From NCBI GenBank assembly GCA_012178725.1, contig GCA_012178725.1_3030.1: a stretch of 64,000 nt of DNA. One strand, 5' to 3'. Shown here in pieces: positions 1 through 64,000 of this stretch. The notes beneath the pieces were generated by a model. The model saw nothing but the letters and a program-made list of their open reading frames with translations, was not told the origin of the DNA and did no database searches. Within the stretch, counting starts at the first letter, position 1, and each line of letters opens with the position of its first letter. The position numbers were made by a program, and so were the translations under genes. Source of the DNA: a phage.

Positions 1-1
1 A

Positions 2-3000
2 ATGGCCGAGATTAAAAGAAAGTTCAGAGCAGAAGATGGTCTGGACGCAGGTGGCGATAAAATAATCAACGTAGCTTTAGCTGATCGTGCCGTAGGAACT
101 GACGGTGTTAACGTTGATTACTTAATTCAAGAAAACACAGTTCAACAATACGATCCAACTCGTGGATATTTAAAAGATTTTGTAATCATTTATGATAACC
201 GCTTTTGGGCTGCTATAAATGATATTCCAAAACCAGCAGGAGCTTTTAATAGCGTACGCTGGAGAGCGTTACGTACTGATGCAAACTGGACAACTGTTTC
301 ATCAGGACCTTATCAATTAAAATCGGGTGAATCAATTTCAGTTGATACTGCAGCTGGTAATGACATTACATTTACTTTACCATCTACCCCAATTGACGGT
401 GATACTATCGTTCTCCAAGATATTGGAGGAAAACCTGGAGTTAATCAAGTTTTAATTACAGCTCCGGTACAAAGCATTGTAAATTTTAGAGGTCAGCAAG
501 TACGTTCAGTACTAATGACTCATCCAAAATCACAGATAGTTTTAATTTTTAGTAATCGTCTGTGGCAAATGTATGTCGCTGATTATAGTAGAGAAGCTGT
601 AGTTGTAACGCCTGCGAGTCTCTATCAGGCGCAATCAAACGATTTTATCGTACGTAGATTTACTTCTGCTTCAGCAATTAATATTAAACTTCCAAGATTT
701 GCCAATCATGGCGATATTATTAATTTCGTTGATTTGGATAAATTAAATCCTCTTTATCACACAATTGTTACTACATATGATGAAACAACTTCAGTACAAG
801 AAGTTGGAACTCATTCCATTGAAGGTCGTACATCGATTGACGGTTTCTTGATGTTTGATGATAATGACAAATTGTGGAGATTGTTTGACGGGGATAGTAA
901 AGCACGTTTACGCATTATAACAACTAATTCTAATATTCGTCCAAATGAAGAAGTCATGGTATTTGGCGCGAATAATGGAACAACCCAAACAATTGAACTT
1001 CAGCTTCCGACTGATATTTCTGTTGGTGATACTGTCAAAATTTCCATGAATTACATGAGAAAAGGACAAACAGTTAAAATCAAAGCTGCCGGTGAAGATA
1101 AAATTGCTTCTTCAGTTCAATTGCTGCAATTTCCAAAACGTTCAGAATACCCACCTGAAACTAAATGGGTGACTGTTCAAGAATTAGTTTTTAATGGCGA
1201 AACCAATTATGTTCCAGTTTTACAGCTTGCTTATATCGAAGATTCCGATGGAAAATATTGGGTTGTACAGCAAAACGTTCCAACTGTAGAAAGAGTAGAC
1301 TCTTTAAATAATTCTACTAGAGCAAGATTAGGCGTAATTGCTTTAGCTACACAGGCTCAAGCTAATGCTGATCTAGAAAATTCTCCACAAAAAGAACTGG
1401 CAATTACTCCAGAAACGTTAGCTAATCGTACTGCTACAGAAACTCGTAGAGGTATTGCAAGAATAGCAACAACTGCGCAAGTAAACCAGGATACCACATT
1501 CTCTTTTGCAGATGACCTTATCATCACTCCTAAAAAGTTGAATGAAAGAACTGCTACAGAAACTCGTAGGGGTGTCGCTGAAATTGCTACGCAGCAAGAA
1601 ACTAATACAGGAACCGATGATACTACAATCATCACTCCTAAAAAGCTTCAAGCTCGCCAAGGTTCTGAATCATTATCTGGTATTGTAACCTTTGTATCTA
1701 CTGCAGGAGCTACTCCAGCTTCTAGCCGTGAATTAAATGGTACGAATGTTTATAATAAAAACACTAATAATTTAGTTGTTTCACCTAAAGCTTTGGATCA
1801 GTATAAAGCTACTCCAACACAGCAAGGTGCAGTAATTTTAGCAGTTGAAAGTGAAGTAATTGCTGGACAAAGTCAGGAAGGATGGGCAAATGTGGTTGTA
1901 ACGCCAGAAACGTTACATAAAAAGACATCAACTGATGGAAGAATTGGTTTAATTGAAATTGCTACGCAAAGTGAAGTTAACACAGGAACTGATTATACTC
2001 GTGCAGTCACTCCTAAAACTTTAAATGACCGTAGAGCAACTGAAAGTTTAAGTGGTATAGCTGAAATTGCTACGCAAGTTGAATTCGACGCAGGCGTCGA
2101 CGATACTCGTATCTCTACACCATTAAAAATTAAAACTAGATTTAATAGTACTGATCGTACTTCTGTTGTTGCTCTATCTGGATTAGTTGAATCAGGAACT
2201 CTCTGGGACCATTATACCCTTAATATTCTTGAAGCAAATGAGACACAACGTGGTACACTTCGTGTAGCTACACAGGTCGAAGCTGCTGCAGGAACATTAG
2301 ATAATGTTTTAATAACTCCTAAAAAGCTTTTAGGTACTAAATCTACTGAAGCGCAAGAAGGTGTTATTAAAGTTGCAACTCAGTCTGAAACTGTGACTGG
2401 AACGTCAACAAATACTGCTGTATCTCCAAAAAATTTAAAATGGATTGTGCAGAGTGAACCTACTTGGGCAGCAACTACTCTGATAAGAGGTTTTGTTAAA
2501 ACTTCATCTGGTTCAATTACGTTCGTTGGTAATGATACAGTAGGTTCAACACAGCCATTAGAATCATATGAGAAAAATGGTTATGCAGTATCACCATATG
2601 AATTAAACCGTGTATTAGCAAATTATTTGCCGTTAAAAGCAAAAGCTGCTGATACAAATTTATTGGATGGTCTAGATTCATCTCAGTTCATTCGTAGGGA
2701 TATTGCGCAGACAGTTAATGGTTCACTAACCTTAACCCAACAAACGAATCTGAGTGCCCCTCTTGTATCATCTAGTACTGCTACGTTCGGTGGATCAGTT
2801 TCAGCAAATAGTACATTAACTATTTCTAATACTGGAACAGCAACTCGATTGATTTTTGAGAAAGGACCTCAAACTGGAACAAACCCAGCCCAAACGATGA
2901 CTGTTAGAGTGTGGGGAAATCAATTTAGTGGGGAATTAGATACAACACGTTCTACCGTATTTGAAGTTAGTGATGAAACATCTAGTCATTTTTATTCTCA

Positions 3001-3871
3001 GCGCAATAAAGCCGGAAATATAACATTTAATATCAACGGTACAGTAACACCGATAAATGTTAATGCTTCAGGAACATTGAATGCAAATGGCGTAGCAACA
3101 TTTGGTAATTCAGTCACTGCAACTGGTGAAATTATTTCTCGAAGCGCAAATGCTTTCCGTGCTATTAACGGAAATTATGGTTTCATTGTTCGCAACGATG
3201 GATCAGTAACGAATTTTATGCTTACTGCATCGGGTGATCAGACTGGTGGATTCAATGGATTACGTCCTTTAGCTATCAATAATGCATCTGGTCAAGTAAC
3301 AATTGGCGAAAGTTTAATTATTGCCAAAGGTGCTACTATAAATTCAGGCGGTTTGACTGTTAACTCGAGAATTCGTTCTCAGGGTACTAAAACATCTGAT
3401 TTATATACCCGTGCACCAACATCTGAAACTGTAGGATTCTGGTCAATTGATATTAACGATTCAGCCACTTATAACCAGTTCCCGGGTTATTTTAAAATGG
3501 TTGAAAAAACTAATGAAGTGACTGGACTTCCATACTTAGAACGTGGCGAAGAAGTTAAATCTCCTGGTACACTGACTCAGTTTGGTAACACACTTGATTC
3601 GCTTTACCAAGATTGGATTACTTATCCAACGACACCAGAAGCGCGTACTACTCGCTGGACACGTACATGGCAGAAAACCAAAAGCTCTTGGTCAAGTTTT
3701 GTTCAGGTATTTGACGGAGGTAACCCTCCTCAACCATCTGATATCGGTGCTTTACCATCTGATAATGCTACAATGGGGAATCTTACTATTCGTGATTTCT
3801 TACGAATTGGTAATGTTCGCATTATTCCTGACCCAGTGAATAAAACTGTTAAATTTGAATGGGTTGAATAA
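2..3871 (+). CDS. 34: Long tail fiber proximal subunit gp34
   Basis: 1289-aa ORF starting MAEIKRKFRAEDGLDAGG; length and sequence match T4 gp34 as recalled; followed by 35-36-37-38. Confidence 0.95.
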   Translation: MAEIKRKFRAEDGLDAGGDKIINVALADRAVGTDGVNVDYLIQENTVQQYDPTRGYLKDFVIIYDNRFWAAINDIPKPAGAFNSVRWRALRTDANWTTVSSGPYQLKSGESISVDTAAGNDITFTLPSTPIDGDTIVLQDIGGKPGVNQVLITAPVQSIVNFRGQQVRSVLMTHPKSQIVLIFSNRLWQMYVADYSREAVVVTPASLYQAQSNDFIVRRFTSASAINIKLPRFANHGDIINFVDLDKLNPLYHTIVTTYDETTSVQEVGTHSIEGRTSIDGFLMFDDNDKLWRLFDGDSKARLRIITTNSNIRPNEEVMVFGANNGTTQTIELQLPTDISVGDTVKISMNYMRKGQTVKIKAAGEDKIASSVQLLQFPKRSEYPPETKWVTVQELVFNGETNYVPVLQLAYIEDSDGKYWVVQQNVPTVERVDSLNNSTRARLGVIALATQAQANADLENSPQKELAITPETLANRTATETRRGIARIATTAQVNQDTTFSFADDLIITPKKLNERTATETRRGVAEIATQQETNTGTDDTTIITPKKLQARQGSESLSGIVTFVSTAGATPASSRELNGTNVYNKNTNNLVVSPKALDQYKATPTQQGAVILAVESEVIAGQSQEGWANVVVTPETLHKKTSTDGRIGLIEIATQSEVNTGTDYTRAVTPKTLNDRRATESLSGIAEIATQVEFDAGVDDTRISTPLKIKTRFNSTDRTSVVALSGLVESGTLWDHYTLNILEANETQRGTLRVATQVEAAAGTLDNVLITPKKLLGTKSTEAQEGVIKVATQSETVTGTSTNTAVSPKNLKWIVQSEPTWAATTLIRGFVKTSSGSITFVGNDTVGSTQPLESYEKNGYAVSPYELNRVLANYLPLKAKAADTNLLDGLDSSQFIRRDIAQTVNGSLTLTQQTNLSAPLVSSSTATFGGSVSANSTLTISNTGTATRLIFEKGPQTGTNPAQTMTVRVWGNQFSGELDTTRSTVFEVSDETSSHFYSQRNKAGNITFNINGTVTPINVNASGTLNANGVATFGNSVTATGEIISRSANAFRAINGNYGFIVRNDGSVTNFMLTASGDQTGGFNGLRPLAINNASGQVTIGESLIIAKGATINSGGLTVNSRIRSQGTKTSDLYTRAPTSETVGFWSIDINDSATYNQFPGYFKMVEKTNEVTGLPYLERGEEVKSPGTLTQFGNTLDSLYQDWITYPTTPEARTTRWTRTWQKTKSSWSSFVQVFDGGNPPQPSDIGALPSDNATMGNLTIRDFLRIGNVRIIPDPVNKTVKFEWVE
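1380..2460 (+). repeat. Tandem ~40-aa coding repeats in the gp34 shaft (TPxxL..RxATExxxG..IATQ motif, at least 6 copies)
   Basis: Motif RTATETRRG(I/V)A(R/E)IAT and ITPKKL recur in the translation; the repeats also generate the spurious antisense ORFs at 1357-1660. Confidence 0.8.
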
Positions 3872-3879
3872 GAGGTATT

Positions 3880-4995
3880 ATGGAAAAATTTATGGCAGAG
3901 TTTGGACAAGGATATGTCCAAACGCCATTTTTATCGGAAAGCAATTCAGTAAGATACAAAATAAGCATAGCGGGTTCTTGCCCGCTTTCTACAGCAGGAC
4001 CATACGTTAAATTTCAGGATAATCCTATCGGAAATCAAACATTTAGCGCAGGCCTTCATTTAAGAGTTTTTGACCCTTCCACCGGAGCATTAGTTGATAG
4101 TAAGTCATATGCTTTTTCGACTTCAAATGATACTACATCAGCTGCTTTTGTTAGTTTCATGAATTCTTTGACGAATAATCGAATTGTCGCTATATTAACT
4201 AGTGGAAAGGTTAATTTTCCTCCTGAAGTAGTATCTTGGCTAAGAACCGCCGGAACGTCTGCTTTTCCATCTGATTCTGTATTGTCAAGATTCGACGTAT
4301 CATATGCTGCTTTTTATACTTCTTCTAAAAGAGCTATTGCATTAGAGCATGTTAAATTAAGTAATAGAAAAAGCACAGATGATTATCAAACTATTTTAGA
4401 TGTTGTATTTGACAGTTTAGAAGACGTCGGAGCTACCGGGTTTCCAAGAAGAACGTATGAAAGTGTTGAGCAATTCATGTCGGCGGTTGGTGGAACTAAT
4501 AACGAAATTGCGCGTCTACCAACTTCAGCTGCTATAAGTAAATTATCTGATTATAATTTAATTCCTGGTGATGTTCTTTATCTTAAAGCACAGTTATATG
4601 CTGATGCTGATTTACTTGCTCTTGGAACTACAAATATATCTATCCGTTTTTATAATGCATCAAATGGATATATTTCTTCAACACAAGCTGAATTTACTGG
4701 GCAAGCTGGGTCATGGGAATTAAAGGAAGATTATGTAGTTGTTCCAGAAAACGCAGTAGGATTTACGATATATGCACAAAGAACTGCACAGGCTGGTCAA
4801 GGCGGCATGAGAAATTTAAGCTTTTCTGAAGTATCAAGAAATGGCGGAATTTCAAAACCTGCAGAATTTGGCGTCAATGGTATTCGAGTTAATTATGTCT
4901 GTGAATCCGCTTCACCTCCGGATATAATGGTACTTCCTACACAAGCATCGTCTAAAACTGGTAAAGTGTTTGGACAAGAATTTAGAGAAGTTTAA
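3880..4995 (+). CDS. 35: Long tail fiber hinge connector gp35
   Basis: 371-aa ORF 8 nt after gene 34; sequence matches T4 gp35 as recalled. Confidence 0.93.
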   Translation: MEKFMAEFGQGYVQTPFLSESNSVRYKISIAGSCPLSTAGPYVKFQDNPIGNQTFSAGLHLRVFDPSTGALVDSKSYAFSTSNDTTSAAFVSFMNSLTNNRIVAILTSGKVNFPPEVVSWLRTAGTSAFPSDSVLSRFDVSYAAFYTSSKRAIALEHVKLSNRKSTDDYQTILDVVFDSLEDVGATGFPRRTYESVEQFMSAVGGTNNEIARLPTSAAISKLSDYNLIPGDVLYLKAQLYADADLLALGTTNISIRFYNASNGYISSTQAEFTGQAGSWELKEDYVVVPENAVGFTIYAQRTAQAGQGGMRNLSFSEVSRNGGISKPAEFGVNGIRVNYVCESASPPDIMVLPTQASSKTGKVFGQEFREV

Positions 4996-5000
4996 ATTGA

Positions 5001-5027
5001 GGGAGCCTTCGGGTTCCCTTTTTCTTT
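5001..5027 (+). terminator. Intrinsic terminator after gene 35 (UUCG-loop hairpin plus T-run)
   Basis: gggagcc-ttcg-ggttccc followed by ttttttcttt, 6 nt after the gene 35 stop. Confidence 0.7.
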
Positions 5028-5034
5028 ATAAATA
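5027..5034 (+). promoter_or_regulatory. T4-type late promoter (TATAAATA) for genes 36-37-38
   Basis: Exact TATAAATA about 24 nt upstream of the gene 36 ATG. Confidence 0.7.
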
Positions 5035-5057
5035 CTATTAAAATAAAGGGGCATACA

Positions 5058-5735
5058 ATGGCTGATTTAAAAGTAGGTTCAACAACTGGAGGCTCTGTCA
5101 TTTGGCATCAAGGAAATTTTCCATTGAATCCAGCCGGTGACGATGTACTCTATAAATCATTTAAAATATATACAGAATATAATAAACCACAAGCAACTGA
5201 TAACGATTTCGTTTCTAAAGCATCAGGTGGCACATATTTAAACAAAGTATCATTTAATGCAGGTGTACAAATCCCGTTTTCTAAAGACGGCGTAATTCAA
5301 ACAGGGAACATTAATGGTATTTTTCCTGGAGTTGATGATGGGGCCGATTTTACAGCAAACAACCTAGATATCGTTTCTTGGTATGGTGTTGGATTTAAAT
5401 CTTCATTAGGTAATTCAGGATATACGATATCCATTAATACTCGTACAGGCACAATTAATACTAAAGGCGGTGTTTACGCCTCTGGACAAGTTCGTTCAGA
5501 CATGGCTGCACCTGTTGCGGTTAACGATCTTACTCGTAAAGATTATGTTGATGGAGCAATAAATATTGTTACAGCAAACGCAAACTCTAGGGTATTACGC
5601 TCTGGAGACACTATGACAGGAAATTTAACTGCGCCAAACCTTTTTTCACAGAATCCTGCATCTCAACCCTCACATGTTCCACGATTTGACCAAATTGTTA
5701 TTAAGGATTCTGTTCAAGATTTCGGCTATTATTAA
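5058..5735 (+). CDS. 36: Long tail fiber distal connector gp36
   Basis: 225-aa ORF; N- and C-terminal sequence matches T4 gp36 as recalled. Confidence 0.93.
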   Translation: MADLKVGSTTGGSVIWHQGNFPLNPAGDDVLYKSFKIYTEYNKPQATDNDFVSKASGGTYLNKVSFNAGVQIPFSKDGVIQTGNINGIFPGVDDGADFTANNLDIVSWYGVGFKSSLGNSGYTISINTRTGTINTKGGVYASGQVRSDMAAPVAVNDLTRKDYVDGAINIVTANANSRVLRSGDTMTGNLTAPNLFSQNPASQPSHVPRFDQIVIKDSVQDFGYY

Positions 5736-5743
5736 GAGGACTT

Positions 5744-8700
5744 ATGGCTACTTTAAAACAAATACAATTTAAAAGAAGCAAAACTGCAGGAGCACGTCCT
5801 GCCGCTTCAGTATTAGCCGAAGGTGAATTGGCTATAAACTTAAAAGACCGTGTACTTTTTACTAAAGATGACCAAGGAAATATTATTGATCTGGGTTTTG
5901 CTAAAGGCGGTAGTATTGACGGGAATGTTATTCATACAGGCAATTATAACCAAACTGGCGATTATACTTTAAATGGCGTCTTCACTCAGACTGGTAATTT
6001 TAATTTAACTGGTATTGCTCGAGTAACTCGCGATATTATTGCCGCTGGGCAGATTATGACTGAAGGCGGAGAACTTATTACAAAAAGTTCAGGTACAGCG
6101 CATGTTCGTTTTTTCGATGGCAATAGTCGCGAACGTGGAATCATTTATGCCCCGGCTAATGACGGTTTAACTACACAAGTACTTAATATCAGGGTTCAAG
6201 ACTATGCCGCTGGCAGCGAAAGCACTTATGCATTTTCAGGCAGTGGCCTATTTACTTCACCTGAAGTATCAGCATGGAAATCTATTTCGTCTCCACAAAT
6301 TCTGACCAACAAAGTCATTACTAATAATAAATCTACGGGTGATTATGACATCTATTCGATGGCAGACAATGTTCCATTGTCTGAAAGCACTACTGCTATT
6401 AATCATCTTCGTGTCATGCGTAATGCCGTTGGTTCTGGTATTTTCCATGAAGTTAAAGATAATGATGGAATAACTTGGTATGCAGGTGATGGACTTGACA
6501 CCTATCTTTGGTCATTTACTTGGAGCGGCGGAATTAAATCAAGTCACTCAATTTCTATTGGTTTAACATCTGGTAGTAAAGATTATTCAATATTAGGACC
6601 ATCTAGTATTGCTTTAGGAGATAATGATACTGGATTTAAATGGCATCAAGATGGATATTATTTTAGCGTTAATAATGGAACAAAAACGTTTTTATTTAGT
6701 CCTAGCGAAACAACTAGCCTAAGAAAATTTGTAGCTGGATATTCTACTAACGGAACCGATTTAACTACTCCTCCAACTGAAAATTATGCTCTTGCTACTG
6801 TCGTGACATATCACGATAATAACGCGTTTGGAGATGGTCAGACTCTTTTAGGATATTATCAAGGCGGTAACTATCATCACTATTTCCGCGGCAAGGGTAC
6901 TACAAACATTAATACTCACGGCGGTTTGTTAGTTACTCCTGGTAATATTGACGTTATTGGTGGTTCTGTTAATATTGATGGTAGAAATAATGCTTCTACA
7001 CTGTTGTTTAGAGGTAACACAACTGGTAGTAGTTCAGTTGATAATATGACAATTTCCGTTTGGGGCAATACGTTTACTAATCCTAGTGAAGGCACCCGTA
7101 AAAATGTCATGGAAATTTCTGACGCAACTAGCTGGATGAGTTATATTCAAAGACTTACTACTGGTGAAGTAGAAATGAACGTTAACGGTTCATTTGAATC
7201 ATCCGGTGTTACTGCTGGAAATAGAGGAGTTCACACAACAGGCGAAATTTCATCTGGAGCAGTGAATGCTCTTCGCATTTGGAATGCAGATTATGGAGCT
7301 ATTTTTAGACGTTCAGAAGGTAGTCTTCATATTATTCCAACTGCTTATGGTGAAGGCAAAAATGGTGATATCGGTCCACTTCGTCCATTTAGTATTGCTT
7401 TGGATACTGGTAAGGTTGTTATTCCAGATTTAGAATCAAGTTATAACACGTTTGCTGCAAATGGCTACATTAAATTTGCTGGTCATGGCGCTGGCGCTGG
7501 TGGTTATGATATTCAGTATTCACAAGCTGCTCCTATTTTCCAAGAAATTGATGACGACGCTGTAAGCAAATATTATCCTATTGTTAAACAGAAGTTTCTA
7601 AACGGTAAATCCGTTTGGTCTTTAGGTACTGAAATTAATTCGGGTACATTCGTTATTCATCATCTGAAAGAAGATGGATCGCAGGGCCATACATCTCGTT
7701 TTAATCAAGACGGTACTGTTAACTTCCCGGATAACGTTCAGGTCGGCGGCGGTGAAGCTACTATTGCTCGTAATGGTAACATCTGGTCTGATATCTGGAA
7801 AACGTTTACTTCAGCAGGCGACGTAACTAATATTCGCGATGCTATTGCTACTCGCGTTGCCAAAGAAGGCGACACGATGACCGGCACTCTTTGGATTAAT
7901 AAAGATGCCGCTGGAATAGTTCTTAATCCTCCTTTGACCAGTGATTCATCATTTATTCGTTCTGATACGGCCGGGGCCAATAATTGGTATATTGGTAAAG
8001 GCGGTGCCGACAATGGTCTAGGTTTTTACAGTTACATTACACAAGGCGGTGTATACATAACAAATACCGGTGAAATATCGCTTTCTCCTCAAGGACAAGG
8101 AACATTTAATTTTAATAGAGACCGCCTTTATATAAATGCTAGTCAATGGGTTGCACATAAATCTGGCGCTTGGGGCGACCAATGGGGCTTAGAAGCTCCT
8201 GTATTTGTGGATTTTGGTAGTGTCAGTAATGACTGCTATTATCCTATTATTAAAGGAAAATCTGGTATTACTAACGAAGGATATTTTTCCGGCGTAGATT
8301 TTGGTATGCGACGCATTACTAATACATGGGCACAAGGTATTATTCGTGTAGGTAATCAGGAAAACGGTTCAGACCCACAAGCCATCTATGAATTCCACAG
8401 TAACGGTACTTTTTATGCCCCTAGCCTACTTAAGAGCAACAGAGTATCAGCAGGTGGCGGTGACCCTGTATGGGCCGGGCCATGTATTGTTCTTGGCGAT
8501 AATGACACAGGTCTAGTTTGGGAAGCAGATGGTATTTTCAACGCATATGCAAACGGCCAAGGTGTATTCAGTTTTAGAGCTGGTCTCGCACAAACATTCG
8601 GTAACGTAGCGTTAAACGTTAACGCAGGTATGTATGTTCGTGATAACATTGATGTTAACGACGTTTATATCCGTTCTGATATTCGTTGTAAGTCAGAAAT

Positions 8701-8995
8701 TAAGCTTATTAAGAACGCTCAAGAGAAATCTAAACTCTTAGGCGGCTATACTTATCTGCTTAAAAACTCTGTTACAGACGAAGTTAAACCATCTGCAGGT
8801 TTAATTGCTCAGGAAGTTCAAGAAGTATTGCCTGAACTTGTTTCTGAAGATAAAGAGACCGGACTGCTTCGTTTGAACTATAACGGTATTATCGGTTTAA
8901 ATACTGCTACAATCAACGAGCATACAGATGAAATCAAGGAATTGAAATCTGAAATTGCCGAATTGAAAGCATTAATTAAATCATTGATAAAATAA
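5744..8995 (+). CDS. 37: Long tail fiber distal subunit gp37 with C-terminal intramolecular chaperone domain
   Basis: 1083-aa ORF in the gene 37 position; last ~106 aa carry an SDxRxK autocleavage motif and a coiled-coil tail. Confidence 0.93.
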   Translation: MATLKQIQFKRSKTAGARPAASVLAEGELAINLKDRVLFTKDDQGNIIDLGFAKGGSIDGNVIHTGNYNQTGDYTLNGVFTQTGNFNLTGIARVTRDIIAAGQIMTEGGELITKSSGTAHVRFFDGNSRERGIIYAPANDGLTTQVLNIRVQDYAAGSESTYAFSGSGLFTSPEVSAWKSISSPQILTNKVITNNKSTGDYDIYSMADNVPLSESTTAINHLRVMRNAVGSGIFHEVKDNDGITWYAGDGLDTYLWSFTWSGGIKSSHSISIGLTSGSKDYSILGPSSIALGDNDTGFKWHQDGYYFSVNNGTKTFLFSPSETTSLRKFVAGYSTNGTDLTTPPTENYALATVVTYHDNNAFGDGQTLLGYYQGGNYHHYFRGKGTTNINTHGGLLVTPGNIDVIGGSVNIDGRNNASTLLFRGNTTGSSSVDNMTISVWGNTFTNPSEGTRKNVMEISDATSWMSYIQRLTTGEVEMNVNGSFESSGVTAGNRGVHTTGEISSGAVNALRIWNADYGAIFRRSEGSLHIIPTAYGEGKNGDIGPLRPFSIALDTGKVVIPDLESSYNTFAANGYIKFAGHGAGAGGYDIQYSQAAPIFQEIDDDAVSKYYPIVKQKFLNGKSVWSLGTEINSGTFVIHHLKEDGSQGHTSRFNQDGTVNFPDNVQVGGGEATIARNGNIWSDIWKTFTSAGDVTNIRDAIATRVAKEGDTMTGTLWINKDAAGIVLNPPLTSDSSFIRSDTAGANNWYIGKGGADNGLGFYSYITQGGVYITNTGEISLSPQGQGTFNFNRDRLYINASQWVAHKSGAWGDQWGLEAPVFVDFGSVSNDCYYPIIKGKSGITNEGYFSGVDFGMRRITNTWAQGIIRVGNQENGSDPQAIYEFHSNGTFYAPSLLKSNRVSAGGGDPVWAGPCIVLGDNDTGLVWEADGIFNAYANGQGVFSFRAGLAQTFGNVALNVNAGMYVRDNIDVNDVYIRSDIRCKSEIKLIKNAQEKSKLLGGYTYLLKNSVTDEVKPSAGLIAQEVQEVLPELVSEDKETGLLRLNYNGIIGLNTATINEHTDEIKELKSEIAELKALIKSLIK

Positions 8996-9000
8996 TAAAA

Positions 9001-9014
9001 GGGCCTTCGGGCCC
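9001..9014 (+). promoter_or_regulatory. GC hairpin with UUCG loop between genes 37 and 38
   Basis: gggcc-ttcg-ggccc directly followed by the GGAGG ribosome-binding site and ATG of gene 38. Confidence 0.5.
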
Positions 9015-9025
9015 TGGAGGTTTTT

Positions 9026-9805
9026 ATGGCAGTAGTAGGAATTCCTGGTTGGATTGGGACTTCAGCCGTCGCTGAAACAGGCCAGCGCTGGATGTCAGCG
9101 GCCTCTAGAGAATTGCGTCTAGGGAACCCATCTTGGATGTCACAATTCGCTGGACGCTCAAGAGAAATTATTCACACGCTTGGAGCAGACCATAACTTCA
9201 ATGGTCAATGGTTTCGTGACCGTTGTTTTGAAGCCGGCGGTGCTCCTATAGTGTTTAATATCACAGGCAACTTAGTATCATATTCTAAAGACGTTCCTTT
9301 ATTCTTCATGTATGGTGATACTCCTAACGAATATGTTACTTTGAATATTCATGGTGGTGTTCATATGTGGGGCCGAGGTGGTAATGGTAGCGTAAATGGA
9401 AGCCCAGGCACTAATGGTGGCGACGTAATCCAAAATGATATTGGTGGACGACTTCGTATTTGGAACTATGGCGTTATTGCATCAGGCGGCGGCGGTGGTG
9501 GTGCAGTGTCATTACAGAATAGCTGGGCACCAAATGCTACAGCAGGTGGCGGTGGTGGTAGACCGTTTGGCATCGGCGGAGGCGGCGTTAATTGGCCGGG
9601 TGGTAATGCTAGTTATGACGCGCCTGGCGGTGCCGGTTACACTTCCCAATTCGGCGGAGGCAATGGCGGTGATGCTGGAGGTCGGGGTGGAGATGGATGG
9701 GGTAATCACTTATCTAGATCCGGCGGTGGTGCTCCAGGTAGAGCGGTATTCGGTTCTTCACCATCATGGGGTGCAACAGGCACGATCTACGGTTCCTGGA
9801 TTTAA
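9026..9805 (+). CDS. 38: Tail fiber adhesin gp38, T2-type with glycine-rich motifs
   Basis: 259-aa ORF with several poly-Gly runs ([20 protein letters not shown]); T4 gp38 is a shorter chaperone without these. Confidence 0.85.
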
Positions 9806-9824
9806 ATGGTAATACCTCTCAGCA

Positions 9825-9832
9825 TATAAATA
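9825..9832 (+). promoter_or_regulatory. T4-type late promoter (TATAAATA) for holin gene t
   Basis: Exact TATAAATA about 19 nt upstream of the t ATG, followed by AAAGGAGGG. Confidence 0.7.
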
Positions 9833-9850
9833 TCCTTAAAAGGAGGGTCT

Positions 9851-10507
9851 ATGGCAGCACCTAGAATATCATTTTCGCCCTCTGATATTCTATTTGGTGT
9901 TCTAGATCGCTTGTTCAAAGATAACGCTACCGGGAAAGTTCTTGCTTCCCGGGTAGCTGTCGTAATTCTTTTATTTATGATGGCGATTGTTTGGTATAGG
10001 GGAGATAGTTTCTTTGAGTACTATAAGCAATCAAAGTATGAAACATACAGTGAAATTATTGAAAAGGAAAGAAATGCACGCTTTGAATCTGTCGCCCTGG
10101 AACAACTCCAGATAGTTCACATATCATCTGAGGCAGACTTTAGTGCGGTGTATTCTTTCCGCCCTAAAAACTTAAACTATTTTGTTGATATTATAGCATA
10201 CGAAGGAAGATTACCTTCAACAATAACTGAAAAATCACTTGGAGGATATCCTGTTGATAAAACTATGGATGAATATGCAGTTCATTTAAATGGACGTCAT
10301 TATTATTCTGACTCAAAATTTGCTTTTTTACCAACTAAAAAGCCTACTCCCGAAATAAACTACATGTACAGTTGTCCATATTTTAATTTGGATAATATCT
10401 ATGCTGGAACAATAACCATGTACTGGTATAGAAATGATCATATAAGTAATGACCGCCTTGAATCAATATGTGCTCAGGCGGCCAGAATATTAGGAAGGGC
10501 TAAATAA
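9851..10507 (+). CDS. t: Holin
   Basis: 218-aa ORF matching T4 holin T in length and sequence as recalled; hydrophobic segment near N-terminus. Confidence 0.93.
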   Translation: MAAPRISFSPSDILFGVLDRLFKDNATGKVLASRVAVVILLFMMAIVWYRGDSFFEYYKQSKYETYSEIIEKERNARFESVALEQLQIVHISSEADFSAVYSFRPKNLNYFVDIIAYEGRLPSTITEKSLGGYPVDKTMDEYAVHLNGRHYYSDSKFAFLPTKKPTPEINYMYSCPYFNLDNIYAGTITMYWYRNDHISNDRLESICAQAARILGRAK

Positions 10508-10780
10508 TTATTTGTTTGTATACATTTCTAAATATCTATATACACCCTCAAAACCCTCGTTGAATTCGTCGATGAGGGTTTTCTTATCTTCTTGAGTTAA
10601 TTCAGAAACAATTTTACGGAATGAATTCTGATTTAATTTTCTACCTTCATGCGTTACTCCAATCTCATTCAGAAATGCAATAAAATTAGCACGATTCTCA
10701 ACAATATCTTCTCTGGAAAATTTAATCAAAATAGACGCAACAGTAATAATTTCACGAACTGTATCAATGTTTTTATTCAT
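10508..10780 (-). CDS. asiA: Anti-sigma70 protein AsiA
   Basis: 90-aa ORF MNKNIDTVREIITVASILIKF..., matches T4 AsiA as recalled. Confidence 0.93.
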   Translation of the reverse strand: MNKNIDTVREIITVASILIKFSREDIVENRANFIAFLNEIGVTHEGRKLNQNSFRKIVSELTQEDKKTLIDEFNEGFEGVYRYLEMYTNK

Positions 10781-10792
10781 TAACTATACCAC

Positions 10793-10945
10793 TCAATTAG
10801 TTGACTTTGTTATAATATCATCAGACGCTTGATTTGTAAACTGGTCTGTGTTATTTTCTTCAAAAATTTTTTCTGCGAATTCCTTGAACGACTCACGTTC
10901 CTGAGCTACATTGTGCTCGATTACCTTTTCAAGATTATGACTCAT
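10793..10945 (-). CDS. Small ORF (50 aa) in the asiA.1 position
   Basis: Hand-called; its ATG overlaps the arn stop (ATGA); too short for the ORF track. Confidence 0.35.
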   Translation of the reverse strand: MSHNLEKVIEHNVAQERESFKEFAEKIFEENNTDQFTNQASDDIITKSTN

Positions 10946-11220
10946 TCGAAATAATCTTCAATTTCGTAATCATGGACATAAATCATTATAGTTTTTAATA
11001 CATCATCAATACTTTTTCCTGGAGCTGGAATTACGTAAAAATATCCTGCTTTTGAGAGGTCTTTATAAGTTCCAACCAAGAAATCATTATTCTCGAGATG
11101 TAATTCTTCAACTAATTCATTAACAATTGAATGGTATAAATTTGGTAGAAACTTATATAGCTTTTCTAGAGTATCAATTTTGATTGTGTATTGAACCACG
11201 GACTGAGAATCAATAATCAT
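10942..11220 (-). CDS. arn: Arn, anti-restriction (McrBC inhibitor)
   Basis: 92-aa acidic ORF between asiA and motA; size and position as T4 Arn. Confidence 0.8.
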   Translation of the reverse strand: MIIDSQSVVQYTIKIDTLEKLYKFLPNLYHSIVNELVEELHLENNDFLVGTYKDLSKAGYFYVIPAPGKSIDDVLKTIMIYVHDYEIEDYFE

Positions 11221-11303
11221 AGACCTTCCCCTTATGTTTCTGTTTGCGATTAGATTCTTTAAACGCTTTCTTCTTATCCTTATGAACAGAAGCTTTATTA
11301 AAA

Positions 11304-11522
11304 TTATGTTTTGCGACTAAATTGTTCATAGTGCTGAATTACCTCTCTTAAGCATTTACATGTGAATGAAAACTTTTTAGCTACACCACATTCAAATATA
11401 TGTTCTCTTAAATCACGTGTATCGGTATATCCCATCTCAACAATAAAATGCCGTATTAGATTTTTATCTTTATCATTGAGAGAATTAAAATAATCAGATT
11501 TTGAATTAATTTCCCTGGCCAA
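11304..11522 (-). CDS. Hypothetical protein (72 aa), arn.x region
   Basis: ORF in operon orientation; no recognisable motif. Confidence 0.55.
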   Translation of the reverse strand: MAREINSKSDYFNSLNDKDKNLIRHFIVEMGYTDTRDLREHIFECGVAKKFSFTCKCLREVIQHYEQFSRKT

Positions 11523-11802
11523 ATTGAATCACCTTCAGTTGACGTTTTAGCTCTTTTATCATCTCTTCGTTCATCGCAATATAAAGATCGCGTAAAGCAG
11601 GTTTTAGCATTCCATTTACTGGAGAACTAAATGGGCACACATAATCTTTTCCTACAAGCTTTTTAGTTAATTCCATATCACAGAACTGAAATGCCGGTTC
11701 ATTGGCATAAATTCCCCAATTAGTTGACATCATTTTATTGGCATATTCCAACGCCTGGATTTGATTCATAATTCCATCAATTTGAAACTTTTTAATATTC
11801 AT
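11506..11802 (-). CDS. Hypothetical protein (98 aa), arn.x region
   Basis: ORF overlapping its neighbours, typical T4 packing. Confidence 0.55.
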   Translation of the reverse strand: MNIKKFQIDGIMNQIQALEYANKMMSTNWGIYANEPAFQFCDMELTKKLVGKDYVCPFSSPVNGMLKPALRDLYIAMNEEMIKELKRQLKVIQFGQGN

Positions 11803-12263
11803 TAGTAAAGGTCCTCAGAGTAAAGTTCTTTTTCACTACCACCACGTTCAATACGTACTTGTCCAGCGTAAGTTGCAATAATCATTGCTTCTTCACGTGT
11901 CCAATAATTACTATATTGGTCAATAAATCCTTGGTCATCATCGCAAACTTGCTGAGTAACTAATTGAGGTTTAACTACATCTAAAACTTCTGCCATATCT
12001 TTAGAATAATGACGAGCACCTGGAATAATAAGAGTTCGTCCATCTTTTAATTTAAAACGATTGGCTGCGCAAACAATCCGTCGTTGATACTTTTGGTTTT
12101 CATCCCAATATGCAGTCTGCCAACAGATTTCAGGAACTTCTTTCAGAATATCTTCTTCTGTGCATTTATAACCATGCGCTTTAAATTTTTCAACAAGACT
12201 TTCTGGAGTCTCACGAGATAAAGGAACATTCAGCATTTTTAAACGATTAATAAATGGGTTCAT
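11802..12263 (-). CDS. Hypothetical protein (153 aa), arn.x region
   Basis: ORF with overlapping start/stop junctions. Confidence 0.6.
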
Positions 12264-12589
12264 TTAAACCATCCTTTAATACGCTGCCACAAAGTTTTCT
12301 GTTGAGCTTTGTTAACACCAATTGAACGAATAACTGGTTGAGATTCCTGGAATTCTTTATAATCAGCAAGGTAAATTTCGTAAGCTGCATCCGTAAATGA
12401 ACTTATCGCTGCCATAAAATTATTGCGAATACCTACTGGAGCATCTTTACTTTCACGAATAATCATGTATTTACCAGTCTTAATCTTTACGATAGTTCCA
12501 AGATAAGCTCCATGGTACCAGATGTCCCATCCCTCTTGAGTGGGTTCTGCGCAACGACGAAGTTCATTGACAATTTCTAACTTGTTCAT
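12260..12589 (-). CDS. Hypothetical protein (109 aa), arn.x region
   Basis: ATGA overlap with upstream gene. Confidence 0.6.
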
Positions 12590-12599
12590 TATTTATTCC

Positions 12600-13235
12600 T
12601 CACAGTTCAGATGCTACAGTGATTACAGCTTCAATGTTTTCTGCCGAGCGTTTAATGTCAAGATACACATTACCGTTTTTAGCGATTTTACATGACATTC
12701 CGATGTCAGTAAATTTCTGAATATGATGTTCCATCATTTTGTATCCAAAAATTCGCATATTTCCATTATTGTTAATTTCAAAATTACGAATTCCGTGAGT
12801 ACGTTTTTCTAAAATAGCGAGATAGTTACTGCGATAAGTTTCAACCTTTTTAAGAACAAATCCATTTTCATCTAAAAGTTTTAACATGAGGTCTTTATCT
12901 TCTTCCATATCAGAAGTAATTTCACGAGCTTTACGAGTTGCTCGTTTTTTCAGTAGTTCCGGAGCATTTTCCTGTGCATATAAAGTTGCTGCGTTTGAAA
13001 TAATATCCTGAGCTTCACCTGTAATGATTAATCCATCACCAGATTTCTCCACCAGGCCTTTTTTAATCAATACCCCAATATTACTATTAACTACTGCGTT
13101 ACCTAAATCTGGATGTACCTCACGAACTTCTACAGCTGTAATGAAATCTTTCTTAGCAATGGTAATTAAAATCGCAGCAGTTTTTTCATTCAGAACATCG
13201 TTAGAAGCTTTGATGATATAAGTTACTTTAGACAT
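12600..13235 (-). CDS. motA: Middle-promoter transcription activator MotA
   Basis: 211-aa ORF; length and sequence as T4 MotA. Confidence 0.93.
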   Translation of the reverse strand: MSKVTYIIKASNDVLNEKTAAILITIAKKDFITAVEVREVHPDLGNAVVNSNIGVLIKKGLVEKSGDGLIITGEAQDIISNAATLYAQENAPELLKKRATRKAREITSDMEEDKDLMLKLLDENGFVLKKVETYRSNYLAILEKRTHGIRNFEINNNGNMRIFGYKMMEHHIQKFTDIGMSCKIAKNGNVYLDIKRSAENIEAVITVASEL

Positions 13236-13276
13236 TTTCTAATCTCCGTAATTCTGTATCAGTAGTTGATAGTTGT

Positions 13277-13306
13277 ATAGTACCACAGTATGCTTTGGTT
13301 GTAAAC
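13277..13306 (-). promoter_or_regulatory. Early promoter (GTTTAC-N18-TACTAT) upstream of motA
   Basis: Reverse strand reads GTTTACaaccaaagcatactgtggTACTAT with an A/T-rich upstream tract. Confidence 0.6.
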
Positions 13307-13321
13307 CGTTTTGTGAAAAAA

Positions 13322-13357
13322 TTTTTAAAATAAAAAAGGGAGAGCCTCGGCTCTCCC
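13322..13357 (-). terminator. Intrinsic terminator after gene 52/motA.1
   Basis: gggagagc/gctctccc stem, then TTTTTTATTTT on the - strand. Confidence 0.65.
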
Positions 13358-13362
13358 TAAAA

Positions 13363-13512
13363 TTACTGCATGACTGTGATAACTGTCATGATAACACGTT
13401 GAATTCCGAACGCAAGAAGACCTCCTGCTATGGCTGGAACAACGCCTAAACCCGCCAGTAAAATGCTACCAGATACTAATGCAGCGCTTGTAATACCAAT
13501 GAATGGACTCAT
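13363..13512 (-). CDS. Small hydrophobic ORF (49 aa) in the motA.1 position
   Basis: Hand-called MSPFIGITSAALVSGSILLAGLGVVPAIAGG...; ATGA overlap with the gene 52 stop. Confidence 0.4.
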   Translation of the reverse strand: MSPFIGITSAALVSGSILLAGLGVVPAIAGGLLAFGIQRVIMTVITVMQ

Positions 13513-14837
13513 TTGATTTCCTCTAAATCTTTGGTGTATTCGGTAACTACATCAGTAGTTTTCCAATATTCGTTTTCTTCTTTTTTAGCTTTAGCTTCTT
13601 CAGCAAGTTTCTTTGCTTCATCGGAAGTCATATGAAAAATATTCATTCCAACTAGTTTATCAACATAAGAAGAATACATATCGATTTTCGAAAGTTCTTC
13701 GGTCAGTTCTTTACGAGTTTTACCCTGTACAACAATTTCACCTGAAATTACTTTCTTAATGAAATGTGCCTTGGCAAAGGCTAAACGAAAAGCTGACTCA
13801 GTTTCTTTGATTTTGTTATCAATTCGTTTTTGGACATAAGTTTTACGAACTTCAACAAAGTCTTTAATTAAATCAACTACGTTATCGTAAACTTGTAGTT
13901 TTCCTTTCTCATTAATAACCGTAATATTCTGAGAACGACGCTCAATCAACCCGAAGTCTTTCATAATTTTTGCGTGGCGTTCTTCTTCATTATCGCTCAA
14001 AGAATATTCTTTACGGAATTTAACTTTGAATCCAAAACCGTGCTCACCGCAAGCATCATCCCATGTAATGAAGCCTTTATCTTCAAGTGGGTCTAAAATT
14101 TTACTCACATAAGTTTCACGATCATACTTATACGGAATCTCAGTGATATGCATTTGAGTTCGTGAAGTAAACTTATATGTTCCACGAATTTCATATTGCC
14201 CATCAATTTCAACGACTTCACCACGAAATTCTGGGAATTCTACCTTCGGTTTAGTTACTTTCTTTCCTTGAAGAGCTTGCAGTACAGCTTTCTTAACAGA
14301 AGAAACACTATGAGGAAGAATGTAAGTTGCATAACCAGTTGCAATACCGGAAACACCATTAAGAAGAACAGTAGGAATAATAGGCAAATAGAAAGCAGGC
14401 GGAATGTGTTCTTTATCTTGATGTACCGGAGCATATTCAGTATCTTTATATACGTTATAGAAATTTTTACTTACACGAGCAAAAATATAACGACTTGCTG
14501 CTGCTTTTTGGACGGTACGAGAACCAAAGTTTCCTTGACCATCTAACAGAGGAAAGTTATTATTCCAAGTGTTAGCCATCAAAGCACCTGCGTCTTGCGC
14601 AGAGTTTTCACCATGATGATATCCAAGGTCCGCTACACCGCCTGCGATAGAAGCGAGTTTGTGAAACTTATCTTTATTTCCTCGTGCCAAATCAAGAGCT
14701 CGAGCAATAACAAATCGTTGAACTGGCTTAAATCCATCAATCATATTTGGAATGGCACGATTTTCAACCGTGTACATAGCATAAGCCAATGCTTCATTAT
14801 CAATGATACTTTTTAAATCGCGATTATTCAGTTGCAT
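13509..14837 (-). CDS. 52: DNA topoisomerase II medium subunit gp52
   Basis: 442-aa ORF matching T4 gp52 (GyrA-like) in length and sequence as recalled. Confidence 0.95.
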   Translation of the reverse strand: MQLNNRDLKSIIDNEALAYAMYTVENRAIPNMIDGFKPVQRFVIARALDLARGNKDKFHKLASIAGGVADLGYHHGENSAQDAGALMANTWNNNFPLLDGQGNFGSRTVQKAAASRYIFARVSKNFYNVYKDTEYAPVHQDKEHIPPAFYLPIIPTVLLNGVSGIATGYATYILPHSVSSVKKAVLQALQGKKVTKPKVEFPEFRGEVVEIDGQYEIRGTYKFTSRTQMHITEIPYKYDRETYVSKILDPLEDKGFITWDDACGEHGFGFKVKFRKEYSLSDNEEERHAKIMKDFGLIERRSQNITVINEKGKLQVYDNVVDLIKDFVEVRKTYVQKRIDNKIKETESAFRLAFAKAHFIKKVISGEIVVQGKTRKELTEELSKIDMYSSYVDKLVGMNIFHMTSDEAKKLAEEAKAKKEENEYWKTTDVVTEYTKDLEEIK

Positions 14838-14841
14838 AAAT

Positions 14842-14982
14842 TTACCATACTAGTGAATGTAGTGCCATAATAACATCAGAAATGAAAAGCACGACTTGAA
14901 TTAATCCGAACATTACTCCATAATATAGTGCTACTAATAAAGTAGCAAGGGCTAATGAATAGCCCAAGATTTTCTTAATCAT
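14842..14982 (-). CDS. Small membrane ORF (46 aa) in the 52.1 position
   Basis: Hand-called MIKKILGYSLALATLLVALYYGVMFGLIQ...; start overlaps the ac stop. Confidence 0.4.
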   Translation of the reverse strand: MIKKILGYSLALATLLVALYYGVMFGLIQVVLFISDVIMALHSLVW

Positions 14983-15133
14983 TAGTAGATAACAACACAA
15001 ATGTTAAATATGCACACATACCCTGGGCTAAAGCTTGCGAAAACACGCTGCTGGCATCAATACAGATAGTTAAAACACATGCTACTATCCAACAAATAAA
15101 TGAAATAACTCCTAATAATTTTGCAATATTCAT
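14975..15133 (-). CDS. ac: Small membrane protein in the ac position (52 aa)
   Basis: Hand-called MNIAKLLGVISFICWIVACVLTIC...; GAGGAAA ribosome-binding site; size and position as T4 ac. Confidence 0.5.
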   Translation of the reverse strand: MNIAKLLGVISFICWIVACVLTICIDASSVFSQALAQGMCAYLTFVLLSTND

Positions 15134-15140
15134 ATTTTCC

Positions 15141-15221
15141 TCACTGGCGTCCGAAGACGCCTTTAGTTTTAAGATTATTACGATAGAACTGCATCACATG
15201 TTCGTTATGGAAATTACTCAT
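15141..15221 (-). CDS. stp: Stp-position 26-aa peptide
   Basis: Hand-called [26 protein letters not shown]; ATG overlaps the ndd stop (TAATG); T4 Stp is 26 aa in this position. Confidence 0.6.
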
Positions 15222-15679
15222 TAATATGCCTGCAAAACAAATTTAAAGTTATCAGCCAACATACGGTTCATTTCTTCAAGTGTTTGATACTCAGAATGAT
15301 GATTACGAGTAAACGCCAAAGCTAACTGACCTTTACCAAATCCTGTCGTCAGAGGTTTCATCTTAGAAGCAGGCAGATAAAATACTGTGTATGGAACATT
15401 GTTATTTGCAATAGTACGTGCAAGCTGAGACCGACGTTGACGAATATGACTTAGAACTGCACTGAATCCTTGCTTAGAACGCTGATTACCTACATAAAAT
15501 CGTGCAGACACACATGGATTACTAAATGGACGACCATCTAATTTACTTACTAAAAAGTAAAATCCAGGTTTAGATAAAATGTCTTTATGCGGAGTTCCCA
15601 AAAACCATTCACCGCCCTTGATTGTGCCAATAACAGTTGCGCCTGCATTATTCAGATCAGTAACAGTCATGTATTTCAT
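15221..15679 (-). CDS. ndd: Nucleoid disruption protein Ndd
   Basis: ORF-track frame trimmed to the [13 protein letters not shown] start (152 aa, GAGGAAA ribosome-binding site); matches T4 Ndd. Confidence 0.9.
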
Positions 15680-15739
15680 ATTAATTTCCTCTAAATTATT
15701 TTCTACTCCAAGGCCGCATGAATACACGCGGCCATTAAA

Positions 15740-15955
15740 TTAATCGTCGCAGTCGACGCTCAATTCCCAAAACTCTTCTACGGTATAAGTTTCAATATCA
15801 TTTTCAATACAGAAACGTTCATTACTATTGTTTGCTAAAGTAGCGTTAACTGTCATTTTCTCGCTGGTACTCTTAAGAGGTGAAATACGAATTAACTGAT
15901 CACCGTTATCTAAACAAAAAATTTCACCAACTTTTACATCTTTAAAACTTTTCAT
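15740..15955 (-). CDS. Hypothetical protein (71 aa), ndd.x region
   Basis: ORF in operon orientation. Confidence 0.55.
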   Translation of the reverse strand: MKSFKDVKVGEIFCLDNGDQLIRISPLKSTSEKMTVNATLANNSNERFCIENDIETYTVEEFWELSVDCDD

Positions 15956-15963
15956 AATTCACC

Positions 15964-16074
15964 TCAAGGAGTATAAAATCCGAATGCAGTTGTTGACCAT
16001 CCCATCCAGTATGGGAAATTTGCACCAATGTAAAACATAAGAATATAAAACCAACCGCTCAGCAAATTCATCAT
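15964..16074 (-). CDS. Hydrophobic micropeptide (36 aa)
   Basis: Hand-called MMNLLSGWFYILMFYIGANFPYWMGW...; ATGA overlap with upstream stop. Confidence 0.35.
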   Translation of the reverse strand: MMNLLSGWFYILMFYIGANFPYWMGWSTTAFGFYTP

Positions 16075-16268
16075 TTTACACCGTTCCAAATTGTTTCAAC
16101 CACGGATTTTAAGCCATTTTGATGAATGTCCATTCCAACTACCGCCATCAAATAGATTCCAACTACAACTGAACCTAAGGCAAAAATCAGCATGAAAATG
16201 AATAAAGCCGGAAAAATATTATCGAAAAACCATTCAATAAATGTAAAAGCACTGCGTTTACGCTTCAT
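16071..16268 (-). CDS. Small membrane protein (65 aa)
   Basis: ORF-track frame trimmed to MKRKRSAFTF start, which has a GAGGA ribosome-binding site; one predicted membrane helix. Confidence 0.5.
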   Translation of the reverse strand: MKRKRSAFTFIEWFFDNIFPALFIFMLIFALGSVVVGIYLMAVVGMDIHQNGLKSVVETIWNGVK

Positions 16269-16275
16269 ATTTTCC

Positions 16276-16389
16276 TCACATAAATCCAAAGTAAACGTTT
16301 AATACATCAATCATTAAAACGATTGGGAATATACTCAAAACAACTAAAATTATAATTATATTCCATATAGCTTTAATAATCTTTTTCAT
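16276..16389 (-). CDS. Hydrophobic micropeptide (37 aa)
   Basis: MKKIIKAIWNIIIILVVLSIFPIV...; GGAGGA 7 nt upstream; the track's 82-aa version begins at a TTG inside the promoter. Confidence 0.45.
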   Translation of the reverse strand: MKKIIKAIWNIIIILVVLSIFPIVLMIDVLNVYFGFM

Positions 16390-16417
16390 TTTGTGTTCCT
16401 CCGTGGTTGATAGGGTA

Positions 16418-16447
16418 ATAATACCACAGAGGAACAGTCTTGTAAAC
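16418..16447 (-). promoter_or_regulatory. Early promoter (GTTTAC-N18-TATTAT)
   Basis: Canonical T4 early promoter architecture directly upstream of the 37-aa ORF. Confidence 0.6.
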
Positions 16448-16696
16448 AACTTTTTTAAAAATATTCGTAATAAATGTGAATACCAATCACTACTGCCGAA
16501 ACTTGCGCAACCCACCACGCACAAGCAATAAGTACAGAATTAAAAATTTTCATAATAACCTCATCACAAAAGTAAATGTTAAACAAATTACTGGAATACT
16601 AATTAACCAAACAAAACACCACCACAATGAACTCATAGTTCAATCTCAGCGATTTTCATTTTATTCTCCAAATCTGTATCAGTATTTGATAGTTGT

Positions 16697-16726
16697 ATAG
16701 TACCACGGTCCTTGTGGTATGTAAAC
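16697..16726 (-). promoter_or_regulatory. Early promoter (GTTTAC-N18-TACTAT) downstream of denB
   Basis: Same architecture and conserved leader CAACTATCAAATACTGATACAGA. Confidence 0.6.
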
Positions 16727-16741
16727 CATTTTGTGAAATTT

Positions 16742-17299
16742 TTAAATGGAAAGATACCATCCATTGTAGTTGCTTTTTCTTACAACCTTACGAAGGTCTT
16801 CTCTATCACCGATGAACTTCGGAGTGTACTGGATGACACCTGGATGAATTTCTTTAGTGTTGAATATAATTATACAGTCCGCGACCTGGTGATTTAGAAT
16901 GGGCCCTAGATTTATTCCAGAACCATATGGATACTCTCCGCTGCATCCTGTTGTTACAGAAATCCAACGTGAGTCAGTTTGATGTGTCTTAACTTCTACA
17001 CGGAGCCCGCAATATTTTGGATGTGCTAAAACATCCCATGCATATGTGTACGGATCATTGACATCTTCTTGGCCTTTATTGACATATCCGCTTAGCCAAT
17101 CTGCTACAAAAAACTCTGCGTACACAGCGATACGGCATCTTTCGATAACTTCTGTCTTATCCTGATTTGGGTTTTGTTTTAAAGAGTATCTTGCAGTATC
17201 AGCAATTTTGACCTTCATTTCACCAGTCAAGTCACTGTTCGATAGGGTAAATGTCGGAATCTGAAATAGTCTCTGTAGCCCCGGATTCGTTTTCTGCAT
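16742..17299 (-). CDS. denB: Endonuclease IV DenB
   Basis: 185-aa ORF in the denB position next to rIIB; size as T4 DenB. Confidence 0.85.
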   Translation of the reverse strand: MQKTNPGLQRLFQIPTFTLSNSDLTGEMKVKIADTARYSLKQNPNQDKTEVIERCRIAVYAEFFVADWLSGYVNKGQEDVNDPYTYAWDVLAHPKYCGLRVEVKTHQTDSRWISVTTGCSGEYPYGSGINLGPILNHQVADCIIIFNTKEIHPGVIQYTPKFIGDREDLRKVVRKSNYNGWYLSI

Positions 17300-17344
17300 T
17301 TAAACTTTCCTTTATGTCGGAATCACTGATATTCATATAATAAA

Positions 17345-17369
17345 TCATAAAACAAAAGGGCCGAAGCCC
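17345..17369 (-). terminator. Intrinsic terminator (GGGCUUCGGCCC plus U-run)
   Basis: On the - strand gggcttcggccc followed by TTTTGTTTTAT, between denB.1 and denB. Confidence 0.65.
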
Positions 17370-17374
17370 TTATT

Positions 17375-17569
17375 TTATTTGAATTGTGCAATTCTTTTCT
17401 CTAGACATTCAGCATAAGATTTCATTGAGATGAACTGTGAAAGCAGCAGTTCTTGCTCAACTGCACTAACCGTTAGAAACTTTGTGCTTTCTAAAAATTT
17501 GCTCAGTGCATTAATTTTGAGCATTAATTGATCGTATTCTTCTTTTACTCGTGCTTGATAACCTAACAT
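17375..17569 (-). CDS. Hypothetical protein (64 aa), denB.1 position
   Basis: ORF with AAGGAAA ribosome-binding site. Confidence 0.55.
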   Translation of the reverse strand: MLGYQARVKEEYDQLMLKINALSKFLESTKFLTVSAVEQELLLSQFISMKSYAECLEKRIAQFK

Positions 17570-17585
17570 AATTTTCCTTAGTTAA

Positions 17586-17597
17586 GGGCCGAAGCCC
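17586..17597 (-). promoter_or_regulatory. Intercistronic CUUCGG hairpin at the rIIB 3' end
   Basis: gggccgaagccc overlapping the rIIB stop; no U-run on the transcribed strand. Confidence 0.4.
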
Positions 17598-18536
17598 TTA
17601 TTTAAATTGTTCAGTAACGTCTTCAACTACTTCATATTGGCAGGTACGCATTTTAGCATCATTGTAATCAATCGGAATTGATACTACATCACGTGGATGT
17701 ACTTTAACTTTTACAACTCGGCTGGTTGAACTGCCAAAGTGACGAATATAAGATTTAGAACACACATGCAGACCACGAGAACAAGTTTGTGTATCATCGT
17801 CATTCACACGAGTACGCGGCATTTTAACTACTTTACCAGGACTGTTATCAAAGGTATTTGAGTGACAGTCAAAGTAATTGCTGCGAACTACTTTCCAAGC
17901 ATAGAAGTAACCATCTTCTGTAATTTCAATATCGTTTGCTACCAAGAAATCAAAAAGTCGAGATACCGCTTTCTGGCTTGGGTTTTCCAGCAGATTTTCC
18001 AAGAACGGAAAATAAAATTCAAAGTTTTCGCCTTTTTCCATCGAATCAAGAATACGATCAACCAAACCAGACCGCAATTCAATATTTTGATAGAATAAGC
18101 TTCCACCTTCAATTCGAACATCACCGGAAATATATTTTTCAACAGCGCGACGAACATTAATTTTTTGTGCCGCTTCTTCCAACTTATCCGCTACAAGCAG
18201 ATTAAGAATTTCCTGGAAGTTTGAATGAGTATTAGGAGTTGCGTTATAAGTTACACCGTCAACAGTAATTGAAATGAATTTTTTAGATGCATTCCAAATA
18301 ATGTCAGATTTAGCAACTGGAGCAATAACTGCATCGCTATTAACTTTAACTGTAATATCACCACTAATAGTAACTTTAGGGCGTTTAGCTTCTTCAGCAT
18401 TTTTCAAAACACGACGGATTGTGTCAACCGATACACCTTGCCAATCAGCCAATTCCTGTTGAGTGTAATTACCACTTGAATACAGTTTAACAATTTCAGC
18501 TTGTTCGTTTTTGGTCAGGCATTTAATATTGTACAT
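17598..18536 (-). CDS. rIIB: rIIB protein
   Basis: 312-aa ORF, length and synteny as T4 rIIB. Confidence 0.95.
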   Translation of the reverse strand: MYNIKCLTKNEQAEIVKLYSSGNYTQQELADWQGVSVDTIRRVLKNAEEAKRPKVTISGDITVKVNSDAVIAPVAKSDIIWNASKKFISITVDGVTYNATPNTHSNFQEILNLLVADKLEEAAQKINVRRAVEKYISGDVRIEGGSLFYQNIELRSGLVDRILDSMEKGENFEFYFPFLENLLENPSQKAVSRLFDFLVANDIEITEDGYFYAWKVVRSNYFDCHSNTFDNSPGKVVKMPRTRVNDDDTQTCSRGLHVCSKSYIRHFGSSTSRVVKVKVHPRDVVSIPIDYNDAKMRTCQYEVVEDVTEQFK

Positions 18537-18547
18537 AATTTTCCTTA

Positions 18548-20725
18548 TTAGGCCGCAAGGGCCTTCATAGTTTTAGCGATTTGGGAAACTTCATCATCAC
18601 TTAAAGAGTTGCGATAACCGATGAAGTCGGAAACAATACGGAATTTCTTGGTAAACTCAGCAACCATTTTATCACTGTTTTTTGAAGCATTATTTGATAA
18701 TACATCAAAAAGATTAGTTACTGTCCAGATGTCATGACCGATGGTATCTTTTCCACCATTAAAATATACACCGCGCAATGAACTAACTATATTAGCGAGT
18801 CGTGTATATTCTTCAGAAACTTCATCTGTACTGAAGTACTTCATCATAAAATCTAGTTCAGGATACTTGATAATTTTATCAATATATCGTTGAGCTGAAC
18901 TTGAATAACCTACGTACTTATCATAATCTACATCATCAAAAGCATCTACATATAAATCACGCAAAGCTTCAAAAATACATTGGCACTGACCGAGTTCTTT
19001 TACCTTTTTCTGTAAAAGCGGACGAATAACATAAAATTCATTAATGCCAATAAGATTAGCCATACGAATCAAAATATTCATAGATGGATGACAAAGAGAT
19101 GTAGTACCATCCATAGAGAAAATATCAGAACGATGCATATACGCTACATAACCAGTAATTTCATCTGCTTCTGATGTGAGCGTAAATAGTTCCTCTTTTT
19201 CCCATCGCCCATCTTTAATTTCAAATTTAAATGCTGTAGCAGCTTTAGGACGAGGAGCTTTACTTTTAACTACCTTTGGAATATAGCTTTTAACTAAAGC
19301 TTCAATTTCTGACAAATAATGAATGTTAACTTCATCACTTTCAAACATCGCCATAATATCAGGAAGTAAATCAATCTGCGATTCTACTTCCGGATTAATA
19401 AACAGAAGACGCTCATTGTGATGAATATTCAAAGTGTTATTAAATTCACTATCATCTAACGCGTGTGCTAATCCACGGACAATATTAACACGATTTTTAA
19501 TATTATCAATAACGATATTAATTTTTGTTGCATTAATACCAAACAGACGATAACTTGATGCAACGGCTGAAGTTTCATGACTTTGCTTAATGCGCTTCAG
19601 TCGAGGGTCAAGATTTACTTCATACACAACTCCTGCATTACATAACTTACTATCAGGTTCAAACATGCTTTGCATCTTCTTATATGACAGATTTTTAGTC
19701 GTAAATTTGACTGAATTACTAATCATATAATCTCGAGCAGAATATCCCATCTTCATCAATTCACGATATGTGTGACGAGGAGATGTAGATTCTTTAAATC
19801 GTTTTACATCTTCATTAAATGCTTTCTCACTGAGTTCTTTAACTCGTTCAATAATATTTTTACGAGTGCGATCATCCAGTGAAAGAGCCTCGCGAGATGG
19901 AGCAATATCAAGTGAACCCATTGGAAACTTAATGTAATTCACTTCATTGCGAATGCTTAGCCAGTTACGGTCTCTAATAACACCATCGATAGGATAAACA
20001 ATACCGCCATAGATAGCATACAATCCGCCGCGATCAGGCCAGTATCTTTCTGGATTTACACCGTAATAGTCATCAAAATCTGGAAAATAATCAATTTCGC
20101 GGTCAAGACCATTAATGATAGCCAAATCTTTGAATGGTCGCATGATATAAGAAACTTCATAAGCAAAGTTTCTAAAGTCTTTTTCTTCAACTGGAACTAC
20201 AATTTCAATACCAGTTTTATCATCTGGACCCATTTCTTTTACGAATGTAGGTTTAATCTGTGGACCATCACCATCCATATAAGCTACATAACCACGAATT
20301 TCACCTTTATGATACGAAGTAATACTAAATGTATCAGTATAACTAAACGGAGATTTAGAACCTAAACCAAATCCGCCAATGAAATCGTTAGATTCAGCCT
20401 TAGATGAACTGAAGTATGAATTATACAACCCAGGAGAATTATCATCACCTTGAATATCAAAATCACTCATACCCGGACCAAAATCTCGACAAACAAATCG
20501 TGGGTCTAAACGTCCAGGAATTTGTATGATAAATTTTTCAGGATTTCCATTAAGTGCATGAGCATCAATCATGTTAGTAATCAATTCACGGACTACTGCG
20601 CGAATCTTGTTTGTATACAAATCAGATGATAGAATTTTAAATACTTTAGGATTTGCTGCGATGCTAAATGCTTTTGATTTAGAACCATTACCAAGAATTG
20701 TTTCTTTTTCAGTGGTGATAATCAT
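18548..20725 (-). CDS. rIIA: rIIA protein
   Basis: 725-aa ORF, length, sequence and synteny as T4 rIIA. Confidence 0.95.
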
Positions 20726-20735
20726 AATTTCCTCA

Positions 20736-20939
20736 TTAATTCATATTACGTTTAATAACTTCGGCAACTTCTAGTAGTTCATCTTTAGTTGCAGTGTCGG
20801 ATTGAATTTTATCTCTAATATCTTTAAAGCGGTTTTTAAATTCTTCGGCTTCTCCCATATCGAAAAAGCGTTGAATGATTCTATATTCTCGATGAACTGC
20901 TTTATCAAAAAGTTCTAAATTTACTTTATATGATTTCAT
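20736..20939 (-). CDS. Hypothetical protein (67 aa), rIIA.1 position
   Basis: ORF immediately upstream of rIIA. Confidence 0.6.
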
Positions 20940-20964
20940 TTCAATATCCTCATTTGCCCAATTA

Positions 20965-20994
20965 ATTATACCACATCCTTGTGGTAAAGTAAAC
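20965..20994 (-). promoter_or_regulatory. Early promoter (GTTTAC-N18-TATAAT) upstream of rIIA.1/rIIA
   Basis: Reverse strand reads GTTTACtttaccacaaggatgtggTATAAT; the -35 overlaps the gene 39 stop. Confidence 0.65.
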
Positions 20995-22811
20995 TACTGG
21001 CTCATCCATTCTTTACGAAGGTCAGCATTATCTCCCATGAGCATTTCAAAAAGCTCTTTCCAGTTCTCAGGAAGTTTAACAACATCATATACTGGATTTT
21101 GAATCATCTCACGATATTCAGATTTTTCCAAAGAGCCAAGTCCTTTAATATAACGGATGCTATGTTTAGGTAGAGCATCTTTGGCACTCTCATATTCAGC
21201 GACTGTATAAAACCATTCTTGTTTTTTACCGACCTGAGCGATGATTACAGGAGTTTTGACAAAGCGAATTCGTCCTTGCTCAAACAGTTCTGGCCAATTA
21301 CTAAAAAATCCAAGAAGAGAAGGATAAATGCTTCCTAGACCATCATGGTCAGCATCAGTCATAATAGCAATATTATGATAATTCAAGTTTTCAGCTTTTT
21401 CACCAAGAACTAGACCAGTGATTGCGCAAATATCAAACAGTTCTTTGTTTTTAAGCATATCTGCATAAGACATACCCCAGCTATTAAGAACTTTACCACG
21501 CAATGGATAACCACCGTGAAGTTCTTTATCACGAACATCAATAAGATATCCGATAGCAGAATCACCCTCAGTCAAGAAAAGAGTAGTGTCAGCATCTTTA
21601 CCGCAAAGATTCGCTTTGATATGTTTATGAACCTTAGCTTTAGAAGCCTTTTTAGCTGCTTTAGTTTCTGCTGCTTTTTCTGCCGCCAATTTACGAGCCA
21701 AAGCAGCTTCAATAATCGGCATTAGAATTGCTTCATTATTTAGAATAGCACGTGAAATCTTTTTAGCATCAAGTTGAATATGACTACGGATTTCACCAAA
21801 TGGAGAAGTCAAACGCTCTTTAGTTTGAGAATCAAATCGCATGTTTTTCATATCACGAACAAACATAACGATAGTCAAACATTCTTTGACACGCGCTTTG
21901 GTTACATCAATTTTGAACTTACGTTTGATTTGTGGAATAAGGTCTTCACAAATATCATCCATAACACAGTCAATGTGATGGCCACCATTCTTAGTATGAA
22001 TGTTATTCACATAAGTTAATTGACGAAAACCATCCGGTGAACGACCAACTGCAATAGAACAATTTTCTTGTTCTTGAACGATAGCATGCTCATCATATTG
22101 GCGTGCATATTTCTTAAAATTACCCTGAACCTTTTTACCATTAAAGGTAAATTGAATATCAGGATAAACAACAGCAAGTGTCTGGAGACGATCTAGTGTA
22201 ATGTCAAGATAAACTTGGGACAGCTCATTAGTTTCAAATGACATAAAATCAGGAATGAAAGTAACACGAGTTCCTTTCCATTTTCCTGGAATAGTTTCCC
22301 ATGATTTATTTTCCATGCCATTTGAACAACGAACTACAATATTATTTTGACCATCGCCAGTTTCACCAACAAACATCACAGAAAAAATGTTAGTTAAACT
22401 AGAACCAACACCGTTCATACCGCCGGTGACGCGTTCTTTATCATCACCGAAGTTACCACCTGCTTTTGGAATAGTCCATGCAGCAACAGGACCAGGAATT
22501 TCTTCACCGGTAGGTGTTTTAACCATCGCTTGTGGAATACCGCGACCGTTATCTTCAACTGTTACTTGATTGTTTTTAATAGTAACGTTAATTTTATTTG
22601 CGAATTTAAACTTAGTACGAATACCTTCATCTACTGAGTTATCGATAATTTCATCAATAAGCTTAACAAGACCAGGTACATACTGAACACTTTCCCATTT
22701 ACCAAACAGAAAGCGCTCATGCATTTCATTAGCAGAAGAACCAATGTACATGCCGCTACGCTTTTTGATATGTTCAATATCGCTCAGAATTTTAATTTCA
22801 TTCTTAATCAT
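20994..22811 (-). CDS. 39: DNA topoisomerase II large subunit gp39, uninterrupted
   Basis: 605-aa ORF from MIKNEIKIL (the track's first M is a GTG one codon upstream) with GyrB ATPase and Toprim regions in one frame. Confidence 0.93.
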   Translation of the reverse strand: MIKNEIKILSDIEHIKKRSGMYIGSSANEMHERFLFGKWESVQYVPGLVKLIDEIIDNSVDEGIRTKFKFANKINVTIKNNQVTVEDNGRGIPQAMVKTPTGEEIPGPVAAWTIPKAGGNFGDDKERVTGGMNGVGSSLTNIFSVMFVGETGDGQNNIVVRCSNGMENKSWETIPGKWKGTRVTFIPDFMSFETNELSQVYLDITLDRLQTLAVVYPDIQFTFNGKKVQGNFKKYARQYDEHAIVQEQENCSIAVGRSPDGFRQLTYVNNIHTKNGGHHIDCVMDDICEDLIPQIKRKFKIDVTKARVKECLTIVMFVRDMKNMRFDSQTKERLTSPFGEIRSHIQLDAKKISRAILNNEAILMPIIEAALARKLAAEKAAETKAAKKASKAKVHKHIKANLCGKDADTTLFLTEGDSAIGYLIDVRDKELHGGYPLRGKVLNSWGMSYADMLKNKELFDICAITGLVLGEKAENLNYHNIAIMTDADHDGLGSIYPSLLGFFSNWPELFEQGRIRFVKTPVIIAQVGKKQEWFYTVAEYESAKDALPKHSIRYIKGLGSLEKSEYREMIQNPVYDVVKLPENWKELFEMLMGDNADLRKEWMSQ

Positions 22812-22838
22812 CACTTATCCTCGTTTGGTTTCGGGAAT

Positions 22839-22866
22839 ATTATACTCCGGTAATCATAAAGCTAAA
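22839..22866 (-). promoter_or_regulatory. Middle promoter (MotA box GCTTTA plus -10 TATAAT) upstream of gene 39
   Basis: Reverse strand reads tttaGCTTTAtgattaccggagTATAAT, 12-nt spacing typical of MotA-dependent promoters. Confidence 0.55.
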
Positions 22867-22880
22867 GGCCCGAAGGCCTT
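22867..22880 (-). terminator. CUUCGG hairpin (possible terminator) after the lipoprotein gene
   Basis: aggcccgaaggcct; downstream sequence only moderately U-rich. Confidence 0.45.
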
Positions 22881-23153
22881 TTATTTAAAACGGATAGTCG
22901 AATCCTTGAAGAATAGACCAGAACATACGGTTCCTTCTACTTTCTGCCCGGTAGGTCCAATAGCGCGAAATCCAGTATGTTGGAAATCATTTTCAGAGCA
23001 ACCGAACCAATTGTATCCAGTGATTTCAATATTAGTAAAACCGCTTGATGACAAAATTTTGGTTGCATTATCAGCATCAGTACATCCTGCTAAAGACACT
23101 GCTAATACTAATGCTGCGATAGAACGATTAATATATTTCATAATTTCACTCAA
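22881..23153 (-). CDS. Predicted lipoprotein (90 aa)
   Basis: Signal peptide with lipobox LAGC; alternative start at MKYINR. Confidence 0.6.
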   Translation of the reverse strand: MSEIMKYINRSIAALVLAVSLAGCTDADNATKILSSSGFTNIEITGYNWFGCSENDFQHTGFRAIGPTGQKVEGTVCSGLFFKDSTIRFK

Positions 23154-23517
23154 ATTTAATGGCTTGAAGAAGACTAATAATTCTCAAGCGACTTCTTTCA
23201 TCTTTAACTGTAAAAGAAAGAGGGTCACCAGATTTCATAGTGATGGTGCATCCAAAATCAAAATCTTCTGTAACTTCTTCGAAGAAGTCAAATTCTTCAT
23301 CATAAATTAGAACATTACTCTGAAAGCTGTGAAGAATTTTTCCATCATTTCCAGATGCTGTACTAATCATTGTAACATTATGACCTTTCATATCTTCAAC
23401 GATAAATTCGCTTGTAGATATTACTGCATTAATAGAACCGTTCCTATGAATAGCAGAAAATAGATATTTCTTTTCTTCACCTTCGCGAACACGATATTTC
23501 TTACCGATTTTAAACAT
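23146..23517 (-). CDS. Hypothetical protein (123 aa)
   Basis: ORF in operon orientation. Confidence 0.55.
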   Translation of the reverse strand: MFKIGKKYRVREGEEKKYLFSAIHRNGSINAVISTSEFIVEDMKGHNVTMISTASGNDGKILHSFQSNVLIYDEEFDFFEEVTEDFDFGCTITMKSGDPLSFTVKDERSRLRIISLLQAIKFE

Positions 23518-23519
23518 AA

Positions 23520-23696
23520 TTACCCTTTAAGTAAGTCGTAAAATCCACCATTCACATGCTTAGGAGCAGAAGGCCGACGAGTAGACAAACGATGACATTT
23601 AGGGCAAACATCATTTTCTCGTTCAGAAATCTTTTTAATTTTTTCATATTCATGCCCGCAATCTTCGGATTGGCATTTATAATCATACATTGGCAT
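23520..23696 (-). CDS. Zinc-ribbon protein (58 aa)
   Basis: Hand-called MPMYDYKCQSEDCGHEYEKIKKISERENDVCPKCHRL...; two CxxC pairs; below ORF-track cutoff. Confidence 0.4.
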   Translation of the reverse strand: MPMYDYKCQSEDCGHEYEKIKKISERENDVCPKCHRLSTRRPSAPKHVNGGFYDLLKG

Positions 23697-23698
23697 AA

Positions 23699-24124
23699 TT
23701 ATTCCTTAAAGTGTGCTTTCAACATCTGATACAAGGACCATGCCTGTTCATTATTTTCAATAGTAACTTTCATGACCGGGAATTCTGTGAAATCTTCTAT
23801 TTGTTCTTGCTCTTTCTCTTCCTGCTCTTGCTCTTCAGCTGCCTGGTATGGATTTTCAACTTCATCAAAGAACCCAGCTTCGCTAGTAGAAAGCCAGATA
23901 AAGTTTTCGTCAAGGATATCACCATGTGTTGCATATCCAACTGTGCCAGTAGATGTCACAATTTTAGTAGGACGACCAAGATGGTCAACATCTAAAATTT
24001 TAAAAGGATGCATACCTAAACGGCGCGCATAGATTCCGTTATCAGTATGATCTTTAATAAAATTTTCTTGAGCTTGTTTATTTTTAAATTGATACCATTT
24101 ATTAACTTCAAATTTAATAGCCAT
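23699..24124 (-). CDS. Hypothetical acidic protein (141 aa), goF position
   Basis: Size and position as T4 goF; sequence identity not verified. Confidence 0.55.
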
Positions 24125-24339
24125 TAATAAGTTTCCTTCCAGTAAGTTGTGCCATCTTCAGTAATTTCACGAAATACACCGTAAATTGGTTGTTTATCAC
24201 CAACCTTTTCATACACATAAACCGAAGTCAAGTGAGTAAACTTAACGGTATGTTCTTTTTGAACTACTACCAAATCTGGATCGAATAGTACATCTTCAAA
24301 TTCGTCATTAGTGCAATTCTGAACAATTTTACGTTTCAT
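24124..24339 (-). CDS. Hypothetical protein (71 aa), cef position
   Basis: Size and position as T4 cef; not verified. Confidence 0.5.
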
Positions 24340-24352
24340 TACAATTTCCTCA

Positions 24353-24634
24353 TTAATTGAACAGTGGAGCGATGCGTTTCAGAAGAGTAGCAGCACCTTT
24401 AGCGAATTTTACATCATGAAAAACAGTTTCTTCTTCCGTTACAACACGAGCTTTAATGTTTTCACAATCCCAATTTTTGCGAACAATCTTCAAAAGCTGC
24501 AGTAAATCTTTACATTCAGCAATATCGATAACACATCCACGAGAATCTTCCATTATCGCACGATAACCGTAAGCCATACCATAATCATTGAAAGATTGCT
24601 CGATGATAATTAAATTTTCCATTTTATTCTCCAA
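24353..24634 (-). CDS. Hypothetical protein (93 aa)
   Basis: ORF downstream of a promoter-like element. Confidence 0.55.
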   Translation of the reverse strand: MENKMENLIIIEQSFNDYGMAYGYRAIMEDSRGCVIDIAECKDLLQLLKIVRKNWDCENIKARVVTEEETVFHDVKFAKGAATLLKRIAPLFN

Positions 24635-24719
24635 GTTGTTTTCTGTATCAGTAGTTGATATTGATATAGTACCATAATCAACTACTGATGTATATAGTTT
24701 TATGAAAAAATTTTAAACT

Positions 24720-25211
24720 TTATGCATAGCGAGCTTTGCTATAGTGTTTAATCCAACTTTCAGGAATGACTTTGTATGTTCCTAAAAATACCGCGTTGTA
24801 TAACTTAACGCCATCTTCTACCCATTGATCAGTAATGTATGCACACATAGCGCGAGTACGGTTAACAACACCTTCCTCACCTTCAGTAAATTCAAACTCA
24901 TAAGGAGCAACGAACTTAATAGCCTGACCGAGTTTCCACTTAAAGTCTACACCTACATGCGAAGTATCAATCGTTTCAATTCCTTTAGCGGGAACAGCTT
25001 TCAAAAACGCAGGCTCAAGAAATTTCCATCGAACATAACCAAACTGAGGTTTAGACATTCCATCTTTAGGAATGATACGCACTTTTACTTCAGAATCTTC
25101 ATCTTTAACACCATGTTTAAGCTGAATGCTTACGACTTCAACCAATTTTCCTGCTGCTTTAGAACGGGATTTATCAGATACACGAGCAATTTCACCGATA
25201 TTAATATTCAT
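24720..25211 (-). CDS. motB: MotB-like DNA-binding protein
   Basis: 163-aa ORF in the motB position upstream of dexA. Confidence 0.75.
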   Translation of the reverse strand: MNINIGEIARVSDKSRSKAAGKLVEVVSIQLKHGVKDEDSEVKVRIIPKDGMSKPQFGYVRWKFLEPAFLKAVPAKGIETIDTSHVGVDFKWKLGQAIKFVAPYEFEFTEGEEGVVNRTRAMCAYITDQWVEDGVKLYNAVFLGTYKVIPESWIKHYSKARYA

Positions 25212-25255
25212 AATTATCTCTCACTTGTTAAAAAGATTTTATACTCCGCAGGACC

Positions 25256-25285
25256 ATTATACTCTGGTCCCAAGAGTTTGTAAAC
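25256..25285 (-). promoter_or_regulatory. Early promoter (GTTTAC-N18-TATAAT) upstream of motB
   Basis: Reverse strand reads GTTTACaaactcttgggaccagagTATAAT. Confidence 0.6.
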
Positions 25286-25785
25286 TAGCTTACACGAACA
25301 TTAATCACTGCGCTGCGAGGAACTACAGAGTACTCTCCAGCATGAACTACGTTCAGAAGTTCAACACCATCTTCAATCCACTGATCAGTTACCCAACCGC
25401 CAATCGGATTCGCGAATGGACGACGAATATAAACTGCCTTACACAACAAATCAGTCGGGTCTTCAATTTTTTCAACTGGTGTTACATACATAGAAACTAA
25501 ATCCATATCAATATGGGATTTTTCTTGTTCTTCTTTTTCAATTTCTGTCAATAAATTGAAATCTTCTTCATAGATGATGAATGATGATACCCTTCCATAA
25601 TAGTTTCTAATTTCCATGTACACTGTACCAATGAGAATTCCGCTATTAACACTAATAACAGTAAAAGGATATCCGCCAGTTGTACCAAGAAGTTCCCAAA
25701 ACTTGCTATCAGTCGTATTCGACATTGTCTGGAAATCAATTTCAGATGGTTTTTTCATTTGATACGTAGTATTAATTTTAATCAT
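25285..25785 (-). CDS. MotB paralog (166 aa)
   Basis: C-terminus GGWVTDQWIEDGVELLNVVHAGEYSVVPRS aligns with the MotB C-terminus YITDQWVEDGVKLYNAVFLGTYKVIPES. Confidence 0.6.
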   Translation of the reverse strand: MIKINTTYQMKKPSEIDFQTMSNTTDSKFWELLGTTGGYPFTVISVNSGILIGTVYMEIRNYYGRVSSFIIYEEDFNLLTEIEKEEQEKSHIDMDLVSMYVTPVEKIEDPTDLLCKAVYIRRPFANPIGGWVTDQWIEDGVELLNVVHAGEYSVVPRSAVINVRVS

Positions 25786-25794
25786 AATTTTCCT

Positions 25795-26307
25795 TTAATC
25801 TAAGGTAATAAAGCCTTTTAATTCGGCATGCGATTTGCGAAACATTACTTGATGCCCACCAATGATAACTTGATCATCTGGCACTTCATAAATCGCAATG
25901 TACATTCCACGATCTTTTAAGTCTTCACGCTCTTCTCGAGTAAACCATCTCATTATATCATATTCACTAGCGAAAGCAAAATGATATAATGCAATAAACC
26001 ACAATGGAATATAATTTTCAATTCGTGAATAATCTTTATTCCATTTAGTTTTAATAGCATCATTAGCATTTTCAACTAATAACTTATCATCGTGCGGAAT
26101 AGGAATACTTTCATGACTTTCATAATTATCGCTATGATGATGAAATGACGATGAATTAATACCGCAAAATTTTAGCCAAGTTCGAGTTTTCATAGAATCA
26201 AATCCACGATAAGGAGTTGATTGAACACATAACTCTTGCCTAATTTTCATTATACCACTATCATCATTTAATGCGCTAAACGATGATTCAACACGATAAA
26301 TTTTCAT
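25795..26307 (-). CDS. Hypothetical protein (170 aa)
   Basis: ORF-track frame trimmed to MKIYRVESSF, which has a GAGGA ribosome-binding site; the longer start lies upstream of the promoter. Confidence 0.55.
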   Translation of the reverse strand: MKIYRVESSFSALNDDSGIMKIRQELCVQSTPYRGFDSMKTRTWLKFCGINSSSFHHHSDNYESHESIPIPHDDKLLVENANDAIKTKWNKDYSRIENYIPLWFIALYHFAFASEYDIMRWFTREEREDLKDRGMYIAIYEVPDDQVIIGGHQVMFRKSHAELKGFITLD

Positions 26308-26334
26308 TTTATTATCCTCAGTAGCTATGGTGTT

Positions 26335-26364
26335 ATAATACCACAACTGACCGAGGAAGTAAAC
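26335..26364 (-). promoter_or_regulatory. Early promoter (GTTTAC-N18-TATTAT) downstream of dexA
   Basis: Reverse strand reads GTTTACttcctcggtcagttgtggTATTAT. Confidence 0.6.
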
Positions 26365-26370
26365 AACTTT

Positions 26371-27054
26371 TTATCGTTTAGTTGGAAGAGATAGAGGATC
26401 GCATTCTTCCTCTGATGGAGCGTCTTCTAGACCCATAGCGTATCGCAAAGCATACTTCATCATCAGGATGTCTTTCGCACAGTCATGAATAGAATCATGT
26501 GCAACGAATCCATCTAAAGTTCCCTTTGGAAGAGGACATGTGGTCATATCACGAACAAGCAGAAGTGCTTCAATTCTGGTACGAATATCACGCTGATTCC
26601 AGAATTTACACGGTTCTAACTTAAATGTGTCAAGCTCATTCTCAGAAACACCATTAAGACGTTGAATATCACGAATGAGATCGACTAAAATTGGAAAATC
26701 AAACGACATTCCACGGCACCAGCCTTGAGATTTCCAAGGATCGATATTATGCGCATTGATGTAATCATTAAATTTTGCAATACCATCGATAGTGCTTACA
26801 TCTTCATCTGATGGTGCAATATTTTTTCTAGCTTCAGGTGATTGATTTTTCCACCATTCGATAGTGCTTTTAGTAAAAAGACGATGTCCTTTTTGGCTTT
26901 TTAAATCAAATTTGATTTTAATGCCGCGTGAAACTAATTCATCAAATGTTTCAACAACTTCCGGGTTAGGGTCAAAAGCAATTACAGCCAAATCAATAAC
27001 AGCTGCTTTTTCACCACTTCCCATCGTTTCAAAATCTATAATAAAATCAAACAT
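26371..27054 (-). CDS. dexA: Exonuclease A DexA
   Basis: 227-aa ORF with DEDD-type exonuclease N-terminus; length as T4 DexA. Confidence 0.9.
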   Translation of the reverse strand: MFDFIIDFETMGSGEKAAVIDLAVIAFDPNPEVVETFDELVSRGIKIKFDLKSQKGHRLFTKSTIEWWKNQSPEARKNIAPSDEDVSTIDGIAKFNDYINAHNIDPWKSQGWCRGMSFDFPILVDLIRDIQRLNGVSENELDTFKLEPCKFWNQRDIRTRIEALLLVRDMTTCPLPKGTLDGFVAHDSIHDCAKDILMMKYALRYAMGLEDAPSEEECDPLSLPTKR

Positions 27055-27311
27055 TAAATTTTCCTTGCTAAATCGCGAATTTGACCTACAGTATAGTCTT
27101 GAATATAAACTTTATTGATAGGCTCATCAATAAATTTTGCCATAGATTCAATGTCTTTTTGTATTTCTTCAAGACTGTATACTATCTTTAAAGCTTTTTC
27201 GCGAATAGTAATATTTTCAGGACCCTGATTTTCTTTAATGACAGCTTTAACATTTGCCATAAGAGATTTAAATTGGTACCAACTTAATTCAATCATTAAT
27301 AATCGCCTCAT
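27054..27311 (-). CDS. Hypothetical protein (85 aa), dexA.1 position
   Basis: ORF overlapping the dexA start. Confidence 0.6.
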   Translation of the reverse strand: MRRLLMIELSWYQFKSLMANVKAVIKENQGPENITIREKALKIVYSLEEIQKDIESMAKFIDEPINKVYIQDYTVGQIRDLARKI

Positions 27312-27549
27312 AAAGATAGCTAATTTCGCCTAAAACATAATCATTAATTGTAACAGTTTTCACTTCACCGCAAAAGAATTCTAACGCAATTAAATCTCGT
27401 TCAATTTCTTCTAATTGAAGCATCAACTTATTAGATTCAATTTTTACAGTTTCACGATTTTTACCATGAGCAATTTCATAAATTTCGCTAATTTTATCCT
27501 GAAGAAAATAAAACTGATCTTTAGTTATTTCCACGAATAGCTTCCTCAA
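27289..27549 (-). CDS. Hypothetical protein (86 aa), dexA.2 position
   Basis: ORF in operon orientation. Confidence 0.55.
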   Translation of the reverse strand: MRKLFVEITKDQFYFLQDKISEIYEIAHGKNRETVKIESNKLMLQLEEIERDLIALEFFCGEVKTVTINDYVLGEISYLYEAIIND

Positions 27550-27588
27550 ATTTAATCAATAATTTACAGACACTTTCATCTAGTGTAA

Positions 27589-27780
27589 TTACCGTATCTG
27601 TATTACTGTGATATGATTGTTTTCAATTCGTTTAATTGCTAATATAGTATCACTTATAAGATAAAGCTTATGAAGGAGCTCAGCTCCTGTTACCATAACA
27701 TTAAGATTATCTTGCTTATTAGTATGCTTCCTTATACCATCTATTAGACGATTTAAATATTTTGAATTGATGTTAATCAT
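27589..27780 (-). CDS. Hypothetical protein (63 aa)
   Basis: Short ORF between dda and dexA.2. Confidence 0.4.
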   Translation of the reverse strand: MININSKYLNRLIDGIRKHTNKQDNLNVMVTGAELLHKLYLISDTILAIKRIENNHITVIQIR

Positions 27781-27786
27781 ATATCC

Positions 27787-29106
27787 TCACACATAAAACA
27801 CATCATAACGACCACGAGTGACACCAACATAAAGAAGCTGCTGAGCTAATTCAGCATCTGCATAATGAATACAAGGCGTATAAATGAAAGCACGGTCTAC
27901 AGACATACCCTGCGCTTTATGGAATGTTGATGCAGGAAGTGCTTTCACTTTACTAAACTGTGATTTAGCATCCCAAAAATCGCTCCACGGAGCTTTTCCG
28001 CCTTTGTTCCAATTTTTATAAGTTTCTGCTGTTTTACCTAAAAATAGGTTAAACTTATACAATTCTTCATCAGATGAAATTATTTTAATCTTTTCACGAT
28101 AATATTCATCATCGCCATAAGTTTCTACTGTTAAATCCCAATGACGAATTAAGTATTCCCCAGAAACACCACGAGCTTTAACAAACGTTGATGTATACTC
28201 TGCTTCTATAATACGAACTAATTGTCCGTTATTAAAAATAATTTCTGACACAGGCTTTCCATCAATTTTATATGTTTTAATTAATGGTTCCTGCATTACA
28301 ATAATTTCACCGACAATAAAATCTTTATCAGTTTCAAAAATCTTTTTACGAATGATGTTATTTAACTTGTCAACAGATTTATTCGTAAATGCCATTACGC
28401 GATTTTCAAACAAATCATCTAGTGATTTTACGATTGAAAAATAATTTACCATAAAATCGCGTAAAGCAGTATCACCAGTAAATCCACGTACTCCATGCCC
28501 GTCAACAACTTTGTCATAAATCCACTTACCGTTGCGAACGTCAGTAGCTACATCAATAATAGGAGCATTACTGCGTTTAACTTCAGTGAGTTCACACTGA
28601 TAAAAATCTTTATGTGTAAAGAATGGACTGATATAAGCAGTATTTTCTCCTGGGTCAACAGGTCTAATTTGCTTATTATCACCTATTCCAATTATAGTAC
28701 ACCACGGCGGGATAGTTGAAAGCAGAATTTTAAATAGCTTTCTATCATACATTGACACTTCATCGCAGATTAATACCCTGCATTTAGCTAAATCTGGTAC
28801 TTCCTTCTGCTCAAAAAGAACGTTTTCTTCATATGTTACTGGGTTAATTTTAAGAATACTATGAATAGTACTTGCTTCTTTCCCTGATAGTTTTGAAAGA
28901 ATCTTTTTAGCTGCATGAGTAGGAGCTGCTAAAATAATACCAGTTTCACCCGTAGATATTAAAGCTTCAATGATGAATTTGGTAAGAGTAGTCTTACCGG
29001 TGCCAGCAGGTCCATTAATAGTTACATGATGTTTCTTTTCTTTAATAGCCTTCATAACAATGTTAAAGGCATTTTTCTGGCCTTCGGTCAAATCATCAAA
29101 TGTCAT
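27787..29106 (-). CDS. dda: DNA helicase Dda
   Basis: 439-aa ORF with Walker A GPAGTGKTT; length as T4 Dda. Confidence 0.95.
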   Translation of the reverse strand: MTFDDLTEGQKNAFNIVMKAIKEKKHHVTINGPAGTGKTTLTKFIIEALISTGETGIILAAPTHAAKKILSKLSGKEASTIHSILKINPVTYEENVLFEQKEVPDLAKCRVLICDEVSMYDRKLFKILLSTIPPWCTIIGIGDNKQIRPVDPGENTAYISPFFTHKDFYQCELTEVKRSNAPIIDVATDVRNGKWIYDKVVDGHGVRGFTGDTALRDFMVNYFSIVKSLDDLFENRVMAFTNKSVDKLNNIIRKKIFETDKDFIVGEIIVMQEPLIKTYKIDGKPVSEIIFNNGQLVRIIEAEYTSTFVKARGVSGEYLIRHWDLTVETYGDDEYYREKIKIISSDEELYKFNLFLGKTAETYKNWNKGGKAPWSDFWDAKSQFSKVKALPASTFHKAQGMSVDRAFIYTPCIHYADAELAQQLLYVGVTRGRYDVFYV

Positions 29107-29414
29107 CGTAAATTCCCTGCAATTGGTATACTAACAATACGCCCAGTATCTAAAATTCGCTGATATAATCTTTGTGTGTCTACGTCAGGCTTAACATGTT
29201 TAACTTCTATTTTATTAAACCAAAACTTACGTGGAGTCTCAACTAATCTTGGAATTCCCTTACCTAAAGCTAGTCGATACTGTTCTTTAAGAGTAGTAAA
29301 TACTTTATCAGCAATCTTCCATTCAAAAAATACAGCAGGACGATGTTCATCAAGCGGAACTGGCGCCGTAAATCCGTCTTTGTCTCGGTAAACTATCGCA
29401 TATACATAAACCAT
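29103..29414 (-). CDS. Hypothetical protein (103 aa), dda.1 position
   Basis: ATGA overlap with dda. Confidence 0.6.
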   Translation of the reverse strand: MVYVYAIVYRDKDGFTAPVPLDEHRPAVFFEWKIADKVFTTLKEQYRLALGKGIPRLVETPRKFWFNKIEVKHVKPDVDTQRLYQRILDTGRIVSIPIAGNLR

Positions 29415-29415
29415 A

Positions 29416-30162
29416 TTATCCTCGGATAAGTTTAAAAATTGAACAATTTAGCGGGTATCCTCTTTTCAGTTTAAGTTTATCAATAAAAGACAAGTTTTGA
29501 TACCGCTCTACACCTTGAATAATTTTATCACACATATCATATTGCATTTCTGCTTCTGACAACTTTTTCACAATTTTCCAATCCGAGCCTTTAAGAAGAA
29601 CGTTCAGTTTAACAACTTCAGCGCCTTCTGCTATGCGAGAACCATCAATACGAGCTTTAAGTGCTATAATCCTTAGCTTAATGTCAGAGGTCTGTTTTGA
29701 TTTAGAAAGCTGAGAAATGTGTTCAATTCGATTTTCACGTTTTTTCTGTATAGCTTTAATTTGATTATAAGTCTTTTTGATTTTAGCCCATTTCTTTTCA
29801 TCTAAATTTAGTTTATGAACTTTTTTCGCAGATGAACGACCAATTCGCAAAGCAAATAAATCCCGTTTTTCAATTAACTCCTCTAAAGTATAATCAGAAC
29901 GAAATGTATTATACTTTTTCTTTACTGCAATAACATTCCCTTTAATGTATCCAACGTTATTATCAAAACGTTCTAATGATAATTTCTCTCCTTCAATACG
30001 ATTATCAAAAGGTTCTCCCGAGTAAGCACAAACTTTTTGATCTAAAATGTTCTTAATGTAATTGAAGTCTAAGTTAAAATCTTTAGAACGTCTTTTTGCA
30101 GATGCCTGAGTATGCTCTAAACGACGTTTAATTTTACGAATTTGGTTATTAGACAGCTTCAT
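29416..30162 (-). CDS. srd: Srd-position protein (248 aa)
   Basis: Basic ORF between dda.1 and modA as in T4; identity by synteny and size only. Confidence 0.6.
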   Translation of the reverse strand: MKLSNNQIRKIKRRLEHTQASAKRRSKDFNLDFNYIKNILDQKVCAYSGEPFDNRIEGEKLSLERFDNNVGYIKGNVIAVKKKYNTFRSDYTLEELIEKRDLFALRIGRSSAKKVHKLNLDEKKWAKIKKTYNQIKAIQKKRENRIEHISQLSKSKQTSDIKLRIIALKARIDGSRIAEGAEVVKLNVLLKGSDWKIVKKLSEAEMQYDMCDKIIQGVERYQNLSFIDKLKLKRGYPLNCSIFKLIRG

Positions 30163-30198
30163 ATTTTTCTCACATCTTACGGACGGTTAACTACTTAT

Positions 30199-30228
30199 AC
30201 TATAACATTTTTACTTCAGCTTGTAAAC
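30199..30228 (-). promoter_or_regulatory. Early promoter (GTTTAC-N18-TATAGT) upstream of srd
   Basis: Reverse strand reads GTTTACaagctgaagtaaaaatgtTATAGT. Confidence 0.55.
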
Positions 30229-30285
30229 AACTTTATGTAAAAATGCTTTAAAAATTTCATGGTATAATGAATCTAAGTCCTTCCA

Positions 30286-30888
30286 TTATAGATTAAATCC
30301 TTCAAAATCAAGAGTATAGATAGTGTATGTTGAATACTTTTTGTACTCATATCTATCTGCAATTCTAAATACACTTCCAGCTGGTATCATTACTTCTTGT
30401 TCATCTGAAACTAATTCCATATTACGATAACGATGGCTATCCGGAAACTTAAAGTTTGGATTGTATTCTTTACAGCGCAGAGCTTTTATAGCATACTCCT
30501 GGAAATTGAATACCATAGGAGCTTTGAATTCAAAAATAACTTGTGTGTTATACTCTAAACCAGAAGCAAAATGTAGAGCTATATTTTTATCATATGAAGC
30601 TGATACGACTTTATCAAATGTAATAATATCAATTCCTTGATTTAACACCTGCTTAGTCTCAGCTGGAACACCTCTCCAAAGAGGTTTATCGTTTGGAACC
30701 AAACGAGATTTGATTATTTCATTTAACCAAGTATGGTCATCTGGCTTATTAGTAATACAATGAATTAAAAGTTCAATTTCAGATAAATTAAACCCTTCAG
30801 AAAGTAATTCTTCACGAATAGAAGCACGCACCGATGCATCCATTGATTTTATTTTAAAATCTTTTAGTTGCATTACTGAGTATTTCAT
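30286..30888 (-). CDS. modA: ADP-ribosyltransferase ModA
   Basis: 200-aa ORF with R-S-E motifs (LWRG, SAS, EQEVMIPAGS); length as T4 ModA. Confidence 0.88.
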   Translation of the reverse strand: MKYSVMQLKDFKIKSMDASVRASIREELLSEGFNLSEIELLIHCITNKPDDHTWLNEIIKSRLVPNDKPLWRGVPAETKQVLNQGIDIITFDKVVSASYDKNIALHFASGLEYNTQVIFEFKAPMVFNFQEYAIKALRCKEYNPNFKFPDSHRYRNMELVSDEQEVMIPAGSVFRIADRYEYKKYSTYTIYTLDFEGFNL

Positions 30889-31508
30889 TCAACTACCTCA
30901 ATATCATAAACTTTAAATGTTCCAAATGAATCGTGTAATTTTTCTTTTGAAATAGAAGTTATTCTATACTTTCCAATTGGAATCATCCATTCTTGTTCAC
31001 GCACAATCATCATTAAGTTATCAGTACGCTCTGAATCTAATCCATCAGTATCTTCATACGTGTACTTAAACTCAGTATTAGGAGAAGAAAGTATAATATC
31101 GCTGATATGGTCAGAATAATTAAAAGCTTTATTAGTTTTTAAGCGAAGTATTATTTTAGTAAAATATTCAGCATAAGAAAAAGAACATGCTGTGAGCAAA
31201 CTAGTAGTAAATGAATCTACTCTATTCGTTGAAAACACTTCTCCAACTTGTAAATCTTTAATAAGTTCTTCTGTTGATTTTGATATACCACGATATAGCT
31301 GATAAGGAGATTTAGTTAAATGCTTTTTAATGATTTTATTCAACTGCCTATGAAGAGCTTCATTCTTTTTGGCTTCCATACATTGCCAAAGAATTGACTG
31401 TTCAAAGTCAGTAAATTTTTCACAGACCTTTTTATACATATCATATTGAAAATCAACGCTTTCAGCTTTTATAGATAACTGTTCAACATCTGCAAGATTA
31501 ATAATCAT
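30885..31508 (-). CDS. modB: ADP-ribosyltransferase ModB
   Basis: 207-aa ORF with LYRG and EQEWMIPIG motifs; ATGA overlap with modA. Confidence 0.88.
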   Translation of the reverse strand: MIINLADVEQLSIKAESVDFQYDMYKKVCEKFTDFEQSILWQCMEAKKNEALHRQLNKIIKKHLTKSPYQLYRGISKSTEELIKDLQVGEVFSTNRVDSFTTSLLTACSFSYAEYFTKIILRLKTNKAFNYSDHISDIILSSPNTEFKYTYEDTDGLDSERTDNLMMIVREQEWMIPIGKYRITSISKEKLHDSFGTFKVYDIEVVE

Positions 31509-31534
31509 GATAGCCTCCGTATACTTCAGAAGCT

Positions 31535-31564
31535 ATCATATCATTGTTAGAAAGGAAAGTAAAC
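31535..31564 (-). promoter_or_regulatory. Early promoter (GTTTAC-N18-TATGAT) upstream of modB
   Basis: Reverse strand reads GTTTACtttcctttctaacaatgaTATGAT. Confidence 0.55.
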
Positions 31565-31575
31565 AACTTTTTGAA

Positions 31576-31758
31576 TTATTTTGCCCAGGGAGCCCAAGGC
31601 GGAGGGTCAAGATGGTATGAAGCTAGTTCTTCTAGAAGAGCATCTGGGGCTTCAATTCCATAATTCTGTAATACTATACGGTACTCTTTCTTATAATCAC
31701 TAGAATCATTCTGGATATTCGTAGAATGATTATCTTCTAACATCTCAAATAAATCCAT
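31576..31758 (-). CDS. Hypothetical protein (60 aa)
   Basis: Short acidic ORF. Confidence 0.45.
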   Translation of the reverse strand: MDLFEMLEDNHSTNIQNDSSDYKKEYRIVLQNYGIEAPDALLEELASYHLDPPPWAPWAK

Positions 31759-31766
31759 ATTAATTC

Positions 31767-32237
31767 CTAGCGATAAAAACCAAAGTGACGATTAGCTTCA
31801 ACAATCTTTCTTTCTTCTTCAGACATTCTCCAGCGTAGTCCAACATCAAAATGAGCCCAGACCATCCTAACAAATGCATTTATATCTTTAATATCTTCAA
31901 TAATGAATGTTTTACTTTTAAAAGGTTGACTCGCTAATTTAACTTTATCGTCTTCAAACATGTCAAAAAGACCATATTCATGAGCTCTTTTATAGCCTTT
32001 AATAGTTAAAGCTTCAGAAGAAGAAAATGGTGAATCTGTATTCTGCAAAATATCTTCAGTATGCTTTATAATTAGAATAACATTTTCTGGATATTTTCTT
32101 TCTTTTATATCTTTAATTAAAATATCCGGATTTTCTGCTAAAGGAATAATTAACGAGCATTTTTTATCAAGTGTATTTACTGATTTACCTTCTTTAGACA
32201 TAAATTCTATTGAATAATGTTTTGCTACTTCAATCAT
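31767..32237 (-). CDS. Hypothetical protein (156 aa), mrh region
   Basis: ORF in operon orientation. Confidence 0.55.
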
Positions 32238-32394
32238 GTGATTTCCTTTTGCCTACTAATGGACCATCAGGAATTTTGTTTTCCTGGATATATTTCTCAT
32301 TTTCTTCCATCATTTTACTGCCAATTTTAAGAAGCAAATCCAAGGCTTCATTTGCTTTAGCCTTTGCCTCTTCTAACGTCATATCTTTGGTCAT
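32230..32394 (-). CDS. Small ORF (54 aa)
   Basis: Hand-called [25 protein letters not shown]...; ATGA overlap with upstream stop. Confidence 0.35.
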
Positions 32395-32594
32395 GATTTA
32401 TCACCATAGATGTCTCTCATCAATTTAAGCGCTGAGCGTTCTAATTTCTTTTCTTTCTCAGCACTAATCATTGATTTCATCCATTCTTCTGACTCGTTCT
32501 GCATTTCTTTATTTGCCTGTTCAACCCAACCATCATCAATATACATTGAGTTTGGTCTATTGAACCATTCAAGAATCTTCTTGAGAGCTTTCAT
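32391..32594 (-). CDS. Hypothetical protein (67 aa)
   Basis: ORF in operon orientation. Confidence 0.5.
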
Positions 32595-33063
32595 TTATTT
32601 TACCTAAAACAATAGTAGGAGCATCGTCAAATTTATGAATTTTTAGCAAATTTGGATTTAACTTATTCCATAAAGAGGTAATAAAATATGATAGCGCACT
32701 TTCGTCCGTAATTATAAATTTATTTCCTTTATCTATTTTCCAATCATATATTGAATCATATGAATAGAAGGATAACGGTTTATTATAATATGCTTCACTA
32801 ACATCAATATAGTTAGATTTAGTAAATGCTTGAATTGCCATAAATGGAGAATTTTGTACAGTTTCAATAATTCCGATCTTTTTAAGTTTTATTTCAACAT
32901 CTTCTGGAATTGGCATTGAAATAAAATCTTCTACTAGATACATATTATTGTCATATCTTTTATCAATCATTACTGCTACGGTAATTGGAACATCCTTAAC
33001 AAACGCCATACTAATACTATTGATAGACATTTCAAACAAAATTGCTTCCATAATTTTCCTCAA
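32569..33063 (-). CDS. Hypothetical protein (164 aa), mrh position
   Basis: Size and position similar to T4 mrh; not verified. Confidence 0.55.
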
Positions 33064-33401
33064 TCACAAGATGTAGATGAACAACTAGAATCACAAGAAC
33101 TTCCACATGAATCGCCCGCCCATACATGAATAGGAACATTAGTATCATATGAATCAGAACTAGACTGTGTTTTCTGTGTGTTAGATGATGTAGTAGGTAC
33201 TGACCAGCGCCAAGGATTTTTATAATATTCTTGGGCTTCTTCATAAGTCATAGTAACTGCTTCTACTGTTCCATCTCCCATATAAACATACTCAACTACA
33301 GTTAAAGGAAGATAGTCATTTGAAATAGGAACTACACCTTCTCCCGGAGTTGTAGAGAAAAAATCTGTAAAGAAATTTTTAAACCAATTAAAGATAAACA
33401 T
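33060..33401 (-). CDS. Hypothetical protein (113 aa) with Cys/Ser-rich C-terminal tail
   Basis: C-terminus [20 protein letters not shown]. Confidence 0.55.
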
Positions 33402-33607
33402 TACAAAAAGCCTCTTTTGAATTCGACTTGCTTCTTACCATAATCATACCGAATCTCTGCATTAAATTCGACAGAACCATCTGCGTACATCATAAATGAA
33501 TGCACAACAACTTCTGTAGACCATGGCTGTAGTTCATATTTCTTCATTACATGCCGTGAAATGATAATATCTAAATCTTCATTTGGTTTAATCCAACGAT
33601 TTAACAT
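33401..33607 (-). CDS. Hypothetical protein (68 aa)
   Basis: First gene after an early promoter. Confidence 0.5.
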   Translation of the reverse strand: MLNRWIKPNEDLDIIISRHVMKKYELQPWSTEVVVHSFMMYADGSVEFNAEIRYDYGKKQVEFKRGFL

Positions 33608-33633
33608 AGCGCTCTCCTCTATAAGATAATTTT

Positions 33634-33663
33634 ATTATACCATACTCATTTTGGAAAGTAAAC
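33634..33663 (-). promoter_or_regulatory. Early promoter (GTTTAC-N18-TATAAT)
   Basis: Reverse strand reads GTTTACtttccaaaatgagtatggTATAAT. Confidence 0.6.
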
Positions 33664-33698
33664 CATTTAAATGAAAAAAGGACTCCCGAAGGAGTCCT
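33664..33698 (-). terminator. Intrinsic terminator after soc
   Basis: aggactcc-UUCG-ggagtcct then TTTTTTCATTT on the - strand. Confidence 0.65.
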
Positions 33699-33703
33699 TA
33701 AAT

Positions 33704-33949
33704 TTATTCACCAGTTACTTTCCACAAATCTTCATTTGCAGCAATCCATTCAGTACGTTGATTTTCTTCATATACTGTAGAATATGCTGCTTTTTCTGAA
33801 GGGAATGTCTGGTAATGTGCACCAGAAATTTTGTGAACGTCAGAATAAAGAGGGAAAGCTACAGAAATTTCCTTTCCTTCAATTTTCTTATTTCCATCTA
33901 ATTTCTGCTCAAATGTTTTGATATTAACATAACCGCGAGTACTAGCCAT
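33704..33949 (-). CDS. soc: Small outer capsid protein Soc
   Basis: 81-aa ORF MASTRGYVNIKTFEQKLDGNKK..., matches T4 Soc. Confidence 0.93.
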   Translation of the reverse strand: MASTRGYVNIKTFEQKLDGNKKIEGKEISVAFPLYSDVHKISGAHYQTFPSEKAAYSTVYEENQRTEWIAANEDLWKVTGE

Positions 33950-33979
33950 GTAATTCTCCTTTTATTTAAATTACATGAT

Positions 33980-33987
33980 TATTTATA
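33980..33987 (-). promoter_or_regulatory. Late promoter (TATAAATA) for soc
   Basis: Exact TATAAATA on the - strand about 30 nt upstream of the soc ATG. Confidence 0.7.
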
Positions 33988-34032
33988 ATAAATTCTCGCG
34001 GCTTTTAAGTCGTCGTTTATTTAAACGAGCTA

Positions 34033-34551
34033 TTAATAGCCTCGGTCTTGACGAGCGAAATTTTCAGCATTTTTCAGATAATAAAGTTTAAATATTTCTT
34101 CAGCTGACATTCCAAGAGCAATAAATTTATTCATGAAAAAGTGAAATTGGTCAATCAGTTCAAATTTAATTTCAAGCTGATCTTCAGGAGATAAGTCTTG
34201 AATTTTCTTGGATTGCATTTCAGAATAACGTTTCTTCCAAGGTTTCCATACGGCAGAAGCTTCTTTTTCACCATTACTCATACCACCAAGAGAAGTATAT
34301 AGCTCGCGAGTTTCATCTGCGATATAATCGTCTTGGTTTCGCAACCAAGCAAGAACTTCTCCTGCAGTTTCAAGTGAATCAGGATGACGATTTGTTTCTG
34401 GTTTATCATTAGCCAAACGAATCTGTAAATGCCGCTGCATATCAAGCATAACCTGCAGTGGGTCAATATTGTGCATAATATTCTCAGCATATGCACGAGT
34501 TGCTTTATCAACACCTTCGATCAAATGAGCGCATTCATTAAAGTGAGCCAT
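34033..34551 (-). CDS. 56: dCTPase/dUTPase gp56
   Basis: ORF-track frame trimmed to MAHFNECAHLIEGVD (172 aa, AGGAAA ribosome-binding site); matches T4 gp56. Confidence 0.9.
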   Translation of the reverse strand: MAHFNECAHLIEGVDKATRAYAENIMHNIDPLQVMLDMQRHLQIRLANDKPETNRHPDSLETAGEVLAWLRNQDDYIADETRELYTSLGGMSNGEKEASAVWKPWKKRYSEMQSKKIQDLSPEDQLEIKFELIDQFHFFMNKFIALGMSAEEIFKLYYLKNAENFARQDRGY

Positions 34552-34622
34552 TATTTTTCCTTTCAATTCATGGGTTAGTAGATTAATTATACAATAAATA
34601 TATAAAGCAATAAGGAGGACAT

Positions 34623-34823
34623 ATGGTACAAAAATTAATGGCACTTGTTAATGCCATAAAAGGTAATAAAAAACGTATAGCTTTTACTATTTCTGCTATG
34701 GTAGGAATTTTACTCTGGAACTTTATTCTATCACCTGTTGCAATTGCACATGGTATTAATATTCCAGTAGTTACTCTTGATACATTTGTAGATTTAGCAT
34801 TTGCTTTAGTTGGGTTGATTTAA
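34623..34823 (+). CDS. Small membrane protein (66 aa), divergent orientation
   Basis: AAGGAGG ribosome-binding site 5 nt before ATG; two hydrophobic segments; stop overlaps the gene 61 stop (TTAA). Confidence 0.55.
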   Translation: MVQKLMALVNAIKGNKKRIAFTISAMVGILLWNFILSPVAIAHGINIPVVTLDTFVDLAFALVGLI

Positions 34824-35848
34824 ATCTTAGCATATTTAGATAGCCGCATTTTAGCCATCAACCCCTGGGCAATATTATTTTTCATATATTCCATAATTTG
34901 TTCAGGGGTTGCACCTTCCTTTCTAATCATATCATTAACATCTTTTGATTTCCAGGGAGATTTATCCCAAAACATAACCCTTTCTCCTGCATCAACTAAT
35001 TTAGTCATTCGCTTAATAGTGTCAGGATGACGAGGTTCATTATCTAAAACCCACACTCGTCTATCTTTAAATGGAACAACTTCTAGGTCTAATTGACCAC
35101 CCGTAATAGCTATACCATTTTCAATAAAAAGTGAATCTATAGGTCCTTCTAGAACATATACATCACCATCTTTAACTCGTTCGACTCCATAGATTTTTGT
35201 TGCTTCAGGATAAGCTTTGATGGTGATATATTTTTGGGGAGCATCTTTCTTTAATGCACGTCCTTGAAAAGACTCAGCTTTTCCATTAGCATTATAAATT
35301 GGAATAACAAGACGAGGCTCAGGTATTTCCTTTTTATATGTTCCCGGTGCTATACTATTAACTAATTTAGGCCATTCGGTTGTAAACCAAAGATATTTCC
35401 ATTTATCCTTTGGAATACAACGAGCTTTTACATATTTTATAATTGGATGGTCTTCCGCCAATTTATCTAATCTAACACATGACAGAAGAGATTTAATTAT
35501 TTTCTTCTCAGGTTGTTTAGGAAGTTCTTTAGGTTTTTCTACTGGACGACTTTTACCTTTTTCTTTTCTTATTTCAAAGATATACTCACGATATAAATCG
35601 GGTTCAAACTCCTTTAAATATATTCCGATTGGCGCATGATAGTTACAGTTATAACAATGAATATTTCCTTCATTATTATCGCCATAATACCATCCACGAG
35701 CTTTATTCTGGTCGGTTTTTGAATCTCCACAAACAGGGCATCTAAACCGTAATTTAAAAGTTGAACTATTATTTACTTGTGTGAATTTAGGTAAATGAGC
35801 TAATGCACGGTATGCAAACTCATTATCAATCCAAGGTATTGATGACAT
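34820..35848 (-). CDS. 61: DNA primase gp61
   Basis: 342-aa ORF with zinc ribbon (CPVC...CYNC) and Toprim region; length as T4 gp61. Confidence 0.95.
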   Translation of the reverse strand: MSSIPWIDNEFAYRALAHLPKFTQVNNSSTFKLRFRCPVCGDSKTDQNKARGWYYGDNNEGNIHCYNCNYHAPIGIYLKEFEPDLYREYIFEIRKEKGKSRPVEKPKELPKQPEKKIIKSLLSCVRLDKLAEDHPIIKYVKARCIPKDKWKYLWFTTEWPKLVNSIAPGTYKKEIPEPRLVIPIYNANGKAESFQGRALKKDAPQKYITIKAYPEATKIYGVERVKDGDVYVLEGPIDSLFIENGIAITGGQLDLEVVPFKDRRVWVLDNEPRHPDTIKRMTKLVDAGERVMFWDKSPWKSKDVNDMIRKEGATPEQIMEYMKNNIAQGLMAKMRLSKYAKI

Positions 35849-35850
35849 TT

Positions 35851-36015
35851 TTACTCTTCTTTTTCTTTAGATTCCTCTTTTTTCTTTTTAGGAATCTGTT
35901 CAGGACCTTTATTTACTACAGCGCCTGATGTTGTTCCAGTAGAGATATTTTCAGGATTACCACCTGAATCTCCAGCGACCATATCTTCTTTGATAAATTC
36001 TTTATATGTTTTCAT
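35851..36015 (-). CDS. Small ORF (54 aa), 61.1 position
   Basis: Hand-called MKTYKEFIKEDMVAGDSGGNPENIS...; start inside a 49-bp repeat. Confidence 0.4.
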   Translation of the reverse strand: MKTYKEFIKEDMVAGDSGGNPENISTGTTSGAVVNKGPEQIPKKKKEESKEKEE

Positions 36016-36061
36016 ATTAACCTCTATTCATAAAAGCATTAAAAATTTGGTCATCAATAGA
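36013..36061 (-). repeat. Direct repeat copy 1 (49 bp): gene tail, stop and next ATG
   Basis: catattaaCctctattcataaaagcattaaaaatttggtcatcaataga; 48/49 identical to 36371-36419. Confidence 0.85.
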
Positions 36062-36373
36062 TGGTGCAGTAATATTTTCTGCATCATTTAGCAAATCATT
36101 AATTTCATCAAATAGCATAACACATGTACCTTTATTTCCTGTAATTGTTACTGCGCAATTACGAACGTTTTCTTTATTAAATTTTAGGTTAATATTTTCG
36201 TAATGAAAATCCTTTAATGCTGAATATATTTTTAAAATAAAATTGTCTTTTACTACAATAAACCCAACCTCACTATTAAAACGTGGTTCATGGAAACTGT
36301 AATAAACCTTTTCATCTATAAAATCGTATGAAATTTTTTCCATTTTTAAATATGAAAATTCAGAACTATACAT
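36017..36373 (-). CDS. Hypothetical protein (118 aa), paralog A
   Basis: Ends SIDDQIFNAFMNRG, the same tail as the neighbouring 208-aa protein. Confidence 0.55.
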   Translation of the reverse strand: MYSSEFSYLKMEKISYDFIDEKVYYSFHEPRFNSEVGFIVVKDNFILKIYSALKDFHYENINLKFNKENVRNCAVTITGNKGTCVMLFDEINDLLNDAENITAPSIDDQIFNAFMNRG

Positions 36374-36419
36374 ATTAATCTCTATTCATAAAAGCATTAA
36401 AAATTTGGTCATCAATAGA
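36371..36419 (-). repeat. Direct repeat copy 2 (49 bp)
   Basis: See copy 1. Confidence 0.85.
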
Positions 36420-37001
36420 AACATTTACTTTAGACTGTTTTTCAGATGGCAATTCATATCCACATATTACAATTTTATGATCAATATCAAAATACACAGA
36501 AGCAATATGATTAATGATATTTTCAGTGAAGTCTAAATCGACATCAATATCTTTTTGACCAAAGCCCAAAGGATAAATAATGCGAGTAATTCGATTATCT
36601 TTAACAAAGATTCCACCGACATACTCTGTACTGCGTTTAAAGTCTACACGCCGACGAAATGAAAAATATTCAGGCTCTTTATGAGCTCGGCTCATAGGAC
36701 ACAACGAATAACTAGAATAAGAGATGTCAAATCCTACGCCTTCGATATGAGCCAAAGTGTCATGATTAAACCAATTATAATCGTACGCCAAATCCATTAG
36801 ATTATAATATGTAAAAGGCACCGGATTAACATCATTAGTCACAAGCATGTAATTAGCAACTGCTATAATTTCATTGTTTTTAACGAATACAAACCGTGAT
36901 TGATGCGAATGACCTGGACCCGCGTTTTCACGATTAATGATATAACACTGGGCACCTTTATATTTGTATGTATCTTTGCACTTGTGCATTTGATAGAGCA
37001 T
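36375..37001 (-). CDS. Hypothetical protein (208 aa), paralog B
   Basis: Ends SIDDQIFNAFMNRD; 61.2 position. Confidence 0.6.
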   Translation of the reverse strand: MLYQMHKCKDTYKYKGAQCYIINRENAGPGHSHQSRFVFVKNNEIIAVANYMLVTNDVNPVPFTYYNLMDLAYDYNWFNHDTLAHIEGVGFDISYSSYSLCPMSRAHKEPEYFSFRRRVDFKRSTEYVGGIFVKDNRITRIIYPLGFGQKDIDVDLDFTENIINHIASVYFDIDHKIVICGYELPSEKQSKVNVSIDDQIFNAFMNRD

Positions 37002-37294
37002 TATTCACCTACCACTTCAGCGATGATATTTTTGTTATTAAAGTTTTTATCGCAATACAGAACATAATTATACTGCATTACACCACCAGACTTAAGCTGT
37101 TTTTGCACTTCAGCTTTCATTTCAGGACGATCGCGCTTAACGATATTCATAATATCTGCTTCAATTTGAGTTTCAACCTCAGTCTGATCAGCAGTCATAG
37201 ACCATTCGCACAAATCTTTATCATAACCTGCCATAGCAGGCTGAGCAGCACAAGAAGCTAAAGCAAAAATTGTAGCAAAAATAAATTTTTTCAT
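37001..37294 (-). CDS. sp: Spackle periplasmic protein
   Basis: 97-aa ORF with signal peptide MKKFIFATIFALASCAAQPAMA; size and position as T4 sp. Confidence 0.85.
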   Translation of the reverse strand: MKKFIFATIFALASCAAQPAMAGYDKDLCEWSMTADQTEVETQIEADIMNIVKRDRPEMKAEVQKQLKSGGVMQYNYVLYCDKNFNNKNIIAEVVGE

Positions 37295-37322
37295 GATAAT
37301 CTCCTCAGTAGTTTATGTTTAT

Positions 37323-37352
37323 ATAGTATCTCAATTTCCAACAAAAGTAAAC
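37323..37352 (-). promoter_or_regulatory. Early promoter (GTTTAC-N18-TACTAT) upstream of sp
   Basis: Reverse strand reads GTTTACttttgttggaaattgagaTACTAT. Confidence 0.55.
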
Positions 37353-37354
37353 AG

Positions 37355-37654
37355 CTATTTTAAAACTTCTGCGTAATCACATGTTACAAACTGTTTCTCT
37401 AGCTTAACGATCTTACGAAAGTATCTTTTACATTGACGAATCTGTCGCTTAGTAGGGCGCACAGCAAACTTAATAAATTCCACTCGACCAAATGGAGGGC
37501 TTTCTTCTGATGGAATATCTAACACCAATTCCCACGTATCTGCAATAAGTGCTTTGAATTGCGTATTTTTCCTGACGTTATACGGAGTAGGTTTAAATAA
37601 AACAATATGCATATTATCCTCGGCAATCCACTTCACATACTTTCTTGTCATCAA
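37355..37654 (-). CDS. Hypothetical protein (99 aa), 61.4 position
   Basis: Basic ORF. Confidence 0.55.
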   Translation of the reverse strand: MMTRKYVKWIAEDNMHIVLFKPTPYNVRKNTQFKALIADTWELVLDIPSEESPPFGRVEFIKFAVRPTKRQIRQCKRYFRKIVKLEKQFVTCDYAEVLK

Positions 37655-37796
37655 TGAAAGCTTTAACTAATGCTTTATTAACTTCAGCATACTGAGTAGT
37701 AGCCCATTGAACGTCATCTTTCATCATTGTGATTTCTTTAGTAAACATGCTTTCATTCTTAAACCATCCCATAAAAACTACCTTTACCAATTCCAT
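37614..37796 (-). CDS. dmd: Dmd-position 60-aa protein (antitoxin against RnlA/LsoA)
   Basis: 60-aa ORF immediately downstream of gene 41, as T4 dmd; identity by synteny and size. Confidence 0.7.
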   Translation of the reverse strand: MELVKVVFMGWFKNESMFTKEITMMKDDVQWATTQYAEVNKALVKAFIDDKKVCEVDCRG

Positions 37797-37825
37797 AACA
37801 ATCTCCTCATTTAACCAACAAGACT

Positions 37826-37855
37826 ACTATACCATAGTCTCGTCAGCTTGTAAAC
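37826..37855 (-). promoter_or_regulatory. Early promoter (GTTTAC-N18-TATAGT) upstream of dmd
   Basis: Reverse strand reads GTTTACaagctgacgagactatggTATAGT; the -35 overlaps the gene 41 stop. Confidence 0.55.
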
Positions 37856-39282
37856 TAAAATTTTAATTCATTCGCCAAAGCATCTAACTGAGCTCGAGTG
37901 GATTCATTTCTTTGATAGCGATTCTGCTCAGCCTGAATCTGTTGTGAACCTGCTACTTCGTTCACTTCAGTTGGAGTAGAATCTTGTTCAATTTCTACCC
38001 ATTTCTGATTTCCCTTTTGAACACCCATCAAAAACTTATTCCACTTATTCTTATCGCCATATCGTGATTTGATTTGCTTAATGAGTTGTTGTTCAGCAGC
38101 TGCTAGCTCCTCGGTTTCAATGACCGCAAGCATAAAATCGGCTGTTGCTGGAAGACCGGCAGATTCTGCAATATCGCTCATGTTAACATCAGAAGAGTCC
38201 CAAGCTTGTTTACCGACCTGTGCTGCAGTCCAAAGAACAGTTTCGGTTTCAACAGCCAGAGCACGCAATTCCTCTGCAATAGCTTTAACAGTTGTGTAAC
38301 TATTTTCTGAATAAACTCGGATGCGACAAGATTTACAAATACCCAGATAATCTACAATAATGATTGTTGGAACAAAATTCTTCTTGAGCTTCAATTCATT
38401 CAAGAGAGACCTGAATGTATTAGCGTCTGCTCCACCAGTAGGATACTGTTTAACGATTAAACGACCAAGAGTAGATTTCTCACGCCATTTTTCCATTTTT
38501 CCTTTATACTCAGCGTAAGAAATATGCCCATCATCAATGTCATCAAGAGAAACATCAAGCATATTAGCATCAATACGCTTAGCACAGACTTCTTCTGCCA
38601 TTTCCATGGAAATGTAAAGAACATTATGTCCGAGCTGCAAATAATCTGCTGCCAATGAACACAGACCTAATGACTTACCAACGTTAACGCCAGCCATTAA
38701 AACGTTCAGTGTTCCAGTCTCAGCTCCGCCTTTAGTAATTTTATTTAGAATTCTGAGTTTAAATGGAACTTTACGAGCTTTATTCATATAAGATAGCCAG
38801 CGTGCTTCGTAGTCATCCATCCAATCATGACCAACGTAGCTATCAAATGAAATTGATAATGCTTGGCGCATGATGTCAGGAATAGCACCAACATCCGGCA
38901 TTTTCTTATTTCGTTTTTCCGGAGGAAGCTCAGCATTAGTTTGAATTTCGATTATTTTAGACGTAGCATTAAACATCGCCCTTTGCTGAACATATTTTTC
39001 TGTTTCTTTTACTAACCAGCTGTGGTCTTCTGGAGAATCAGCCAGTTTTGAAATAAGTGTTTTTACACCAGAATATTCTGTTTCAGTAAATGAACTATTT
39101 TCTAATGCAACATTTAACGCATTAATAGATGGAACGCTATGGTACTCATTAACATGAGATTTAATTAATTTGAATGTATTTTTAGCTGGACCACTTTCAA
39201 AATATTCTGAATCCATATATGGCCAAACTTTTGAAAAATAAGCTTGATCAAATATAAGATGAGAAAGAATAATTTCTACCAC
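37855..39282 (-). CDS. 41: Replicative DNA helicase gp41
   Basis: 475-aa ORF, DnaB-like; length as T4 gp41. Confidence 0.95.
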   Translation of the reverse strand: MVEIILSHLIFDQAYFSKVWPYMDSEYFESGPAKNTFKLIKSHVNEYHSVPSINALNVALENSSFTETEYSGVKTLISKLADSPEDHSWLVKETEKYVQQRAMFNATSKIIEIQTNAELPPEKRNKKMPDVGAIPDIMRQALSISFDSYVGHDWMDDYEARWLSYMNKARKVPFKLRILNKITKGGAETGTLNVLMAGVNVGKSLGLCSLAADYLQLGHNVLYISMEMAEEVCAKRIDANMLDVSLDDIDDGHISYAEYKGKMEKWREKSTLGRLIVKQYPTGGADANTFRSLLNELKLKKNFVPTIIIVDYLGICKSCRIRVYSENSYTTVKAIAEELRALAVETETVLWTAAQVGKQAWDSSDVNMSDIAESAGLPATADFMLAVIETEELAAAEQQLIKQIKSRYGDKNKWNKFLMGVQKGNQKWVEIEQDSTPTEVNEVAGSQQIQAEQNRYQRNESTRAQLDALANELKF

Positions 39283-39291
39283 ACTTACTCC

Positions 39292-39654
39292 TTAAAAGAA
39301 TTTAAATTTTTTCTTTGACCTTTTATTAAATGCATCTTGCAGTTGCATTGTAATACATTTTTCTACATGAGGAGCTAACTCAGCTTTTCTTTCTTGGTCA
39401 AGAACAGCAAAGTCCATTACGACTTTTCCATCAACCCAATCTAATTTTGTCACATACACAATGTGTGTAGAACCATCTTCTAGTTTAATGACAATCTCCT
39501 GGATAACATTTTCCATGGCAGATTTAATTATCTTAAGAGATTCATTAAAAAGACGTTCTTTTCTTTCTTCTTCCCCCTCCGAAGAGGGGGATTCATCGAT
39601 AATTTCTAGATCTAAATCTAAATCATCTTTATTCATTAAATTCTTCCATATCAC
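39292..39654 (-). CDS. 40: gp40-position protein
   Basis: 120-aa ORF between uvsX and 41; contains an in-frame UUCG hairpin (ccccctccgaagaggggg). Confidence 0.6.
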   Translation of the reverse strand: MIWKNLMNKDDLDLDLEIIDESPSSEGEEERKERLFNESLKIIKSAMENVIQEIVIKLEDGSTHIVYVTKLDWVDGKVVMDFAVLDQERKAELAPHVEKCITMQLQDAFNKRSKKKFKFF

Positions 39655-40810
39655 TTAACTGTTCGAGGTCAGTTTCTAAATCAGCAGCTGATTTACTTTT
39701 ACTTTCTGGAGATTTAAATTTTTCAACCTTTGAGTTAATCAATTCATCAACTTCAGCTTCAACAATTTCATTACTATCAATAGCACCTAACTGATAAGCA
39801 CGTTTAATAGCATCTCGGAATGGTTGATGCTTAAATAAAGGACCCCAGAATGTAGTGCAGTTGGTATCTTTTGCACGCCAAGATTTTTCTTCGCGAATCA
39901 TCTCGCCGGTTTCTTCGTCAAGAAATTCACGAGCATACCAACCATTCTTAGGTTTTACTACAAATCCTAATTCTAGAGCCATATCTAACAATCCAGAATA
40001 AGGATCGATACCACCGTCAAATTTAACATCAATAAAGAATTTACTTTTTTCTTTAACGGTACGAGATTTTTCTACATTTAGAACAAATTGATACCCTTGA
40101 AGATCAGAACCATCTTTAATCTGACGCTTACCGATAATGAATACGGTATCAGCCGAATACATTACGCCTGTACCACCTGTCATCACGGTTTTACTAAACA
40201 TTTCAATTGTTTCAATTGTATGGTTAACCGCAACACATGGAATATTTTTAATGCTAAAGTAAGGAGTAACAATACGGAATAATGACTTCAGTGATTTAGC
40301 ACGAGTCATATCTGCCACAGATTTTTCATTCAAGGCATCTTCCGTTTCTTTCTTAGAAGCCATATTACCAATTGAGTCGATGAATACTATAACCTTTTCA
40401 CCACGCTCAATAGCTTCAAGCTGATTCACCATATCAATTTTCAGCTGTTCAACTGATTGAATTGGCGTATGAATTACACGTTCCGGGTCAACTCCCATGG
40501 ATCGCAAATAAGCTGGAGTAATACCAAATTCGCTATCATAGAATAGACAAACTGCGTCAGGATATTTGTTCAAATATGCCGCAACCATAGTCAAAGACAT
40601 ATTTGATTTAAAGTGTTTAGAAGGCCCTGCGAAAATAGTTAAACCAGACTGCATACCGCCATCAATCGCACCAGAAATAGCAATATTAAGCATTGGGATT
40701 TTTGTACGGATTACATCCTTTTCATTAAAGAATTTAGATGTAGTCAGTTCAGCAGTCATTTTAGAAGTGGAAGCTTTAATCAAACGGGATTTTAAATCTG
40801 CAATAGACAT
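39629..40810 (-). CDS. uvsX: Recombinase UvsX (RecA-like)
   Basis: 393-aa ORF with Walker A GPSKHFKS; matches T4 UvsX. Confidence 0.95.
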   Translation of the reverse strand: MSIADLKSRLIKASTSKMTAELTTSKFFNEKDVIRTKIPMLNIAISGAIDGGMQSGLTIFAGPSKHFKSNMSLTMVAAYLNKYPDAVCLFYDSEFGITPAYLRSMGVDPERVIHTPIQSVEQLKIDMVNQLEAIERGEKVIVFIDSIGNMASKKETEDALNEKSVADMTRAKSLKSLFRIVTPYFSIKNIPCVAVNHTIETIEMFSKTVMTGGTGVMYSADTVFIIGKRQIKDGSDLQGYQFVLNVEKSRTVKEKSKFFIDVKFDGGIDPYSGLLDMALELGFVVKPKNGWYAREFLDEETGEMIREEKSWRAKDTNCTTFWGPLFKHQPFRDAIKRAYQLGAIDSNEIVEAEVDELINSKVEKFKSPESKSKSAADLETDLEQLSDMEEFNE

Positions 40811-40887
40811 TCATTTTTTCCATAGGCATCATTATATTTTCCTCACTGGTTAAAGATAGAGTAATTATAACACAATAAATTTAGGCA

Positions 40888-41736
40888 TTAATCAACTGCT
40901 ATTGGATGAATAGCATTAAACTTATGAAATGCTTCTGATTTTTCTTTACGAGAAACACACATGCGAAGAACCTTTAATGGCTCGTCTTCTTCACCCAACG
41001 ATTTTCGTTTTTCAATATTAGAAGTTTTCCAACGAGCTTGCTCTGGAAACTCTCTATTGATTTGCTCAAGCGCTCTATTATGTTTAGAATTACTACGAAT
41101 TGAACTGCACCCGCCAGGAGCTTGTGCTTTTCCAGATACAACCAGATATTTGAACAAGGCCAAATGCGGATAACCTTGATTAATTAAATTGAGAAATGCA
41201 TACATATCTTCGCATAAATCAATTTTTCCATACCCAATTTGTTCTGTCGTAAGTTTTCCGAGATCATACCATGTATTCGTGAATCCATATGAATTTTCAC
41301 GATAATTACCCCAAGATGAAGTAATTTTAAAAATAGGTAGACGAGCATGGCCATGATAATACCCACAATCCATGGCATCCTCAACATATTGAATCAATTC
41401 ATAGAACTGTTCACGAGTCAATTGATTGACTTTATCCACACAACGACGATCATCTCTTTTTCGCATTGAACTCATACGAATAGTAGTATCATCGTCAATC
41501 ATCCAGATTCGTTGACCTGCATACATATCAGTAATTGCTTTACGAGTACCAGCAATTCCATTTACATCATCAGGAATAGTTATAATTTTAGCTCTAGACC
41601 CATAGGCATCATAATAAGCTTTTTCTTCGTGTTCACGCACTACAATATGGGGTTCATAATCAGTCGGAAACATATCAAGGGCAGAAACTGCCCCAACACG
41701 CTGATAACTTGGAATTACGAATTGAATCATTTCCAC
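40888..41736 (-). CDS. Glycosyltransferase at the beta-gt locus (not T4 beta-gt)
   Basis: 282-aa ORF with DxD-like motif (WMIDDDTT); T4 beta-gt is 351 aa and unrelated in sequence. Confidence 0.6.
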   Translation of the reverse strand: MEMIQFVIPSYQRVGAVSALDMFPTDYEPHIVVREHEEKAYYDAYGSRAKIITIPDDVNGIAGTRKAITDMYAGQRIWMIDDDTTIRMSSMRKRDDRRCVDKVNQLTREQFYELIQYVEDAMDCGYYHGHARLPIFKITSSWGNYRENSYGFTNTWYDLGKLTTEQIGYGKIDLCEDMYAFLNLINQGYPHLALFKYLVVSGKAQAPGGCSSIRSNSKHNRALEQINREFPEQARWKTSNIEKRKSLGEEDEPLKVLRMCVSRKEKSEAFHKFNAIHPIAVD

Positions 41737-42467
41737 TCACCGTTATAATCTTTTTTCACAATATGAGTTTCGCCAGTATTCCACCAATGATCAACCAAGT
41801 AAAAATGACGAGAATATACATGAAGACTTCCAACATTCCATATAATAGAACCTGCTTTATACTGACGAGTTGAATCGCCTGCATTCAAATCAGATACTAA
41901 TTTATCTAATACGTATTTTTGCCATGCATAATCATTACGGAATCCGAAGACCACGTCATTTGAGCGCATGTTAACAACCGCATTGATTTTCTTGTCACGA
42001 ATCAGATACTGTACGGTATTCGTACACATGAAATCTGACATGCCATCTTTATTGTAGTCAAATTGCATGGATGGACGAGTATAAATCATGATACCACGTC
42101 GAGAATCAGGATTTTGACCAAGTTCAGCTAAACACATATCATATTGAGCATAGTTATCTTCTGACCAGATAGCCCAACCATAATTCGAGTTAATTTCACC
42201 TTTAGAAGATGCTACTTGTTGCCAAATCTTCGGTGTTTCACCCGGAATATCTTTAACGAACAAGCTCTTAGATTTATACCATTCAAGTTCACGCTGAATG
42301 TATTCATCATTAAGAGCGCCAAAAATAAACGGTTCATCTGCTATAAATGATGCGCCAATAATTTCAATAGTTTTAACGCCAGTTTTATCAACTACGAAAT
42401 CTTTTTCTTTTAATGCAAGCCCCAAATGAAGACGGATTTCTTCAACTGTCATAGAGTCACTAATCAT
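41727..42467 (-). CDS. 42: dCMP hydroxymethylase gp42
   Basis: 246-aa ORF; thymidylate-synthase-like; length as T4 gp42. Confidence 0.93.
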   Translation of the reverse strand: MISDSMTVEEIRLHLGLALKEKDFVVDKTGVKTIEIIGASFIADEPFIFGALNDEYIQRELEWYKSKSLFVKDIPGETPKIWQQVASSKGEINSNYGWAIWSEDNYAQYDMCLAELGQNPDSRRGIMIYTRPSMQFDYNKDGMSDFMCTNTVQYLIRDKKINAVVNMRSNDVVFGFRNDYAWQKYVLDKLVSDLNAGDSTRQYKAGSIIWNVGSLHVYSRHFYLVDHWWNTGETHIVKKDYNGEWK

Positions 42468-42620
42468 TTAAACCTCAATTGATACATTCATATTTAACTT
42501 GTAACAGTAATAAACCCCAACCTAAAATAATAGTTGGAATCATAAGAGGAACCGTTACACTATAGTATATACTTATTATAACCATCAAGATTAAAAGCAA
42601 CACTGCTATAATTTTGCTTT

Positions 42621-42872
42621 TCATTCTTTCTCTCTGATGATAATTACCTGATTTGGATGTGCAGACTTTTTGGTTTCACCCGCAATTGACCAAATGAATG
42701 TAATAAACCAACCAATAATTGACCAATTAAACAGTAAAGATGTGAAAAAGATTCCTACTGTCGATTTTGACCCACGCATCAAGGCGATAAACCATGGAAG
42801 CATGTATATAATAATAGCCAACACACCTGAAACTAAAACCATAAAAATTGAACCTGCTACTAAAGTTTCCAT
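42621..42872 (-). CDS. imm: Superinfection immunity protein Imm
   Basis: 83-aa ORF with two membrane helices; size and position as T4 Imm. Confidence 0.75.
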   Translation of the reverse strand: METLVAGSIFMVLVSGVLAIIIYMLPWFIALMRGSKSTVGIFFTSLLFNWSIIGWFITFIWSIAGETKKSAHPNQVIIIREKE

Positions 42873-42879
42873 GTTTTCC

Positions 42880-43260
42880 TCACTTAGTCAAATTTTTTAC
42901 ACATGAATTATAAGAATTCACTACATACTCCATCGGAGCATTTTTACCAGTACGCCATTGGTAATTATTAGCCCAATTAGCCCAAAGCTCGGCGCAGTAG
43001 TTTTCAATTTTTTCTTCGCGTGTAATTACATCCGAATTACGATATGCTTGAGCAGATTCATCTGGACGAATAGCTTCGTCAAAATTCGCCTGCATTTGTT
43101 CGACTGTTTGCTTTGGAGCTTCTTTATAACACTTGACATTAGGATTATAAAACTTGCTTGAACAGTTTACAATTTTTCCTGCATCAGACTGATTTACTAC
43201 CGGTCCTTGATCTACACAACCAGTAAGACCTAATGCAATAACCAAAATAGTGATTTTCAT
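42880..43260 (-). CDS. Predicted lipoprotein (126 aa)
   Basis: Signal peptide with lipobox LTGC. Confidence 0.55.
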   Translation of the reverse strand: MKITILVIALGLTGCVDQGPVVNQSDAGKIVNCSSKFYNPNVKCYKEAPKQTVEQMQANFDEAIRPDESAQAYRNSDVITREEKIENYCAELWANWANNYQWRTGKNAPMEYVVNSYNSCVKNLTK

Positions 43261-43272
43261 AATAATTTCCTC

Positions 43273-43524
43273 TTAAAACTTAACAAATAACTTTAAAGCA
43301 TCTTCAGTTTTAATTCCTTTTCTTACACCCATAACAGAAATTGGCTGTGACTGAAATTTTCCTTTACCATTATAAATTTCTAATCCAGTCACCATTCCAT
43401 TTTGTTCTATAATACCGTAAGTGTTACCTTCATTTTCAAATTCTTTAACTTTAAAAAGTTTATTCGCTTTTTCTGCGTTAACAACTTTTAAATTTTGAAT
43501 AAAATTAGTTTGAATATTTTTCAT
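43273..43524 (-). CDS. Hypothetical protein (83 aa)
   Basis: First gene after a duplicated promoter-leader cassette. Confidence 0.55.
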   Translation of the reverse strand: MKNIQTNFIQNLKVVNAEKANKLFKVKEFENEGNTYGIIEQNGMVTGLEIYNGKGKFQSQPISVMGVRKGIKTEDALKLFVKF

Positions 43525-43582
43525 TTTGTGTTCCTCCGTAGTTGATAGTTGTATAGTACCACAGAGGAACGGTCTTGTAAAC
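43524..43582 (-). repeat. Promoter-leader cassette copy 2
   Basis: About 55 bp nearly identical to 16389-16447, including -35, -10, ribosome-binding site and ATG. Confidence 0.75.
43552..43581 (-). promoter_or_regulatory. Early promoter (GTTTAC-N18-TACTAT)
   Basis: Reverse strand reads GTTTACaagaccgttcctctgtggTACTAT. Confidence 0.6.
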
Positions 43583-43654
43583 AGTTTTGTGAAAAAATTT
43601 TTAATGAATCCAAAAGGTCCAGAATCATCTGTTTTTCATAAGTATAGATTTATA

Positions 43655-43686
43655 TTACTTGTATGAAAAAGGGACCCGGAGGTCCC
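43655..43686 (-). terminator. Intrinsic terminator after gene 43
   Basis: gggacc-UCCG-ggtccc then TTTTTCATAC on the - strand. Confidence 0.65.
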
Positions 43687-43699
43687 CAGATTTATTCTA

Positions 43700-46396
43700 T
43701 CAGCCAAACAGGAAGTCTAACGAAGCTTTTTCTTCATAGTCCATACCAGCCGATTCACACATACCCGCAAGCGGTTTAACAAACGATTTTTGGAACAAAG
43801 TTGAGTAGTCAATCCAAGACAGTACGTCAGAACGAATTTCTTTTGGAAGTTCTGTGCCCGACGGCCAAGCAATACACTTGTCACCAAATGGATTTCCTTC
43901 ACGTAATGGAAGAACCATTACCTTATTTCCATCCAAAATTGGAGCTACACCTAAACCGCTAACAGCTCGACGATAAGTTAGCACACCACGAATATGGAAC
44001 GGGCATTTAAATCCTGGCCAACCTTTATCATCATATTTCGCTATATCGTTCGCAGTTTTTACTTCAGCAATAACTTTATAGTCAAGTTGACGATATTCTT
44101 TCTCGAAGTTCTTGTAATATTCTTGGACAGACTCTTCACCTTCCTGAAGAATACGACGAATACTTTCTTCAAGAGCTTCTTGGACCGCTTTAGGCGTTGA
44201 ACTTTGCTGAGTTTCCATACCCATGATTTTTAGATGCGGTTCAGCAAATCGCTTATCTTCCATATCATAAACATTCAGAGCATAACGCTTTTTCGCTTTC
44301 CAAAATCCACCAACGCCCTTTGAACCAAGCGGAGGGCAAGAAATAGCTTCACGGTCCATATGCATCAGATGCTCGCGGTTATTCATATAATCACATAACT
44401 CACGATATGCAACATCAATCATAGGTTCCATCTTTTTCTTACCGAACTGATTCATAAATTCAACTAAATCGTTCTGCTCTTTGAATCGGTCAAGACCAAC
44501 TTTTTCAATAACTTTATCTACACAAACATATACCGAATCAGTATCACCTGCTGCAATGAAATCTTCACCATTAGTTCCGCATACTTTATTCAGATATTCA
44601 TTAATTTTACGAGCAATCCACTGAATACCGACTTGGCCAAAAATTGTGATAGCAGTAGCATTTCGCAAATCATAGTAACGGAAATGAATATTACCAAGAG
44701 CACCATAAAGACTGTTAATGAGAATTTTACGGTTCAGCTGATTTGTGTTAGCAAGTGTAGCAGCTTTTTCACATTCCTCAATCAGACTATTGAGAACAGA
44801 TTCAGTATAATTCGATAGCTCATTTAAGAAATCATCACTGAACTTAACATATCGTTCAACTTCTGGTTTAGTTGAACAGGACCCTGCGCCTTTCATAATA
44901 ATCTTTTTAATAGCTTCGGCATTCATTTCTTCAGCGAACATTTTCTTTTTCCAATCTTTACGCTGGAAAAATACTTTAGCGATTTCCTTTGGAATGATAC
45001 CTTCTTGATGCTTATCATACATCCATCCATTCGGAGAACAAGAATATTCATCACTTGGTTTAGGAGCTGTTCCTGCGATATATTCATGAATTGGATGAAC
45101 TTTAAACTGTCCACGAATAGTCTCAGGACTAATGTTAACCTGACGAATAATGCTCGGATACAGAGACGTCAAGTCAAAACTCATAATATATCGACGAGCA
45201 ATTGGTTTAGGTTCAAACACAAATGCACCCGGAAAACTCTGTTTAACGTGCGAACCTTGTTGAGGAATAACCTTATGTTCACCTTTCAATGAGTTAAAAA
45301 TAATAGCATCCCAAGTTTTAATAGGACTCATTACACCAGAAAAAGGCATTTTAGCGTAATAAGACATACTTAAAACTAGATCGATAAACCCGCGAATTTT
45401 ATCAATTGCTTGAACTGATTCTACGTCAATGATGTTATAACTAATGTATCGTTGATGATTAGTCTCACGAAGTTTATTAATAGGACCGTCGTATGGTAAT
45501 TTACCTTTTTTGGTTTCATGTTGAGCAACTGATTCCAAAGAGAATGACGGCAAATTAGTAAAAGCGAATTTCTTGTACAAATCTAAATAATCAAGAATAG
45601 ATACGCCATCAATAGAATAAATTTCTTTGCTACCGTACATATTTTGAATTAGTTTAGATTTTACTCGACCGATTGGAGAGAAACGTTTCATACTGCGTTC
45701 GCCCAGAATCATTTTAACACGATTCATGATATACGGAACGTCAAATCCCTCAATATTCCAACCAGTAAAAATAGCAGGTCGTTTCTGTTCCCAGAGATTG
45801 ATATATTCCATGAGCATATCACGCTCATTATCGAATGGCATATAAATTACTCGGTCAAGAATTTCTTGAGGAACTTCATCACCACCTTCACAGTCAAGCT
45901 TAGCAGCTAACTTTGCATCCCATTTTGATACTGAACCGTACATTGAATTCAAAAGGTCGAAAACATAAAAACGATCGTCAATTGAATCGTAATGAGTGAT
46001 AGCATCAATTTCATATTCAGCTTTCATTGGGTCAGGAAATTTATCACCAGTAACCTCAATGTCACAGTTAGCTACACGAACAAATTTTCGGTCATAAACA
46101 ATTTCTGAACCATATGTATCACTGATATAAGCGAGTTTAAAATCGTTCATACCGAGAGCTTCAAGACCGATGTCTTCCATTCGCTTCATCCAATCTCGAG
46201 CATCTTTCATTGATGGAAATTTTTGAGGAGCACAGTTTTTACCATAGATGTCTTTGTATTTTGACTCTTCCTTACAATGCCTAAACATAGTCGGAAGATA
46301 TTCTACTTCACGGGTACGTTCCTTTCCATTTTCATCAATATAACGTTCAACAATGTTATTTCCGACTGTTTCAATAGAGATATAAAATTCTTTCAT
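43700..46396 (-). CDS. 43: DNA polymerase gp43
   Basis: 898-aa ORF with family B polymerase motifs (DTDS, YGDTDS-like); length as T4 gp43. Confidence 0.97.
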   Translation of the reverse strand: MKEFYISIETVGNNIVERYIDENGKERTREVEYLPTMFRHCKEESKYKDIYGKNCAPQKFPSMKDARDWMKRMEDIGLEALGMNDFKLAYISDTYGSEIVYDRKFVRVANCDIEVTGDKFPDPMKAEYEIDAITHYDSIDDRFYVFDLLNSMYGSVSKWDAKLAAKLDCEGGDEVPQEILDRVIYMPFDNERDMLMEYINLWEQKRPAIFTGWNIEGFDVPYIMNRVKMILGERSMKRFSPIGRVKSKLIQNMYGSKEIYSIDGVSILDYLDLYKKFAFTNLPSFSLESVAQHETKKGKLPYDGPINKLRETNHQRYISYNIIDVESVQAIDKIRGFIDLVLSMSYYAKMPFSGVMSPIKTWDAIIFNSLKGEHKVIPQQGSHVKQSFPGAFVFEPKPIARRYIMSFDLTSLYPSIIRQVNISPETIRGQFKVHPIHEYIAGTAPKPSDEYSCSPNGWMYDKHQEGIIPKEIAKVFFQRKDWKKKMFAEEMNAEAIKKIIMKGAGSCSTKPEVERYVKFSDDFLNELSNYTESVLNSLIEECEKAATLANTNQLNRKILINSLYGALGNIHFRYYDLRNATAITIFGQVGIQWIARKINEYLNKVCGTNGEDFIAAGDTDSVYVCVDKVIEKVGLDRFKEQNDLVEFMNQFGKKKMEPMIDVAYRELCDYMNNREHLMHMDREAISCPPLGSKGVGGFWKAKKRYALNVYDMEDKRFAEPHLKIMGMETQQSSTPKAVQEALEESIRRILQEGEESVQEYYKNFEKEYRQLDYKVIAEVKTANDIAKYDDKGWPGFKCPFHIRGVLTYRRAVSGLGVAPILDGNKVMVLPLREGNPFGDKCIAWPSGTELPKEIRSDVLSWIDYSTLFQKSFVKPLAGMCESAGMDYEEKASLDFLFG

Positions 46397-46404
46397 AGAT
46401 ATTC

Positions 46405-46435
46405 CTTAGTTTATAGCCCGAGTTATTAGGCTCTT
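46405..46435 (-). promoter_or_regulatory. Putative gp43 translational operator hairpin next to the ribosome-binding site
   Basis: Leader GAGCCUAAUAACUCGGGCUAUAAACUAAGGAAUAUCU-AUG; hairpin immediately 5' of AAGGAA. Confidence 0.4.
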
Positions 46436-46444
46436 GATATATTA

Positions 46445-46470
46445 TACTCCAAATAAGGGGCCGAAGCCCC
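46445..46470 (-). terminator. GGGGCUUCGGCCCC hairpin after regA (terminator-like), with TATAAT just downstream
   Basis: Hairpin followed by UUAUUUGGAGUAUAAU on the - strand. Confidence 0.55.
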
Positions 46471-46474
46471 TTGC

Positions 46475-46843
46475 TTAATTACCAATCGTATATTTAGGAA
46501 CGAGTTTCCATTCATGTTTTTGTTTAAAAGAAATAACTCGGAAGTTATTAGTTAAATCTTTCATAAAAGTTCTTTGACCAGGAACGATTTCAATCAGTCC
46601 CCAATCTTCTAACAACCATGCAATCGAATCACGACGAACTTCATCTTCTTCTGTCATTTCAACTTGGCGACCATCCATACGAAGCATTTCTTTAAAATGA
46701 ACGATATAGTATAGTCCTTTTTTCTGAAGAATATGACAGGACTGATACAGAACTTTATCTTTATTATTAGCAATTCCCATACGAGTCAAAGTTTCTTTTA
46801 CTTTCAGAAAATCTTCAGGTTTTTTAAGAGTAATTTCAATCAT
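46475..46843 (-). CDS. regA: Translational repressor RegA
   Basis: 122-aa ORF matching T4 RegA as recalled. Confidence 0.93.
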   Translation of the reverse strand: MIEITLKKPEDFLKVKETLTRMGIANNKDKVLYQSCHILQKKGLYYIVHFKEMLRMDGRQVEMTEEDEVRRDSIAWLLEDWGLIEIVPGQRTFMKDLTNNFRVISFKQKHEWKLVPKYTIGN

Positions 46844-46844
46844 T

Positions 46845-47408
46845 TTACCATTCCAATGCTAGTTTTTTGAGTTGTTTCTGTTCTTTTACGTTCTTAGTCA
46901 CTTCTTTCAAAAAATCATCCGTGACTAAACCTTTTAGTTCTTTTAATACTAAAGGAAGTTTTCCATTTTTAGTAAGAATTGATTTATAGTTAATTGCATC
47001 ATTTGTATTAACTTGATACCGTTTAGCAAGTAACTTAATAATCAATACTTCGGTGGAATCTTCAACCAGTTTTGCCCATTTACCATATCTTTTACCACGA
47101 GGAACTGCAGCCATTAGATAATTAAAATGAGCTTCATCACTTAAGCCTGATCCAATTAAATTCATAGCATATACAGCTGGCATGCACTCTGGAAATTGTG
47201 ATAATGCATTTTCGACCATGAATTTTGAATAATCTTTTTGAGCAATAGAGCATTTAGTTTTATTATTGATAGCTCCAATTATTTCAAAAAATTCATTTTC
47301 AGCTTTTTCTTTAAAAGAATCAGCAGCGGATTGGACAGCTGTCCAATCTTTTGAATACCAAGCAACTTGATGCTCGTTTAATTGAATATCATCTTCAAAT
47401 AAGCTCAT
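46845..47408 (-). CDS. 62: Clamp loader small subunit gp62
   Basis: ORF-track frame trimmed to [14 protein letters not shown] (187 aa), start overlapping the gene 44 stop. Confidence 0.9.
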
Positions 47409-47409
47409 A

Positions 47410-48369
47410 TCACTTCCACTGCATTTCACATGCTAATTGAATGAAAAGATAAGCTAAATGTAATTCAGTGTTAGCTGCAATACCATGATACTGATTATTT
47501 TCGCCGACAATTTCGTACATACGAATAATACTCTGTGGAGTTACACGTGAATAGATTTCTTCGGCAAGTTTACCCACGAACCACGAATAATCGGCTGCAT
47601 ATTTTGGTGCTAAAGCTCTGAGTTGTTTAACATCTTTATTTTTGAGAGACTCAAGAACATCATCAATAGCACCACGATCGTTAGTAACCAGTGATAAAAT
47701 ACCAGCATCCAAAACACCTTTAGATGAATAACTATCGAGCTCGCCAATAGTTTTACGAAAATCAGGAAAATTCTTTTTAACCAAAGCTGCTACAACTTTC
47801 ATATCAGCTATAGCAATTCCTTCATGCTTACAGATTTCAGTCAATCGACGAATCATCTGCTTCATCATTTCAATTTTATCTTCATCGGTCGGTTGACCGA
47901 ATGTAATAACTCGGCAGCGTGACTGGAGAGGTTTAATAATACCATCAATATTGTTAGCAGTAATAATAATACTACAGTTTGAACTATAAGCTTCCATAAA
48001 GGAACGAAGATGTCGCTGAGACTCTGCTAACCCTGAGCGGTCAAATTCATCAATAACGATTACTTTTTGACGACCATCAAATGAAGCTGCGCTGGCAAAA
48101 TTAGTCAAAGGACCACGAACGAAATCAATTTTACAATCTGATCCATTCACAAACATCATATCAGCATTTACATCATGACACAATGCTTTTGCTACAGTTG
48201 TTTTACCTGTTCCTGGAGAAGGAGAATGAAGAATAATATGTGGAATCTTACCTTTACTTGTAATAGATTTAAAGGTTTCTTTATCAAAGGCGGGAAGAAT
48301 ACATTCATCGATAGTAGATGGACGATATTTCTGTTCAAGAATGTGTTCTTTTTCATTTACGGTAATCAT
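47410..48369 (-). CDS. 44: Clamp loader large subunit gp44
   Basis: ORF-track frame trimmed to [17 protein letters not shown] (319 aa, GAGGAA ribosome-binding site); AAA+ Walker A GTGKTT. Confidence 0.93.
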
Positions 48370-48401
48370 AATTTCCTCATTCAAGTTTTAGTGTAAATTA
48401 T

Positions 48402-48419
48402 AAAGGGCCGAAGCCCTTT
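48402..48419 (-). promoter_or_regulatory. Intercistronic CUUCGG hairpin between genes 45 and 44
   Basis: taaagggccgaagcccttta; identical 20-mer also at 53981-54000. Confidence 0.45.
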
Positions 48420-48420
48420 A

Positions 48421-49107
48421 TTAAAAATCGTGGGTAGAATCAGCTTCAAGAGCTACTACATAATTCGCGTGTTCACCTTCAAATTTAGCAGCACCTTGTT
48501 TACCTTTTGCCCAGAGCAGAAGTTTATAATTTCCTGGTTGCATTTTCATATTTGCCATATTGATAATGAAATTAAATGTATTTTCACCATCATAATCACC
48601 AAGAGTCAAAGAATATTTAACACGGGTCAAAGCAGAATCTTCTACTTTATTAAAACCGTTAATTACGATTTTACCTTCTTTTACTGTGATAGCAATTGTA
48701 TCAATCTGCAGACCACGAGATACACGCAACAGTTGTTGAAGGTCTTCAGCTTTAATTTCAGTAACAACAGATGCTACCGGGAATGGAATCGGTTTATTAG
48801 GAGCAACTACTGTACTCGGATCGGCTGCTGGCCAAAAAATTGTTGAGCGGGCATCAGCAATTTTAATATTTCCATCTTCTGACTGGGAAATTTCTGCATC
48901 ATCATTAACTAGAGACAGAATACCGAGAAAACCGTTCAAATCGTAAATCGCTACATCAAAATCAATAACGTCAGAAATATTTGCTTCCGCATAAGTTGTA
49001 CCATTAACTGCACGAGTCATAATAAATTGACCTGATTTAAGCATAATACCGGAGTTAATAGTAGCGAAATTTTTAAGCAGAGCAGTAGTATCTTTAGACA
49101 GTTTCAT
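48421..49107 (-). CDS. 45: Sliding clamp gp45
   Basis: 228-aa ORF; length as T4 gp45. Confidence 0.93.
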   Translation of the reverse strand: MKLSKDTTALLKNFATINSGIMLKSGQFIMTRAVNGTTYAEANISDVIDFDVAIYDLNGFLGILSLVNDDAEISQSEDGNIKIADARSTIFWPAADPSTVVAPNKPIPFPVASVVTEIKAEDLQQLLRVSRGLQIDTIAITVKEGKIVINGFNKVEDSALTRVKYSLTLGDYDGENTFNFIINMANMKMQPGNYKLLLWAKGKQGAAKFEGEHANYVVALEADSTHDF

Positions 49108-49162
49108 GTAATTTCCTTCAATTCAAATGAGATTTAATTTTATAACTAATTTAATAAAGCAA

Positions 49163-49552
49163 TTAACGATTAAAATCAGCCGCAATTGTTTCAGCGACAA
49201 TTTGAGCAGCAACAATTAGACGTTCATCTGCATTACCGCAATAATCATCTTCAAGGCGTTCACCACATGAAGTCATAATAAATTTAGCACCGGCGTTTAG
49301 GGATTCTGTAGTATGTTTGCGCATTAGTTCAATCCATTTATTACTTACTTCACGATCGATAGCTTCATAATACGCATGACGAGCAGGTGCAGATTTAATT
49401 TTGTTCTGAATAACTTCCATTGCGTTATCAGAAAGAGACAAAACCCATGCTCGACGAATTTTATTTTGATTTTGTGGATTTGATTCAGAACGCACGTGTT
49501 TTGGCTGAATATCTTTTACATCAACAGTATAATTCACAGTAATTTTAGTCAT
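49163..49552 (-). CDS. rpbA: RNA polymerase binding protein RpbA
   Basis: 129-aa ORF between 46 and 45 as in T4. Confidence 0.8.
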
Positions 49553-49561
49553 AATACACCT

Positions 49562-49750
49562 TTAATCATAATAATCAGTAACAGTCCAAGCTTCATTTCT
49601 ATTGGACATTATTTTTGTATATTCTGCTTTAAATGCATTCTTAAGCATAGATTCAGTAACTATATGCTCTTCATTAGAAAAATTATTTCTCAGAATATAT
49701 CGTTTTATTTCAGGAATAGTTAATAGATGCTGTCCAGTTGAATATTCCAT
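49562..49750 (-). CDS. Hypothetical protein (62 aa), 45.2 position
   Basis: Short ORF downstream of gene 46. Confidence 0.5.
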   Translation of the reverse strand: MEYSTGQHLLTIPEIKRYILRNNFSNEEHIVTESMLKNAFKAEYTKIMSNRNEAWTVTDYYD

Positions 49751-49805
49751 GTTTTTCCTCCATAGAGATTATACTCTAATAAATTAAAGCATAATCTCTT
49801 ATAAA

Positions 49806-51488
49806 TTAAACCATTACAGTAAATCGACCAACTTTCTTCATTTGAAGATGCTGACCATATTCTTGCGGGTCATGGTCTTTATGTGAAATTATAAAAACAT
49901 TAGTGTTTTTCATTGAATTTATAATATTAGCTACACCTTTAATACCTTCGGCATCAAATGACCCATCAAACACTTCATCGAGTATTAATGTACTAATACT
50001 AACACCAGATACAATAGAAGCAATATCACGCCAAGTAAATAAAAGAGCAATATCAATTCGTGCTTTTTCACCTTCACTAAATGAAGCATAACTAAAATCT
50101 TCACGACCACGGGATTTAATTGTCTCATTAAATTCTTCATCTAATGTAAACACATAATCCGCTTCCATTATTTTAAGATAATGGTTAATCTGCTTATTAA
50201 ATAATGGAATGTACTTTTTAATAATAGCACCTTTAATACCAGAATCTTTGAGCATATCAGTCAAAATTCCTCTGTGGTATTTTTCCATTACTAAATTAGT
50301 TTTTGTCTTAACAATTTTATCAAGTTCTTCTTGAAGCAGTGCTATTTCATCAGCATGGTCAATAAACTCAGAAGATGCTTTTTCTATAGCCGCTTTAACC
50401 TTTTTAGCTTTATCTACCGTCGTGATTAGAGATTGCTTTTTATTGCGAATATCATTTGCCAACGACTGTTGGGTTTTAATATTATCTCGGTATTCATCAA
50501 CAAGAACTTTTAAATTATCACGGTGTGTTGAAAGCTGTTCAAACGAATGCGTACATTCAGAAACTTTATCTTTAATTTTAGAAACAACTTTATCACCGGA
50601 ACTTAATTGTGACAAGCAGGTTGGACATAATCCACCTTCGTGATACATATTAATGACTTTATTATACGAGTCAATTTTTGATTTAATTAAAACTGCTTCT
50701 TGACCGATTTTATTAAATGCATCAGTCGGGTCTTCATCTAAAACAATATTAACTAATCTTTCATTAGCTTCTTCTATTTCCGATTTTAGCGTTCTAGCTT
50801 CTTTTGCCAAATCATCATACATATTTTGAAGACGAGTAAGGTTGTCACCCGTTAATTTTTTCTGGCGTTCAACGTTATCATTATATATTTTAATTTGTTG
50901 GATAATACTATCTTTTTTAACATCAAGCACTTGGTTTTGTGAATTTAATTCACGTATTAGTGCTTTATTAAGCTTATCCATTTCAGCTAATGTTCCTACC
51001 TCAAGCAGGTCTTCCACAAGCTTTCTTCGCGCAGGGGTCGACAAACCCATGAAAGGGGTATACCCTGCTGTACCAAGGACAACAATCTGCTTGAAACTGG
51101 CATATGACATTCCGATAAGCTGTTCAAATTCTGCTTGGAAATCTTTACTGCTGGCAGATTCATTAAGACGTGTACCGTTAACGGTGATTTCGAAAACGTT
51201 CGGTTTTTGTCCTCTTTTGATATAGTACTTTTTCTCATCATATTCCATCCACAGTTCAACTAAAAGTTCTTTCTTATTTGTGCTGTTTATTAATTGACCT
51301 TTCTTTACATCACGAAATGGCTTACCAAAAAGCCCAAATGTGATGGCTTCTAACATAGTAGACTTACCACCGCCATTTCGGCCAGTAATAAGAGTTTTTT
51401 GAACCTTATCTAATTGAATGTCAACTCCATTTTGACCAACTGACATTATATTTTTATATTTTACTCTATTAAGTTTAAATGATTTCAT
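49806..51488 (-). CDS. 46: Recombination nuclease subunit gp46 (SbcC/Rad50-like)
   Basis: 560-aa ORF with Walker A GRNGGGKST and coiled coil; length as T4 gp46. Confidence 0.93.
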   Translation of the reverse strand: MKSFKLNRVKYKNIMSVGQNGVDIQLDKVQKTLITGRNGGGKSTMLEAITFGLFGKPFRDVKKGQLINSTNKKELLVELWMEYDEKKYYIKRGQKPNVFEITVNGTRLNESASSKDFQAEFEQLIGMSYASFKQIVVLGTAGYTPFMGLSTPARRKLVEDLLEVGTLAEMDKLNKALIRELNSQNQVLDVKKDSIIQQIKIYNDNVERQKKLTGDNLTRLQNMYDDLAKEARTLKSEIEEANERLVNIVLDEDPTDAFNKIGQEAVLIKSKIDSYNKVINMYHEGGLCPTCLSQLSSGDKVVSKIKDKVSECTHSFEQLSTHRDNLKVLVDEYRDNIKTQQSLANDIRNKKQSLITTVDKAKKVKAAIEKASSEFIDHADEIALLQEELDKIVKTKTNLVMEKYHRGILTDMLKDSGIKGAIIKKYIPLFNKQINHYLKIMEADYVFTLDEEFNETIKSRGREDFSYASFSEGEKARIDIALLFTWRDIASIVSGVSISTLILDEVFDGSFDAEGIKGVANIINSMKNTNVFIISHKDHDPQEYGQHLQMKKVGRFTVMV

Positions 51489-51503
51489 TTTGTATCCAAT
51501 TGT

Positions 51504-52358
51504 TCACAATGAAGAAAATTCTTTAACTAAAGCCTGTAATGAAGCCTCTATTGGATATCCATTCTTAACTAACATTTTCCTAAACATTACATGTTTAGGA
51601 CGATTATATGATATCCACAATTCATACAATTTATCTTTATTATCCCAATGATAGCCTTTTCGTCGAGATGCTATATGAGCTTTTCTAATCTCCGGATTTT
51701 TCCAACTAGCAGCTACTGAATTTGATATAGCTATTTTATATTCAGGTTTTGATAAAGCAGCACGAACAGCCTTTTGGTGTTTAATTTTATTTTCTTCGTT
51801 ATTAAACCATTCCCTTGAAGCCATTGAAATTTTTTGTTTTGTTTTAAAATTATTTAATCTTTCTTTATTATCTTTCCTATTTTTTGCTACTGAAAAATAT
51901 TTTAATGCCCTTTCTCTAGCAGCATTTCTATTTTGCGGATTTGAATAATACTGTTGAAGCCTTTTTGATATTGTGTCACTTACATCTTGTTTTATAAAAC
52001 TATATTCAGCAGCTATTAAATCAACTTCGGCTAAAGATAAATTTTTATATGTTTTTCCTGACATCATTCTATTTAAAGCATTTAGCATTTTTCCATTTTT
52101 ACCTTTTGCTAATAAGAAGTGTGCTTTAAAATGATTAAAATGACTTAAATTAACTAAATTCCATGTAGATTTTAAATATTCAGGAAATATTGATTTAGGA
52201 AGCACGTGGTGTGCTTCCGTTTTACCTGGAGTTTTAACAGTTGAATTCACAGAAATAAAATTAATGTAAGACTTGGCGTCTTCTTCACTCAACGCTAATT
52301 TTTCAACTAATTCCTTTATTAAAAATTCATCATTAATGTCAAGTTTAAAATTCTTCAC
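51504..52358 (-). CDS. Free-standing HNH homing endonuclease with C-terminal basic repeats
   Basis: 284-aa ORF with EAHHVLPKS...WNLVNLSHFNHFKAH HNH-like motif; GTG start overlapping upstream stop (GTGA). Confidence 0.7.
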   Translation of the reverse strand: MKNFKLDINDEFLIKELVEKLALSEEDAKSYINFISVNSTVKTPGKTEAHHVLPKSIFPEYLKSTWNLVNLSHFNHFKAHFLLAKGKNGKMLNALNRMMSGKTYKNLSLAEVDLIAAEYSFIKQDVSDTISKRLQQYYSNPQNRNAARERALKYFSVAKNRKDNKERLNNFKTKQKISMASREWFNNEENKIKHQKAVRAALSKPEYKIAISNSVAASWKNPEIRKAHIASRRKGYHWDNKDKLYELWISYNRPKHVMFRKMLVKNGYPIEASLQALVKEFSSL

Positions 52359-52570
52359 AAAAGATTCCTTTTAATGTATCTTTTAGACCATTCTATCATA
52401 TCATCATAATCTAAAAAGTATTCATCAAATTCAGCCATGCAAACAACACCTTGTGCTGCTTTTGATGTGATATAAATTATTCCAACATATCTAGAATCTT
52501 CTTCGGTGTAATCAATATTTGCTATGAATTCATCGTTAATGTCAAATGTCGAAAACTTCACAGTATGCAT
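52355..52570 (-). CDS. Hypothetical protein (71 aa from ATG)
   Basis: ORF-track frame trimmed to MHTVKFSTFDINDEF; N-terminus homologous to the HNH ORF N-terminus. Confidence 0.45.
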   Translation of the reverse strand: MHTVKFSTFDINDEFIANIDYTEEDSRYVGIIYITSKAAQGVVCMAEFDEYFLDYDDMIEWSKRYIKRNLL

Positions 52571-52805
52571 CCTTAATACAAGATACAGCCATATCTCGCA
52601 ATGATTTAGGTGTGTCATTATCTAAAATGTTGAAGTTAAAGGATACAGCCCAGTCAGTGCAGACCGTAACCTTTTTAATACAATTATCTTCAACCTCTAG
52701 CGGTTCAAACCAATATTCAATAATTTCTTTATGACCAATATCATCTTTTACTTCGCATTCAAAATGCTGACTCATCATAACATTTTTAAATTCATCAAAA
52801 GTCAT
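52542..52805 (-). CDS. Hypothetical protein (87 aa)
   Basis: ORF whose start overlaps the gene 47 stop. Confidence 0.5.
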   Translation of the reverse strand: MTFDEFKNVMMSQHFECEVKDDIGHKEIIEYWFEPLEVEDNCIKKVTVCTDWAVSFNFNILDNDTPKSLRDMAVSCIKDAYCEVFDI

Positions 52806-53821
52806 TGTGTTGCCTCTACATATAGCTGATTTGCATATTGAATAAGTGCTTCACGATCAGAATCAGTGATGTCTGGAATTGCATTAATATACTCTTCCAT
52901 TAATGTCTGAAGCGATTGAACTTCAACTTCTTCACTGTCATCTGACTCGACAGAGTTATCAATCTTTGACACAACTCGTAATGAATGCACAACTTTTTCT
53001 AGTTCAGATTCGAACTTCGTTAGATTTTTGTCTACTTCAGTTACTATAACACGTACTGATAGATTTGTAAAATCTTTATAGTCAATTTTTCCCTTAAATG
53101 GATATTGAATTCGACGATGCCAGGTAGTGTTGTTTGGAATAAATTCCATTCGTTCTGTTTCTGTATCAAACATCCAGAACCCGCGAGGGTCATTCTCGTC
53201 ACCTGCAGTTAGTGTCCATGGTGTCCCAATATATCTGACGTTAGCAGCCTCAGAGATAGTATGGAAGTGACCAGACCACACCTCTTTATAAGTCTTAAGG
53301 AAATCAGGTTCAAGACCGTGAGATTTCATTCCTTTATAAAAATAAAATCCATTCAGTTCCCAGTGACCAACGCAAAAAGAAGCAGATGAAGTTTTGATGT
53401 GTTCAAGAATTTCACCAGTATTTTCTTCACACATCCAAGGAATTAAATCAATCAAACATCCGTCAAAATCTACTGTAGTAGGCTTATCATATACTTTAAC
53501 ATTAGGATATTTAGCCAAAAGCTCAGTAGAAGCATTTGGAGTTAAAGTATTTTTAAAGTGCATATCATGGTTTCCTACAACAGTATGCAGGGTAATACCA
53601 GCATCATCAAGCATTTGAACTATTTCACGGGCGAATTCCATAGTTTTATGTGTGATTGCTTTTCGCACATCAAAAATATCGCCGTATTGAATCCATGTAG
53701 TAATTCCATTTTTCTTAGAATATTCTATTGCCTGTTTAATTCCATCCAACTGAATGGATTGAACCCACTCATCATCGGCTTTAACACCTAAATGCCAATC
53801 ACCTAAATTTAAAATTTTCAT
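52802..53821 (-). CDS. 47: Recombination nuclease subunit gp47 (Mre11-like)
   Basis: 339-aa ORF with phosphoesterase motifs (GDWH, GNHD); length as T4 gp47. Confidence 0.93.
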   Translation of the reverse strand: MKILNLGDWHLGVKADDEWVQSIQLDGIKQAIEYSKKNGITTWIQYGDIFDVRKAITHKTMEFAREIVQMLDDAGITLHTVVGNHDMHFKNTLTPNASTELLAKYPNVKVYDKPTTVDFDGCLIDLIPWMCEENTGEILEHIKTSSASFCVGHWELNGFYFYKGMKSHGLEPDFLKTYKEVWSGHFHTISEAANVRYIGTPWTLTAGDENDPRGFWMFDTETERMEFIPNNTTWHRRIQYPFKGKIDYKDFTNLSVRVIVTEVDKNLTKFESELEKVVHSLRVVSKIDNSVESDDSEEVEVQSLQTLMEEYINAIPDITDSDREALIQYANQLYVEATQ

Positions 53822-53981
53822 ATATCAAGAACCGTCATTGAAATGCAAAATAAAATTATTGAAATAAATCCATCTGGAGTGCTAAAGAACCCAATCCAAC
53901 ATGCTCTAGTGAATAGATAAAATGCGAGAAAAAGTATCACATATCCAAGAAATATCATTATATCAAACTCCGTATAAAGCT

Positions 53982-53999
53982 AAAGGGCCGAAGCCCTTT
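53982..53999 (-). promoter_or_regulatory. CUUCGG hairpin at the alpha-gt 3' end, followed by TATAAT
   Basis: taaagggccgaagcccttta overlapping the alpha-gt stop; same 20-mer as at 48401. Confidence 0.5.
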
Positions 54000-55200
54000 A
54001 TTTTGTAATAATGTCAAACTGTTCTTTAAAGCAGAAGCTTGAATCTTGATGCTGATACAAAAATTCATAAGCTTTTTCGCGTTCGCGGTCATAAAGAGTT
54101 CGATCAGATGACAGTTCTTTAATACGTTCAAATGTTGATTCCATGTCATTTTCATCAAACCAAATGATACCGCTATCATGCGAGGTCAAAGGAGTATTAT
54201 CAACACGGAATTTTAAATTTTCGCCAGTAGATTTCCAAAATACCGGAATTGTTCCACATGCACCAAGCTCGAGATGAGTATATTCTAAAGAACGTTGTAG
54301 ATATTTTTTATCCAACTTACTCAACTGATAACCAAAACCGGATTTACTCATACGTTCAAGCATTTCGCTATTTACATAACGGTCAAGAATTTGCGTTGGC
54401 AAATTAGGAGCAATTTTAATTTGGTCTACTTGATGAAGACGATAATACTCGTATGGAATTCCTTTTTCTTTAATAGGAATGAACGCTGGAGAACGTTCCA
54501 GACCTTCCATAATAGTACTTAGTCCTGCAGGTTTAAGATGTTTTTCATGAAAATCAAACATCTGATAAAAACCTTTCCATGTAGTCGTACGACCAATCCA
54601 ACGGTTGATATTCATGTTAATTTCAGAAACATCTTTCCAGTAGGTTGATCGAACCTTCGCAATATCCATCGGAGGTTGAAAGTTATATACTGTCGGTGCT
54701 TCTTCAATATCATCAAACAGAGAAACTGTTTCAGGATACCATTCTTTCATCAGAACTTTATTAAAATCACCATTATCAGAATGGCTAAAAATAACATCAG
54801 CTCGACGAACAGTTTCTTCTAATCCCAAATTTCGGCGCAAAGAAAGAGAAGAATGGTCATGTTGATAAACTACAACACGAACAGAAGGTTTAATGTTATC
54901 AATAATTTTTTTATAGTTATTAATAGTGTCTTCTTCAACCGAAGTAGCAGGAACTGAATTGATAATTAGAATATCACAATCATTTACCAGCTTAAGTGTT
55001 TTATCATATTCTTTTGCCAATAAAACCGGAATTGAAAATGATTTATAATCATGCGCGCAATTACGAGTAAATGATTTATCTTTAGCATAAACCAAAGTTA
55101 CTTCATGACCATTCTTAATAAACCAATCACGTTGCTCAAGAGAAAATTTAGTTACACCACAACCTTCAAGACCTCGAGCCATAAAAATACATACTTTCAT
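53998..55200 (-). CDS. agt: DNA alpha-glucosyltransferase
   Basis: 400-aa ORF MKVCIFMARGLEGCGVTKFSLEQRDWF...; matches T4 alpha-gt. Confidence 0.95.
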   Translation of the reverse strand: MKVCIFMARGLEGCGVTKFSLEQRDWFIKNGHEVTLVYAKDKSFTRNCAHDYKSFSIPVLLAKEYDKTLKLVNDCDILIINSVPATSVEEDTINNYKKIIDNIKPSVRVVVYQHDHSSLSLRRNLGLEETVRRADVIFSHSDNGDFNKVLMKEWYPETVSLFDDIEEAPTVYNFQPPMDIAKVRSTYWKDVSEINMNINRWIGRTTTWKGFYQMFDFHEKHLKPAGLSTIMEGLERSPAFIPIKEKGIPYEYYRLHQVDQIKIAPNLPTQILDRYVNSEMLERMSKSGFGYQLSKLDKKYLQRSLEYTHLELGACGTIPVFWKSTGENLKFRVDNTPLTSHDSGIIWFDENDMESTFERIKELSSDRTLYDREREKAYEFLYQHQDSSFCFKEQFDIITK

Positions 55201-55224
55201 TTAATATCCTCTTTGTTTTGGTTT

Positions 55225-55270
55225 ATTTTACCAAAAATTTATAAAGCAATATAGGAGCCGAAGCTCCTAT
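55225..55270 (-). promoter_or_regulatory. UUCG hairpin plus putative MotA-box middle promoter upstream of alpha-gt
   Basis: Reverse strand reads ataggagcUUCGgctcctat then attGCTTTAtaaatttttggTAAAAT. Confidence 0.4.
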
Positions 55271-55443
55271 CCACATAATACGCCATACAGAGGCTCGTTA
55301 GAACTTTTAAATTTTATGCGCTTATATTTTATAGTTCCTTCTGCTTTAGCTTTATCATGAGACTCTTTAAAGCGTCTCATCATTTCCTCTTTAGAGGAAC
55401 GAATTTTATTATAATCTATTTCAGAAGTCTGGGTGTTCATCTT

Positions 55444-55650
55444 TCATAACTGCCACCATTTTTTGACTTGATAAGAATCAACCCACACTTTCATATTAGG
55501 GTCTGCTCTTACAATAGGAGGATTAACTTCTTTAATTGAACTATCATGGTATTCTTTTTCAGAAATTTTCACACAAAGATGACCATTCAAAGATTCAGTA
55601 AATCCTGCATTAATTTTAAGACGCTTGAATTTTACGTGTGTAAGCATCAA
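55444..55650 (-). CDS. Hypothetical protein (68 aa)
   Basis: ORF between alpha-gt and 55. Confidence 0.45.
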   Translation of the reverse strand: MMLTHVKFKRLKINAGFTESLNGHLCVKISEKEYHDSSIKEVNPPIVRADPNMKVWVDSYQVKKWWQL

Positions 55651-55933
55651 TCATATCCTCAATTTGCGATCTAGTAGTCTTCCAAAGAATACTGATGAGT
55701 TCATCGTTATATGGCTGTTTTAGAATATCCCGACTTTTCTTGATAGCATATTCGTATTGAGCAAAATTATTATTTTCAGCTGCAATCTGAGCGTGCTTAT
55801 AAAGACGATTCAGTTCGCGTTTGTTTTTAGACAATAACTTATTTGCTTTTCTTTCTGCTTCAAGACGGTTCTTTTCTTCAATAGAAGAAATAAGCTTTTC
55901 CACTTCATCATTAATTTCGGGTTTATCAGTCAT
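55616..55933 (-). CDS. Hypothetical protein (105 aa)
   Basis: ORF in operon orientation. Confidence 0.5.
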   Translation of the reverse strand: MTDKPEINDEVEKLISSIEEKNRLEAERKANKLLSKNKRELNRLYKHAQIAAENNNFAQYEYAIKKSRDILKQPYNDELISILWKTTRSQIEDMIDAYTRKIQAS

Positions 55934-55934
55934 A

Positions 55935-56153
55935 TTATTTCTCTAATATAAAATAAAAATCATCATCTGTTAAATGATACCGATAGTTTAATTCTACACC
56001 ATTAGATTTAAAAGCGGTATCATACGGATTTTCTGGATCAATATCAATGTCAAGAGCTAAAACTTCCCTGAGATACATTTTAAGTAAATAGGGAATAGCT
56101 TCAACTTCAGGTATTTCTTCCAAGAATCCGGAGAGGTTAATCGTTAGCCTCAT
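55935..56153 (-). CDS. Hypothetical protein (72 aa)
   Basis: Start overlaps the gene 55 3' end. Confidence 0.5.
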
Positions 56154-56694
56154 ATAAAAAATCCAAACTAGGAGAATCGTCTACAACACTTTTCTTTTCA
56201 GCCCCCGGTGTTCTATAGGTTGATTCTTCGTAATGCGTCATTTTATCGTAGATGTCTTGAATAAAAGTTTCATCTACTAACGCAACCATATCGTCGTCAC
56301 GACTGTCATAGACATTGTGAACGAAGTAACTATATTTCTTTGCAACTTCCTTACGTTCTTTTTTAATACGCTGGACGAATGCATTAAAACAAGCTTGAGT
56401 TATATATGCATGTGGGTTTTTATATTTCGTTTCATCAAAATTATGAAGCCCCTTAATAGAAGCTTCTATACCATCTGCAATCATTTCTTGTTTCCAAGAC
56501 TGGGTGTATCCTGAAAAGTTGAAACGTTTAGATAAGCCTTCTGCAATAAGCATAATGGCTAATCCGATAGTATCATTTTGACGAACTACTTTATTTGGGT
56601 CTTTATTATTTGCTAATTCTGTTTTCCAATCAATAATAGCTTGTAAAAGCTCTTTATTGTTTACGTAATTATATTTAGGCTTAGTTTCTGACAT
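56137..56694 (-). CDS. 55: Late-transcription sigma factor gp55
   Basis: ORF-track frame trimmed to [17 protein letters not shown] (185 aa, GAGGTGAAA ribosome-binding site); matches T4 gp55. Confidence 0.93.
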
Positions 56695-56772
56695 TTTCAC
56701 CTCTTAGCTCAATTCATAGATCTATTATATCATAATATTTGAAGATCTATCTTAAAGCATAGAGGATATCAG

Positions 56773-57042
56773 TTATCTAAGTAAACAGTATGCTTGGAAT
56801 ACTTTCTCCATCATCTTTTTAAATTCATGAATATCTATATAATGACTAGTTAGATCAGCATGATATAAAAAGTCTAAAAACTTTTCATGTGTACTAACAT
56901 ATTCACTTTCATTTAATTCAGAAACATGGCTTTCCCAATATCCAACACCAGTCTTATTTGGGAAAAATGAAATTTTCATGTATTGGTCAACATAGAAAAT
57001 GCCATAATTTTCAATAGTAATAGAAATATTAATAAATTTCAT
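56773..57042 (-). CDS. Hypothetical protein (89 aa)
   Basis: ORF. Confidence 0.5.
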   Translation of the reverse strand: MKFINISITIENYGIFYVDQYMKISFFPNKTGVGYWESHVSELNESEYVSTHEKFLDFLYHADLTSHYIDIHEFKKMMEKVFQAYCLLR

Positions 57043-57260
57043 ACATTCATCAACTTAGCCGCTTCAAGAGCTGCATCTAGTGAATCAAATTGGTCAACGT
57101 ATTCAATCAATTCACCATAATTGGCATATAACCACCATTGGCTAAATTCATACTCAAGGATGAATCCGTTTCCTTCAATTTGAGTTAAACCAATGCCATT
57201 TGTATTTACTTCATATCCAGCAAGACGCAAATCGTTAATAAGAGCTTCGTTCATATTCAT
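57039..57260 (-). CDS. Hypothetical protein (73 aa)
   Basis: ATGA overlap with neighbour. Confidence 0.5.
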   Translation of the reverse strand: MNMNEALINDLRLAGYEVNTNGIGLTQIEGNGFILEYEFSQWWLYANYGELIEYVDQFDSLDAALEAAKLMNV

Positions 57261-57583
57261 ACCTTAGCAATTTTCAGGTCAGCAAATTTTTTCTTGCGTT
57301 GATTTTTCATACGACGAATAGTTTTATCGGAAATTTCATGCTTTTGATAAGCTTTAGATTCTACGCCAAAAGCTTTAACATCAAATTCCGACAAGATATA
57401 TTGAACCAGCAATTCACGGACAGTATTACGTCCAATTTTCTGATCATTCTGTTTCATCGTCTGATGAAGCTCTTTTTCCCATTTATCCAAAATTTGAGGA
57501 GTTACAATATCGCCTTTTTCTAGCAAAGAAACTACTTTATCATATGCGTAAGAATTGATGGCGTTTTTAATTTGAATAGTCAT
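57257..57583 (-). CDS. Hypothetical protein (108 aa)
   Basis: ORF. Confidence 0.55.
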   Translation of the reverse strand: MTIQIKNAINSYAYDKVVSLLEKGDIVTPQILDKWEKELHQTMKQNDQKIGRNTVRELLVQYILSEFDVKAFGVESKAYQKHEISDKTIRRMKNQRKKKFADLKIAKV

Positions 57584-57604
57584 ACATTATCCTCAATTGC
57601 GTTA

Positions 57605-57635
57605 AAATTTTATTATCCAAAAAGGGCCGAAGCCC
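57605..57635 (-). terminator. Intrinsic terminator (GGGCUUCGGCCC plus U5)
   Basis: gggccgaagccc followed by TTTTTGGATAAT on the - strand. Confidence 0.6.
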
Positions 57636-57836
57636 TTAGCTAAACTTTTTGGCACCCTTCCAGCCTTCATACATCATTGCGGCTGATATTAATATTGCTC
57701 CTGAGCAACTTGAATATTTGTGATTCCAAAACCAGTTTAGAAAAACTTCGTCATCAATACCTTGTGCTATCATATTTTCAAAGAACTGACGACGAGCTTC
57801 GGCAATTCGCTGCGATAATTTAGATTCAGGATTCAT
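57636..57836 (-). CDS. Hypothetical protein (66 aa)
   Basis: ORF. Confidence 0.5.
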   Translation of the reverse strand: MNPESKLSQRIAEARRQFFENMIAQGIDDEVFLNWFWNHKYSSCSGAILISAAMMYEGWKGAKKFS

Positions 57837-57968
57837 TTAAATTTTCCAATTACCATTTTCATCAATAAATTTAATCCAGTCATTTACTGACCACTTAGTT
57901 GTATCGCCTTTTGGAGTAACATTTAAAGTGTATAACCCCTGCTTAAAAAGCATTCGTTTAATATTCAT
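57837..57968 (-). CDS. Small ORF (43 aa)
   Basis: ORF-track frame trimmed to MNIKRMLFKQ, which has a GAGGAAAA ribosome-binding site. Confidence 0.35.
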   Translation of the reverse strand: MNIKRMLFKQGLYTLNVTPKGDTTKWSVNDWIKFIDENGNWKI

Positions 57969-57975
57969 ATTTTCC

Positions 57976-58269
57976 TCAGCTGTAACGATAACATTCGTTT
58001 GATTTGCGCTTAGCAACTCGTTGAGATGTATTATAATCAAAATCATCGTCAATGTAAACTGATTTTTTCAACTTTCTTACTTCACCACGCAGTTGACGAT
58101 TCAATTCATTCTTAACCTCTGAATCAACACCTCGCATACGTCGCCATTTATCTGAACGAAAAATGTTTTCAACCATATCTTTATGACTTACCCCATCAGG
58201 AGCTTTACGCTTTCCGAAATAGTCATAATCACGAACTTTCAAGTCTTTACGACGATACGTTTTACCCAT
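57976..58269 (-). CDS. Highly basic protein (97 aa)
   Basis: ORF-track frame trimmed to MGKTYRRKDLKVRDYDYFGKRK; Lys/Arg-rich. Confidence 0.5.
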   Translation of the reverse strand: MGKTYRRKDLKVRDYDYFGKRKAPDGVSHKDMVENIFRSDKWRRMRGVDSEVKNELNRQLRGEVRKLKKSVYIDDDFDYNTSQRVAKRKSNECYRYS

Positions 58270-58444
58270 GGAGTTTAATTTCCTTAGCAACTGAACTAAA
58301 TACAGCACGATCACAAATCATGTGTTTATGTAACTTAAGTATAAGATAATAAACATCATAACCATTTACGTAAGTAACACGAACAACATTACCATTAATA
58401 AAATAATATTGTCCCTTTTTAATTTCTTTATCAACCACAACCAT
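58262..58444 (-). CDS. Hypothetical protein (60 aa)
   Basis: ORF just downstream of an early promoter. Confidence 0.4.
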   Translation of the reverse strand: MVVVDKEIKKGQYYFINGNVVRVTYVNGYDVYYLILKLHKHMICDRAVFSSVAKEIKLHG

Positions 58445-58474
58445 ATCAAATCCTCAAAGGCAATTCATATGTTA

Positions 58475-58504
58475 ATAATACCACGGTTTGAACTTGTTGT
58501 AAAC
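58475..58504 (-). promoter_or_regulatory. Early promoter (GTTTAC-N18-TATTAT)
   Basis: Reverse strand reads GTTTACaacaagttcaaaccgtggTATTAT. Confidence 0.6.
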
Positions 58505-58564
58505 AACTTTGTGAAAAATATTTTAGGGAATGATAAGAAGGGAACGATAGCTTAGAATGGTAAT

Positions 58565-58597
58565 ATACAGAATGTAAGAAAGAAAGGCCCAGAGGGC
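58565..58597 (-). terminator. Intrinsic terminator after the nrdH-like gene
   Basis: GC stem ggccc/gggcc then TTTCTTTCTTAC on the - strand. Confidence 0.55.
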
Positions 58598-58602
58598 CCA
58601 TC

Positions 58603-58926
58603 TTAGTCTTCTATGATATCTCTATCATATCCAAGTGAAATGAGAGTTTCTTTGAAGTGTTTAATGTTCTTTTGTCTGGAATCATTAATGAAAATGACTG
58701 GATAACGAATGTTAAGAGATGTGAATCCAGCGCGTTTAGCAAGAGATACAATCAGTTGACGATCATACTCAATCTTACCATTATTAGTAAGAACTTTATA
58801 AAAAGTAAAAGGAACATTGAGCTCCTTTAGAAGTTTTGTAACTGATTGACATCCAGGACAACGACCTACTTCATCTGGAATTCCATAGACTTCAATCTTA
58901 TTCTTTAAGTTCGAGTTTTGTTCCAC
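58603..58926 (-). CDS. NrdH/glutaredoxin-like redoxin, putative GTG start
   Basis: ORF-track frame with VYGIPDEVGRCPGCQS redox motif; ATG-initiated version has an implausible hydrophobic N-extension. Confidence 0.5.
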   Translation of the reverse strand: MEQNSNLKNKIEVYGIPDEVGRCPGCQSVTKLLKELNVPFTFYKVLTNNGKIEYDRQLIVSLAKRAGFTSLNIRYPVIFINDSRQKNIKHFKETLISLGYDRDIIED

Positions 58927-59209
58927 GAGAAATAATTCCTTGGTAAGCCCAATAAGGAGGATTAACAGAATCCTCACCAGAGTTTTCTTCAGGAAAATAA
59001 ACCTGGATAACGAAGCCGGATTCATCAAAGGTAAAATAAACCGTAGGCAGTTCACCTAACAAATCGGCACGAGCGTTGATTTCTTCGAGGTCTTGTTCAC
59101 GTCCAGCCCAGAAGCTTGGGTTCAGACTACATTCATAGAAATAATAGTCATTACCGAACATATCAAAACCATTCCAACTCTCTACTACATACCGCTCAAA
59201 ACTAATCAT
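58898..59209 (-). CDS. Hypothetical protein (103 aa)
   Basis: ORF. Confidence 0.5.
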   Translation of the reverse strand: MISFERYVVESWNGFDMFGNDYYFYECSLNPSFWAGREQDLEEINARADLLGELPTVYFTFDESGFVIQVYFPEENSGEDSVNPPYWAYQGIISRGTKLELKE

Positions 59210-59211
59210 AA

Positions 59212-59427
59212 TTAATCCTTTTTATCAAGAACCGCATTCAGCTTGTTAGTAATTTTATCCAGACGCTCATTGAACTCACTAGAAGATAAGCCCTTTTCTG
59301 GAGAAATTAAACTAATCACGAAAAATATAGCAATAAAAGGAATAAGGAAAATAGCTCCAACTGCCATAAACAGAAAGAATGTTACAGTTGTAAGAAAATC
59401 AGCTAAACCTTTACGAAATTTATACAT
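59212..59427 (-). CDS. Small membrane protein (71 aa)
   Basis: One strongly hydrophobic helix. Confidence 0.5.
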   Translation of the reverse strand: MYKFRKGLADFLTTVTFFLFMAVGAIFLIPFIAIFFVISLISPEKGLSSSEFNERLDKITNKLNAVLDKKD

Positions 59428-59542
59428 ATTTTACCCTTAATTGATTAACCAAGCATTGATAAGCACTAAACTATATTGCGAATAAAATTCTGGACCAAAA
59501 TGAAAAATCATATCATTTATAGTGTCCATAATATAATTCAAT

Positions 59543-60013
59543 TTAATCATGTTTCCACACCCCATCGGTATTTGACCAAAGTCGCTGATTATCTGATCCT
59601 CGCCACAGCTTTTTAGTCGGAAGATTTTTCTCATACTTCCCATCAATAATAACATCAACATATTTAAGCATTTCTAGTTGTTTAATATCTTCAAACTTAT
59701 ATCCTGTCCACAACCAAATGCTTTTATTGGGATAAAGATTTTTTACTGTTTGAACCACAGAGTGAATCACGTCTCTGTTATCAGGATAAAGAGGGTCACC
59801 TCCGGTTATAGTTAATCCTTCTATATAATCATTATTCAAACATTCAATCAATTGTTCTAGTGTTTCACCAGTAAATGGAATACCATTTCTAGCATTCCAT
59901 GTTGATTTATTATAACACCCTTCGCATTTATGCAAACAACCTGTAACGAAAAGAACGACCCTGCATCCAGGGCCATTCACAAAATCACAGGGATAAAATC
60001 TATCGTAATTCAT
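59543..60013 (-). CDS. nrdG: Anaerobic ribonucleotide reductase activase NrdG
   Basis: 156-aa ORF with radical-SAM cluster motif CLHKCEGC; length as T4 NrdG. Confidence 0.93.
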   Translation of the reverse strand: MNYDRFYPCDFVNGPGCRVVLFVTGCLHKCEGCYNKSTWNARNGIPFTGETLEQLIECLNNDYIEGLTITGGDPLYPDNRDVIHSVVQTVKNLYPNKSIWLWTGYKFEDIKQLEMLKYVDVIIDGKYEKNLPTKKLWRGSDNQRLWSNTDGVWKHD

Positions 60014-61827
60014 TGGTGTTTAACCCTATGCATGATTTCTTTATTTTTACCGAGATTAAATCCGCGTTCGTTCGGATTTCCCAAATAACCACATGTTCTT
60101 CTTATTGTGTTCATCTTTTTAGGATCAGTTTCTCCACAAATAGAACAAACAAATCCGTTTTCAGTAGGAGTCATTTCATGGGTACTTCCACATGTAAAAC
60201 ATTTATCTACTGGCATATTAACACCAAAATAATCTAAATGTTGTGCAGCATAATCCCATACGGCCTCAAGACCCTTTAAGTTATTTTTCATATCAGGAAG
60301 TTCAACATAAGAAATGTGACCACCTGTCGCAATGAAATGATATGGCGCTTCACGAGAAATCTTTTCAAACGGAGTAATATTTTCTTCTACTGAAACGTGG
60401 AAACTGTTAGTGTACCAGCCTTTATCGGTAACATCTTTTACACTTCCATATTTTTCTGTATCAAGTTTACAGAAGCGATAACAAAGGTTTTCAGCAGGAG
60501 TAGAATACAAACTAAAAGCAAACCCAGTTCTTTCAGTCCACTGTTTAAGACGAGCATTCATTTTAGTTAAAATTTCTCGTCCAATATCACGACCTACAAG
60601 AATATTCAATTCGTGAATACCAATGTATCCTAGAGACACTGAACTTCTGCCATTTTTAAATAACTCAATTATATCGTCATCAGGTTTAAGACGAACCCCG
60701 AATGCACCTTCTTGGTAAAGAATAGGAGCAACAGTTGCTTTAACTCCTTTTAAGGAACTAATTCTACACATCAAAGCTTCAAAACACAAATCCATTCGCT
60801 CATTGAACAATTCGATAAATTTCTGTTCATTGAACTGTGTTCCAATATAAGAATCTAATGCGATACGAGGAAGATTCAGTGTTACAACACCAAGATTATT
60901 ACGTCCATCAAGAATTTCATTACCAGTCGAATCTTTCCATACGCTCAAGAAACTACGGCAACCCATCGGAGAAACAGGAACAGATGAACCAGTGATAGCT
61001 TTATTGTTCTTAGCTGAAATAATATCAGGATACATCCTTTTGCTTGCGCACTCTAGAGCAAGCTGTTTAATATCATAGTTTGGATCGTCTTTATAAAGAT
61101 TAACACCTTCTTCAACAAACATAACAAGCTTAGGGAAAATAGGAGTTATCCCATCACGACCAAGACCTTTAATACGATTTTTCAGAATTGCTTTCTGAAT
61201 CATTCGTTCAGTCCAGTCAGTTCCCGTACCAAATGTAATTGTTACAAAAGGTGTTTGCCCGTTTGAACTAAAGAGAGTATTTACTTCATATTCATAAGCT
61301 TGGAATGCATCGTATACGTCTTTTTCTGTTTTAGATTGAGCATAATTCAGTGCATCGGCGATTTGCCATTTTTCTGCATCCTCAATATGTTTTGCATAGG
61401 TGCGTTTAACATAAGGAGAAAGTACTTTATCTACATTAGCAAAAGTCGTTCCGCCATATTGATGGGAAGCAACCTGTGCAGTAATTTGTGCCATAATTGC
61501 AGTAGCAACGCCAATTGATTTAGGAGTTTCAATCTGTGCATTACCAAGCTTAAATCCGTTCTCAAGCATTCCTTTTAAATCTACTAAACAGCAATTAGTA
61601 AATGGAAGAGCAGGGGAATAATCAATATCATGGAAATGAATAATTCCGCTTTCATGCGCTTTCATAATAAAAGACGGGACCATATTTTTGGCAATGTGTT
61701 TAGACACAATACCAGCCATAAGGTCCCGTTGAGTTGGAAAAACACGAGAATCTTTATTAGCATTCTCGTTTAAAAGGTCTTTATTAGTTTTATGAATCAA
61801 TCCTTCAATTTCTTTTTCAATTGTCAT
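60010..61827 (-). CDS. nrdD: Anaerobic ribonucleotide reductase NrdD, uninterrupted
   Basis: 605-aa continuous ORF with C-terminal glycyl-radical motif RRTCGYLG and CxxC zinc site. Confidence 0.95.
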   Translation of the reverse strand: MTIEKEIEGLIHKTNKDLLNENANKDSRVFPTQRDLMAGIVSKHIAKNMVPSFIMKAHESGIIHFHDIDYSPALPFTNCCLVDLKGMLENGFKLGNAQIETPKSIGVATAIMAQITAQVASHQYGGTTFANVDKVLSPYVKRTYAKHIEDAEKWQIADALNYAQSKTEKDVYDAFQAYEYEVNTLFSSNGQTPFVTITFGTGTDWTERMIQKAILKNRIKGLGRDGITPIFPKLVMFVEEGVNLYKDDPNYDIKQLALECASKRMYPDIISAKNNKAITGSSVPVSPMGCRSFLSVWKDSTGNEILDGRNNLGVVTLNLPRIALDSYIGTQFNEQKFIELFNERMDLCFEALMCRISSLKGVKATVAPILYQEGAFGVRLKPDDDIIELFKNGRSSVSLGYIGIHELNILVGRDIGREILTKMNARLKQWTERTGFAFSLYSTPAENLCYRFCKLDTEKYGSVKDVTDKGWYTNSFHVSVEENITPFEKISREAPYHFIATGGHISYVELPDMKNNLKGLEAVWDYAAQHLDYFGVNMPVDKCFTCGSTHEMTPTENGFVCSICGETDPKKMNTIRRTCGYLGNPNERGFNLGKNKEIMHRVKHQ

Positions 61828-62297
61828 TTTAAACTCTTTCTAAGCTGCTTCTTAAATGAAGCTATTAACTGTGTTTTGGTGTCAGATTCATTATATTCAA
61901 ATCCTCTTTGAAGCATCTCGGCCATCATTTCCTCTTTTCCTAAACGAGAAAATTCCTTTGATTTATCTCCAACAAAGTTAGGGTGAATATTATTTTGGGT
62001 GTAATCGGATTTTAAATAAGTAAGTAAATTTTCTAACCATTCAAGATAATCAACACCTTGTCCCTTTAAGCCAGAACGATTAAATTTGTGCTTCATTTGA
62101 CCTTCTGCGGCATTGCAGAGATTACAAAGCAATCCACGTACCTTTCCTGCTTTTGGTCCATTTAATTCATGGTCATGATCGAGGTGATTAGCTTGAACAT
62201 CAGGATTTAGTTCTCGTTGGCAAATTAAGCATTTACCGTTTTGTGCATCATAAAATTTCTGTTTTTCTTCTTTATATAATTTGCCAGTCAATAACAT
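61824..62297 (-). CDS. 49: Endonuclease VII gp49
   Basis: 157-aa ORF with zinc-binding cysteines; length as T4 gp49. Confidence 0.93.
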   Translation of the reverse strand: MLLTGKLYKEEKQKFYDAQNGKCLICQRELNPDVQANHLDHDHELNGPKAGKVRGLLCNLCNAAEGQMKHKFNRSGLKGQGVDYLEWLENLLTYLKSDYTQNNIHPNFVGDKSKEFSRLGKEEMMAEMLQRGFEYNESDTKTQLIASFKKQLRKSLK

Positions 62298-62337
62298 AAT
62301 AAACCCTTACCTTAAATAGATAAGGGTATTTATTATT

Positions 62338-62514
62338 TCAAGTATTGTAAAACATTCGATGCAATCGCTTATATTGTCGAATCATCTTTTTAGTAGGACG
62401 AGAATAAGTTCCTATACAAGTGGTCATATTAGGGTCAGTAGGACTTCCTTTAATAAAAAGTTTCCAAACCTTACCACCATTTAACTTTTCAGTATAAATT
62501 AATTCGGTTTTCAT
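62338..62514 (-). CDS. Small basic ORF (58 aa)
   Basis: Hand-called MKTELIYTEKLNGGKVWKLFIKGSPTDPNM...; TAATG overlap with upstream stop. Confidence 0.35.
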   Translation of the reverse strand: MKTELIYTEKLNGGKVWKLFIKGSPTDPNMTTCIGTYSRPTKKMIRQYKRLHRMFYNT

Positions 62515-62978
62515 TAAAATGCTCGGTCAGAAAAAGAAATTTGAGTTTCAAGCCATTCAATATATTCTGCCGCGGCTTGCATTAAATTTCCTTCATAATC
62601 ATCAATATCTTTTTTCAACGCCGATTTAGATAATGCGTATGAAATGCGTTCACCCTGAAATCCAGCTTTAGGTTTATGAAGAACTTGATCAATTCGTTCT
62701 ACAACTTCTTCAATTTCGCCATTTTCTGCGGATTCAGTATTCCACAAGCACCAATACGTAATTGGCTTATCATAGATGTTAATAATCTTTCCATCAGAAA
62801 GTTCAATTTCAATAATTCCAGTATCAGGTTCTATGTCATCTTCACATTCTTTTGCAAGTTCACGAACTTTAAAGACAGTACCTGCACTAAGTTCCGGCCA
62901 GTAATTACACAACCCTTTATCAACACGATTAATTCTAAACCACTTATCTACTGCAATCATGTCCCATCTCCATATCAA
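62514..62978 (-). CDS. Hypothetical protein (154 aa), pin-region
   Basis: ORF between 49 and nrdC. Confidence 0.55.
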   Translation of the reverse strand: MIWRWDMIAVDKWFRINRVDKGLCNYWPELSAGTVFKVRELAKECEDDIEPDTGIIEIELSDGKIINIYDKPITYWCLWNTESAENGEIEEVVERIDQVLHKPKAGFQGERISYALSKSALKKDIDDYEGNLMQAAAEYIEWLETQISFSDRAF

Positions 62979-63083
62979 TTAAGTCATTTATTGTTGGTTC
63001 ATTATATACTGTTTCTTCATCAGTGTAAACCGGTTCTTCCGGCTCTGGCTCTACAGTTTCCCATCTAGCCGCCCACCAAGGTT

Positions 63084-63404
63084 TTATAGCGTAATCCATT
63101 CTCGTACTATCTGAGTTACTACACGTTCACGGGGCTCGACTAGTTCAACAGTCGGAACTGCATAATACCAGTCAGAATGATAAGAACCTGACCGAGATTC
63201 ATTTACCGCTACATGTACATTATGTTTTGGACTAAAGTAAACACACTGACGATATTGGCATTTACCATCTTGCACCCAGTCTTCTATTTCGATAGGTTTA
63301 AGATAGTCGGAAAAATCGAAATCATAGTTTTCCGAAAATGCATCATGGTCTTCGATGATTTCGCTCAGAACTGCATCAACATCTAATTTATTTTCAATAG
63401 TCAT
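63084..63404 (-). CDS. Hypothetical protein (106 aa)
   Basis: ORF. Confidence 0.5.
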   Translation of the reverse strand: MTIENKLDVDAVLSEIIEDHDAFSENYDFDFSDYLKPIEIEDWVQDGKCQYRQCVYFSPKHNVHVAVNESRSGSYHSDWYYAVPTVELVEPRERVVTQIVREWITL

Positions 63405-63414
63405 TTTTCACCAA

Positions 63415-63624
63415 TTAATTTCGCAATTTATTAAGTTCTTCATAATCAATCCAGGATTCTAATCCTGATGGCAAATCAGATTCAATTTCCCAAAGAAGTT
63501 CTTCAATTTTATGAAGACGATCTAGTTCTTCAGCAGGAATAGTAACCATTGACGGAGCTCTTGCTACATTAATATCGTAAATCATATTTACCCCAGTTTG
63601 ACCATACAATCGCCGTATTTCCAC
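63415..63624 (-). CDS. Hypothetical protein (69 aa)
   Basis: ORF. Confidence 0.5.
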   Translation of the reverse strand: MEIRRLYGQTGVNMIYDINVARAPSMVTIPAEELDRLHKIEELLWEIESDLPSGLESWIDYEELNKLRN

Positions 63625-63803
63625 TTAGAAATAGACTTTTCACCGTTAGAATAATAAACTTCGAGTTTAGCACGATTATTTTTAATTTGAATAACCTTGG
63701 CTGTCATCAAAGTTCCATACCCATAATAAACTGCAACTTCATCACCTACATATACAGCGCTTCCGCGGTAATCGTGAATATAGTCAGTTCCTTCGAGCAT
63801 CAT
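63588..63803 (-). CDS. Hypothetical protein (71 aa)
   Basis: ORF. Confidence 0.5.
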   Translation of the reverse strand: MMLEGTDYIHDYRGSAVYVGDEVAVYYGYGTLMTAKVIQIKNNRAKLEVYYSNGEKSISKWKYGDCMVKLG

Positions 63804-64000
63804 TTAAAATATTCTCGCAGTTGGTCAAATCCACCAATATGACTTCCATCAGGAGCAAATACCTGAGGCATTGTCAAGCCGATTTGAGTATCACGACCTA
63901 GTTTAGTCAGAAGCTCAGCGATTTTCTCATCATCAAAAACACCTTTTTCCGGCATAATGTTGATAAATTCAAACGGCTGTTTCTTCACGGTCAAAAGACG
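63800..64000 (-). CDS. nrdC: Glutaredoxin/thioredoxin NrdC, 5'-truncated by window end
   Basis: C-terminal 64 aa TVKKQPFEFINIMPEKGVFDDEKIAELL...DQLREYFK match the T4 NrdC C-terminus; start lies beyond position 64000. Confidence 0.85.
   Translation of the reverse strand, partial: RLLTVKKQPFEFINIMPEKGVFDDEKIAELLTKLGRDTQIGLTMPQVFAPDGSHIGGFDQLREYFK

What the first reader, a model, noticed from the sequence alone, without database searches (positions are those of the whole stretch)
25285..25785. MotB paralog immediately downstream of motB
The 166-aa protein shares its C-terminal ~35 residues with MotB (TDQW(I/V)EDGV.L.N.V..G.Y.V.P.S) while the N-terminal part differs. This indicates a duplicated DNA-binding module.
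Basis: seen in the sequence. Interest (0 to 1): 0.45.

Follow-up and report, generated by a model that had tools for sequence, protein, structure and literature searches.

The report
motB.1: known MotB-tail paralog in T4-like phage
The 166-residue protein is MotB.1 of a T4-like phage; it really does share its C-terminal domain with its neighbour MotB, but this was published in 2021, and the shared domain is acidic and does not look like the part that binds DNA.

Summary
The ORF at 25285-25785 (minus strand, 166 aa) is motB.1 of an AR1-type Tequatrovirus (99.7% DNA identity to phage AR1).

- **Similarity to MotB (24720-25211).** BLASTP gives 16/29 identities, E 9e-10. The local alignment score is 98, against 29.3 +/- 4.7 for shuffles (z 14.6, 0 of 2000). 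Profile-profile comparison extends the homology to the whole C-terminal domain: MotB.1 113-164 matches MotB 93-157 (98.6% probability).
- **Already published.** Son et al. 2021 described the shared C-terminal domain with different N-terminal domains and proposed a duplication. Kim et al. 2025 described the MotB.1 N-terminal domain as an LSm-like barrel, as in GoF and Frd.2.
motB.1 lies upstream of motB in the direction of transcription. The shared part is about 55 residues, not 35. "DNA-binding module" is unproven.
- **Age.** Silent codon positions are saturated, so the duplication is old.
- **Side finding.** The 119-aa MotB.1 of the T4 reference genome results from one extra G. That G is absent from the 11 other T4 records listed in the search.

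The parts
25285..25785 (-). motB.1 coding sequence (166 aa, including the TAG stop at 25285-25287). This is the finding.
   Evidence: ORF list. DNA is 99.7% identical to phage AR1, where it is annotated motB.1 (AR1_012). Full-length match to phrog_2333, E 1.8e-83. 226 homologues found, nearly all from T4-like phages.
25540..25785 (-). MotB.1 N-terminal domain, residues 1-82: an LSm/SH3-like beta-barrel of the GoF/Frd.2 type. It is not shared with MotB.
   Evidence: AF2 model with pLDDT 82-89 and strands 7-10, 41-48, 54-60, 66-72, 79-81 plus helix 23-36. phrog_622 (the GoF family) hits residues 1-103, E 2.2e-4. The family profile matches the GoF paralog ar1_005 at 92% probability. Published as an LSm-like fold by Kim et al. 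2025.
25462..25539 (-). Acidic linker, residues 83-108. It contains a 22-residue (66-nt, about 25476-25541) insertion relative to T4-type MotB.1. The insertion carries the short motif HIDMDLVSMYVTP.
   Evidence: Residues 86-105 have pLDDT below 50. The insertion is seen in the protein alignment and in the DNA alignment with T4. The motif recurs at other positions in relatives.
25288..25461 (-). MotB.1 C-terminal domain, residues 109-166: the module shared with MotB. It is predicted as a five-stranded small beta-barrel.
   Evidence: hhalign 98.6%, E 9.5e-16. PF17613 at 33.4 bits. AF2 pLDDT 86-91, strands 117-120, 128-138, 141-148, 151-156, a 3-10 turn, then 160-162. Invariant columns L, F, D, W, E, L, N, V across both families.
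25312..25398 (-). Most conserved core of the shared module (MotB.1 residues 130-158, GWVTDQWIEDGVELLNVVHAGEYSVVPRS).
   Evidence: BLASTP 16/29 identical, E 9e-10. tblastn cross-hit within the window.
24720..25211 (-). motB coding sequence (163 aa), the paralog that carries the same C-terminal module.
   Evidence: PF17613 over the full length, E 1.1e-96. phrog_1671, E 2.2e-76. AR1 annotation.
24741..24950 (-). MotB C-terminal domain, residues 88-157: the counterpart of the MotB.1 C-terminal domain, with a 13-residue beta-hairpin extension.
   Evidence: hhalign register. AF2 strands 97-110, 115-132, 135-142, 145-150 and 154-157, pLDDT 80-93. Joint alignment A5.
25008..25211 (-). MotB N-terminal KOW-like barrel, residues 1-68. 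It is basic and not shared with MotB.1.
   Evidence: AF2 strands 8-11, 23-30, 41-46, 56-61 and 65-67. Net charge +4 here and a family median of +5. Pfam KOW (PF00467) is hit above its cut-off by the distant family members P0242 and P0250. HHpred KOW assignment by Son et al. 2021.
25256..25284 (-). Sigma-70 / T4-early-type promoter (TTTACA, 17-nt spacer, TATAAT) directly after the motB.1 stop codon and 45 nt before the motB ATG.
   Evidence: The consensus scan gives 11 of 12 matches, the best site in the region. The sequence is identical in T4. This is a consensus match only; activity was not tested.

Best explanation
**Shown.** The ORF is motB.1, an accessory early-region gene of a T4-like (AR1-type Tequatrovirus) phage. 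It lies between motB.2 and motB, and all three are transcribed on the minus strand.

The protein has three parts:
- an N-terminal LSm/SH3-like barrel of the GoF/Frd.2 type (residues 1-82);
- a disordered acidic linker (83-108);
- a C-terminal small beta-barrel of about 55 residues (109-164).

The C-terminal barrel is homologous to the C-terminal domain of MotB. MotB differs in having a basic KOW-like N-terminal barrel.

**Origin.** The pair arose by an old duplication of the C-terminal module, or of the whole gene, followed by exchange of the N-terminal domain. It is not a recent repeat.
- Silent codon positions are saturated.
- Each subfamily keeps its own signature across hundreds of phages: VELLNVVH in MotB.1, VKLYNxVF in MotB.
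- KOW plus C-terminal domain is probably the older arrangement. The most distant members have it and sit at the dexA-motB-cef position without any motB.1.

**Inferred, about 40% likely.** The shared domain is not the DNA-binding element. I think it is an SH3/Tudor/KOW-like adaptor barrel that presents a conserved acidic-aromatic strand (TDQWxEDG) to a common partner, or is used for self-association.
- In MotB, nucleic-acid contact would come from the basic KOW head.
- In MotB.1, any nucleic-acid contact would come from the LSm-like head, possibly to RNA.

The two proteins would then bring different heads to the same target during early infection. H-NS/StpA, which co-purify with MotB, are the obvious candidates for that target.
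For: **Identity and synteny.**

**Homology of the C-terminal domains.**
- BLASTP E 9e-10.
- Shuffle z 14.6, 0 of 2000.
- Pfam 33.4 bits against a cut-off of 25.
- hhalign 98.6%, E 9.5e-16.
- phrog_1671 (MotB) aligns to MotB.1 79-162, E 1.6e-15.
- Identical strand order in the two AF2 models, mean pLDDT 80.1 and 80.5.
- Foldseek of the MotB.1 model retrieves a MotB-type protein at E 2.2e-6.

**N-terminal domain of the GoF type.**

**Old duplication.** Third-position identity is 33% against 28% expected. The two subfamilies have separate signatures.

**Narrow family.**
- 33 hits among 1.84 billion representative proteins, about 28 of them real and all small T4-like phage proteins.
- 783 of 50,697 phage records carry the module, about 2 copies per genome.
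- The distant KOW-type member P0250 sits at the dexA-motB-cef position in a genome without motB.1.

**Against a DNA-binding shared domain and for an adaptor barrel.**
- Charges.
- A 3-10 turn between strands 4 and 5 and no helix between strands 3 and 4.

**Literature.** MotB co-purifies with H-NS and StpA and alters the H-NS footprint (abstracts).
Against: - The mechanism is inference only. No partner, nucleic-acid binding or phenotype is known for MotB.1.
- A T4 motB.1 deletion has normal burst size and latent period, and plasmid MotB.1 had little effect on a gene 41 reporter (Kim et al. 2025).
- Son et al. 2021 assign the MotB C-terminal domain to a cold-shock-type OB fold by HHpred. That family often binds nucleic acid.
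- An acidic net charge does not exclude specific nucleic-acid binding.
- Some MotB homologues are not basic overall: family pI ranges from 4.7 to 9.4.
Confidence: 0.8

Rival explanations
1. The reading of the first reader and of the literature: the shared C-terminal domain is a nucleic-acid-binding OB-fold (cold-shock type). Both MotB and MotB.1 would then bind DNA or RNA through it, and the different N-terminal domains would modulate that binding.
For: - HHpred in Son et al. 2021 places MotB 69-149 in SCOPe b.40.4.5, with archaeal eIF5A as the closest hit.
- MotB binds DNA tightly and without sequence specificity.
- Small five-stranded barrels of this size often bind nucleic acids.
- The MotB.1 N-terminal domain is LSm-like, so the protein as a whole could plausibly be a nucleic-acid binder.
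Against: - The shared domain has a median net charge of -4 (MotB.1 family) and -1 (MotB family). Its conserved charged columns are all acidic.
- MotB.1 has pI 4.62.
- The positive charge of MotB is in the KOW N-terminal domain, median +5.
- The predicted secondary structure lacks the helix between strands 3 and 4 that is typical of OB folds. It has the 3-10 turn between strands 4 and 5 that is typical of SH3-like barrels.
- No experiment maps DNA binding to this domain.
Confidence: 0.25
2. The similarity is a recent tandem DNA duplication or a gene-conversion tract between adjacent genes. It would then be a local feature of this phage rather than a conserved two-gene arrangement.
For: The genes are adjacent and in the same orientation. 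Of the 16 identical residues in the core, 10 use the same codon.
Against: - Nucleotide identity in the core is only 50%, and third positions are at 33% against 28% expected by chance.
- blastn of the region against the window finds no motB/motB.1 DNA match.
- Both subfamilies, each with its own signature, occur across hundreds of T4-like genomes.
Confidence: 0.03
3. The match is chance or a compositional artefact in an AT-rich phage genome.
For: The BLASTP segment is short, at 29 residues.
Against: - z = 14.6, and no shuffle of 2000 reached the score.
- A curated Pfam threshold is passed.
- hhalign gives E 9.5e-16.
- The strand-for-strand predicted structures are the same.
- The same match has been reported independently in print.
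Confidence: 0.01

Closest known systems
T4 MotB.1 (NP_049627 / P39415; Son et al. 2021, Viruses 13:84; Kim et al. 2025, Comput Struct Biotechnol J 27:2051)
   Same: It is the ortholog. It occupies the same position between motB.2 and motB. Protein identity outside the insertion is 95-96% (alignment A1), and the DNA alignment including the insertion has 91% column identity. It has the same LSm-like N-terminal domain and MotB-type C-terminal domain, and the same early promoter follows the stop codon.
   Different: The window's protein is 166 aa because of a 22-residue linker insertion. The common form is 143-144 aa. The T4 reference entry is 119 aa because of one extra G that removes the last three strands of the C-terminal domain. 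Resequenced T4 genomes encode the intact 143-aa protein.
T4 MotB, 'modifier of transcription' (Pfam PF17613, phrog_1671)
   Same: The C-terminal five-stranded barrel is homologous, with the shared motif GxxTDQWxEDGxxLxNxV. It is an adjacent, co-oriented, non-essential early gene.
   Different: Its N-terminal domain is a basic KOW-like barrel instead of an acidic LSm-like barrel. MotB has a 13-residue hairpin insertion in the C-terminal domain and a basic tail. Its pI is 9.0 against 4.6. DNA binding, H-NS effects and toxicity have been shown for MotB only.
[quoted passage not shown]
   Same: The N-terminal bent five-stranded barrel is shared. The links are phrog_622 at E 2.2e-4, hhalign to ar1_005 at 92%, and Foldseek to the GoF of phage VR7 (rank 40).
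   Different: These proteins have unrelated C-terminal domains, none of MotB type. A single GoF sequence against the MotB.1 profile is not significant.
SH3-like small barrels: Tudor (53BP1, PHF19, ERCC6L2), PWWP, chromo, KOW (Spt5, NusG), EF-P domain I
   Different: Sequence identity is only 10-20%, and the C-terminal-domain profile finds nothing in the PDB by sequence. I could not tell which domain gave each hit. No aromatic cage or ligand has been tested.
Cold-shock-type OB fold / eIF5A C-terminal domain (published HHpred assignment for the MotB C-terminal domain)
   Same: It is a five-stranded barrel of similar size, and it is the literature's assignment.

Membership tests
MotB.1 orthologous group (phrog_2333) | Full-length sequence match to the family profile | tested here: met
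   phrog_2333 E 1.8e-83, residues 1-165. 82-99% identity to MotB.1 of T4-like phages.
MotB.1 orthologous group (phrog_2333) | Position between motB.2 and motB, in the same orientation, in the gene 39-dda early region | tested here: met
   Gene order in the window and in AR1 and T4 annotation.
Pfam PF17613 (motB, modifier of transcription) | Score above the curated gathering threshold (25 bits) | tested here: met
   33.4 bits, E 5.2e-8. Most homologues carry precomputed PF17613.
Pfam PF17613 (motB, modifier of transcription) | Match over the whole model, i.e. KOW-like N-terminal domain plus C-terminal domain as in MotB itself | tested here: not met
   Only profile positions 114-153 of 162 are matched. 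hhalign aligns the C-terminal domain only. MotB.1 is therefore a partial, C-terminal-domain-only relative and not a MotB ortholog.
Phage LSm-like fold family (GoF, MotB.1, Frd.2; Kim et al. 2025) | N-terminal bent five-stranded antiparallel beta-sheet | tested here: met
   AF2 model: five strands in residues 7-81 at pLDDT 82-89.
Phage LSm-like fold family (GoF, MotB.1, Frd.2; Kim et al. 2025) | Detectable sequence or profile link to GoF-type N-terminal domains | tested here: met
   phrog_622 E 2.2e-4 on residues 1-103. hhalign to the GoF paralog ar1_005 gives 92% probability, E 5.3e-7. The link to the single GoF sequence is not significant.
Canonical Sm/LSm (Hfq-like) proteins | Ring oligomer and RNA binding through Sm1/Sm2 motifs | not testable with these tools
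   Kim et al. report no confident AlphaFold3 homomultimer and no reporter effect. Nothing was tested here.
OB-fold, cold-shock DNA-binding type (SCOPe b.40.4.5), for the shared C-terminal domain | Strand1-2-3, helix, strand4-5 topology and structural neighbours that are OB folds | tested here: inconclusive
   No domain mapping exists in the literature I read. Electrostatics argue against it: the C-terminal domain has net charge -4 / -1 and the KOW N-terminal domain +5.
KOW domain (PF00467) | KOW motif in the N-terminal barrel | tested here: not met
   MotB.1 has no KOW hit. KOW is found only in MotB-type members such as P0242 and P0250.

The most novel reading that the evidence does not exclude
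The shared C-terminal domain may be an acidic Tudor/SH3-like adaptor specific to T4-like phages, not a DNA-binding OB fold. It would dock both MotB and MotB.1 on one common partner, with H-NS/StpA or another basic nucleoid or RNA-associated protein as candidates. The phage would then send a DNA-binding KOW head and an RNA-binding LSm-like head to the same target. On this reading, the published lack of phenotype for MotB.1 partly reflects use of the 119-aa form truncated by the reference-sequence frameshift, together with redundancy with MotB.
Probability: 0.15. Interest if true: 0.5.

Novelty: already known. Interest (0 to 1): 0.15.

Why it matters
For the scan, this finding is a correct rediscovery. 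The shared C-terminal domain of MotB and MotB.1, and the duplication idea, were published in 2021. The MotB.1 N-terminal fold was published in 2025.

Three points from this analysis go beyond the literature I read:
1. The shared domain is consistently acidic and looks SH3/Tudor-like. MotB's DNA binding is therefore more likely to sit in the KOW head, which is directly testable with four purified domains.
2. The T4 reference genome truncates MotB.1 through a single extra G. That G is absent from every other T4 record listed. The published MotB.1 experiments appear to have used the 13.8-kDa truncated form, which lacks half of the conserved domain. The negative results may need repeating.
3. The module is confined to a very small family. 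About 28 clusters at 50% identity were found among 1.84 billion representative proteins, all in T4-like phages of enterobacteria.

Tried and rejected
- **PDB sequence search.** The C-terminal-domain profile (A5) searched against all PDB sequences at E up to 10 gave no hit.
- **Spurious hits in the representative search.** The same profile against 1.84 billion representatives returned five long repeat proteins (P0243, P0244, P0246, P0248, P0251; 4-7 short stretches each). Pfam run on four of them shows Ig-like or phage-tail repeats. P0248 was judged from its four short stretches only. I rejected all five.
- **GoF against the MotB.1 profile.** The single GoF sequence was not significant (0.2% probability). 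The link to the GoF family rests on phrog_622 and on ar1_005.
- **A third copy of the module.** A six-frame HMM search and tblastn of the 64-kb window found only motB and motB.1.
- **'2 places per record' in the first DNA search.** I suspected another paralog. The second places turned out to be the roughly 75-nt T4 early-promoter consensus, repeated at 13252, 16653 and 43535.
- **Terminator between the genes.** None was found.
- **Domain-level structure comparison.** This was not possible.
- **Supplement of Kim et al. 2025.** It is not held, so I could not confirm the exact MotB.1 construct sequence.

Full report
**What the window is.** The region 24300-26400 is 99.7% identical to Escherichia phage AR1 (Tequatrovirus, Tevenvirinae). 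It matches 588 phage records. All genes in this region lie on the minus strand. From high to low coordinates, which is the direction of transcription, the order is:
- dda (27787-29106)
- dexA.2 and dexA.1
- dexA (26371-27054)
- motB.2 (25795-26346)
- motB.1 (25285-25785)
- motB (24720-25211)
- ar1_010
- cef
- goF (23699-24124)
- 39.2
- ar1_005 (23146-23517)
- 39.1
- gene 39 (20994-22814)

The finding's ORF is therefore motB.1. It is 5' of motB, not downstream of it.

**Checking the observation.** The similarity is real by every test.
- BLASTP aligns MotB.1 130-158 with MotB 124-152, 16/29 identical, E 9e-10.
- The local alignment score of 98 compares with 29.3 +/- 4.7 for 2000 shuffles. That gives z = 14.6, and no shuffle reached the observed score.
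- Pfam PF17613 (motB) hits MotB.1 residues 121-160 at 33.4 bits, above its 25-bit cut-off.
- I built family alignments of 41 MotB.1-type and 37 MotB-type proteins. hhalign between them gives 98.6% probability, E 9.5e-16. MotB.1 113-164 aligns with MotB 93-157, with a 13-residue insertion in MotB.
- The MotB PHROG aligns with MotB.1 from residue 79 to 162, E 1.6e-15.

The shared unit is therefore the entire C-terminal domain, about 55 residues. The N-terminal halves are unrelated.

**Structure.** Both AlphaFold2 models are confident outside the linkers.
- The MotB.1 model has mean pLDDT 80.1. It shows an N-terminal barrel (residues 1-82), a linker at 86-105 with pLDDT below 50, and a C-terminal domain. 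The C-terminal strands are 117-120, 128-138, 141-148 and 151-156, then a 3-10 turn, then 160-162.
- The MotB model has mean pLDDT 80.5. It shows an N-terminal barrel (1-67), a disordered stretch at 70-83, and a C-terminal domain. The C-terminal strands are 97-110, 115-132, 135-142 and 145-150, then a 3-10 turn, then 154-157.

Under the hhalign register, strands 2 to 5 correspond one to one. Strand 1 is lengthened into a hairpin in MotB.
- Foldseek of the MotB.1 model against viral models retrieves its own family, a MotB-type protein (E 2.2e-6), a KOW-domain protein of Serratia phage PS2, and a GoF.
- No OB-fold protein is named in the top 60 of either list.
- The 3-10 turn between strands 4 and 5, and the lack of a helix between strands 3 and 4, fit an SH3-like barrel better than the OB fold proposed from HHpred by Son et al..

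This point is only provisional. I could not search with the isolated domain, and the N-terminal domains are also SH3-like.

**What is already known.**
- Son et al. 2021 (PMC7827196) state that T4 MotB and MotB.1 share a conserved C-terminal domain but have different N-terminal domains. They place motB.1 immediately upstream of motB, suggest that one gene may have arisen by duplication of the other, and sort 102 homologues into four categories.
- Kim et al. 2025 (PMC12152347) show that the MotB.1 N-terminal domain (1-82) has the same LSm-like fold as GoF and Frd.2. They also show that a motB.1 deletion has no growth phenotype and that plasmid MotB.1 has little effect on a gene 41 reporter.

My searches agree. 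phrog_622, the GoF family, hits MotB.1 1-103. The MotB.1 family profile matches the GoF paralog ar1_005 at 92%. The finding is a correct rediscovery.

**Is the shared module DNA-binding?** MotB binds DNA non-specifically and alters H-NS footprints. No paper I read maps this activity to a domain. The electrostatics point away from the shared domain.

| Region | Median net charge |
|---|---|
| MotB KOW N-terminal domain | +5 |
| MotB C-terminal barrel | -1 |
| MotB.1 C-terminal domain | -4 |

- The only charged columns conserved across both families are acidic, in DPTD and in TDQWxEDG.
- The window's MotB.1 has pI 4.62 and net charge -10. MotB has pI 9.04.

I therefore think the shared barrel is more likely a partner-binding or self-association module. 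The heads would then supply nucleic-acid contact. This is inference, at about 40%. The OB-fold DNA-binding reading keeps about 25%.

**Age and spread of the duplication.**
- In the 39-codon core the two genes are 50% identical at the nucleotide level. Third positions are 33% identical, against 28% expected from composition.
- blastn finds no DNA similarity between the two genes.
- Each subfamily keeps its own signature.
- A profile of the C-terminal domain searched against 1.84 billion representative proteins finds 33 hits. About 28 are real, and all are 100-250-aa proteins.
- tblastn finds the module in 783 of 50,697 phage records, with 1512 places. All are T4-like phages of Escherichia, Shigella, Klebsiella, Yersinia, Salmonella and related genera.
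- The most divergent members have a KOW head (Pfam KOW hits).
- One of these, P0250, sits at the dexA-motB-cef position of a 173-kb T4-like contig that lacks motB.1.

KOW plus C-terminal domain is therefore probably the older arrangement. MotB.1 would be a later fusion of the module to a GoF-type head.

**Local details.**
- motB.1 starts 7 nt after the motB.2 stop codon, with an AGGA ribosome-binding site.
- Its TAG stop is followed directly by TTTACA-17-TATAAT. This is an 11-of-12 match to the promoter consensus and is identical in T4. It suggests that motB has its own early promoter.
- The AR1-type protein carries a 22-residue insertion in the linker relative to the common 143-144-aa form.
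- The insertion contains the motif IDxDLVSxYxxP. In relatives this motif appears before the C-terminal domain or at the extreme N-terminus. It is predicted to be disordered.

**A side result that affects the literature.** The T4 reference sequence (NC_000866.4 = AF158101.6) has GGATTGGAAGATGG where the window has GGATTGAAGATGG.
- The extra G shifts the reading frame after ...TDQWI. This gives the annotated 119-aa (13.8-kDa) product and leaves the last 29 codons intact in another frame.
- The 11 other T4 records listed in the search, plus RB55 and RB59, match over 205 nt instead of 206.
- Two resequenced T4 genomes, MT984581 and HM137666, annotate an intact 143-aa MotB.1.
- Son et al.'s own table shows the T4 entry scoring 56 bits against 106-128 bits for other MotB.1 proteins.
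- Kim et al. describe their MotB.1 as 13.8 kDa and mostly insoluble, and they designed their mutant constructs from NC_000866.4 coordinates.

They may therefore have studied a protein that lacks three of the five strands of the conserved domain. I could not confirm the construct sequence.

**Verdict.** Novelty: already known. Interest is low for the finding itself, with a modest testable refinement and one useful annotation correction.

Noticed in passing
L002 (NC_000866.4) 919-1351; corresponds to window 25285-25400: The T4 reference genome carries one extra G in motB.1. This truncates the annotated protein to 119 aa and leaves a 29-codon remnant (EDGVELLNVVHAGEYSVVPRSAVVAILN) in another frame. 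The 11 other T4 records listed, plus RB55 and RB59, lack the G, and two resequenced T4 genomes annotate an intact 143-aa protein. The published MotB.1 experiments appear to have used the 13.8-kDa truncated form.
   Followed up: yes
window 23146-23517 (-): ar1_005 (123 aa; absent from T4 and labelled 'no match' in the AR1 annotation) is a full-length GoF paralog. It hits phrog_622 at E 2.2e-28, and hhalign to the MotB.1-family N-terminal domain gives 92%. The window therefore has three genes with LSm-like heads within 2.7 kb: ar1_005, goF and motB.1.
   Followed up: partly
window 25471-25509 (MotB.1 residues 93-105); also P0031, P0054, P0235, P0238, P0240: The short conserved motif [IV]D.D[VL].[SC].Y..P[VI] lies in a linker predicted to be disordered, and it changes position among relatives. 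It sits before the C-terminal domain in some proteins, at the extreme N-terminus ahead of the LSm-like domain in the 158-183-aa forms, and is absent from the T4-type form. It could be a short linear motif. Its function is unknown.
   Followed up: partly
window 27054-27311 and 27289-27549 (-): dexA.1 and dexA.2 (85 and 86 aa) are clear paralogs of each other. Their local alignment score is 95, against 27.7 +/- 5.0 for shuffles, z = 13.5.
   Followed up: no
window 24616-24717, 13252-13328, 16653-16705, 43535-43604: A repeat of about 75 nt (AAAATTTTTTCACAAAACTGTTTACA ... GTGGTACTATAC ... ATCAACTACTGATACAG) recurs in intergenic regions. I read it as the T4 early-promoter consensus with its upstream A/T tract. 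The copy after motB also forms a 13-bp inverted repeat (24647-24689).
   Followed up: partly
P0245 (43 aa, from the representative library): This is a chimeric ORF that joins the N-terminus of MotB.2 (MKIYRVESSFSIL) to the last 29 residues of MotB.1. It is presumably a deletion across motB.2-motB.1 in some T4-like genome.
   Followed up: no
L005 (173-kb T4-like metagenome contig) 3302-4432: In a distant T4-like genome, a GIY-YIG (SegE-like) homing-endonuclease gene sits directly upstream of the motB homologue, where motB.1 and motB.2 lie in the window. This is consistent with the region being a hot spot for gene gain and loss.
   Followed up: no

Follow-up and report, generated by a model that had tools for sequence, protein, structure and literature searches.

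Which role could be served by a small phage protein that ends in an array of serine, cysteine and aspartate residues, and is such an ending a real element of the protein at all? The question is raised by an open reading frame (ORF) in a stretch of phage DNA of 64,000 nucleotides, referred to here as the window. According to the ORF listing, the coding sequence occupies 33060..33401 of the minus strand, begins with ATG, ends with TGA and encodes 113 aa. An earlier note, made from the letters of the window, had pointed to its hydrophobic N-terminus and to its unusual C-terminus, suggesting that the latter could bind metal or be lipidated. Here, we analyzed the identity, conservation, predicted structure and genomic neighborhood of the protein and weighed the roles that its tail may have.

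Identity of the gene and its family

The ORF is identified by sequence comparison as the ortholog of phage T4 mrh.1. The two proteins differ by four residue changes (N9S, V67T, K77N and I90V), and T4 Mrh.1 (UniProt P20706, PF23836, phrog_2031) has the same length, the same position in the order soc-mrh.2-mrh.1-mrh and the same tail. Annotated records of T4 and of phage NR1 carry a ‘Mrh.1 hypothetical protein’ at this position, and the window region is 95–98.5% identical to many Tequatrovirus genomes, NR1 being the top match. The window protein matches the Pfam family DUF7206 (PF23836) over residues 3–113 with 102.9 bits (E = 1.8e-29; the curated gathering cutoff of the family is 25.6 bits) and phrog_2031 with E = 1.8e-32. 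Furthermore, it contains three DUF7206 signatures that are conserved in the family alignments, namely, W-[LF]-K-x-[LF]-F at the N-terminus, Y-x-Y-M-G-D-G and, at the C-terminus, S-C-D. Gene and family alike have existing catalogue entries, as T4 mrh.1, DUF7206 and phrog_2031. The earlier remark that no T4 function is known for the protein agrees with these records, since the T4 entry reads ‘hypothetical protein’ and both DUF7206 and phrog_2031 are without an assigned function. A full-text literature search for ‘mrh.1’ returned no paper discussing the gene, which is named in supplementary tables only, and ‘DUF7206’ gave no relevant main-text match. The literature searched likewise held no mention of a terminal Cys-Asp motif or of modular termini in Mrh.1.

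Searches of Pfam, PHROG, phmmer, PDB-profile and NCBIfam type did not reveal a homolog of known function. Thus, phmmer against 1.84 billion representatives returned family members only, hmmscan against Pfam at E ≤ 1 returned DUF7206 only, no match below E = 1.2 came from a profile search of PDB sequences, and NCBIfam gave no match. Two profile searches of a database of 5.8 billion proteins recovered DUF7206 proteins and a few low-complexity look-alikes, none of which was fused to a domain of known function. One distant look-alike is encoded by Klebsiella phage KP13-16 (OP617741; L021 4001-4375), a member of Stephanstirmvirinae; it has the N-terminal MIKKFFTWFKSLFK motif and a tail ending in ...SGSCDSSSSSSCD, and it has no EYVYMGDG core. 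Its gene lies among small ORFs in a cluster resembling tellurite-resistance loci, with a BFD-like ferredoxin, TerC, vWA-TerF, two TerD and TelA. The link to the Ter cluster was judged weak, because the sister phage FBKp34 (L029) has the same cluster without the look-alike gene.

A conserved Ser/Cys/Asp tail

The tail spans residues 94–113 (33063..33122, minus strand) and terminates in a free Cys-Asp carboxy-terminus. Seventeen of the last 20 residues are Ser, Cys, Asp or Gly, including four Cys (residues 99, 103, 107 and 112, separated by 3, 3 and 4 residues), and there is no other Cys in the protein. The unusual Cys/Ser-rich array is present as it had been quoted: among the 321 window ORFs of at least 40 aa, this is the sole one with at least 12 Ser, Cys, Asp or Gly in its last 20 residues. 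A frame error, raised beforehand as one way to explain it away, was rejected, as the same frame and tail are found in T4, T2, RB14 and other Tequatrovirus genomes. An alternative-frame ORF of 70 aa (33032-33244, minus strand) overlaps the 3′ half of mrh.1 and shows no sign of being a real gene; a frameshifted relative (P0006) runs into the same frame.

Close relatives retain the tail, both in the 90%-identity cluster P0001 (515 member sequences) and in the 502 phage records found by tblastn with the window protein. The same type of search with an RB69-type member yielded 806 records from T4-like phages of many Enterobacterales genera, and distant relatives, ∼25–50% identical outside the tail, were gathered from IMG/VR and with two profile searches. 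The hosts of these relatives are Escherichia, Shigella, Salmonella, Klebsiella, Enterobacter, Citrobacter, Serratia, Kosakonia, Edwardsiella, Cronobacter and Yersinia. All 116 full-length representatives end in C-[DN] (CD in 114, SCD in 105), and 115 of them match C-x(5-9)-C-[DN] at the extreme C-terminus. Exactly two Cys are located in the last 25 residues of 111 of the 116 representatives, 107 have no Cys elsewhere, and the last two Cys are separated by 4–10 residues, most often 6 or 8. The neighbors of these Cys are equally constrained, the preceding residue being Ser in 223 out of 240 cases and the following one Asp in 219 out of 240. When further distant members are included, 130 of 135 family representatives still end in CD, two in Cys-Asn and three otherwise, which disposes of the objection that the tail might not be conserved. 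P0137 (L024 4001-4591; 196 aa) is the only family member seen without Cys; its end, ...YDSGSYDSGSSSFD, has Phe-Asp in place of Cys-Asp.

Comparison of tail codons in 13 Tequatrovirus and five Mosigvirus/Dhakavirus sequences revealed that the variable codons are either synonymous (TGT/TGC, TCN/AGY, GAT/GAC) or exchange Ser, Gly, Ala and Thr for one another. The tail is also kept in proteins rearranged elsewhere: that of Escherichia phage 235Ecol030PP (P0003) retains it despite an insertion of 51 aa, and P0140–P0142 have lost the central core and keep the N-terminal helix motif together with the tail. This pattern of substitutions indicates purifying selection on the tail at the protein level, and comparison of the sequences points to the two termini, not the core, as the parts kept in the most distant relatives. 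Frameshifted or truncated copies of mrh.1 are rare (P0005, P0006 and L006). Their existence, together with the fact that mrh.1 is not essential, could be taken in favor of a functionless low-complexity extension or a frame-error artefact. We give such an explanation next to no credence, since genera with only 25–50% identity elsewhere in the protein still have the terminal motif in common, tail changes are only synonymous or conservative, and the motif outlasts insertions and replacement of the core. On these grounds, we regard the tail as a selected functional element, a product of neither frame error nor drift.

Two of the variant copies deserve a separate description. The P0003 protein (L020 856-1350) is a Tequatrovirus Mrh.1 of 164 aa with an in-frame insertion and an intact four-Cys tail; the insert matches the middle of RB69-type homologs (EEIIRQPEKAGNVG...LNSKKLKEHLD), and the protein looks like a recombinant between genera. 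The mrh.1 ortholog of Escherichia phage Sa45lw (P0004; L018 656-988) begins with GTG, and the deposited annotation begins at an internal ATG and covers 70 aa, so that the truncation of this record results from a mis-annotated start.

Modular architecture

An AlphaFold model of the window protein, built from an alignment of 117 sequences, contains a helix at residues 4–15, strands at 34–40 and 46–52, a second helix at 53–61 and disorder from residue 62 to the end. The β-hairpin with the short helix that follows (residues 34–61; 33219..33302, minus strand) is the sole confidently folded part, with pLDDT of 76–86. The family signature at residues 37–49, with its near-invariant EYVYMGDG, sits on this hairpin; G44 is invariant, and at least 90% of sequences share E37, Y40, G42, D43, E47 and V49. 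Toward the N-terminus, the hairpin is preceded by a Pro/Gly linker, PGEGVVPI (residues 19–26; 33324..33347, minus strand), in which P19 is nearly invariant. On its other side follows a Ser/Thr-rich linker (residues 62–93; 33123..33218, minus strand), predicted to be disordered (pLDDT <50) and variable in both length and sequence; other genera have a basic helix and a hydrophobic patch in its place. The tail itself is predicted to be disordered as well, again with pLDDT below 50, which answers the earlier call for a disorder check. The model of an RB69-type homolog has a helix at residues 3–9, the hairpin and the disordered tail, and its variable middle shows two further helices of low confidence; the mean pLDDT is ∼59 in both models. 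Taken together, the models depict a modular family consisting of an amphipathic N-terminal helix, a β-hairpin core carrying EYVYMGDG and a disordered Ser-rich tail.

The N-terminal element (residues 1–16; 33354..33401, minus strand) is predicted to form an aromatic amphipathic helix, putatively binding a membrane or a partner. Its motif reads W-F-K-N-F-F in T4 and M-I-x-W-L-K-N-L-F in the family consensus, K8 and F15 being conserved in at least 90% of sequences, and N5, K8, N9, T12, D13 and S16 make up the polar face. The hydrophobic moment of the helix is ∼0.6, and the family median is 0.62 compared to a mean of 0.41 and a 95th percentile of 0.645 in shuffled sequences. N-terminal amphipathicity is thus only moderately above the shuffled controls, which is suggestive and not decisive. 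Neither a transmembrane segment nor a signal peptide was detected in Mrh.1, the maximal Kyte-Doolittle mean over 19 residues being 0.84. The description of the N-terminus as hydrophobic therefore stands insofar as the helix is aromatic and amphipathic, and fails if a membrane-spanning or signal segment was meant.

A parallel may be drawn to terminal amphipathic anchors of the MinD/MreB/MinE type, above all the membrane-targeting sequence of MinD, KKGFL[K/Q]RLFGG (KKGFLQRLFGG was confirmed in a PDB entry). Like the predicted helix of Mrh.1, this sequence is short and terminal, with an aromatic/Leu face and Lys flanks. Its F-L-K/Q-R-L-F resembles the W-L-K-N-L-F of the Mrh.1 consensus. However, the MinD element is C-terminal and that of Mrh.1 is N-terminal, the two are not homologous, and Mrh.1 has no ATPase domain. 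The N-terminus of Mrh.1 is better read as a putative peripheral helix that may bind either a membrane or a partner.

Genomic context and expression

On the minus strand, the genes follow the order primase 61, dCTPase 56, soc, a terminator, mrh.2, mrh.1, mrh, srh and modA.4. The order 56-soc-mrh.2-mrh.1-mrh-srh is common to the window, T4, NR1 and the IMG/VR loci. The intrinsic terminator after soc (33678..33699, minus strand), with a 9-pair stem followed by a T-run, corresponds to an annotated terminator in phage NR1 and sets the late transcript of soc apart from the early unit mrh.2-mrh.1-mrh. The top promoter match in the region is a site of the form (G)TTTACT - 17 nt - TG-n-TATAAT (33634..33662, minus strand), with a 10/12 match and an extended −10 that reads TGgTATAAT in the window. 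It resembles T4 early promoters and is predicted to drive mrh.2-mrh.1-mrh. The segF homing endonuclease gene, found between soc and 56 in T4, is absent from the window, where soc (33704-33949) is followed by 56 from ∼34033. Between 56 and 61 there is an ORF of 66 aa with a hydrophobic stretch (34623-34823, plus strand), on the opposite strand to all its neighbors, annotated in phage NR1 as a hypothetical protein (RB51-like).

Directly upstream of mrh.1 lies mrh.2 (33401..33607, minus strand; 68 aa), a phrog_1873 member that has no match in Pfam and is syntenic across genera. The stop codon of mrh.2 and the start codon of mrh.1 overlap in TAATG (33399-33403), and the same overlap occurs in related loci, which makes translational coupling of the two genes likely. 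A Shine-Dalgarno sequence for mrh.1, AAGAGG, can be read within the 3′ end of mrh.2 (33411..33416, minus strand), 9 nt upstream of the start. On the other side, the ATG of mrh is located 8 nt past the mrh.1 stop codon. Edwardsiella phage PEi20 has a divergent mrh.2 copy upstream of its mrh.1 homolog, and RB69- and JS98-like loci keep mrh.2 beside mrh.1, while mrh is missing there. If Mrh.1 has a stable functional partner, Mrh.2 is thus the more likely one. In the T4 record, mrh and srh are annotated as σ32 modulators. An ortholog of modA.3 (31767-32237, minus strand; 156 aa) is encoded on the strand of mrh, ∼330 bases past its 3′ end. Since modA.3 and Mrh share phrog_1234 in the supplementary table of a CRISPRi-ART study (PMC11879866), modA.3 is likely a paralog of Mrh.

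The supplement of a T4 transcriptomic and proteomic study assigns mrh.1 RNA to the ‘early’ class and lists the Mrh.1 protein as not detected (PMC9697503). The early RNA class, the ‘hypothetical protein’ annotation and the lack of a signal peptide or transmembrane segment lead to the prediction that Mrh.1 is a small cytoplasmic protein and not part of the virion. In the supplementary data of the genome-wide CRISPRi-ART knock-down screen, only five T4 genes of “purely unknown function” fall into the ‘Semi-Fit’ category. One of them is mrh.1, with a score of 0.79 (p 0.069), and mrh.2 and mrh are both Not Fit (PMC11879866).

The proteomic result bears on the proposal that the tail is covalently modified, either as a RiPP-like core (with a Cys-Asp thioether, Ser-Cys lanthionine or azoles) or by lipidation of its Cys. 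The missing detection could be counted in its favor, and the Ser/Cys/Gly/Asp composition of the tail does resemble that of RiPP cores. The precursor of SapB terminates in TCN, and in ranthipeptides Cys is joined to Asp. However, the absence of Mrh.1 from the proteome has a trivial explanation and is uninformative: the only tryptic sites of T4 Mrh.1 are K8, K61 and R64, giving fragments of 8, 53, 3 and 49 residues, almost none of which suits mass spectrometry. Furthermore, no maturase-like gene resides beside mrh.1, and the idea of a RiPP precursor was dropped, as the neighbors are soc, mrh.2, mrh (T4_MRH), srh and modA.x, with no LanM/LanKC, YcaO or radical SAM gene nearby. Lipidation, one of the two roles first proposed for the tail, is unlikely, because the protein has neither a signal peptide nor an N-terminal lipobox, [LVI][ASTVI][GAS]C, its Cys being confined to residues 99–112 at the C-terminus of a protein with a predicted cytoplasmic location, and we know of no bacterial pathway for C-terminal S-acylation. 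Covalent modification of either kind is thus very improbable.

What the tail may bind

The tail is composed of tandem Ser-Ser-[Tyr/Cys]-Asp-Ser-Gly-like units. Three dyads are present in 91 of 135 family representatives, typically as Y-D, C-D and C-D-COOH, and T4-type Mrh.1 has Cys where other genera carry Tyr, which brings its Cys to four. Such a doubled number of Cys would fit cysteine as the working residue. We favor, tentatively and with considerable doubt, a reading in which Mrh.1 would be a flexible thiolate/carboxylate arm, tethered to a membrane or a partner, with a metal ion or a metal site of the host as its ligand. According to this scheme, the N-terminal helix would anchor Mrh.1 either at the inner membrane on its cytoplasmic side, as in MinD, or in a hydrophobic groove on a partner, and the flexible tail, with its two Cys-Asp dyads (four Cys in the T4 type) and terminal carboxylate, would serve as the chelating arm. 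The tail might bind a Zn, Fe or Cu ion or, alternatively, occupy the metal centre of an Enterobacterales host enzyme, and the effect on phage growth would be modest.

Metal binding by the tail, which the earlier note had raised, is plausible from the arrangement of its residues. At least two conserved thiols are within reach of each other on a tail predicted to be disordered (two Cys in 111 of the 116 representatives, four in the T4 type). A chelating arm is favored because conserved Cys are located in a disordered cytoplasmic tail, are paired with Asp and, in the last pair, are locked to the free carboxy-terminus. Where Cys are conserved in a disordered segment of a cytoplasmic protein, they usually act as metal ligands or redox centres. 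In sensors of the MerR family, metals are bound by C-x7-8-C loops, and a thiol combined with a carboxylate is the classic zinc-binding pharmacophore. Relevant comparators are the C-x7-8-C loop of MerR/CueR, the C-terminal tail of SlyD and thiol/carboxylate chelators of the metallothionein or phytochelatin type. Like Mrh.1, in which the Cys-Cys distance is mostly 6–8, these have 2–4 thiols and neighboring carboxylates in a flexible segment near the C-terminus. By contrast, the Mrh.1 tail is Ser-rich, not Gly/Lys-rich, has no homology to the comparators and contains neither His nor a canonical CxxC or CxC, the neighbors of its Cys being Ser and Asp. This non-canonical spacing counts against chelation, as does the Phe-Asp end of P0137, and the arm is further weakened by the weak fitness effect and by the frameshifted copies P0006 and L006.

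Tyr and Cys are partly interchangeable, occurring at equivalent places of the repeat units, an observation that a short linear docking motif would fit as well as chelation does. Here, no metal would be involved: the [Tyr/Cys]-Asp dyads and the free carboxylate would bind a pocket in a host or phage protein, which could be Mrh.2, Mrh or a membrane protein, or the tail could be the decoy substrate of a Ser-, Tyr- or Cys-modifying enzyme. The F-D end of P0137 suits such a motif, and the strict position at the extreme C-terminus suggests that the terminal carboxylate is recognized. Moreover, mrh.1 remains syntenic with mrh.2 in different genera, where the stop/start overlap persists, and restriction of the family to Enterobacterales phages suggests a host-specific target. 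On the other hand, the last two dyads contain Cys in ∼96% of representatives, though Tyr is only one transition away, and linear motifs that bind in a purely non-covalent manner seldom have cysteine as their key residue. We consider docking, the chief rival of the chelating arm, rather unlikely.

The distance between the two terminal Cys, 4–10 residues on a flexible C-terminal tail, would also be compatible with a redox-active dithiol that cycles between dithiol and disulfide, exchanges with thioredoxin or glutaredoxin, or scavenges oxidants or electrophiles early in infection. The C-terminal Cys pair of the class I ribonucleotide reductase R1 may be likened to the terminal Cys of Mrh.1 in this respect. 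Both Tyr and Cys are redox-active, and T4 encodes its own thioredoxin/glutaredoxin and ribonucleotide reductase. Nevertheless, the variable spacing and the invariant flanking Ser and Asp are unlike known redox pairs, and there are no nrd genes in the mrh.1 neighborhood; a redox role appears improbable.

Somewhat more speculative is a specific form of the metal-binding arm, in which Mrh.1 proteins would be small phage effectors of a new class, acting at the inner membrane. Their helix, resembling a membrane-targeting sequence, would bring a Ser-Cys-Asp-COOH ‘warhead’ into a host metal centre, with FtsH as a candidate, or the phage would hijack a metal pool; we regard this as a long shot. The proposed warhead would be a peptide analogue of metalloprotease inhibitors of the thiol/carboxylate type, and FtsH as the target would link Mrh.1 to the neighboring σ32-related mrh and srh. 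Phage lambda CIII inhibits FtsH, a membrane Zn-protease, and thereby stabilizes σ32. Like Mrh.1, for which such a helix is predicted, it is a small early phage protein with an amphipathic helix. However, CIII has no Cys-Asp tail, and Mrh.1 has no sequence similarity to CIII (hmmscan detected DUF7206 only). Manipulation of σ32 stability by other T4-like phages is a subject of PMC3486835, and CIII is treated in PMC1838920. The analogy rests on the location of mrh.1 in a cluster annotated as σ32-related and is weakened by the absence of mrh beside mrh.1 in RB69- and JS98-like loci. An interaction between Mrh.1 and FtsH is pure conjecture, drawn from this analogy.

About half of T4 genes are still without a function. 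If the tail of Mrh.1 is an effector of a metal site or a metal pool, it would represent a novel means of host takeover by phages; if it is not, mrh.1 would be another gene for a small accessory early protein.

Follow-up and report, generated by a model that had tools for sequence, protein, structure and literature searches.

Homing endonuclease genes (HEGs) are distributed unevenly among the T-even phages, and published reviews treat T4 as the outlier, with 15 HEGs against one in T2. The genome-wide totals compiled by Petrov et al. (PMC2993671, Table 5) are 15 for T4, one for T2 (entered as "other HNH"), 11 for T6, two for RB14 and none for RB26. When T2 is crossed with T4, genes 56 and 32 of T2 are locally excluded through the T4 enzymes SegF and SegG (PMC2330249). 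The uneven distribution, the outlier status of T4 and the exclusion of T2-type markers were thus already known, having been established between 2002 and 2010.

The stretch of phage DNA analysed here (64,000 nucleotides, hereafter the window) is a Tequatrovirus segment whose genes span tail-fibre gene 34, rIIB/rIIA, the early replication genes and nrdC. It was compared by blastn with the annotated T4 genome (NC_000866) and with the first 50 kb of T2 (AP018813), and the first 50 kb of T6 (NC_054907) were likewise fetched and compared. The window is colinear with the early region of both T2 (94–98% identity) and T6, and a megablast search with positions 25000–45000 against a phage collection returned 375 records with at least 80% query coverage, the top matches of this 20-kb query being Tequatroviruses at ~95–97% identity, with Yersinia phage fPS-65 and T6 among them. 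The genome falls in the T2/T6 allele class. The best explanation of the window as a whole, to which we assign a probability of about 0.9, is a T-even phage (Tequatrovirus) with a T2/T6-type arrangement in its early and DNA-metabolism region, that is, a T2/T6-type backbone without the six HEG insertions of T4; nothing that contradicts this was found in the anatomy of the window.

Differences from the individual relatives accompany this overall likeness. T2 has dam and one further ORF (T2 15203–16619), which the window lacks, and is without motB.1/motB.2 and 61.2, unlike the window. T6 is dam-less like the window and, again like it, has a beta-alpha-glucosyltransferase gene and neither segA nor mobB, but it carries an extra HEG at nrdG/nrdD (40432–41166) where the window has none. 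T4 and T2 have the DNA adenine methyltransferase gene dam between genes 56 and 61; the corresponding window interval, 34549–34819, does not contain it. A 118-aa ORF (36017–36373) aligns with Pfam AdfA (anti-DarT factor A; 2.3e-7) over the C-terminal half of that family; it is directly adjacent to a full-length 61.2 homologue (36375–37001) and looks like a partial paralogue of it. In T2 the short AdfA-half ORF is present and 61.2 is not. The gp38 encoded at 9026–9805 is a T2/T6-type tail-fibre adhesin (Pfam GP38, 5e-83) and not a T4-type assembly chaperone, and gene 37 is also unrelated to T4 in its distal half.

The six T4 insertion sites

All six HEGs that T4 carries in the homologous interval, namely mobA, segF, segA, mobB, mobC and I-TevII, are missing from the window, and the breakpoints of the blastn alignment with T4 coincide exactly with these six insertions, while the genes that flank every insertion site are the same in both phages. 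The original prediction had listed the soc–56, uvsX–glucosyltransferase, alpha-gt–55, gene 39 and nrdD positions as free of T4 elements; the absence of mobC (T4 42917–43517 not in the window) is an addition to that list. The features concerned are the following:

33950–34032, minus strand: soc–56 intergenic gap; 45 bp (window 33988–34032) stand in place of T4 15611–16269 (segF)
40811–40887, minus strand: gap of 77 bp between the glucosyltransferase gene and uvsX, without segA (ORF coordinates, blastn)
40888–41736, minus strand: beta-glucosyl-HMC-alpha-glucosyltransferase of T2/T6 type, 282 aa (phrog_842, 2.2e-89; Pfam TAGT, 1.2e-9)
55201–55266, minus strand: a-gt.2/a-gt gap of 66 bp, without mobB (a-gt at 53998–55200, a-gt.2 at 55267–55440)
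20994–22814, minus strand: topoisomerase II large-subunit gene 39, with T4 genes 39 and 60 fused (ATPase, transducer and Toprim domains)
59993–60013, minus strand: nrdD/nrdG junction, a 4-nt overlap without mobC or segH (nrdG at 59543–60013; blastn)
61289–61292, minus strand: position of the T4 group I intron with I-TevII in nrdD, intron-less here (blastn against T4; Rfam)

The 83-bp interval between soc (33704–33949, minus strand) and the stop codon of gene 56 at 34033 lacks segF, as had been proposed, and no segF-type ORF (GIY-YIG, ~224 aa, overlapping the end of gene 56) was found in any frame by tblastn or HMM search. Between uvsX (39629–40810, minus strand) and the glucosyltransferase gene (40888–41736, minus strand), the gap was likewise confirmed as 77 bp long and without segA; the same 77-bp gap is found in T2 and T6, with identical sequence in T2. 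Here T4 23556–25496 (segA and beta-gt) is replaced by window 40799–41744, and the uvsX site carries a different glucosyltransferase cassette, not simply T4 minus the HEG. The claim that the alpha-gt to 55 interval has no mobB also stood, the a-gt/a-gt.2 gap being only 66 bp, as in T2, with 24 nt in place of T4 37818–38678 (mobB). This gap keeps the hairpin and the MotA-box middle promoter (55242–55250) found upstream of mobB in T4; in the window these elements (55242–55266) lie directly upstream of a-gt and would serve it directly.

Gene 39 is intact, in agreement with the first description, as a single ORF of 606 aa. It is without mobA, 60.1 and the 50-nt bypass, T4 2794–3910 (gene 60 bypass, 60.1, mobA and the 5' end of 39) being replaced by 64 nt (21330–21393), and 215 of 221 nt around the site of the mobA cassette match T2. 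The nrdD gene proved intron-less as stated: it is an uninterrupted ORF of 605 aa (60010–61827) from which T4 44815–45849 (the intron with I-TevII) is absent, I-TevII had no tblastn match in the window, and an Rfam search of the whole 64 kb at gathering thresholds gave no matches, hence no group I intron. At the nrdD junction 118 of 120 nt match T2, which shares with the window the nrdG/nrdD overlap, the intron-less nrdD and the intact gene 39. The unoccupied positions are short regulatory spacers that keep the promoters and ribosome-binding sites of downstream genes, or they carry other cargo.

The description of the backbone as HEG-poor is correct relative to T4 and does not hold as an unusual trait, T4 being the outlier and the state of the window a common one. 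Among ~520 related records, at least 80% of the T4 element was present in 41 for the mobA cassette, 50 for segF, 26 for segA, 26 for mobB, 32 for mobC and 25 for the nrdD intron. The counts take in partial records, several T4 isolates and duplicates between RefSeq and GenBank, and megablast, by which they were made, misses strongly diverged HEG alleles. For relatives of T4, absence of HEGs at the T4 sites is normal and has been documented before; the phenomenon is textbook T-even biology with little importance beyond correct annotation. Three modest points are added here: the soc–56 spacer is a deletion scar, mobC is also missing, and the way in which the one HNH cassette is inserted has been worked out. 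The record of this single HEG and its mode of insertion is of use for crosses or engineering at these loci.

The soc–56 spacer and the question of lost endonucleases

In T2, two small ORFs of 69 and 64 aa, here named soc.1 and soc.2, lie between 56 and soc, soc.2 starting at the gene 56 stop codon and soc.1 being the next ORF; the pair is not intact in the window. T2 and T6 keep soc.1/soc.2. The features of the window at this locus are:

33704–33949, minus strand: soc (small outer capsid protein), 81 aa (ORF coordinates, blastn, T2 alignment)
33946–33978, minus strand: RNA hairpin with an 11-bp stem, predicted to sequester the soc Shine-Dalgarno AAGGAG (33956–33961) and AUG (33947–33949)
33966–34000, minus strand: remnant of the soc.1 3' end, 35 nt, holding the soc late promoter (T2 alignment)
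34001–34032, minus strand: remnant of the soc.2 5' end, 32 nt, with the start ATG changed to ATA at 34030–34032 (T2 alignment)
34033–34548, minus strand: gene 56 (dCTPase), T2-type allele (blastn, protein comparison with T2)

Window 27787–34001 matches T2 8033–14258 and window 34000–34611 matches T2 14588–15202, with T2 14259–14587 missing. Read from this alignment, the 83-bp gap is a scar left by the loss of 329 bp from the T2-type ORF pair and not a never-occupied spacer. The T4-type late promoter of soc, TATAAATA, is found at 33980–33987 within the soc.1 remnant, and the 106-nt stretch 33940–34045, which contains the soc hairpin, has a predicted fold of -22.3 kcal/mol (z = -2.9). In T4, a hairpin masks the ribosome-binding site of soc, and the gene is translated from late transcripts alone, whose start lies within the hairpin (PMC2988022). 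The spacer is what the soc.1/soc.2 deletion left behind and keeps both the late promoter and the hairpin that masks the ribosome-binding site in early transcripts. A scan for sigma-70 promoters in the gap region found five against a shuffled mean of 6.5, that is, no excess.

The soc/56 locus occurs as three main alleles in the database, where ~520 records hold the region. Matches to the soc.1/soc.2 allele occur in 259 records (178 with query coverage of 80% or more), segF is found in 50, and the exact empty deletion junction is present in 45, including RB3, RB5–RB10, CM8 and SH7. The junction of RB3 is identical to that of the window (100% over 75 bp), whereas other parts of the genomes of RB3, RB5–RB10, CM8 and SH7 differ from the window, in a mosaic fashion; RB3 is reported to have eight HEGs genome-wide (PMC2993671, Table 5). 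The soc–56 spacer is shown by these 45 records as a recurrent deletion allele and not as a pristine site.

A deletion scar at one of the T4 sites raises the alternative that the sites are empty through loss, the HEGs having once been present and the backbone having reached the end of a cycle of invasion, decay and loss, so that it would be "cleaned" and not never invaded. Deletions demonstrably occur at the soc–56 locus, and a 2-bp frameshift in the HNH gene between 46 and 46.1 of T2 shows that HEGs decay in this lineage. However, the scar derives from soc.1/soc.2 and not from segF, and tblastn with E values up to 10 detected no fragment of a HEG at the six positions. Because gene 39 is one uninterrupted ORF, loss there would have required a precise removal of mobA and the bypass together with restoration of the 64 nt that the cassette replaces in T4, which is improbable; T2 and T6, moreover, share the junctions of the window exactly. 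Gene 56 is also the T2 allele, whereas homing of segF co-converts the T4 gene 56. Its start is the ATG that gives 34033–34548 and not an upstream GTG; the protein is 100% identical to that of T2, and the DNA is 95% identical to T2 and 73% to T4, the T4-type allele that is co-inherited with segF not being present in the window. We consider such a history of loss very unlikely for the window as a whole. For the soc–56 gap in particular, loss of segF was rejected on the soc.1/soc.2 origin of the remnants and the T2 allele of gene 56.

A single Mob-like HNH gene at the start of gene 46

The search for further HEGs combined tblastn of all 15 T4 HEG proteins (E up to 10) with hmmsearch of the six-frame stop-to-stop translations, using profiles built from nine T4 GIY-YIG domains and five Mob HNH domains, and with motif regular expressions. 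Over the whole window, tblastn gave one significant locus only, 51504–52358; the Mob HNH profile matched this ORF as its sole hit in six frames, and the GIY-YIG profile found nothing better than E = 1.3. Matches to the GIY-YIG regular expression at 3840–4007 (plus strand) and inside rIIA (18551–20740) were rejected as chance occurrences without profile support.

ORFs of at least 40 aa without a T4 homologue were listed, and the plausible ones were scanned against Pfam, most of them also against PHROGs. They comprise the T2-type gp38 adhesin, DUF7200, DUF7205 and DUF7279 proteins, the AdfA C-terminal-half paralogue and members of PHROG families of unknown function. GIY-YIG or HNH domains in ORFs labelled hypothetical, which would have contradicted the original prediction, were not found by profiles, tblastn or Pfam/PHROGs.

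HEGs of novel families could still be concealed among the small hypothetical ORFs, in which case the backbone would not truly be HEG-poor. Window-specific ORFs with no assigned function exist at 23146–23517, 27589–27780, 43273–43524, 58898–59209 and 63415–63803, and the real HEG at 51504–52358 itself escapes the Pfam HNH models, so that profile searches can miss such genes. Yet these ORFs encode only 58–123 aa, too little for a nuclease and a DNA-binding domain, and the window-specific ORFs scanned against PHROGs match families of unknown function or non-endonuclease families; the two ORFs at 63415–63803, covered by the Pfam scan only, match no nuclease family, and the remaining ORFs have T4 homologues, none of which is one of the 15 catalogued T4 HEGs. 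Concealed HEGs are on this evidence extremely improbable.

The original prediction named an HNH gene at 46/47 as the only endonuclease of the window. It is the sole HEG found in six-frame searches, but its position is between 46.1 and 46, within the 5' end of the latter; and gp46/47, gp49 endonuclease VII and DenB are also encoded in the window, none of them a homing enzyme. The gp49 gene (61824–62297) specifies a His-Me-finger nuclease, but a resolvase and not a homing enzyme. The HNH gene and its flanking repeats are:

51504–52358, minus strand: intact Mob-like HNH ORF, 284 aa, sole HEG found in the window (tblastn, PHROGs, T4 Mob profile)
52341–52358, minus strand: left copy of an 18-bp imperfect direct repeat, the native gene 46 GTG and first six codons, now the start of the HEG ORF
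51471–51488, minus strand: right copy, 14/18 identical, a cassette-supplied surrogate ATG and first six codons for gene 46

The predicted protein is 30% identical to T4 MobD over 243 aa (tblastn 6e-16, blastp 2e-18), matches phrog_655 "homing endonuclease" (7.8e-45) and the T4 Mob HNH profile (1.5e-8), and contains a motif, HHVLPK...NLVNL...HFKAH, that aligns with the HH...N...H of T4 MobA–E. Searches of Pfam, including its HNH models, NCBIfam and PDB sequences gave no match, so that the Mob-like classification rests on PHROGs, T4 Mob homology and the motif. Three marks of the Mob-like HNH class, namely the HNH motif, full-length Mob homology and sporadic presence at one locus among near-identical genomes, are displayed by this ORF.

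An 18-bp imperfect direct repeat of the gene 46 5' end flanks the insert. The 18 nt of the left copy do not differ from T4 and keep their coupling to the 46.1 stop codon; at the other end, the stop codon of the HNH ORF is followed by a 15-nt spacer and then by the new gene 46 start, ATG AAA TCA TTT AAA CTT. The Mob-like HNH cassette is inserted six codons into gene 46, where it takes over the native start and supplies a replacement. Gene 46, an essential recombination nuclease gene, carries the insert in its coding sequence, and the surrogate start appears to resemble the replacement coding sequence of the MobA cassette. As a separate observation, the first seven codons of T4 mobC (MNYDRIY) are those of the downstream nrdG (T4 42890–42940 and 43510–43560; window 59985–60040), a similarity of start regions that resembles that at the gene 46 cassette.

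Of 518 records with the same flanks, 72 have the HNH gene, among them T6, RB51, RB68 and PP01, often with the annotation "homing endonuclease". In T6 the HNH "homing endonuclease" at 46/46.1 is intact, has 284 aa and is 99% identical to that of the window, whereas in T2 (AP018813, 32898–33750) the gene has a 2-bp deletion that shifts the frame; it is annotated there as two ORFs and is an apparent pseudogene in that assembly. The gene of the window is probably the single "other HNH" HEG that Table 5 of PMC2993671 records for T2, T6 and RB51. T4 is without the cassette, and its gene 46 start region is therefore a likely target of the enzyme.

Expected behaviour in mixed infection with T4

Work on T4 places the cut sites of its free-standing HEGs next to the empty positions. 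The T2 gene 56 is a SegF target (PMC2330249), and the exclusion of this gene by SegF is also reported in PMC2988022, whose Table 1 gives SegA cleavage in uvsX and enters the targets of mobB and mobC as not known; a passage of a preprint citing Bonocora 2011 states that MobA nicks the uninterrupted gene 39 of T2 (bioRxiv 10.1101/2022.08.31.505936). The suggestion that the empty sites are themselves targets in mixed infection therefore needs a correction of place: a recipient role can be inferred from the T2 x T4 work, but free-standing HEGs have their cut sites in a neighbouring conserved gene (56, uvsX, 39) and not in the empty gap.

In T2 x T4 localized marker exclusion, T2-type alleles such as those of the window are the documented recipients. 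Because the window has these alleles and such crosses are published, vulnerability to the T4 endonucleases, and with it a role of this phage as recipient in mixed infection with T4, is a reasonable inference. The T4 enzymes would then cut or nick the T2-type alleles of 56, 39, nrdD and uvsX, and recombinational repair would copy in the T4 HEGs together with flanking markers; the HNH cassette could act in the reverse direction, at gene 46 of T4.

A further, tentative proposal, rather doubtful taken as a whole, is that an active, so far uncharacterised homing element may be present in the 46/46.1 HNH cassette, one that invades gene 46 by means of a surrogate start and, separately, that the soc–56 deletion allele may alter the efficiency of SegF-driven conversion. 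If the former were true, the cassette would convert T4-type gene 46 alleles and produce marker exclusion opposite to the T4-over-T2 bias. The deletion allele might affect SegF conversion because it leaves a shorter non-homologous stretch beside gene 56.

The expectation that T4 would convert the alleles of the window could fail if these were immune, that is, if polymorphisms in the target sites prevented conversion by the T4 endonucleases. The DNA of gene 56 is only 95% identical to T2, which leaves room for a change in the cleavage site, and six substitutions separate exon 2 of nrdD from T4 at +8 to +20. GIY-YIG and HNH homing enzymes, however, have long recognition sites and tolerate many substitutions. 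The close identity to T2 of the nrdD junction and of gp56 also speaks against immunity, and at gene 56 T4 strongly excludes the markers of T2 (PMC2330249). Immune alleles are accordingly judged unlikely, and a T2-type recipient remains the preferred reading.

The polymorphism in nrdD is confined largely to one side of the intron position. In window 61250–61290, the exon-2 side, the six differences from the T4 exon fall within the short tract given above, while the exon-1 side differs at one of 60 nt. I-TevII presumably cuts in the exon-2 stretch that holds the six differences, and because they fall where we take the enzyme to cut, nrdD might be a poorer I-TevII substrate. Throughout this exon-2 stretch the window is identical to T2.

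Follow-up and report, generated by a model that had tools for sequence, protein, structure and literature searches.

The 66-aa open reading frame (ORF) that runs on the + strand between genes 56 and 61 of this phage is a genuine, conserved and syntenic gene, selected at the protein level. It is the gene named dam.1 in T4, and the 268 bp that separate genes 56 and 61 hold this gene, a probable late promoter that serves it and the putative divergent promoter of gene 56, with the dam cassette of T4 missing. All in all, this is an ordinary, already annotated hypothetical gene beside a common presence/absence polymorphism of dam, of little import as a discovery since the ORF has long been on deposit; what is mildly new is only that the late-type promoter is conserved and that it is nested within the gene 56/oriA middle promoter.

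The dam.1 gene and its conservation

The window (the whole 64-kb stretch of DNA that was analysed) corresponds to the early region of a phage of the T4 type (Tequatrovirus), about 97% identical over a 25-kb stretch around the locus to Escherichia phage AndreasVesalius and similar records. The features considered in this study are as follows.

34033–34551, - strand: gene 56 (dCTPase/dUTPase), 172 aa, with its ATG at 34551 (ORF list)
34586–34611, - strand: putative MotA-type middle promoter of gene 56 (read from the sequence)
34593–34600, + strand: putative gp55-dependent late promoter AATAAATA, matching TATAAATA at seven of eight positions (motif conservation)
34612–34618, + strand: Shine-Dalgarno (SD) sequence AAGGAGG, followed by ACAT (4 nt) and then ATG (sequence)
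34623–34823, + strand: 66-aa ORF, equivalent to T4 dam.1, RB32ORF030w and RB69ORF029w; PHROG 2024 (ORF list, profile match)
34638–34657, - strand: weak hairpin with a T-run, inside the ORF (terminator scan; low confidence)
34820–35848, - strand: gene 61 (DNA primase), 342 aa, with its stop at 34820–34822 (ORF list)
34820–34823, both strands: TTAA, the stop overlap of the convergent 66-aa ORF and gene 61 (sequence)

The product of gene 56 matches PHROG 173 (nucleoside triphosphate pyrophosphohydrolase; E = 1.7e-44) and is called gp56 in the annotation of relatives. That of gene 61 matches the DNA primases of PHROG 47 (E = 8e-106), and primase is also its name in relatives. The boundaries of the two genes leave an interval of 268 bp (34552–34819), just as an earlier note on this DNA had it. 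The note had described within that interval a + strand ORF of 66 aa, which the ORF list gives with its ATG at 34623 and its TAA at 34821–34823, and a near-perfect ribosome-binding site, which is indeed present, with a spacing to the ATG of four nucleotides rather than the five claimed when the whole heptamer is counted (a trivial difference). It had also remarked that the ORF and the convergent gene 61 overlap in their stop codons, and the sequence bears this out: the TAA of gene 61 is the reverse complement of 34820–34822, and TTAA is common to both genes. An identical 4-nt overlap with gene 61 occurs in T4T, RB14, MM02, S16, Merlin, CIP9 and QL01.

The ORF is widespread. A megablast search with positions 34000–35100 matched 526 phage records, 330 of them with the whole 56-ORF-61 stretch contiguous, and a tblastn search with the ORF found 693 phage records, 687 at a coverage of at least 80% and 503 at an identity of at least 90%. 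In T4T (HM137666) it is annotated as dam.1 (ADJ39749.1), between dam and 61, and is 98.5% identical to the window ORF; across Tequatrovirus the identity is 98.5–100%, with the same length, position, SD sequence and upstream ATAAATA. The RB14 copy is annotated as RB32ORF030w, “similar to RB69ORF029w”. T4 and the window differ on the left side of the ORF, where T4 has the dam cassette between gene 56 and dam.1, whereas the ORF of the window adjoins the gene 56 promoter. In the RefSeq record of T4 (NC_000866), the 310-bp gap between dam and 61 has no annotated gene, although alignment shows the ORF to be present there, so a gene conserved in eight genera is missing from the T4 reference record. 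Otherwise the gene is already catalogued, a hypothetical protein having been on deposit since RB69ORF029w (2006) and T4T dam.1 (2010).

The protein matches PHROG 2024 with an E-value of 1.4e-31 (residues 2–66 against profile positions 1–65 of 65), and distant members of the family (P0077–P0079) match the same profile at 3e-21 to 3e-14. Homologous ORFs of 62–69 aa are found in eight Tevenvirinae genera (Tequatro-, Mosig-, Gapriver-, Gelderland-, Moon-, Jiaoda-, Kanagawa- and Dhakavirus), and the + orientation and the position convergent on 61 are kept in all of them, while identity to the window protein drops to about 22–31% in the distant genera. Their alignment shows W32, P38 and G44 to be invariant, N33 and P48 to be nearly so and position 53 to be always Asp or Glu. 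The window protein carries W32, N33, P38, G44, P48 and D53 and has the signature of the family, a basic juxtamembrane stretch and a transmembrane (TM) helix with W-N-[FYL]-x3-P-x5-G-x3-P-x4-[DE]. The dN/dS ratio (Nei-Gojobori) lies between 0.07 and 0.5 in all informative pairs, and within Tequatrovirus there are four synonymous changes versus none or one that is non-synonymous. Each of the nine lineages that were compared has a GGAGG-type SD sequence in this position. Outside the subfamily, in Krischvirus Phi1, genes 56 and 61 are 14 bp apart and the ORF is absent.

The interval might instead be purely regulatory, composed of the gene 56 promoter with oriA and a terminator of gene 61, the ORF being a matter of chance that annotation pipelines have spread. 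The interval does contain a MotA-type promoter and, on the - strand, a weak hairpin followed by a T-run, the ORF is unannotated in NC_000866, and a search of the literature, including the topics of T4 Ribo-seq and mapping of transcription start sites, turned up no paper that names it and no transcript, protein or phenotype data for it. Yet a chance ORF would not be expected to keep a constant length of 62–69 aa, a strong SD sequence, amino-acid conservation down to about 22–30% across eight genera and a dN/dS ratio below 1. The hairpin is not conserved outside Tequatrovirus, and the 14-bp gap of Krischvirus shows that a long regulatory spacer is not needed. The wide conservation, the purifying selection, the SD sequence and the Krischvirus gap therefore exclude a chance ORF in a regulatory spacer for practical purposes. 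The earlier note was right in proposing a real + strand gene, divergent from gene 56, that encodes a small membrane protein.

A profile search of the complete genome of AndreasVesalius found a single copy of the ORF and no paralogue among the other ORFs, Imm included; a paralogous relation to Imm or to any of the other small membrane proteins was accordingly rejected.

Two genomes depart from the usual arrangement on the right side of the ORF. In Escherichia phage DK-13 (Gaprivervirus), a homing-endonuclease gene (2692–3621 of the extracted segment) lies between the ORF and 61, an insertion that abolishes the overlap of stop codons and leaves the ORF intact. In Klebsiella phage Mineola (Jiaodavirus), the ORF and 61 do not overlap, and the 18-bp gap between them (1692–1711 of the extracted segment) contains a GC-rich palindrome, AGGGGCTTTGGCCCCT, that resembles a bidirectional terminator and has no counterpart in the Tequatrovirus arrangement.

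Putative divergent promoters upstream of the ORF

The earlier note had maintained that a + strand gene inside a minus-strand early block needs a promoter of its own, with which I agree, and that none could be identified with confidence, from which I depart: a late-type element, AATAAATA, can be identified upstream of the ORF with reasonable confidence. It ends 22 nt before the ATG. The consensus of T4 late promoters is TATAAATA, at positions -13 to -6. The T at -13 is poorly conserved in late promoters, where the base is commonly A or T (Nolan et al. 2006, PMC1524935), and this variable position is the sole mismatch of AATAAATA. At the level of sequence, the ORF has shortly upstream the TATAAATA-type element by which a late transcription unit is recognized.

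ATAAATA or TTAAATA lies 9–23 nt upstream of the ATG in nine of nine lineages, amid flanks that have diverged, and the core TAAATA is conserved in all nine. The T4 element before dam.1 is GATAAATA, and the Gelderland- and Moonvirus loci have TTAAATA, a match at six of eight positions. The late-type motif accompanies the ORF regardless of what adjoins on the left (gene 56, dam or some other gene): the neighbour differs in T4, Merlin and CIP9, and the motif is still beside the ORF. In some lineages, the overlap of the motif with a promoter on the - strand could contribute to its conservation.

ATAAATA is depleted about fourfold in the window, with nine copies versus 39.6 ± 6.3 expected, and five of the nine are found 18–30 nt upstream of an SD sequence and ATG, those of gene 36, t, soc, gene 49 and the 66-aa ORF. 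The copy before gene 49 is the identical variant, AATAAATA. The same gene-start geometry was found for 25 of the 57 ATAAATA sites (44%) in the AndreasVesalius genome, as compared to 2–9% for eight heptamers of identical base composition that served as controls. Those sites are followed by classical late genes, namely the genes for sheath, tube, portal, gp34 and gp36, t, e, soc, the gene for gp49 and others, and AATAAATA itself appears in that genome also upstream of the genes for gp15, gp49 and inh. From the T4 literature, 36, t, soc and 49 are known to be transcribed late. These late genes with a TATAAATA promoter and the 66-aa ORF have the same ATAAATA upstream of SD sequence and ATG; the late timing of the former is a matter of record, whereas that of the ORF is read from its promoter motif. 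The + strand of the window also encodes tail-fibre genes, as well as t.

Motif conservation, depletion of the heptamer and gene-start geometry together set the match apart from a random one in AT-rich DNA and point to the 66-aa ORF as a late gene, which I consider likely. It would then probably rank among the few late genes located within the early region, driven from AATAAATA by a promoter dependent on gp55, gp33 and gp45, on the same strand as the tail-fibre genes and the holin gene t. A late promoter at the RB69 counterpart is absent from the list of Nolan et al. (2006).

The remaining four ATAAATA sites of the window have no obvious SD sequence and ATG at the distance expected of a late promoter. 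They lie at 5559–5565 and 36573–36579 on the + strand and at 9972–9978 and 12590–12596 on the - strand; two are antisense within t and 61.2, and another directly adjoins the ATG of a 109-aa ORF. These sites may represent late promoters that are internal or antisense, or they may have survived by chance.

Small T4 membrane proteins such as Imm have roles in superinfection exclusion, and the 66-aa ORF, lying in the early region near sp, dmd and other host-interaction genes, might be thought to encode another of the kind, with an Imm-like function in exclusion or a role against host defence and with early or middle expression from an unrecognized + strand promoter. I regard this as unlikely. A promoter scan found no sigma-70-like promoter on the + strand upstream of the ORF, the sequence there shows no evident MotA box in + orientation, the sole conserved upstream element is of the late type, and the protein is unrelated in sequence to the other ORFs of the genome, among them Imm.

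A middle promoter was defined by a MotA box, (a/t)(a/t)TGCTT(t/c)A, situated about 11–13 bp upstream of a sigma-70 -10 element, and such an arrangement is found on the - strand at 34611–34586, with the MotA box ATTGCTTTA at 34611–34603, a spacer of 11 nt and the -10 element TATAAT at 34591–34586. Its T4 counterpart is P(M)16.53, whose mot-box and -10 are annotated in X01416; oriA is annotated at that place in NC_000866, and it is the P(M)16.53 transcript that primes oriA. The layout of box, spacer and TATAAT recurs in the loci of Gaprivervirus, Dhakavirus and Mosigvirus. The putative late element (34593–34600) lies inside the spacer of this divergent middle promoter, about 20 bp being common to the two. 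The late promoter of dam.1 would thus overlap a putative MotA-dependent promoter of gene 56 that in T4 supplies the primer of oriA, and the nested pair would be a compact case of divergent promoters that overlap, each read by a different sigma system.

The hairpin at 34638–34657 is a further candidate for a signal on the - strand, where it forms eight pairs in the RNA, versus six in + strand RNA, as judged by reading the sequence. It may possibly stop transcription coming from gene 61 before the promoter of gene 56 is reached. Its folding energy is -8.9 kcal/mol (z = -1.96), with 12 of 200 shuffled sequences folding as well, and the Mosig-, Dhaka-, Gelderland- and Gaprivervirus loci showed no such hairpin in the corresponding position. 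A - strand terminator within the ORF was set aside as weak and not conserved. A search of Rfam gave no credible match to a known RNA in the 56-61 gap.

It is conceivable that the late + strand RNA is itself the main product, antisense to gene 61 and curbing the synthesis of primase late in infection, with the peptide secondary. Tequatrovirus has no terminator between the ORF and gene 61 and the stop codons overlap, so a late transcript would cover the 3' end of gene 61 in antisense. I hold this to be very improbable, however. The conservation sits at the protein level, and the hairpin in the 18-bp gap of Mineola and the homing-endonuclease gene of DK-13 separate the ORF from 61, so antisense pairing with 61 is not a conserved trait.

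The protein and its possible role

The two hydrophobic segments that the earlier note had reported are evident by Kyte-Doolittle analysis, as two 19-residue segments above 1.6 in residues ~19–42 and ~45–66. The first is present in every homologue and is the only one hydrophobic in all the distant ones, the second appearing just in Tequatro-, Mosig- and Dhakavirus. An AF2 model (based on an alignment of 16 sequences; pLDDT 77) has helices at residues 2–14, 16–42 and 52–63. All five Lys and Arg residues precede the first hydrophobic segment, with none after residue 18, and the only acidic residues, D53 and D57, follow it. Since the positive residues are all N-terminal, the positive-inside rule gives an N-in orientation, which makes the predicted product an N-in protein of the inner membrane. 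A single TM helix, at residues 21–41, has been predicted for RB69ORF029w (Nolan et al. 2006, PMC1524935). Whether there are one or two spans is uncertain, because the second segment is not hydrophobic in distant homologues.

The predicted protein would have a basic, amphipathic N-terminal helix in the cytoplasm and one TM helix with the invariant Trp and the near-invariant Asn (W-N), then the invariant Pro. The tail, G-x3-P-x4-[D/E], with a His before the Gly in most members, would be periplasmic, and in Tequatrovirus hydrophobic enough to form a second membrane-associated helix. The near-invariant Asn within the membrane helix suggests helix-helix association.

Searches for a function by homology in Pfam, NCBIfam and PHROGs led only to PHROG 2024, whose function is unknown. 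Searches of 5.8 billion proteins and an exhaustive profile search of 1.84 billion representatives returned only hypothetical proteins of 56–73 aa, the identifiable sources of which are T4-like phages of Enterobacterales. A fold search of the AF2 model against BFVD found orthologues only.

One orthologue, that of vB_EcoM_OE5505, is named “Holin” in UniRef/BFVD, and the 66-aa protein could in principle be a holin- or pinholin-like lysis effector that produces membrane lesions late in infection. Like a holin it is small, membrane-embedded and probably late, it has at least one predicted TM domain (residues ~19–42), and a distant homologue gives a marginal, partial match to the holin family phrog_11161 (E = 0.012, over 23 residues). 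I nonetheless consider this reading improbable. The holin families of Pfam and NCBIfam are unmatched, and no homologue of a described family emerged from the fold search either. In place of a hydrophilic, highly charged C-terminal domain, the protein ends in ...DLAFALVGLI, all of its Lys and Arg being at the other end. No endolysin or spanin gene adjoins the ORF, whose neighbours encode a dCTPase and a primase and make no lysis cassette. The T holin is already present in the window, at about 9850–10506 behind TATAAATA, and AndreasVesalius has rI, rIII and spanins. The “Holin” label was therefore rejected, as that of a protein without a charged C-terminal tail (here ...ALVGLI) and far from any lysis gene.

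Holins, pinholins and T4 Imm do resemble the 66-aa protein in size (60–85 aa) and in predicted inner-membrane location, but no homology to it is detectable. Imm is the product of an early gene. My best guess, from predicted localization and timing, is that dam.1 encodes a late inner-membrane protein that would take part in some envelope-associated step, for instance lysis timing, lysis inhibition or membrane-bound assembly. More specifically, and this I offer as a doubtful conjecture, it may be a late inner-membrane component of an envelope process specific to T-even phages, acting through its intramembrane Asn and its acidic periplasmic tail, with the interlocked promoters of dam.1 and gene 56 mutually exclusive in time.

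Presence and absence of dam

The gene order of T4 is 56 - dam - dam.1 - 61, and the earlier note was right to place dam on the - strand between 56 and 61 (NC_000866). It was right as well that dam is absent from the window: a tblastn search with T4 Dam gives a best E-value of 0.8, and DPPY occurs in no frame. Nothing in the 64-kb window has the character of a MethyltransfD12-type Dam (DPPY, FxGxG, ~260 aa, similarity to T4 Dam), and the only motifs near to DPPY are NPPY, DPPF, SPPF and NPPF, all in ORFs unrelated to Dam. What does not hold is the reading, implied by the note, of the ORF as standing in dam's place. Comparison with T4 shows the two genes side by side, and since T4 carries dam and dam.1 together, the ORF is no replacement of dam. 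The ORF of the window has in common with T4 Dam (NP_049647) a chromosomal neighbourhood alone, without sequence relation. The implied oddity of the locus likewise disappears, the same ORF lying beside dam in T4 and the state without dam being the commoner.

The starts of 56 and dam.1 are separated by 952 nt in T4 versus 71 nt in the window. The difference, about 881 nt, corresponds to the 780-nt dam gene plus about 100 nt of its upstream region, a cassette that is absent here as in most relatives. A T4-type Dam (at least 90% identity) occurs in about 182 phage records, at the 56-61 locus in all listed examples, versus about 330 records with a contiguous 56-ORF-61 and no dam. Most Tequatrovirus records lack dam, a dispensable cassette that about a third of them carry between the two promoter elements. 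Seven further Tevenvirinae genera were compared (Mosig-, Gapriver-, Gelderland-, Moon-, Jiaoda-, Kanagawa- and Dhakavirus), and only the locus without dam was seen in them. Lack of dam in the other genera and its greater frequency within Tequatrovirus argue that this state, the commoner one, is probably also ancestral at the 56-61 locus.

The absence extends to a full genome. The complete genome of AndreasVesalius (168,255 bp), the best match over 25 kb, contains no Dam-like sequence anywhere, the best E-value being 0.84 with T4 Dam and 0.22 with a query of E. coli Dam (an approximate sequence). Judging from such relatives, the present phage would have no dam anywhere in its own genome, of which the window is the part covered.

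The order of the regulatory elements also differs. In the window, ATAAATA lies to the left of the MotA box, versus to its right, just outside the box, in T4 and the other genera, and therefore the junction in the Tequatroviruses without dam was remodelled and not cleanly deleted. Breakpoints of the cassette, sought to the exact nucleotide, are not resolvable in a junction so remodelled.

GATC is strongly depleted in the window (76 observed versus 214 expected), in AndreasVesalius, which lacks dam (201 observed versus 559 expected), and in a 10-kb stretch of T4 (12000–22000; 10 observed versus 29 expected). In a ranking made for the AndreasVesalius genome alone, GATC shows the strongest depletion among the sixteen 4-bp palindromes, with a ratio of 0.36. 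Depletion is equal with and without dam and is therefore independent of carrying the gene: Tequatroviruses that lack dam are as strongly depleted as T4, and Dam is not what shapes their GATC content.

Several differences in gene content were noted near the locus. The interval between soc and 56 (33950–34032) measures 83 bp in the window and holds the TATAAATA of soc at 33980–33987 (- strand). Elsewhere the same interval contains the homing endonuclease gene segF (T4), the 66-aa ncORF029c (RB14) or two small ORFs (AndreasVesalius). The window is about 330 bp shorter here than AndreasVesalius, and the interval represents a second hot spot of indels adjoining gene 56.

Beyond gene 61, a 118-aa ORF at 36017–36373 (- strand) is equivalent to RB32ORF033c, “similar to gp61.2”, and lies directly downstream of the full-length, 208-aa 61.2 at 36375–37001 (- strand). 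Both end in ...SIDDQIFNAFMNR[G/D]. T4 has 61.2 alone and RB14 the short form alone, while the window has both, which therefore constitute a tandem pair of partial paralogues here. Finally, AndreasVesalius has at uvsX-42 (44988–45830 of the extracted segment) a beta-alpha-glucosyltransferase of the T2/T6 type, not the beta-gt of T4.
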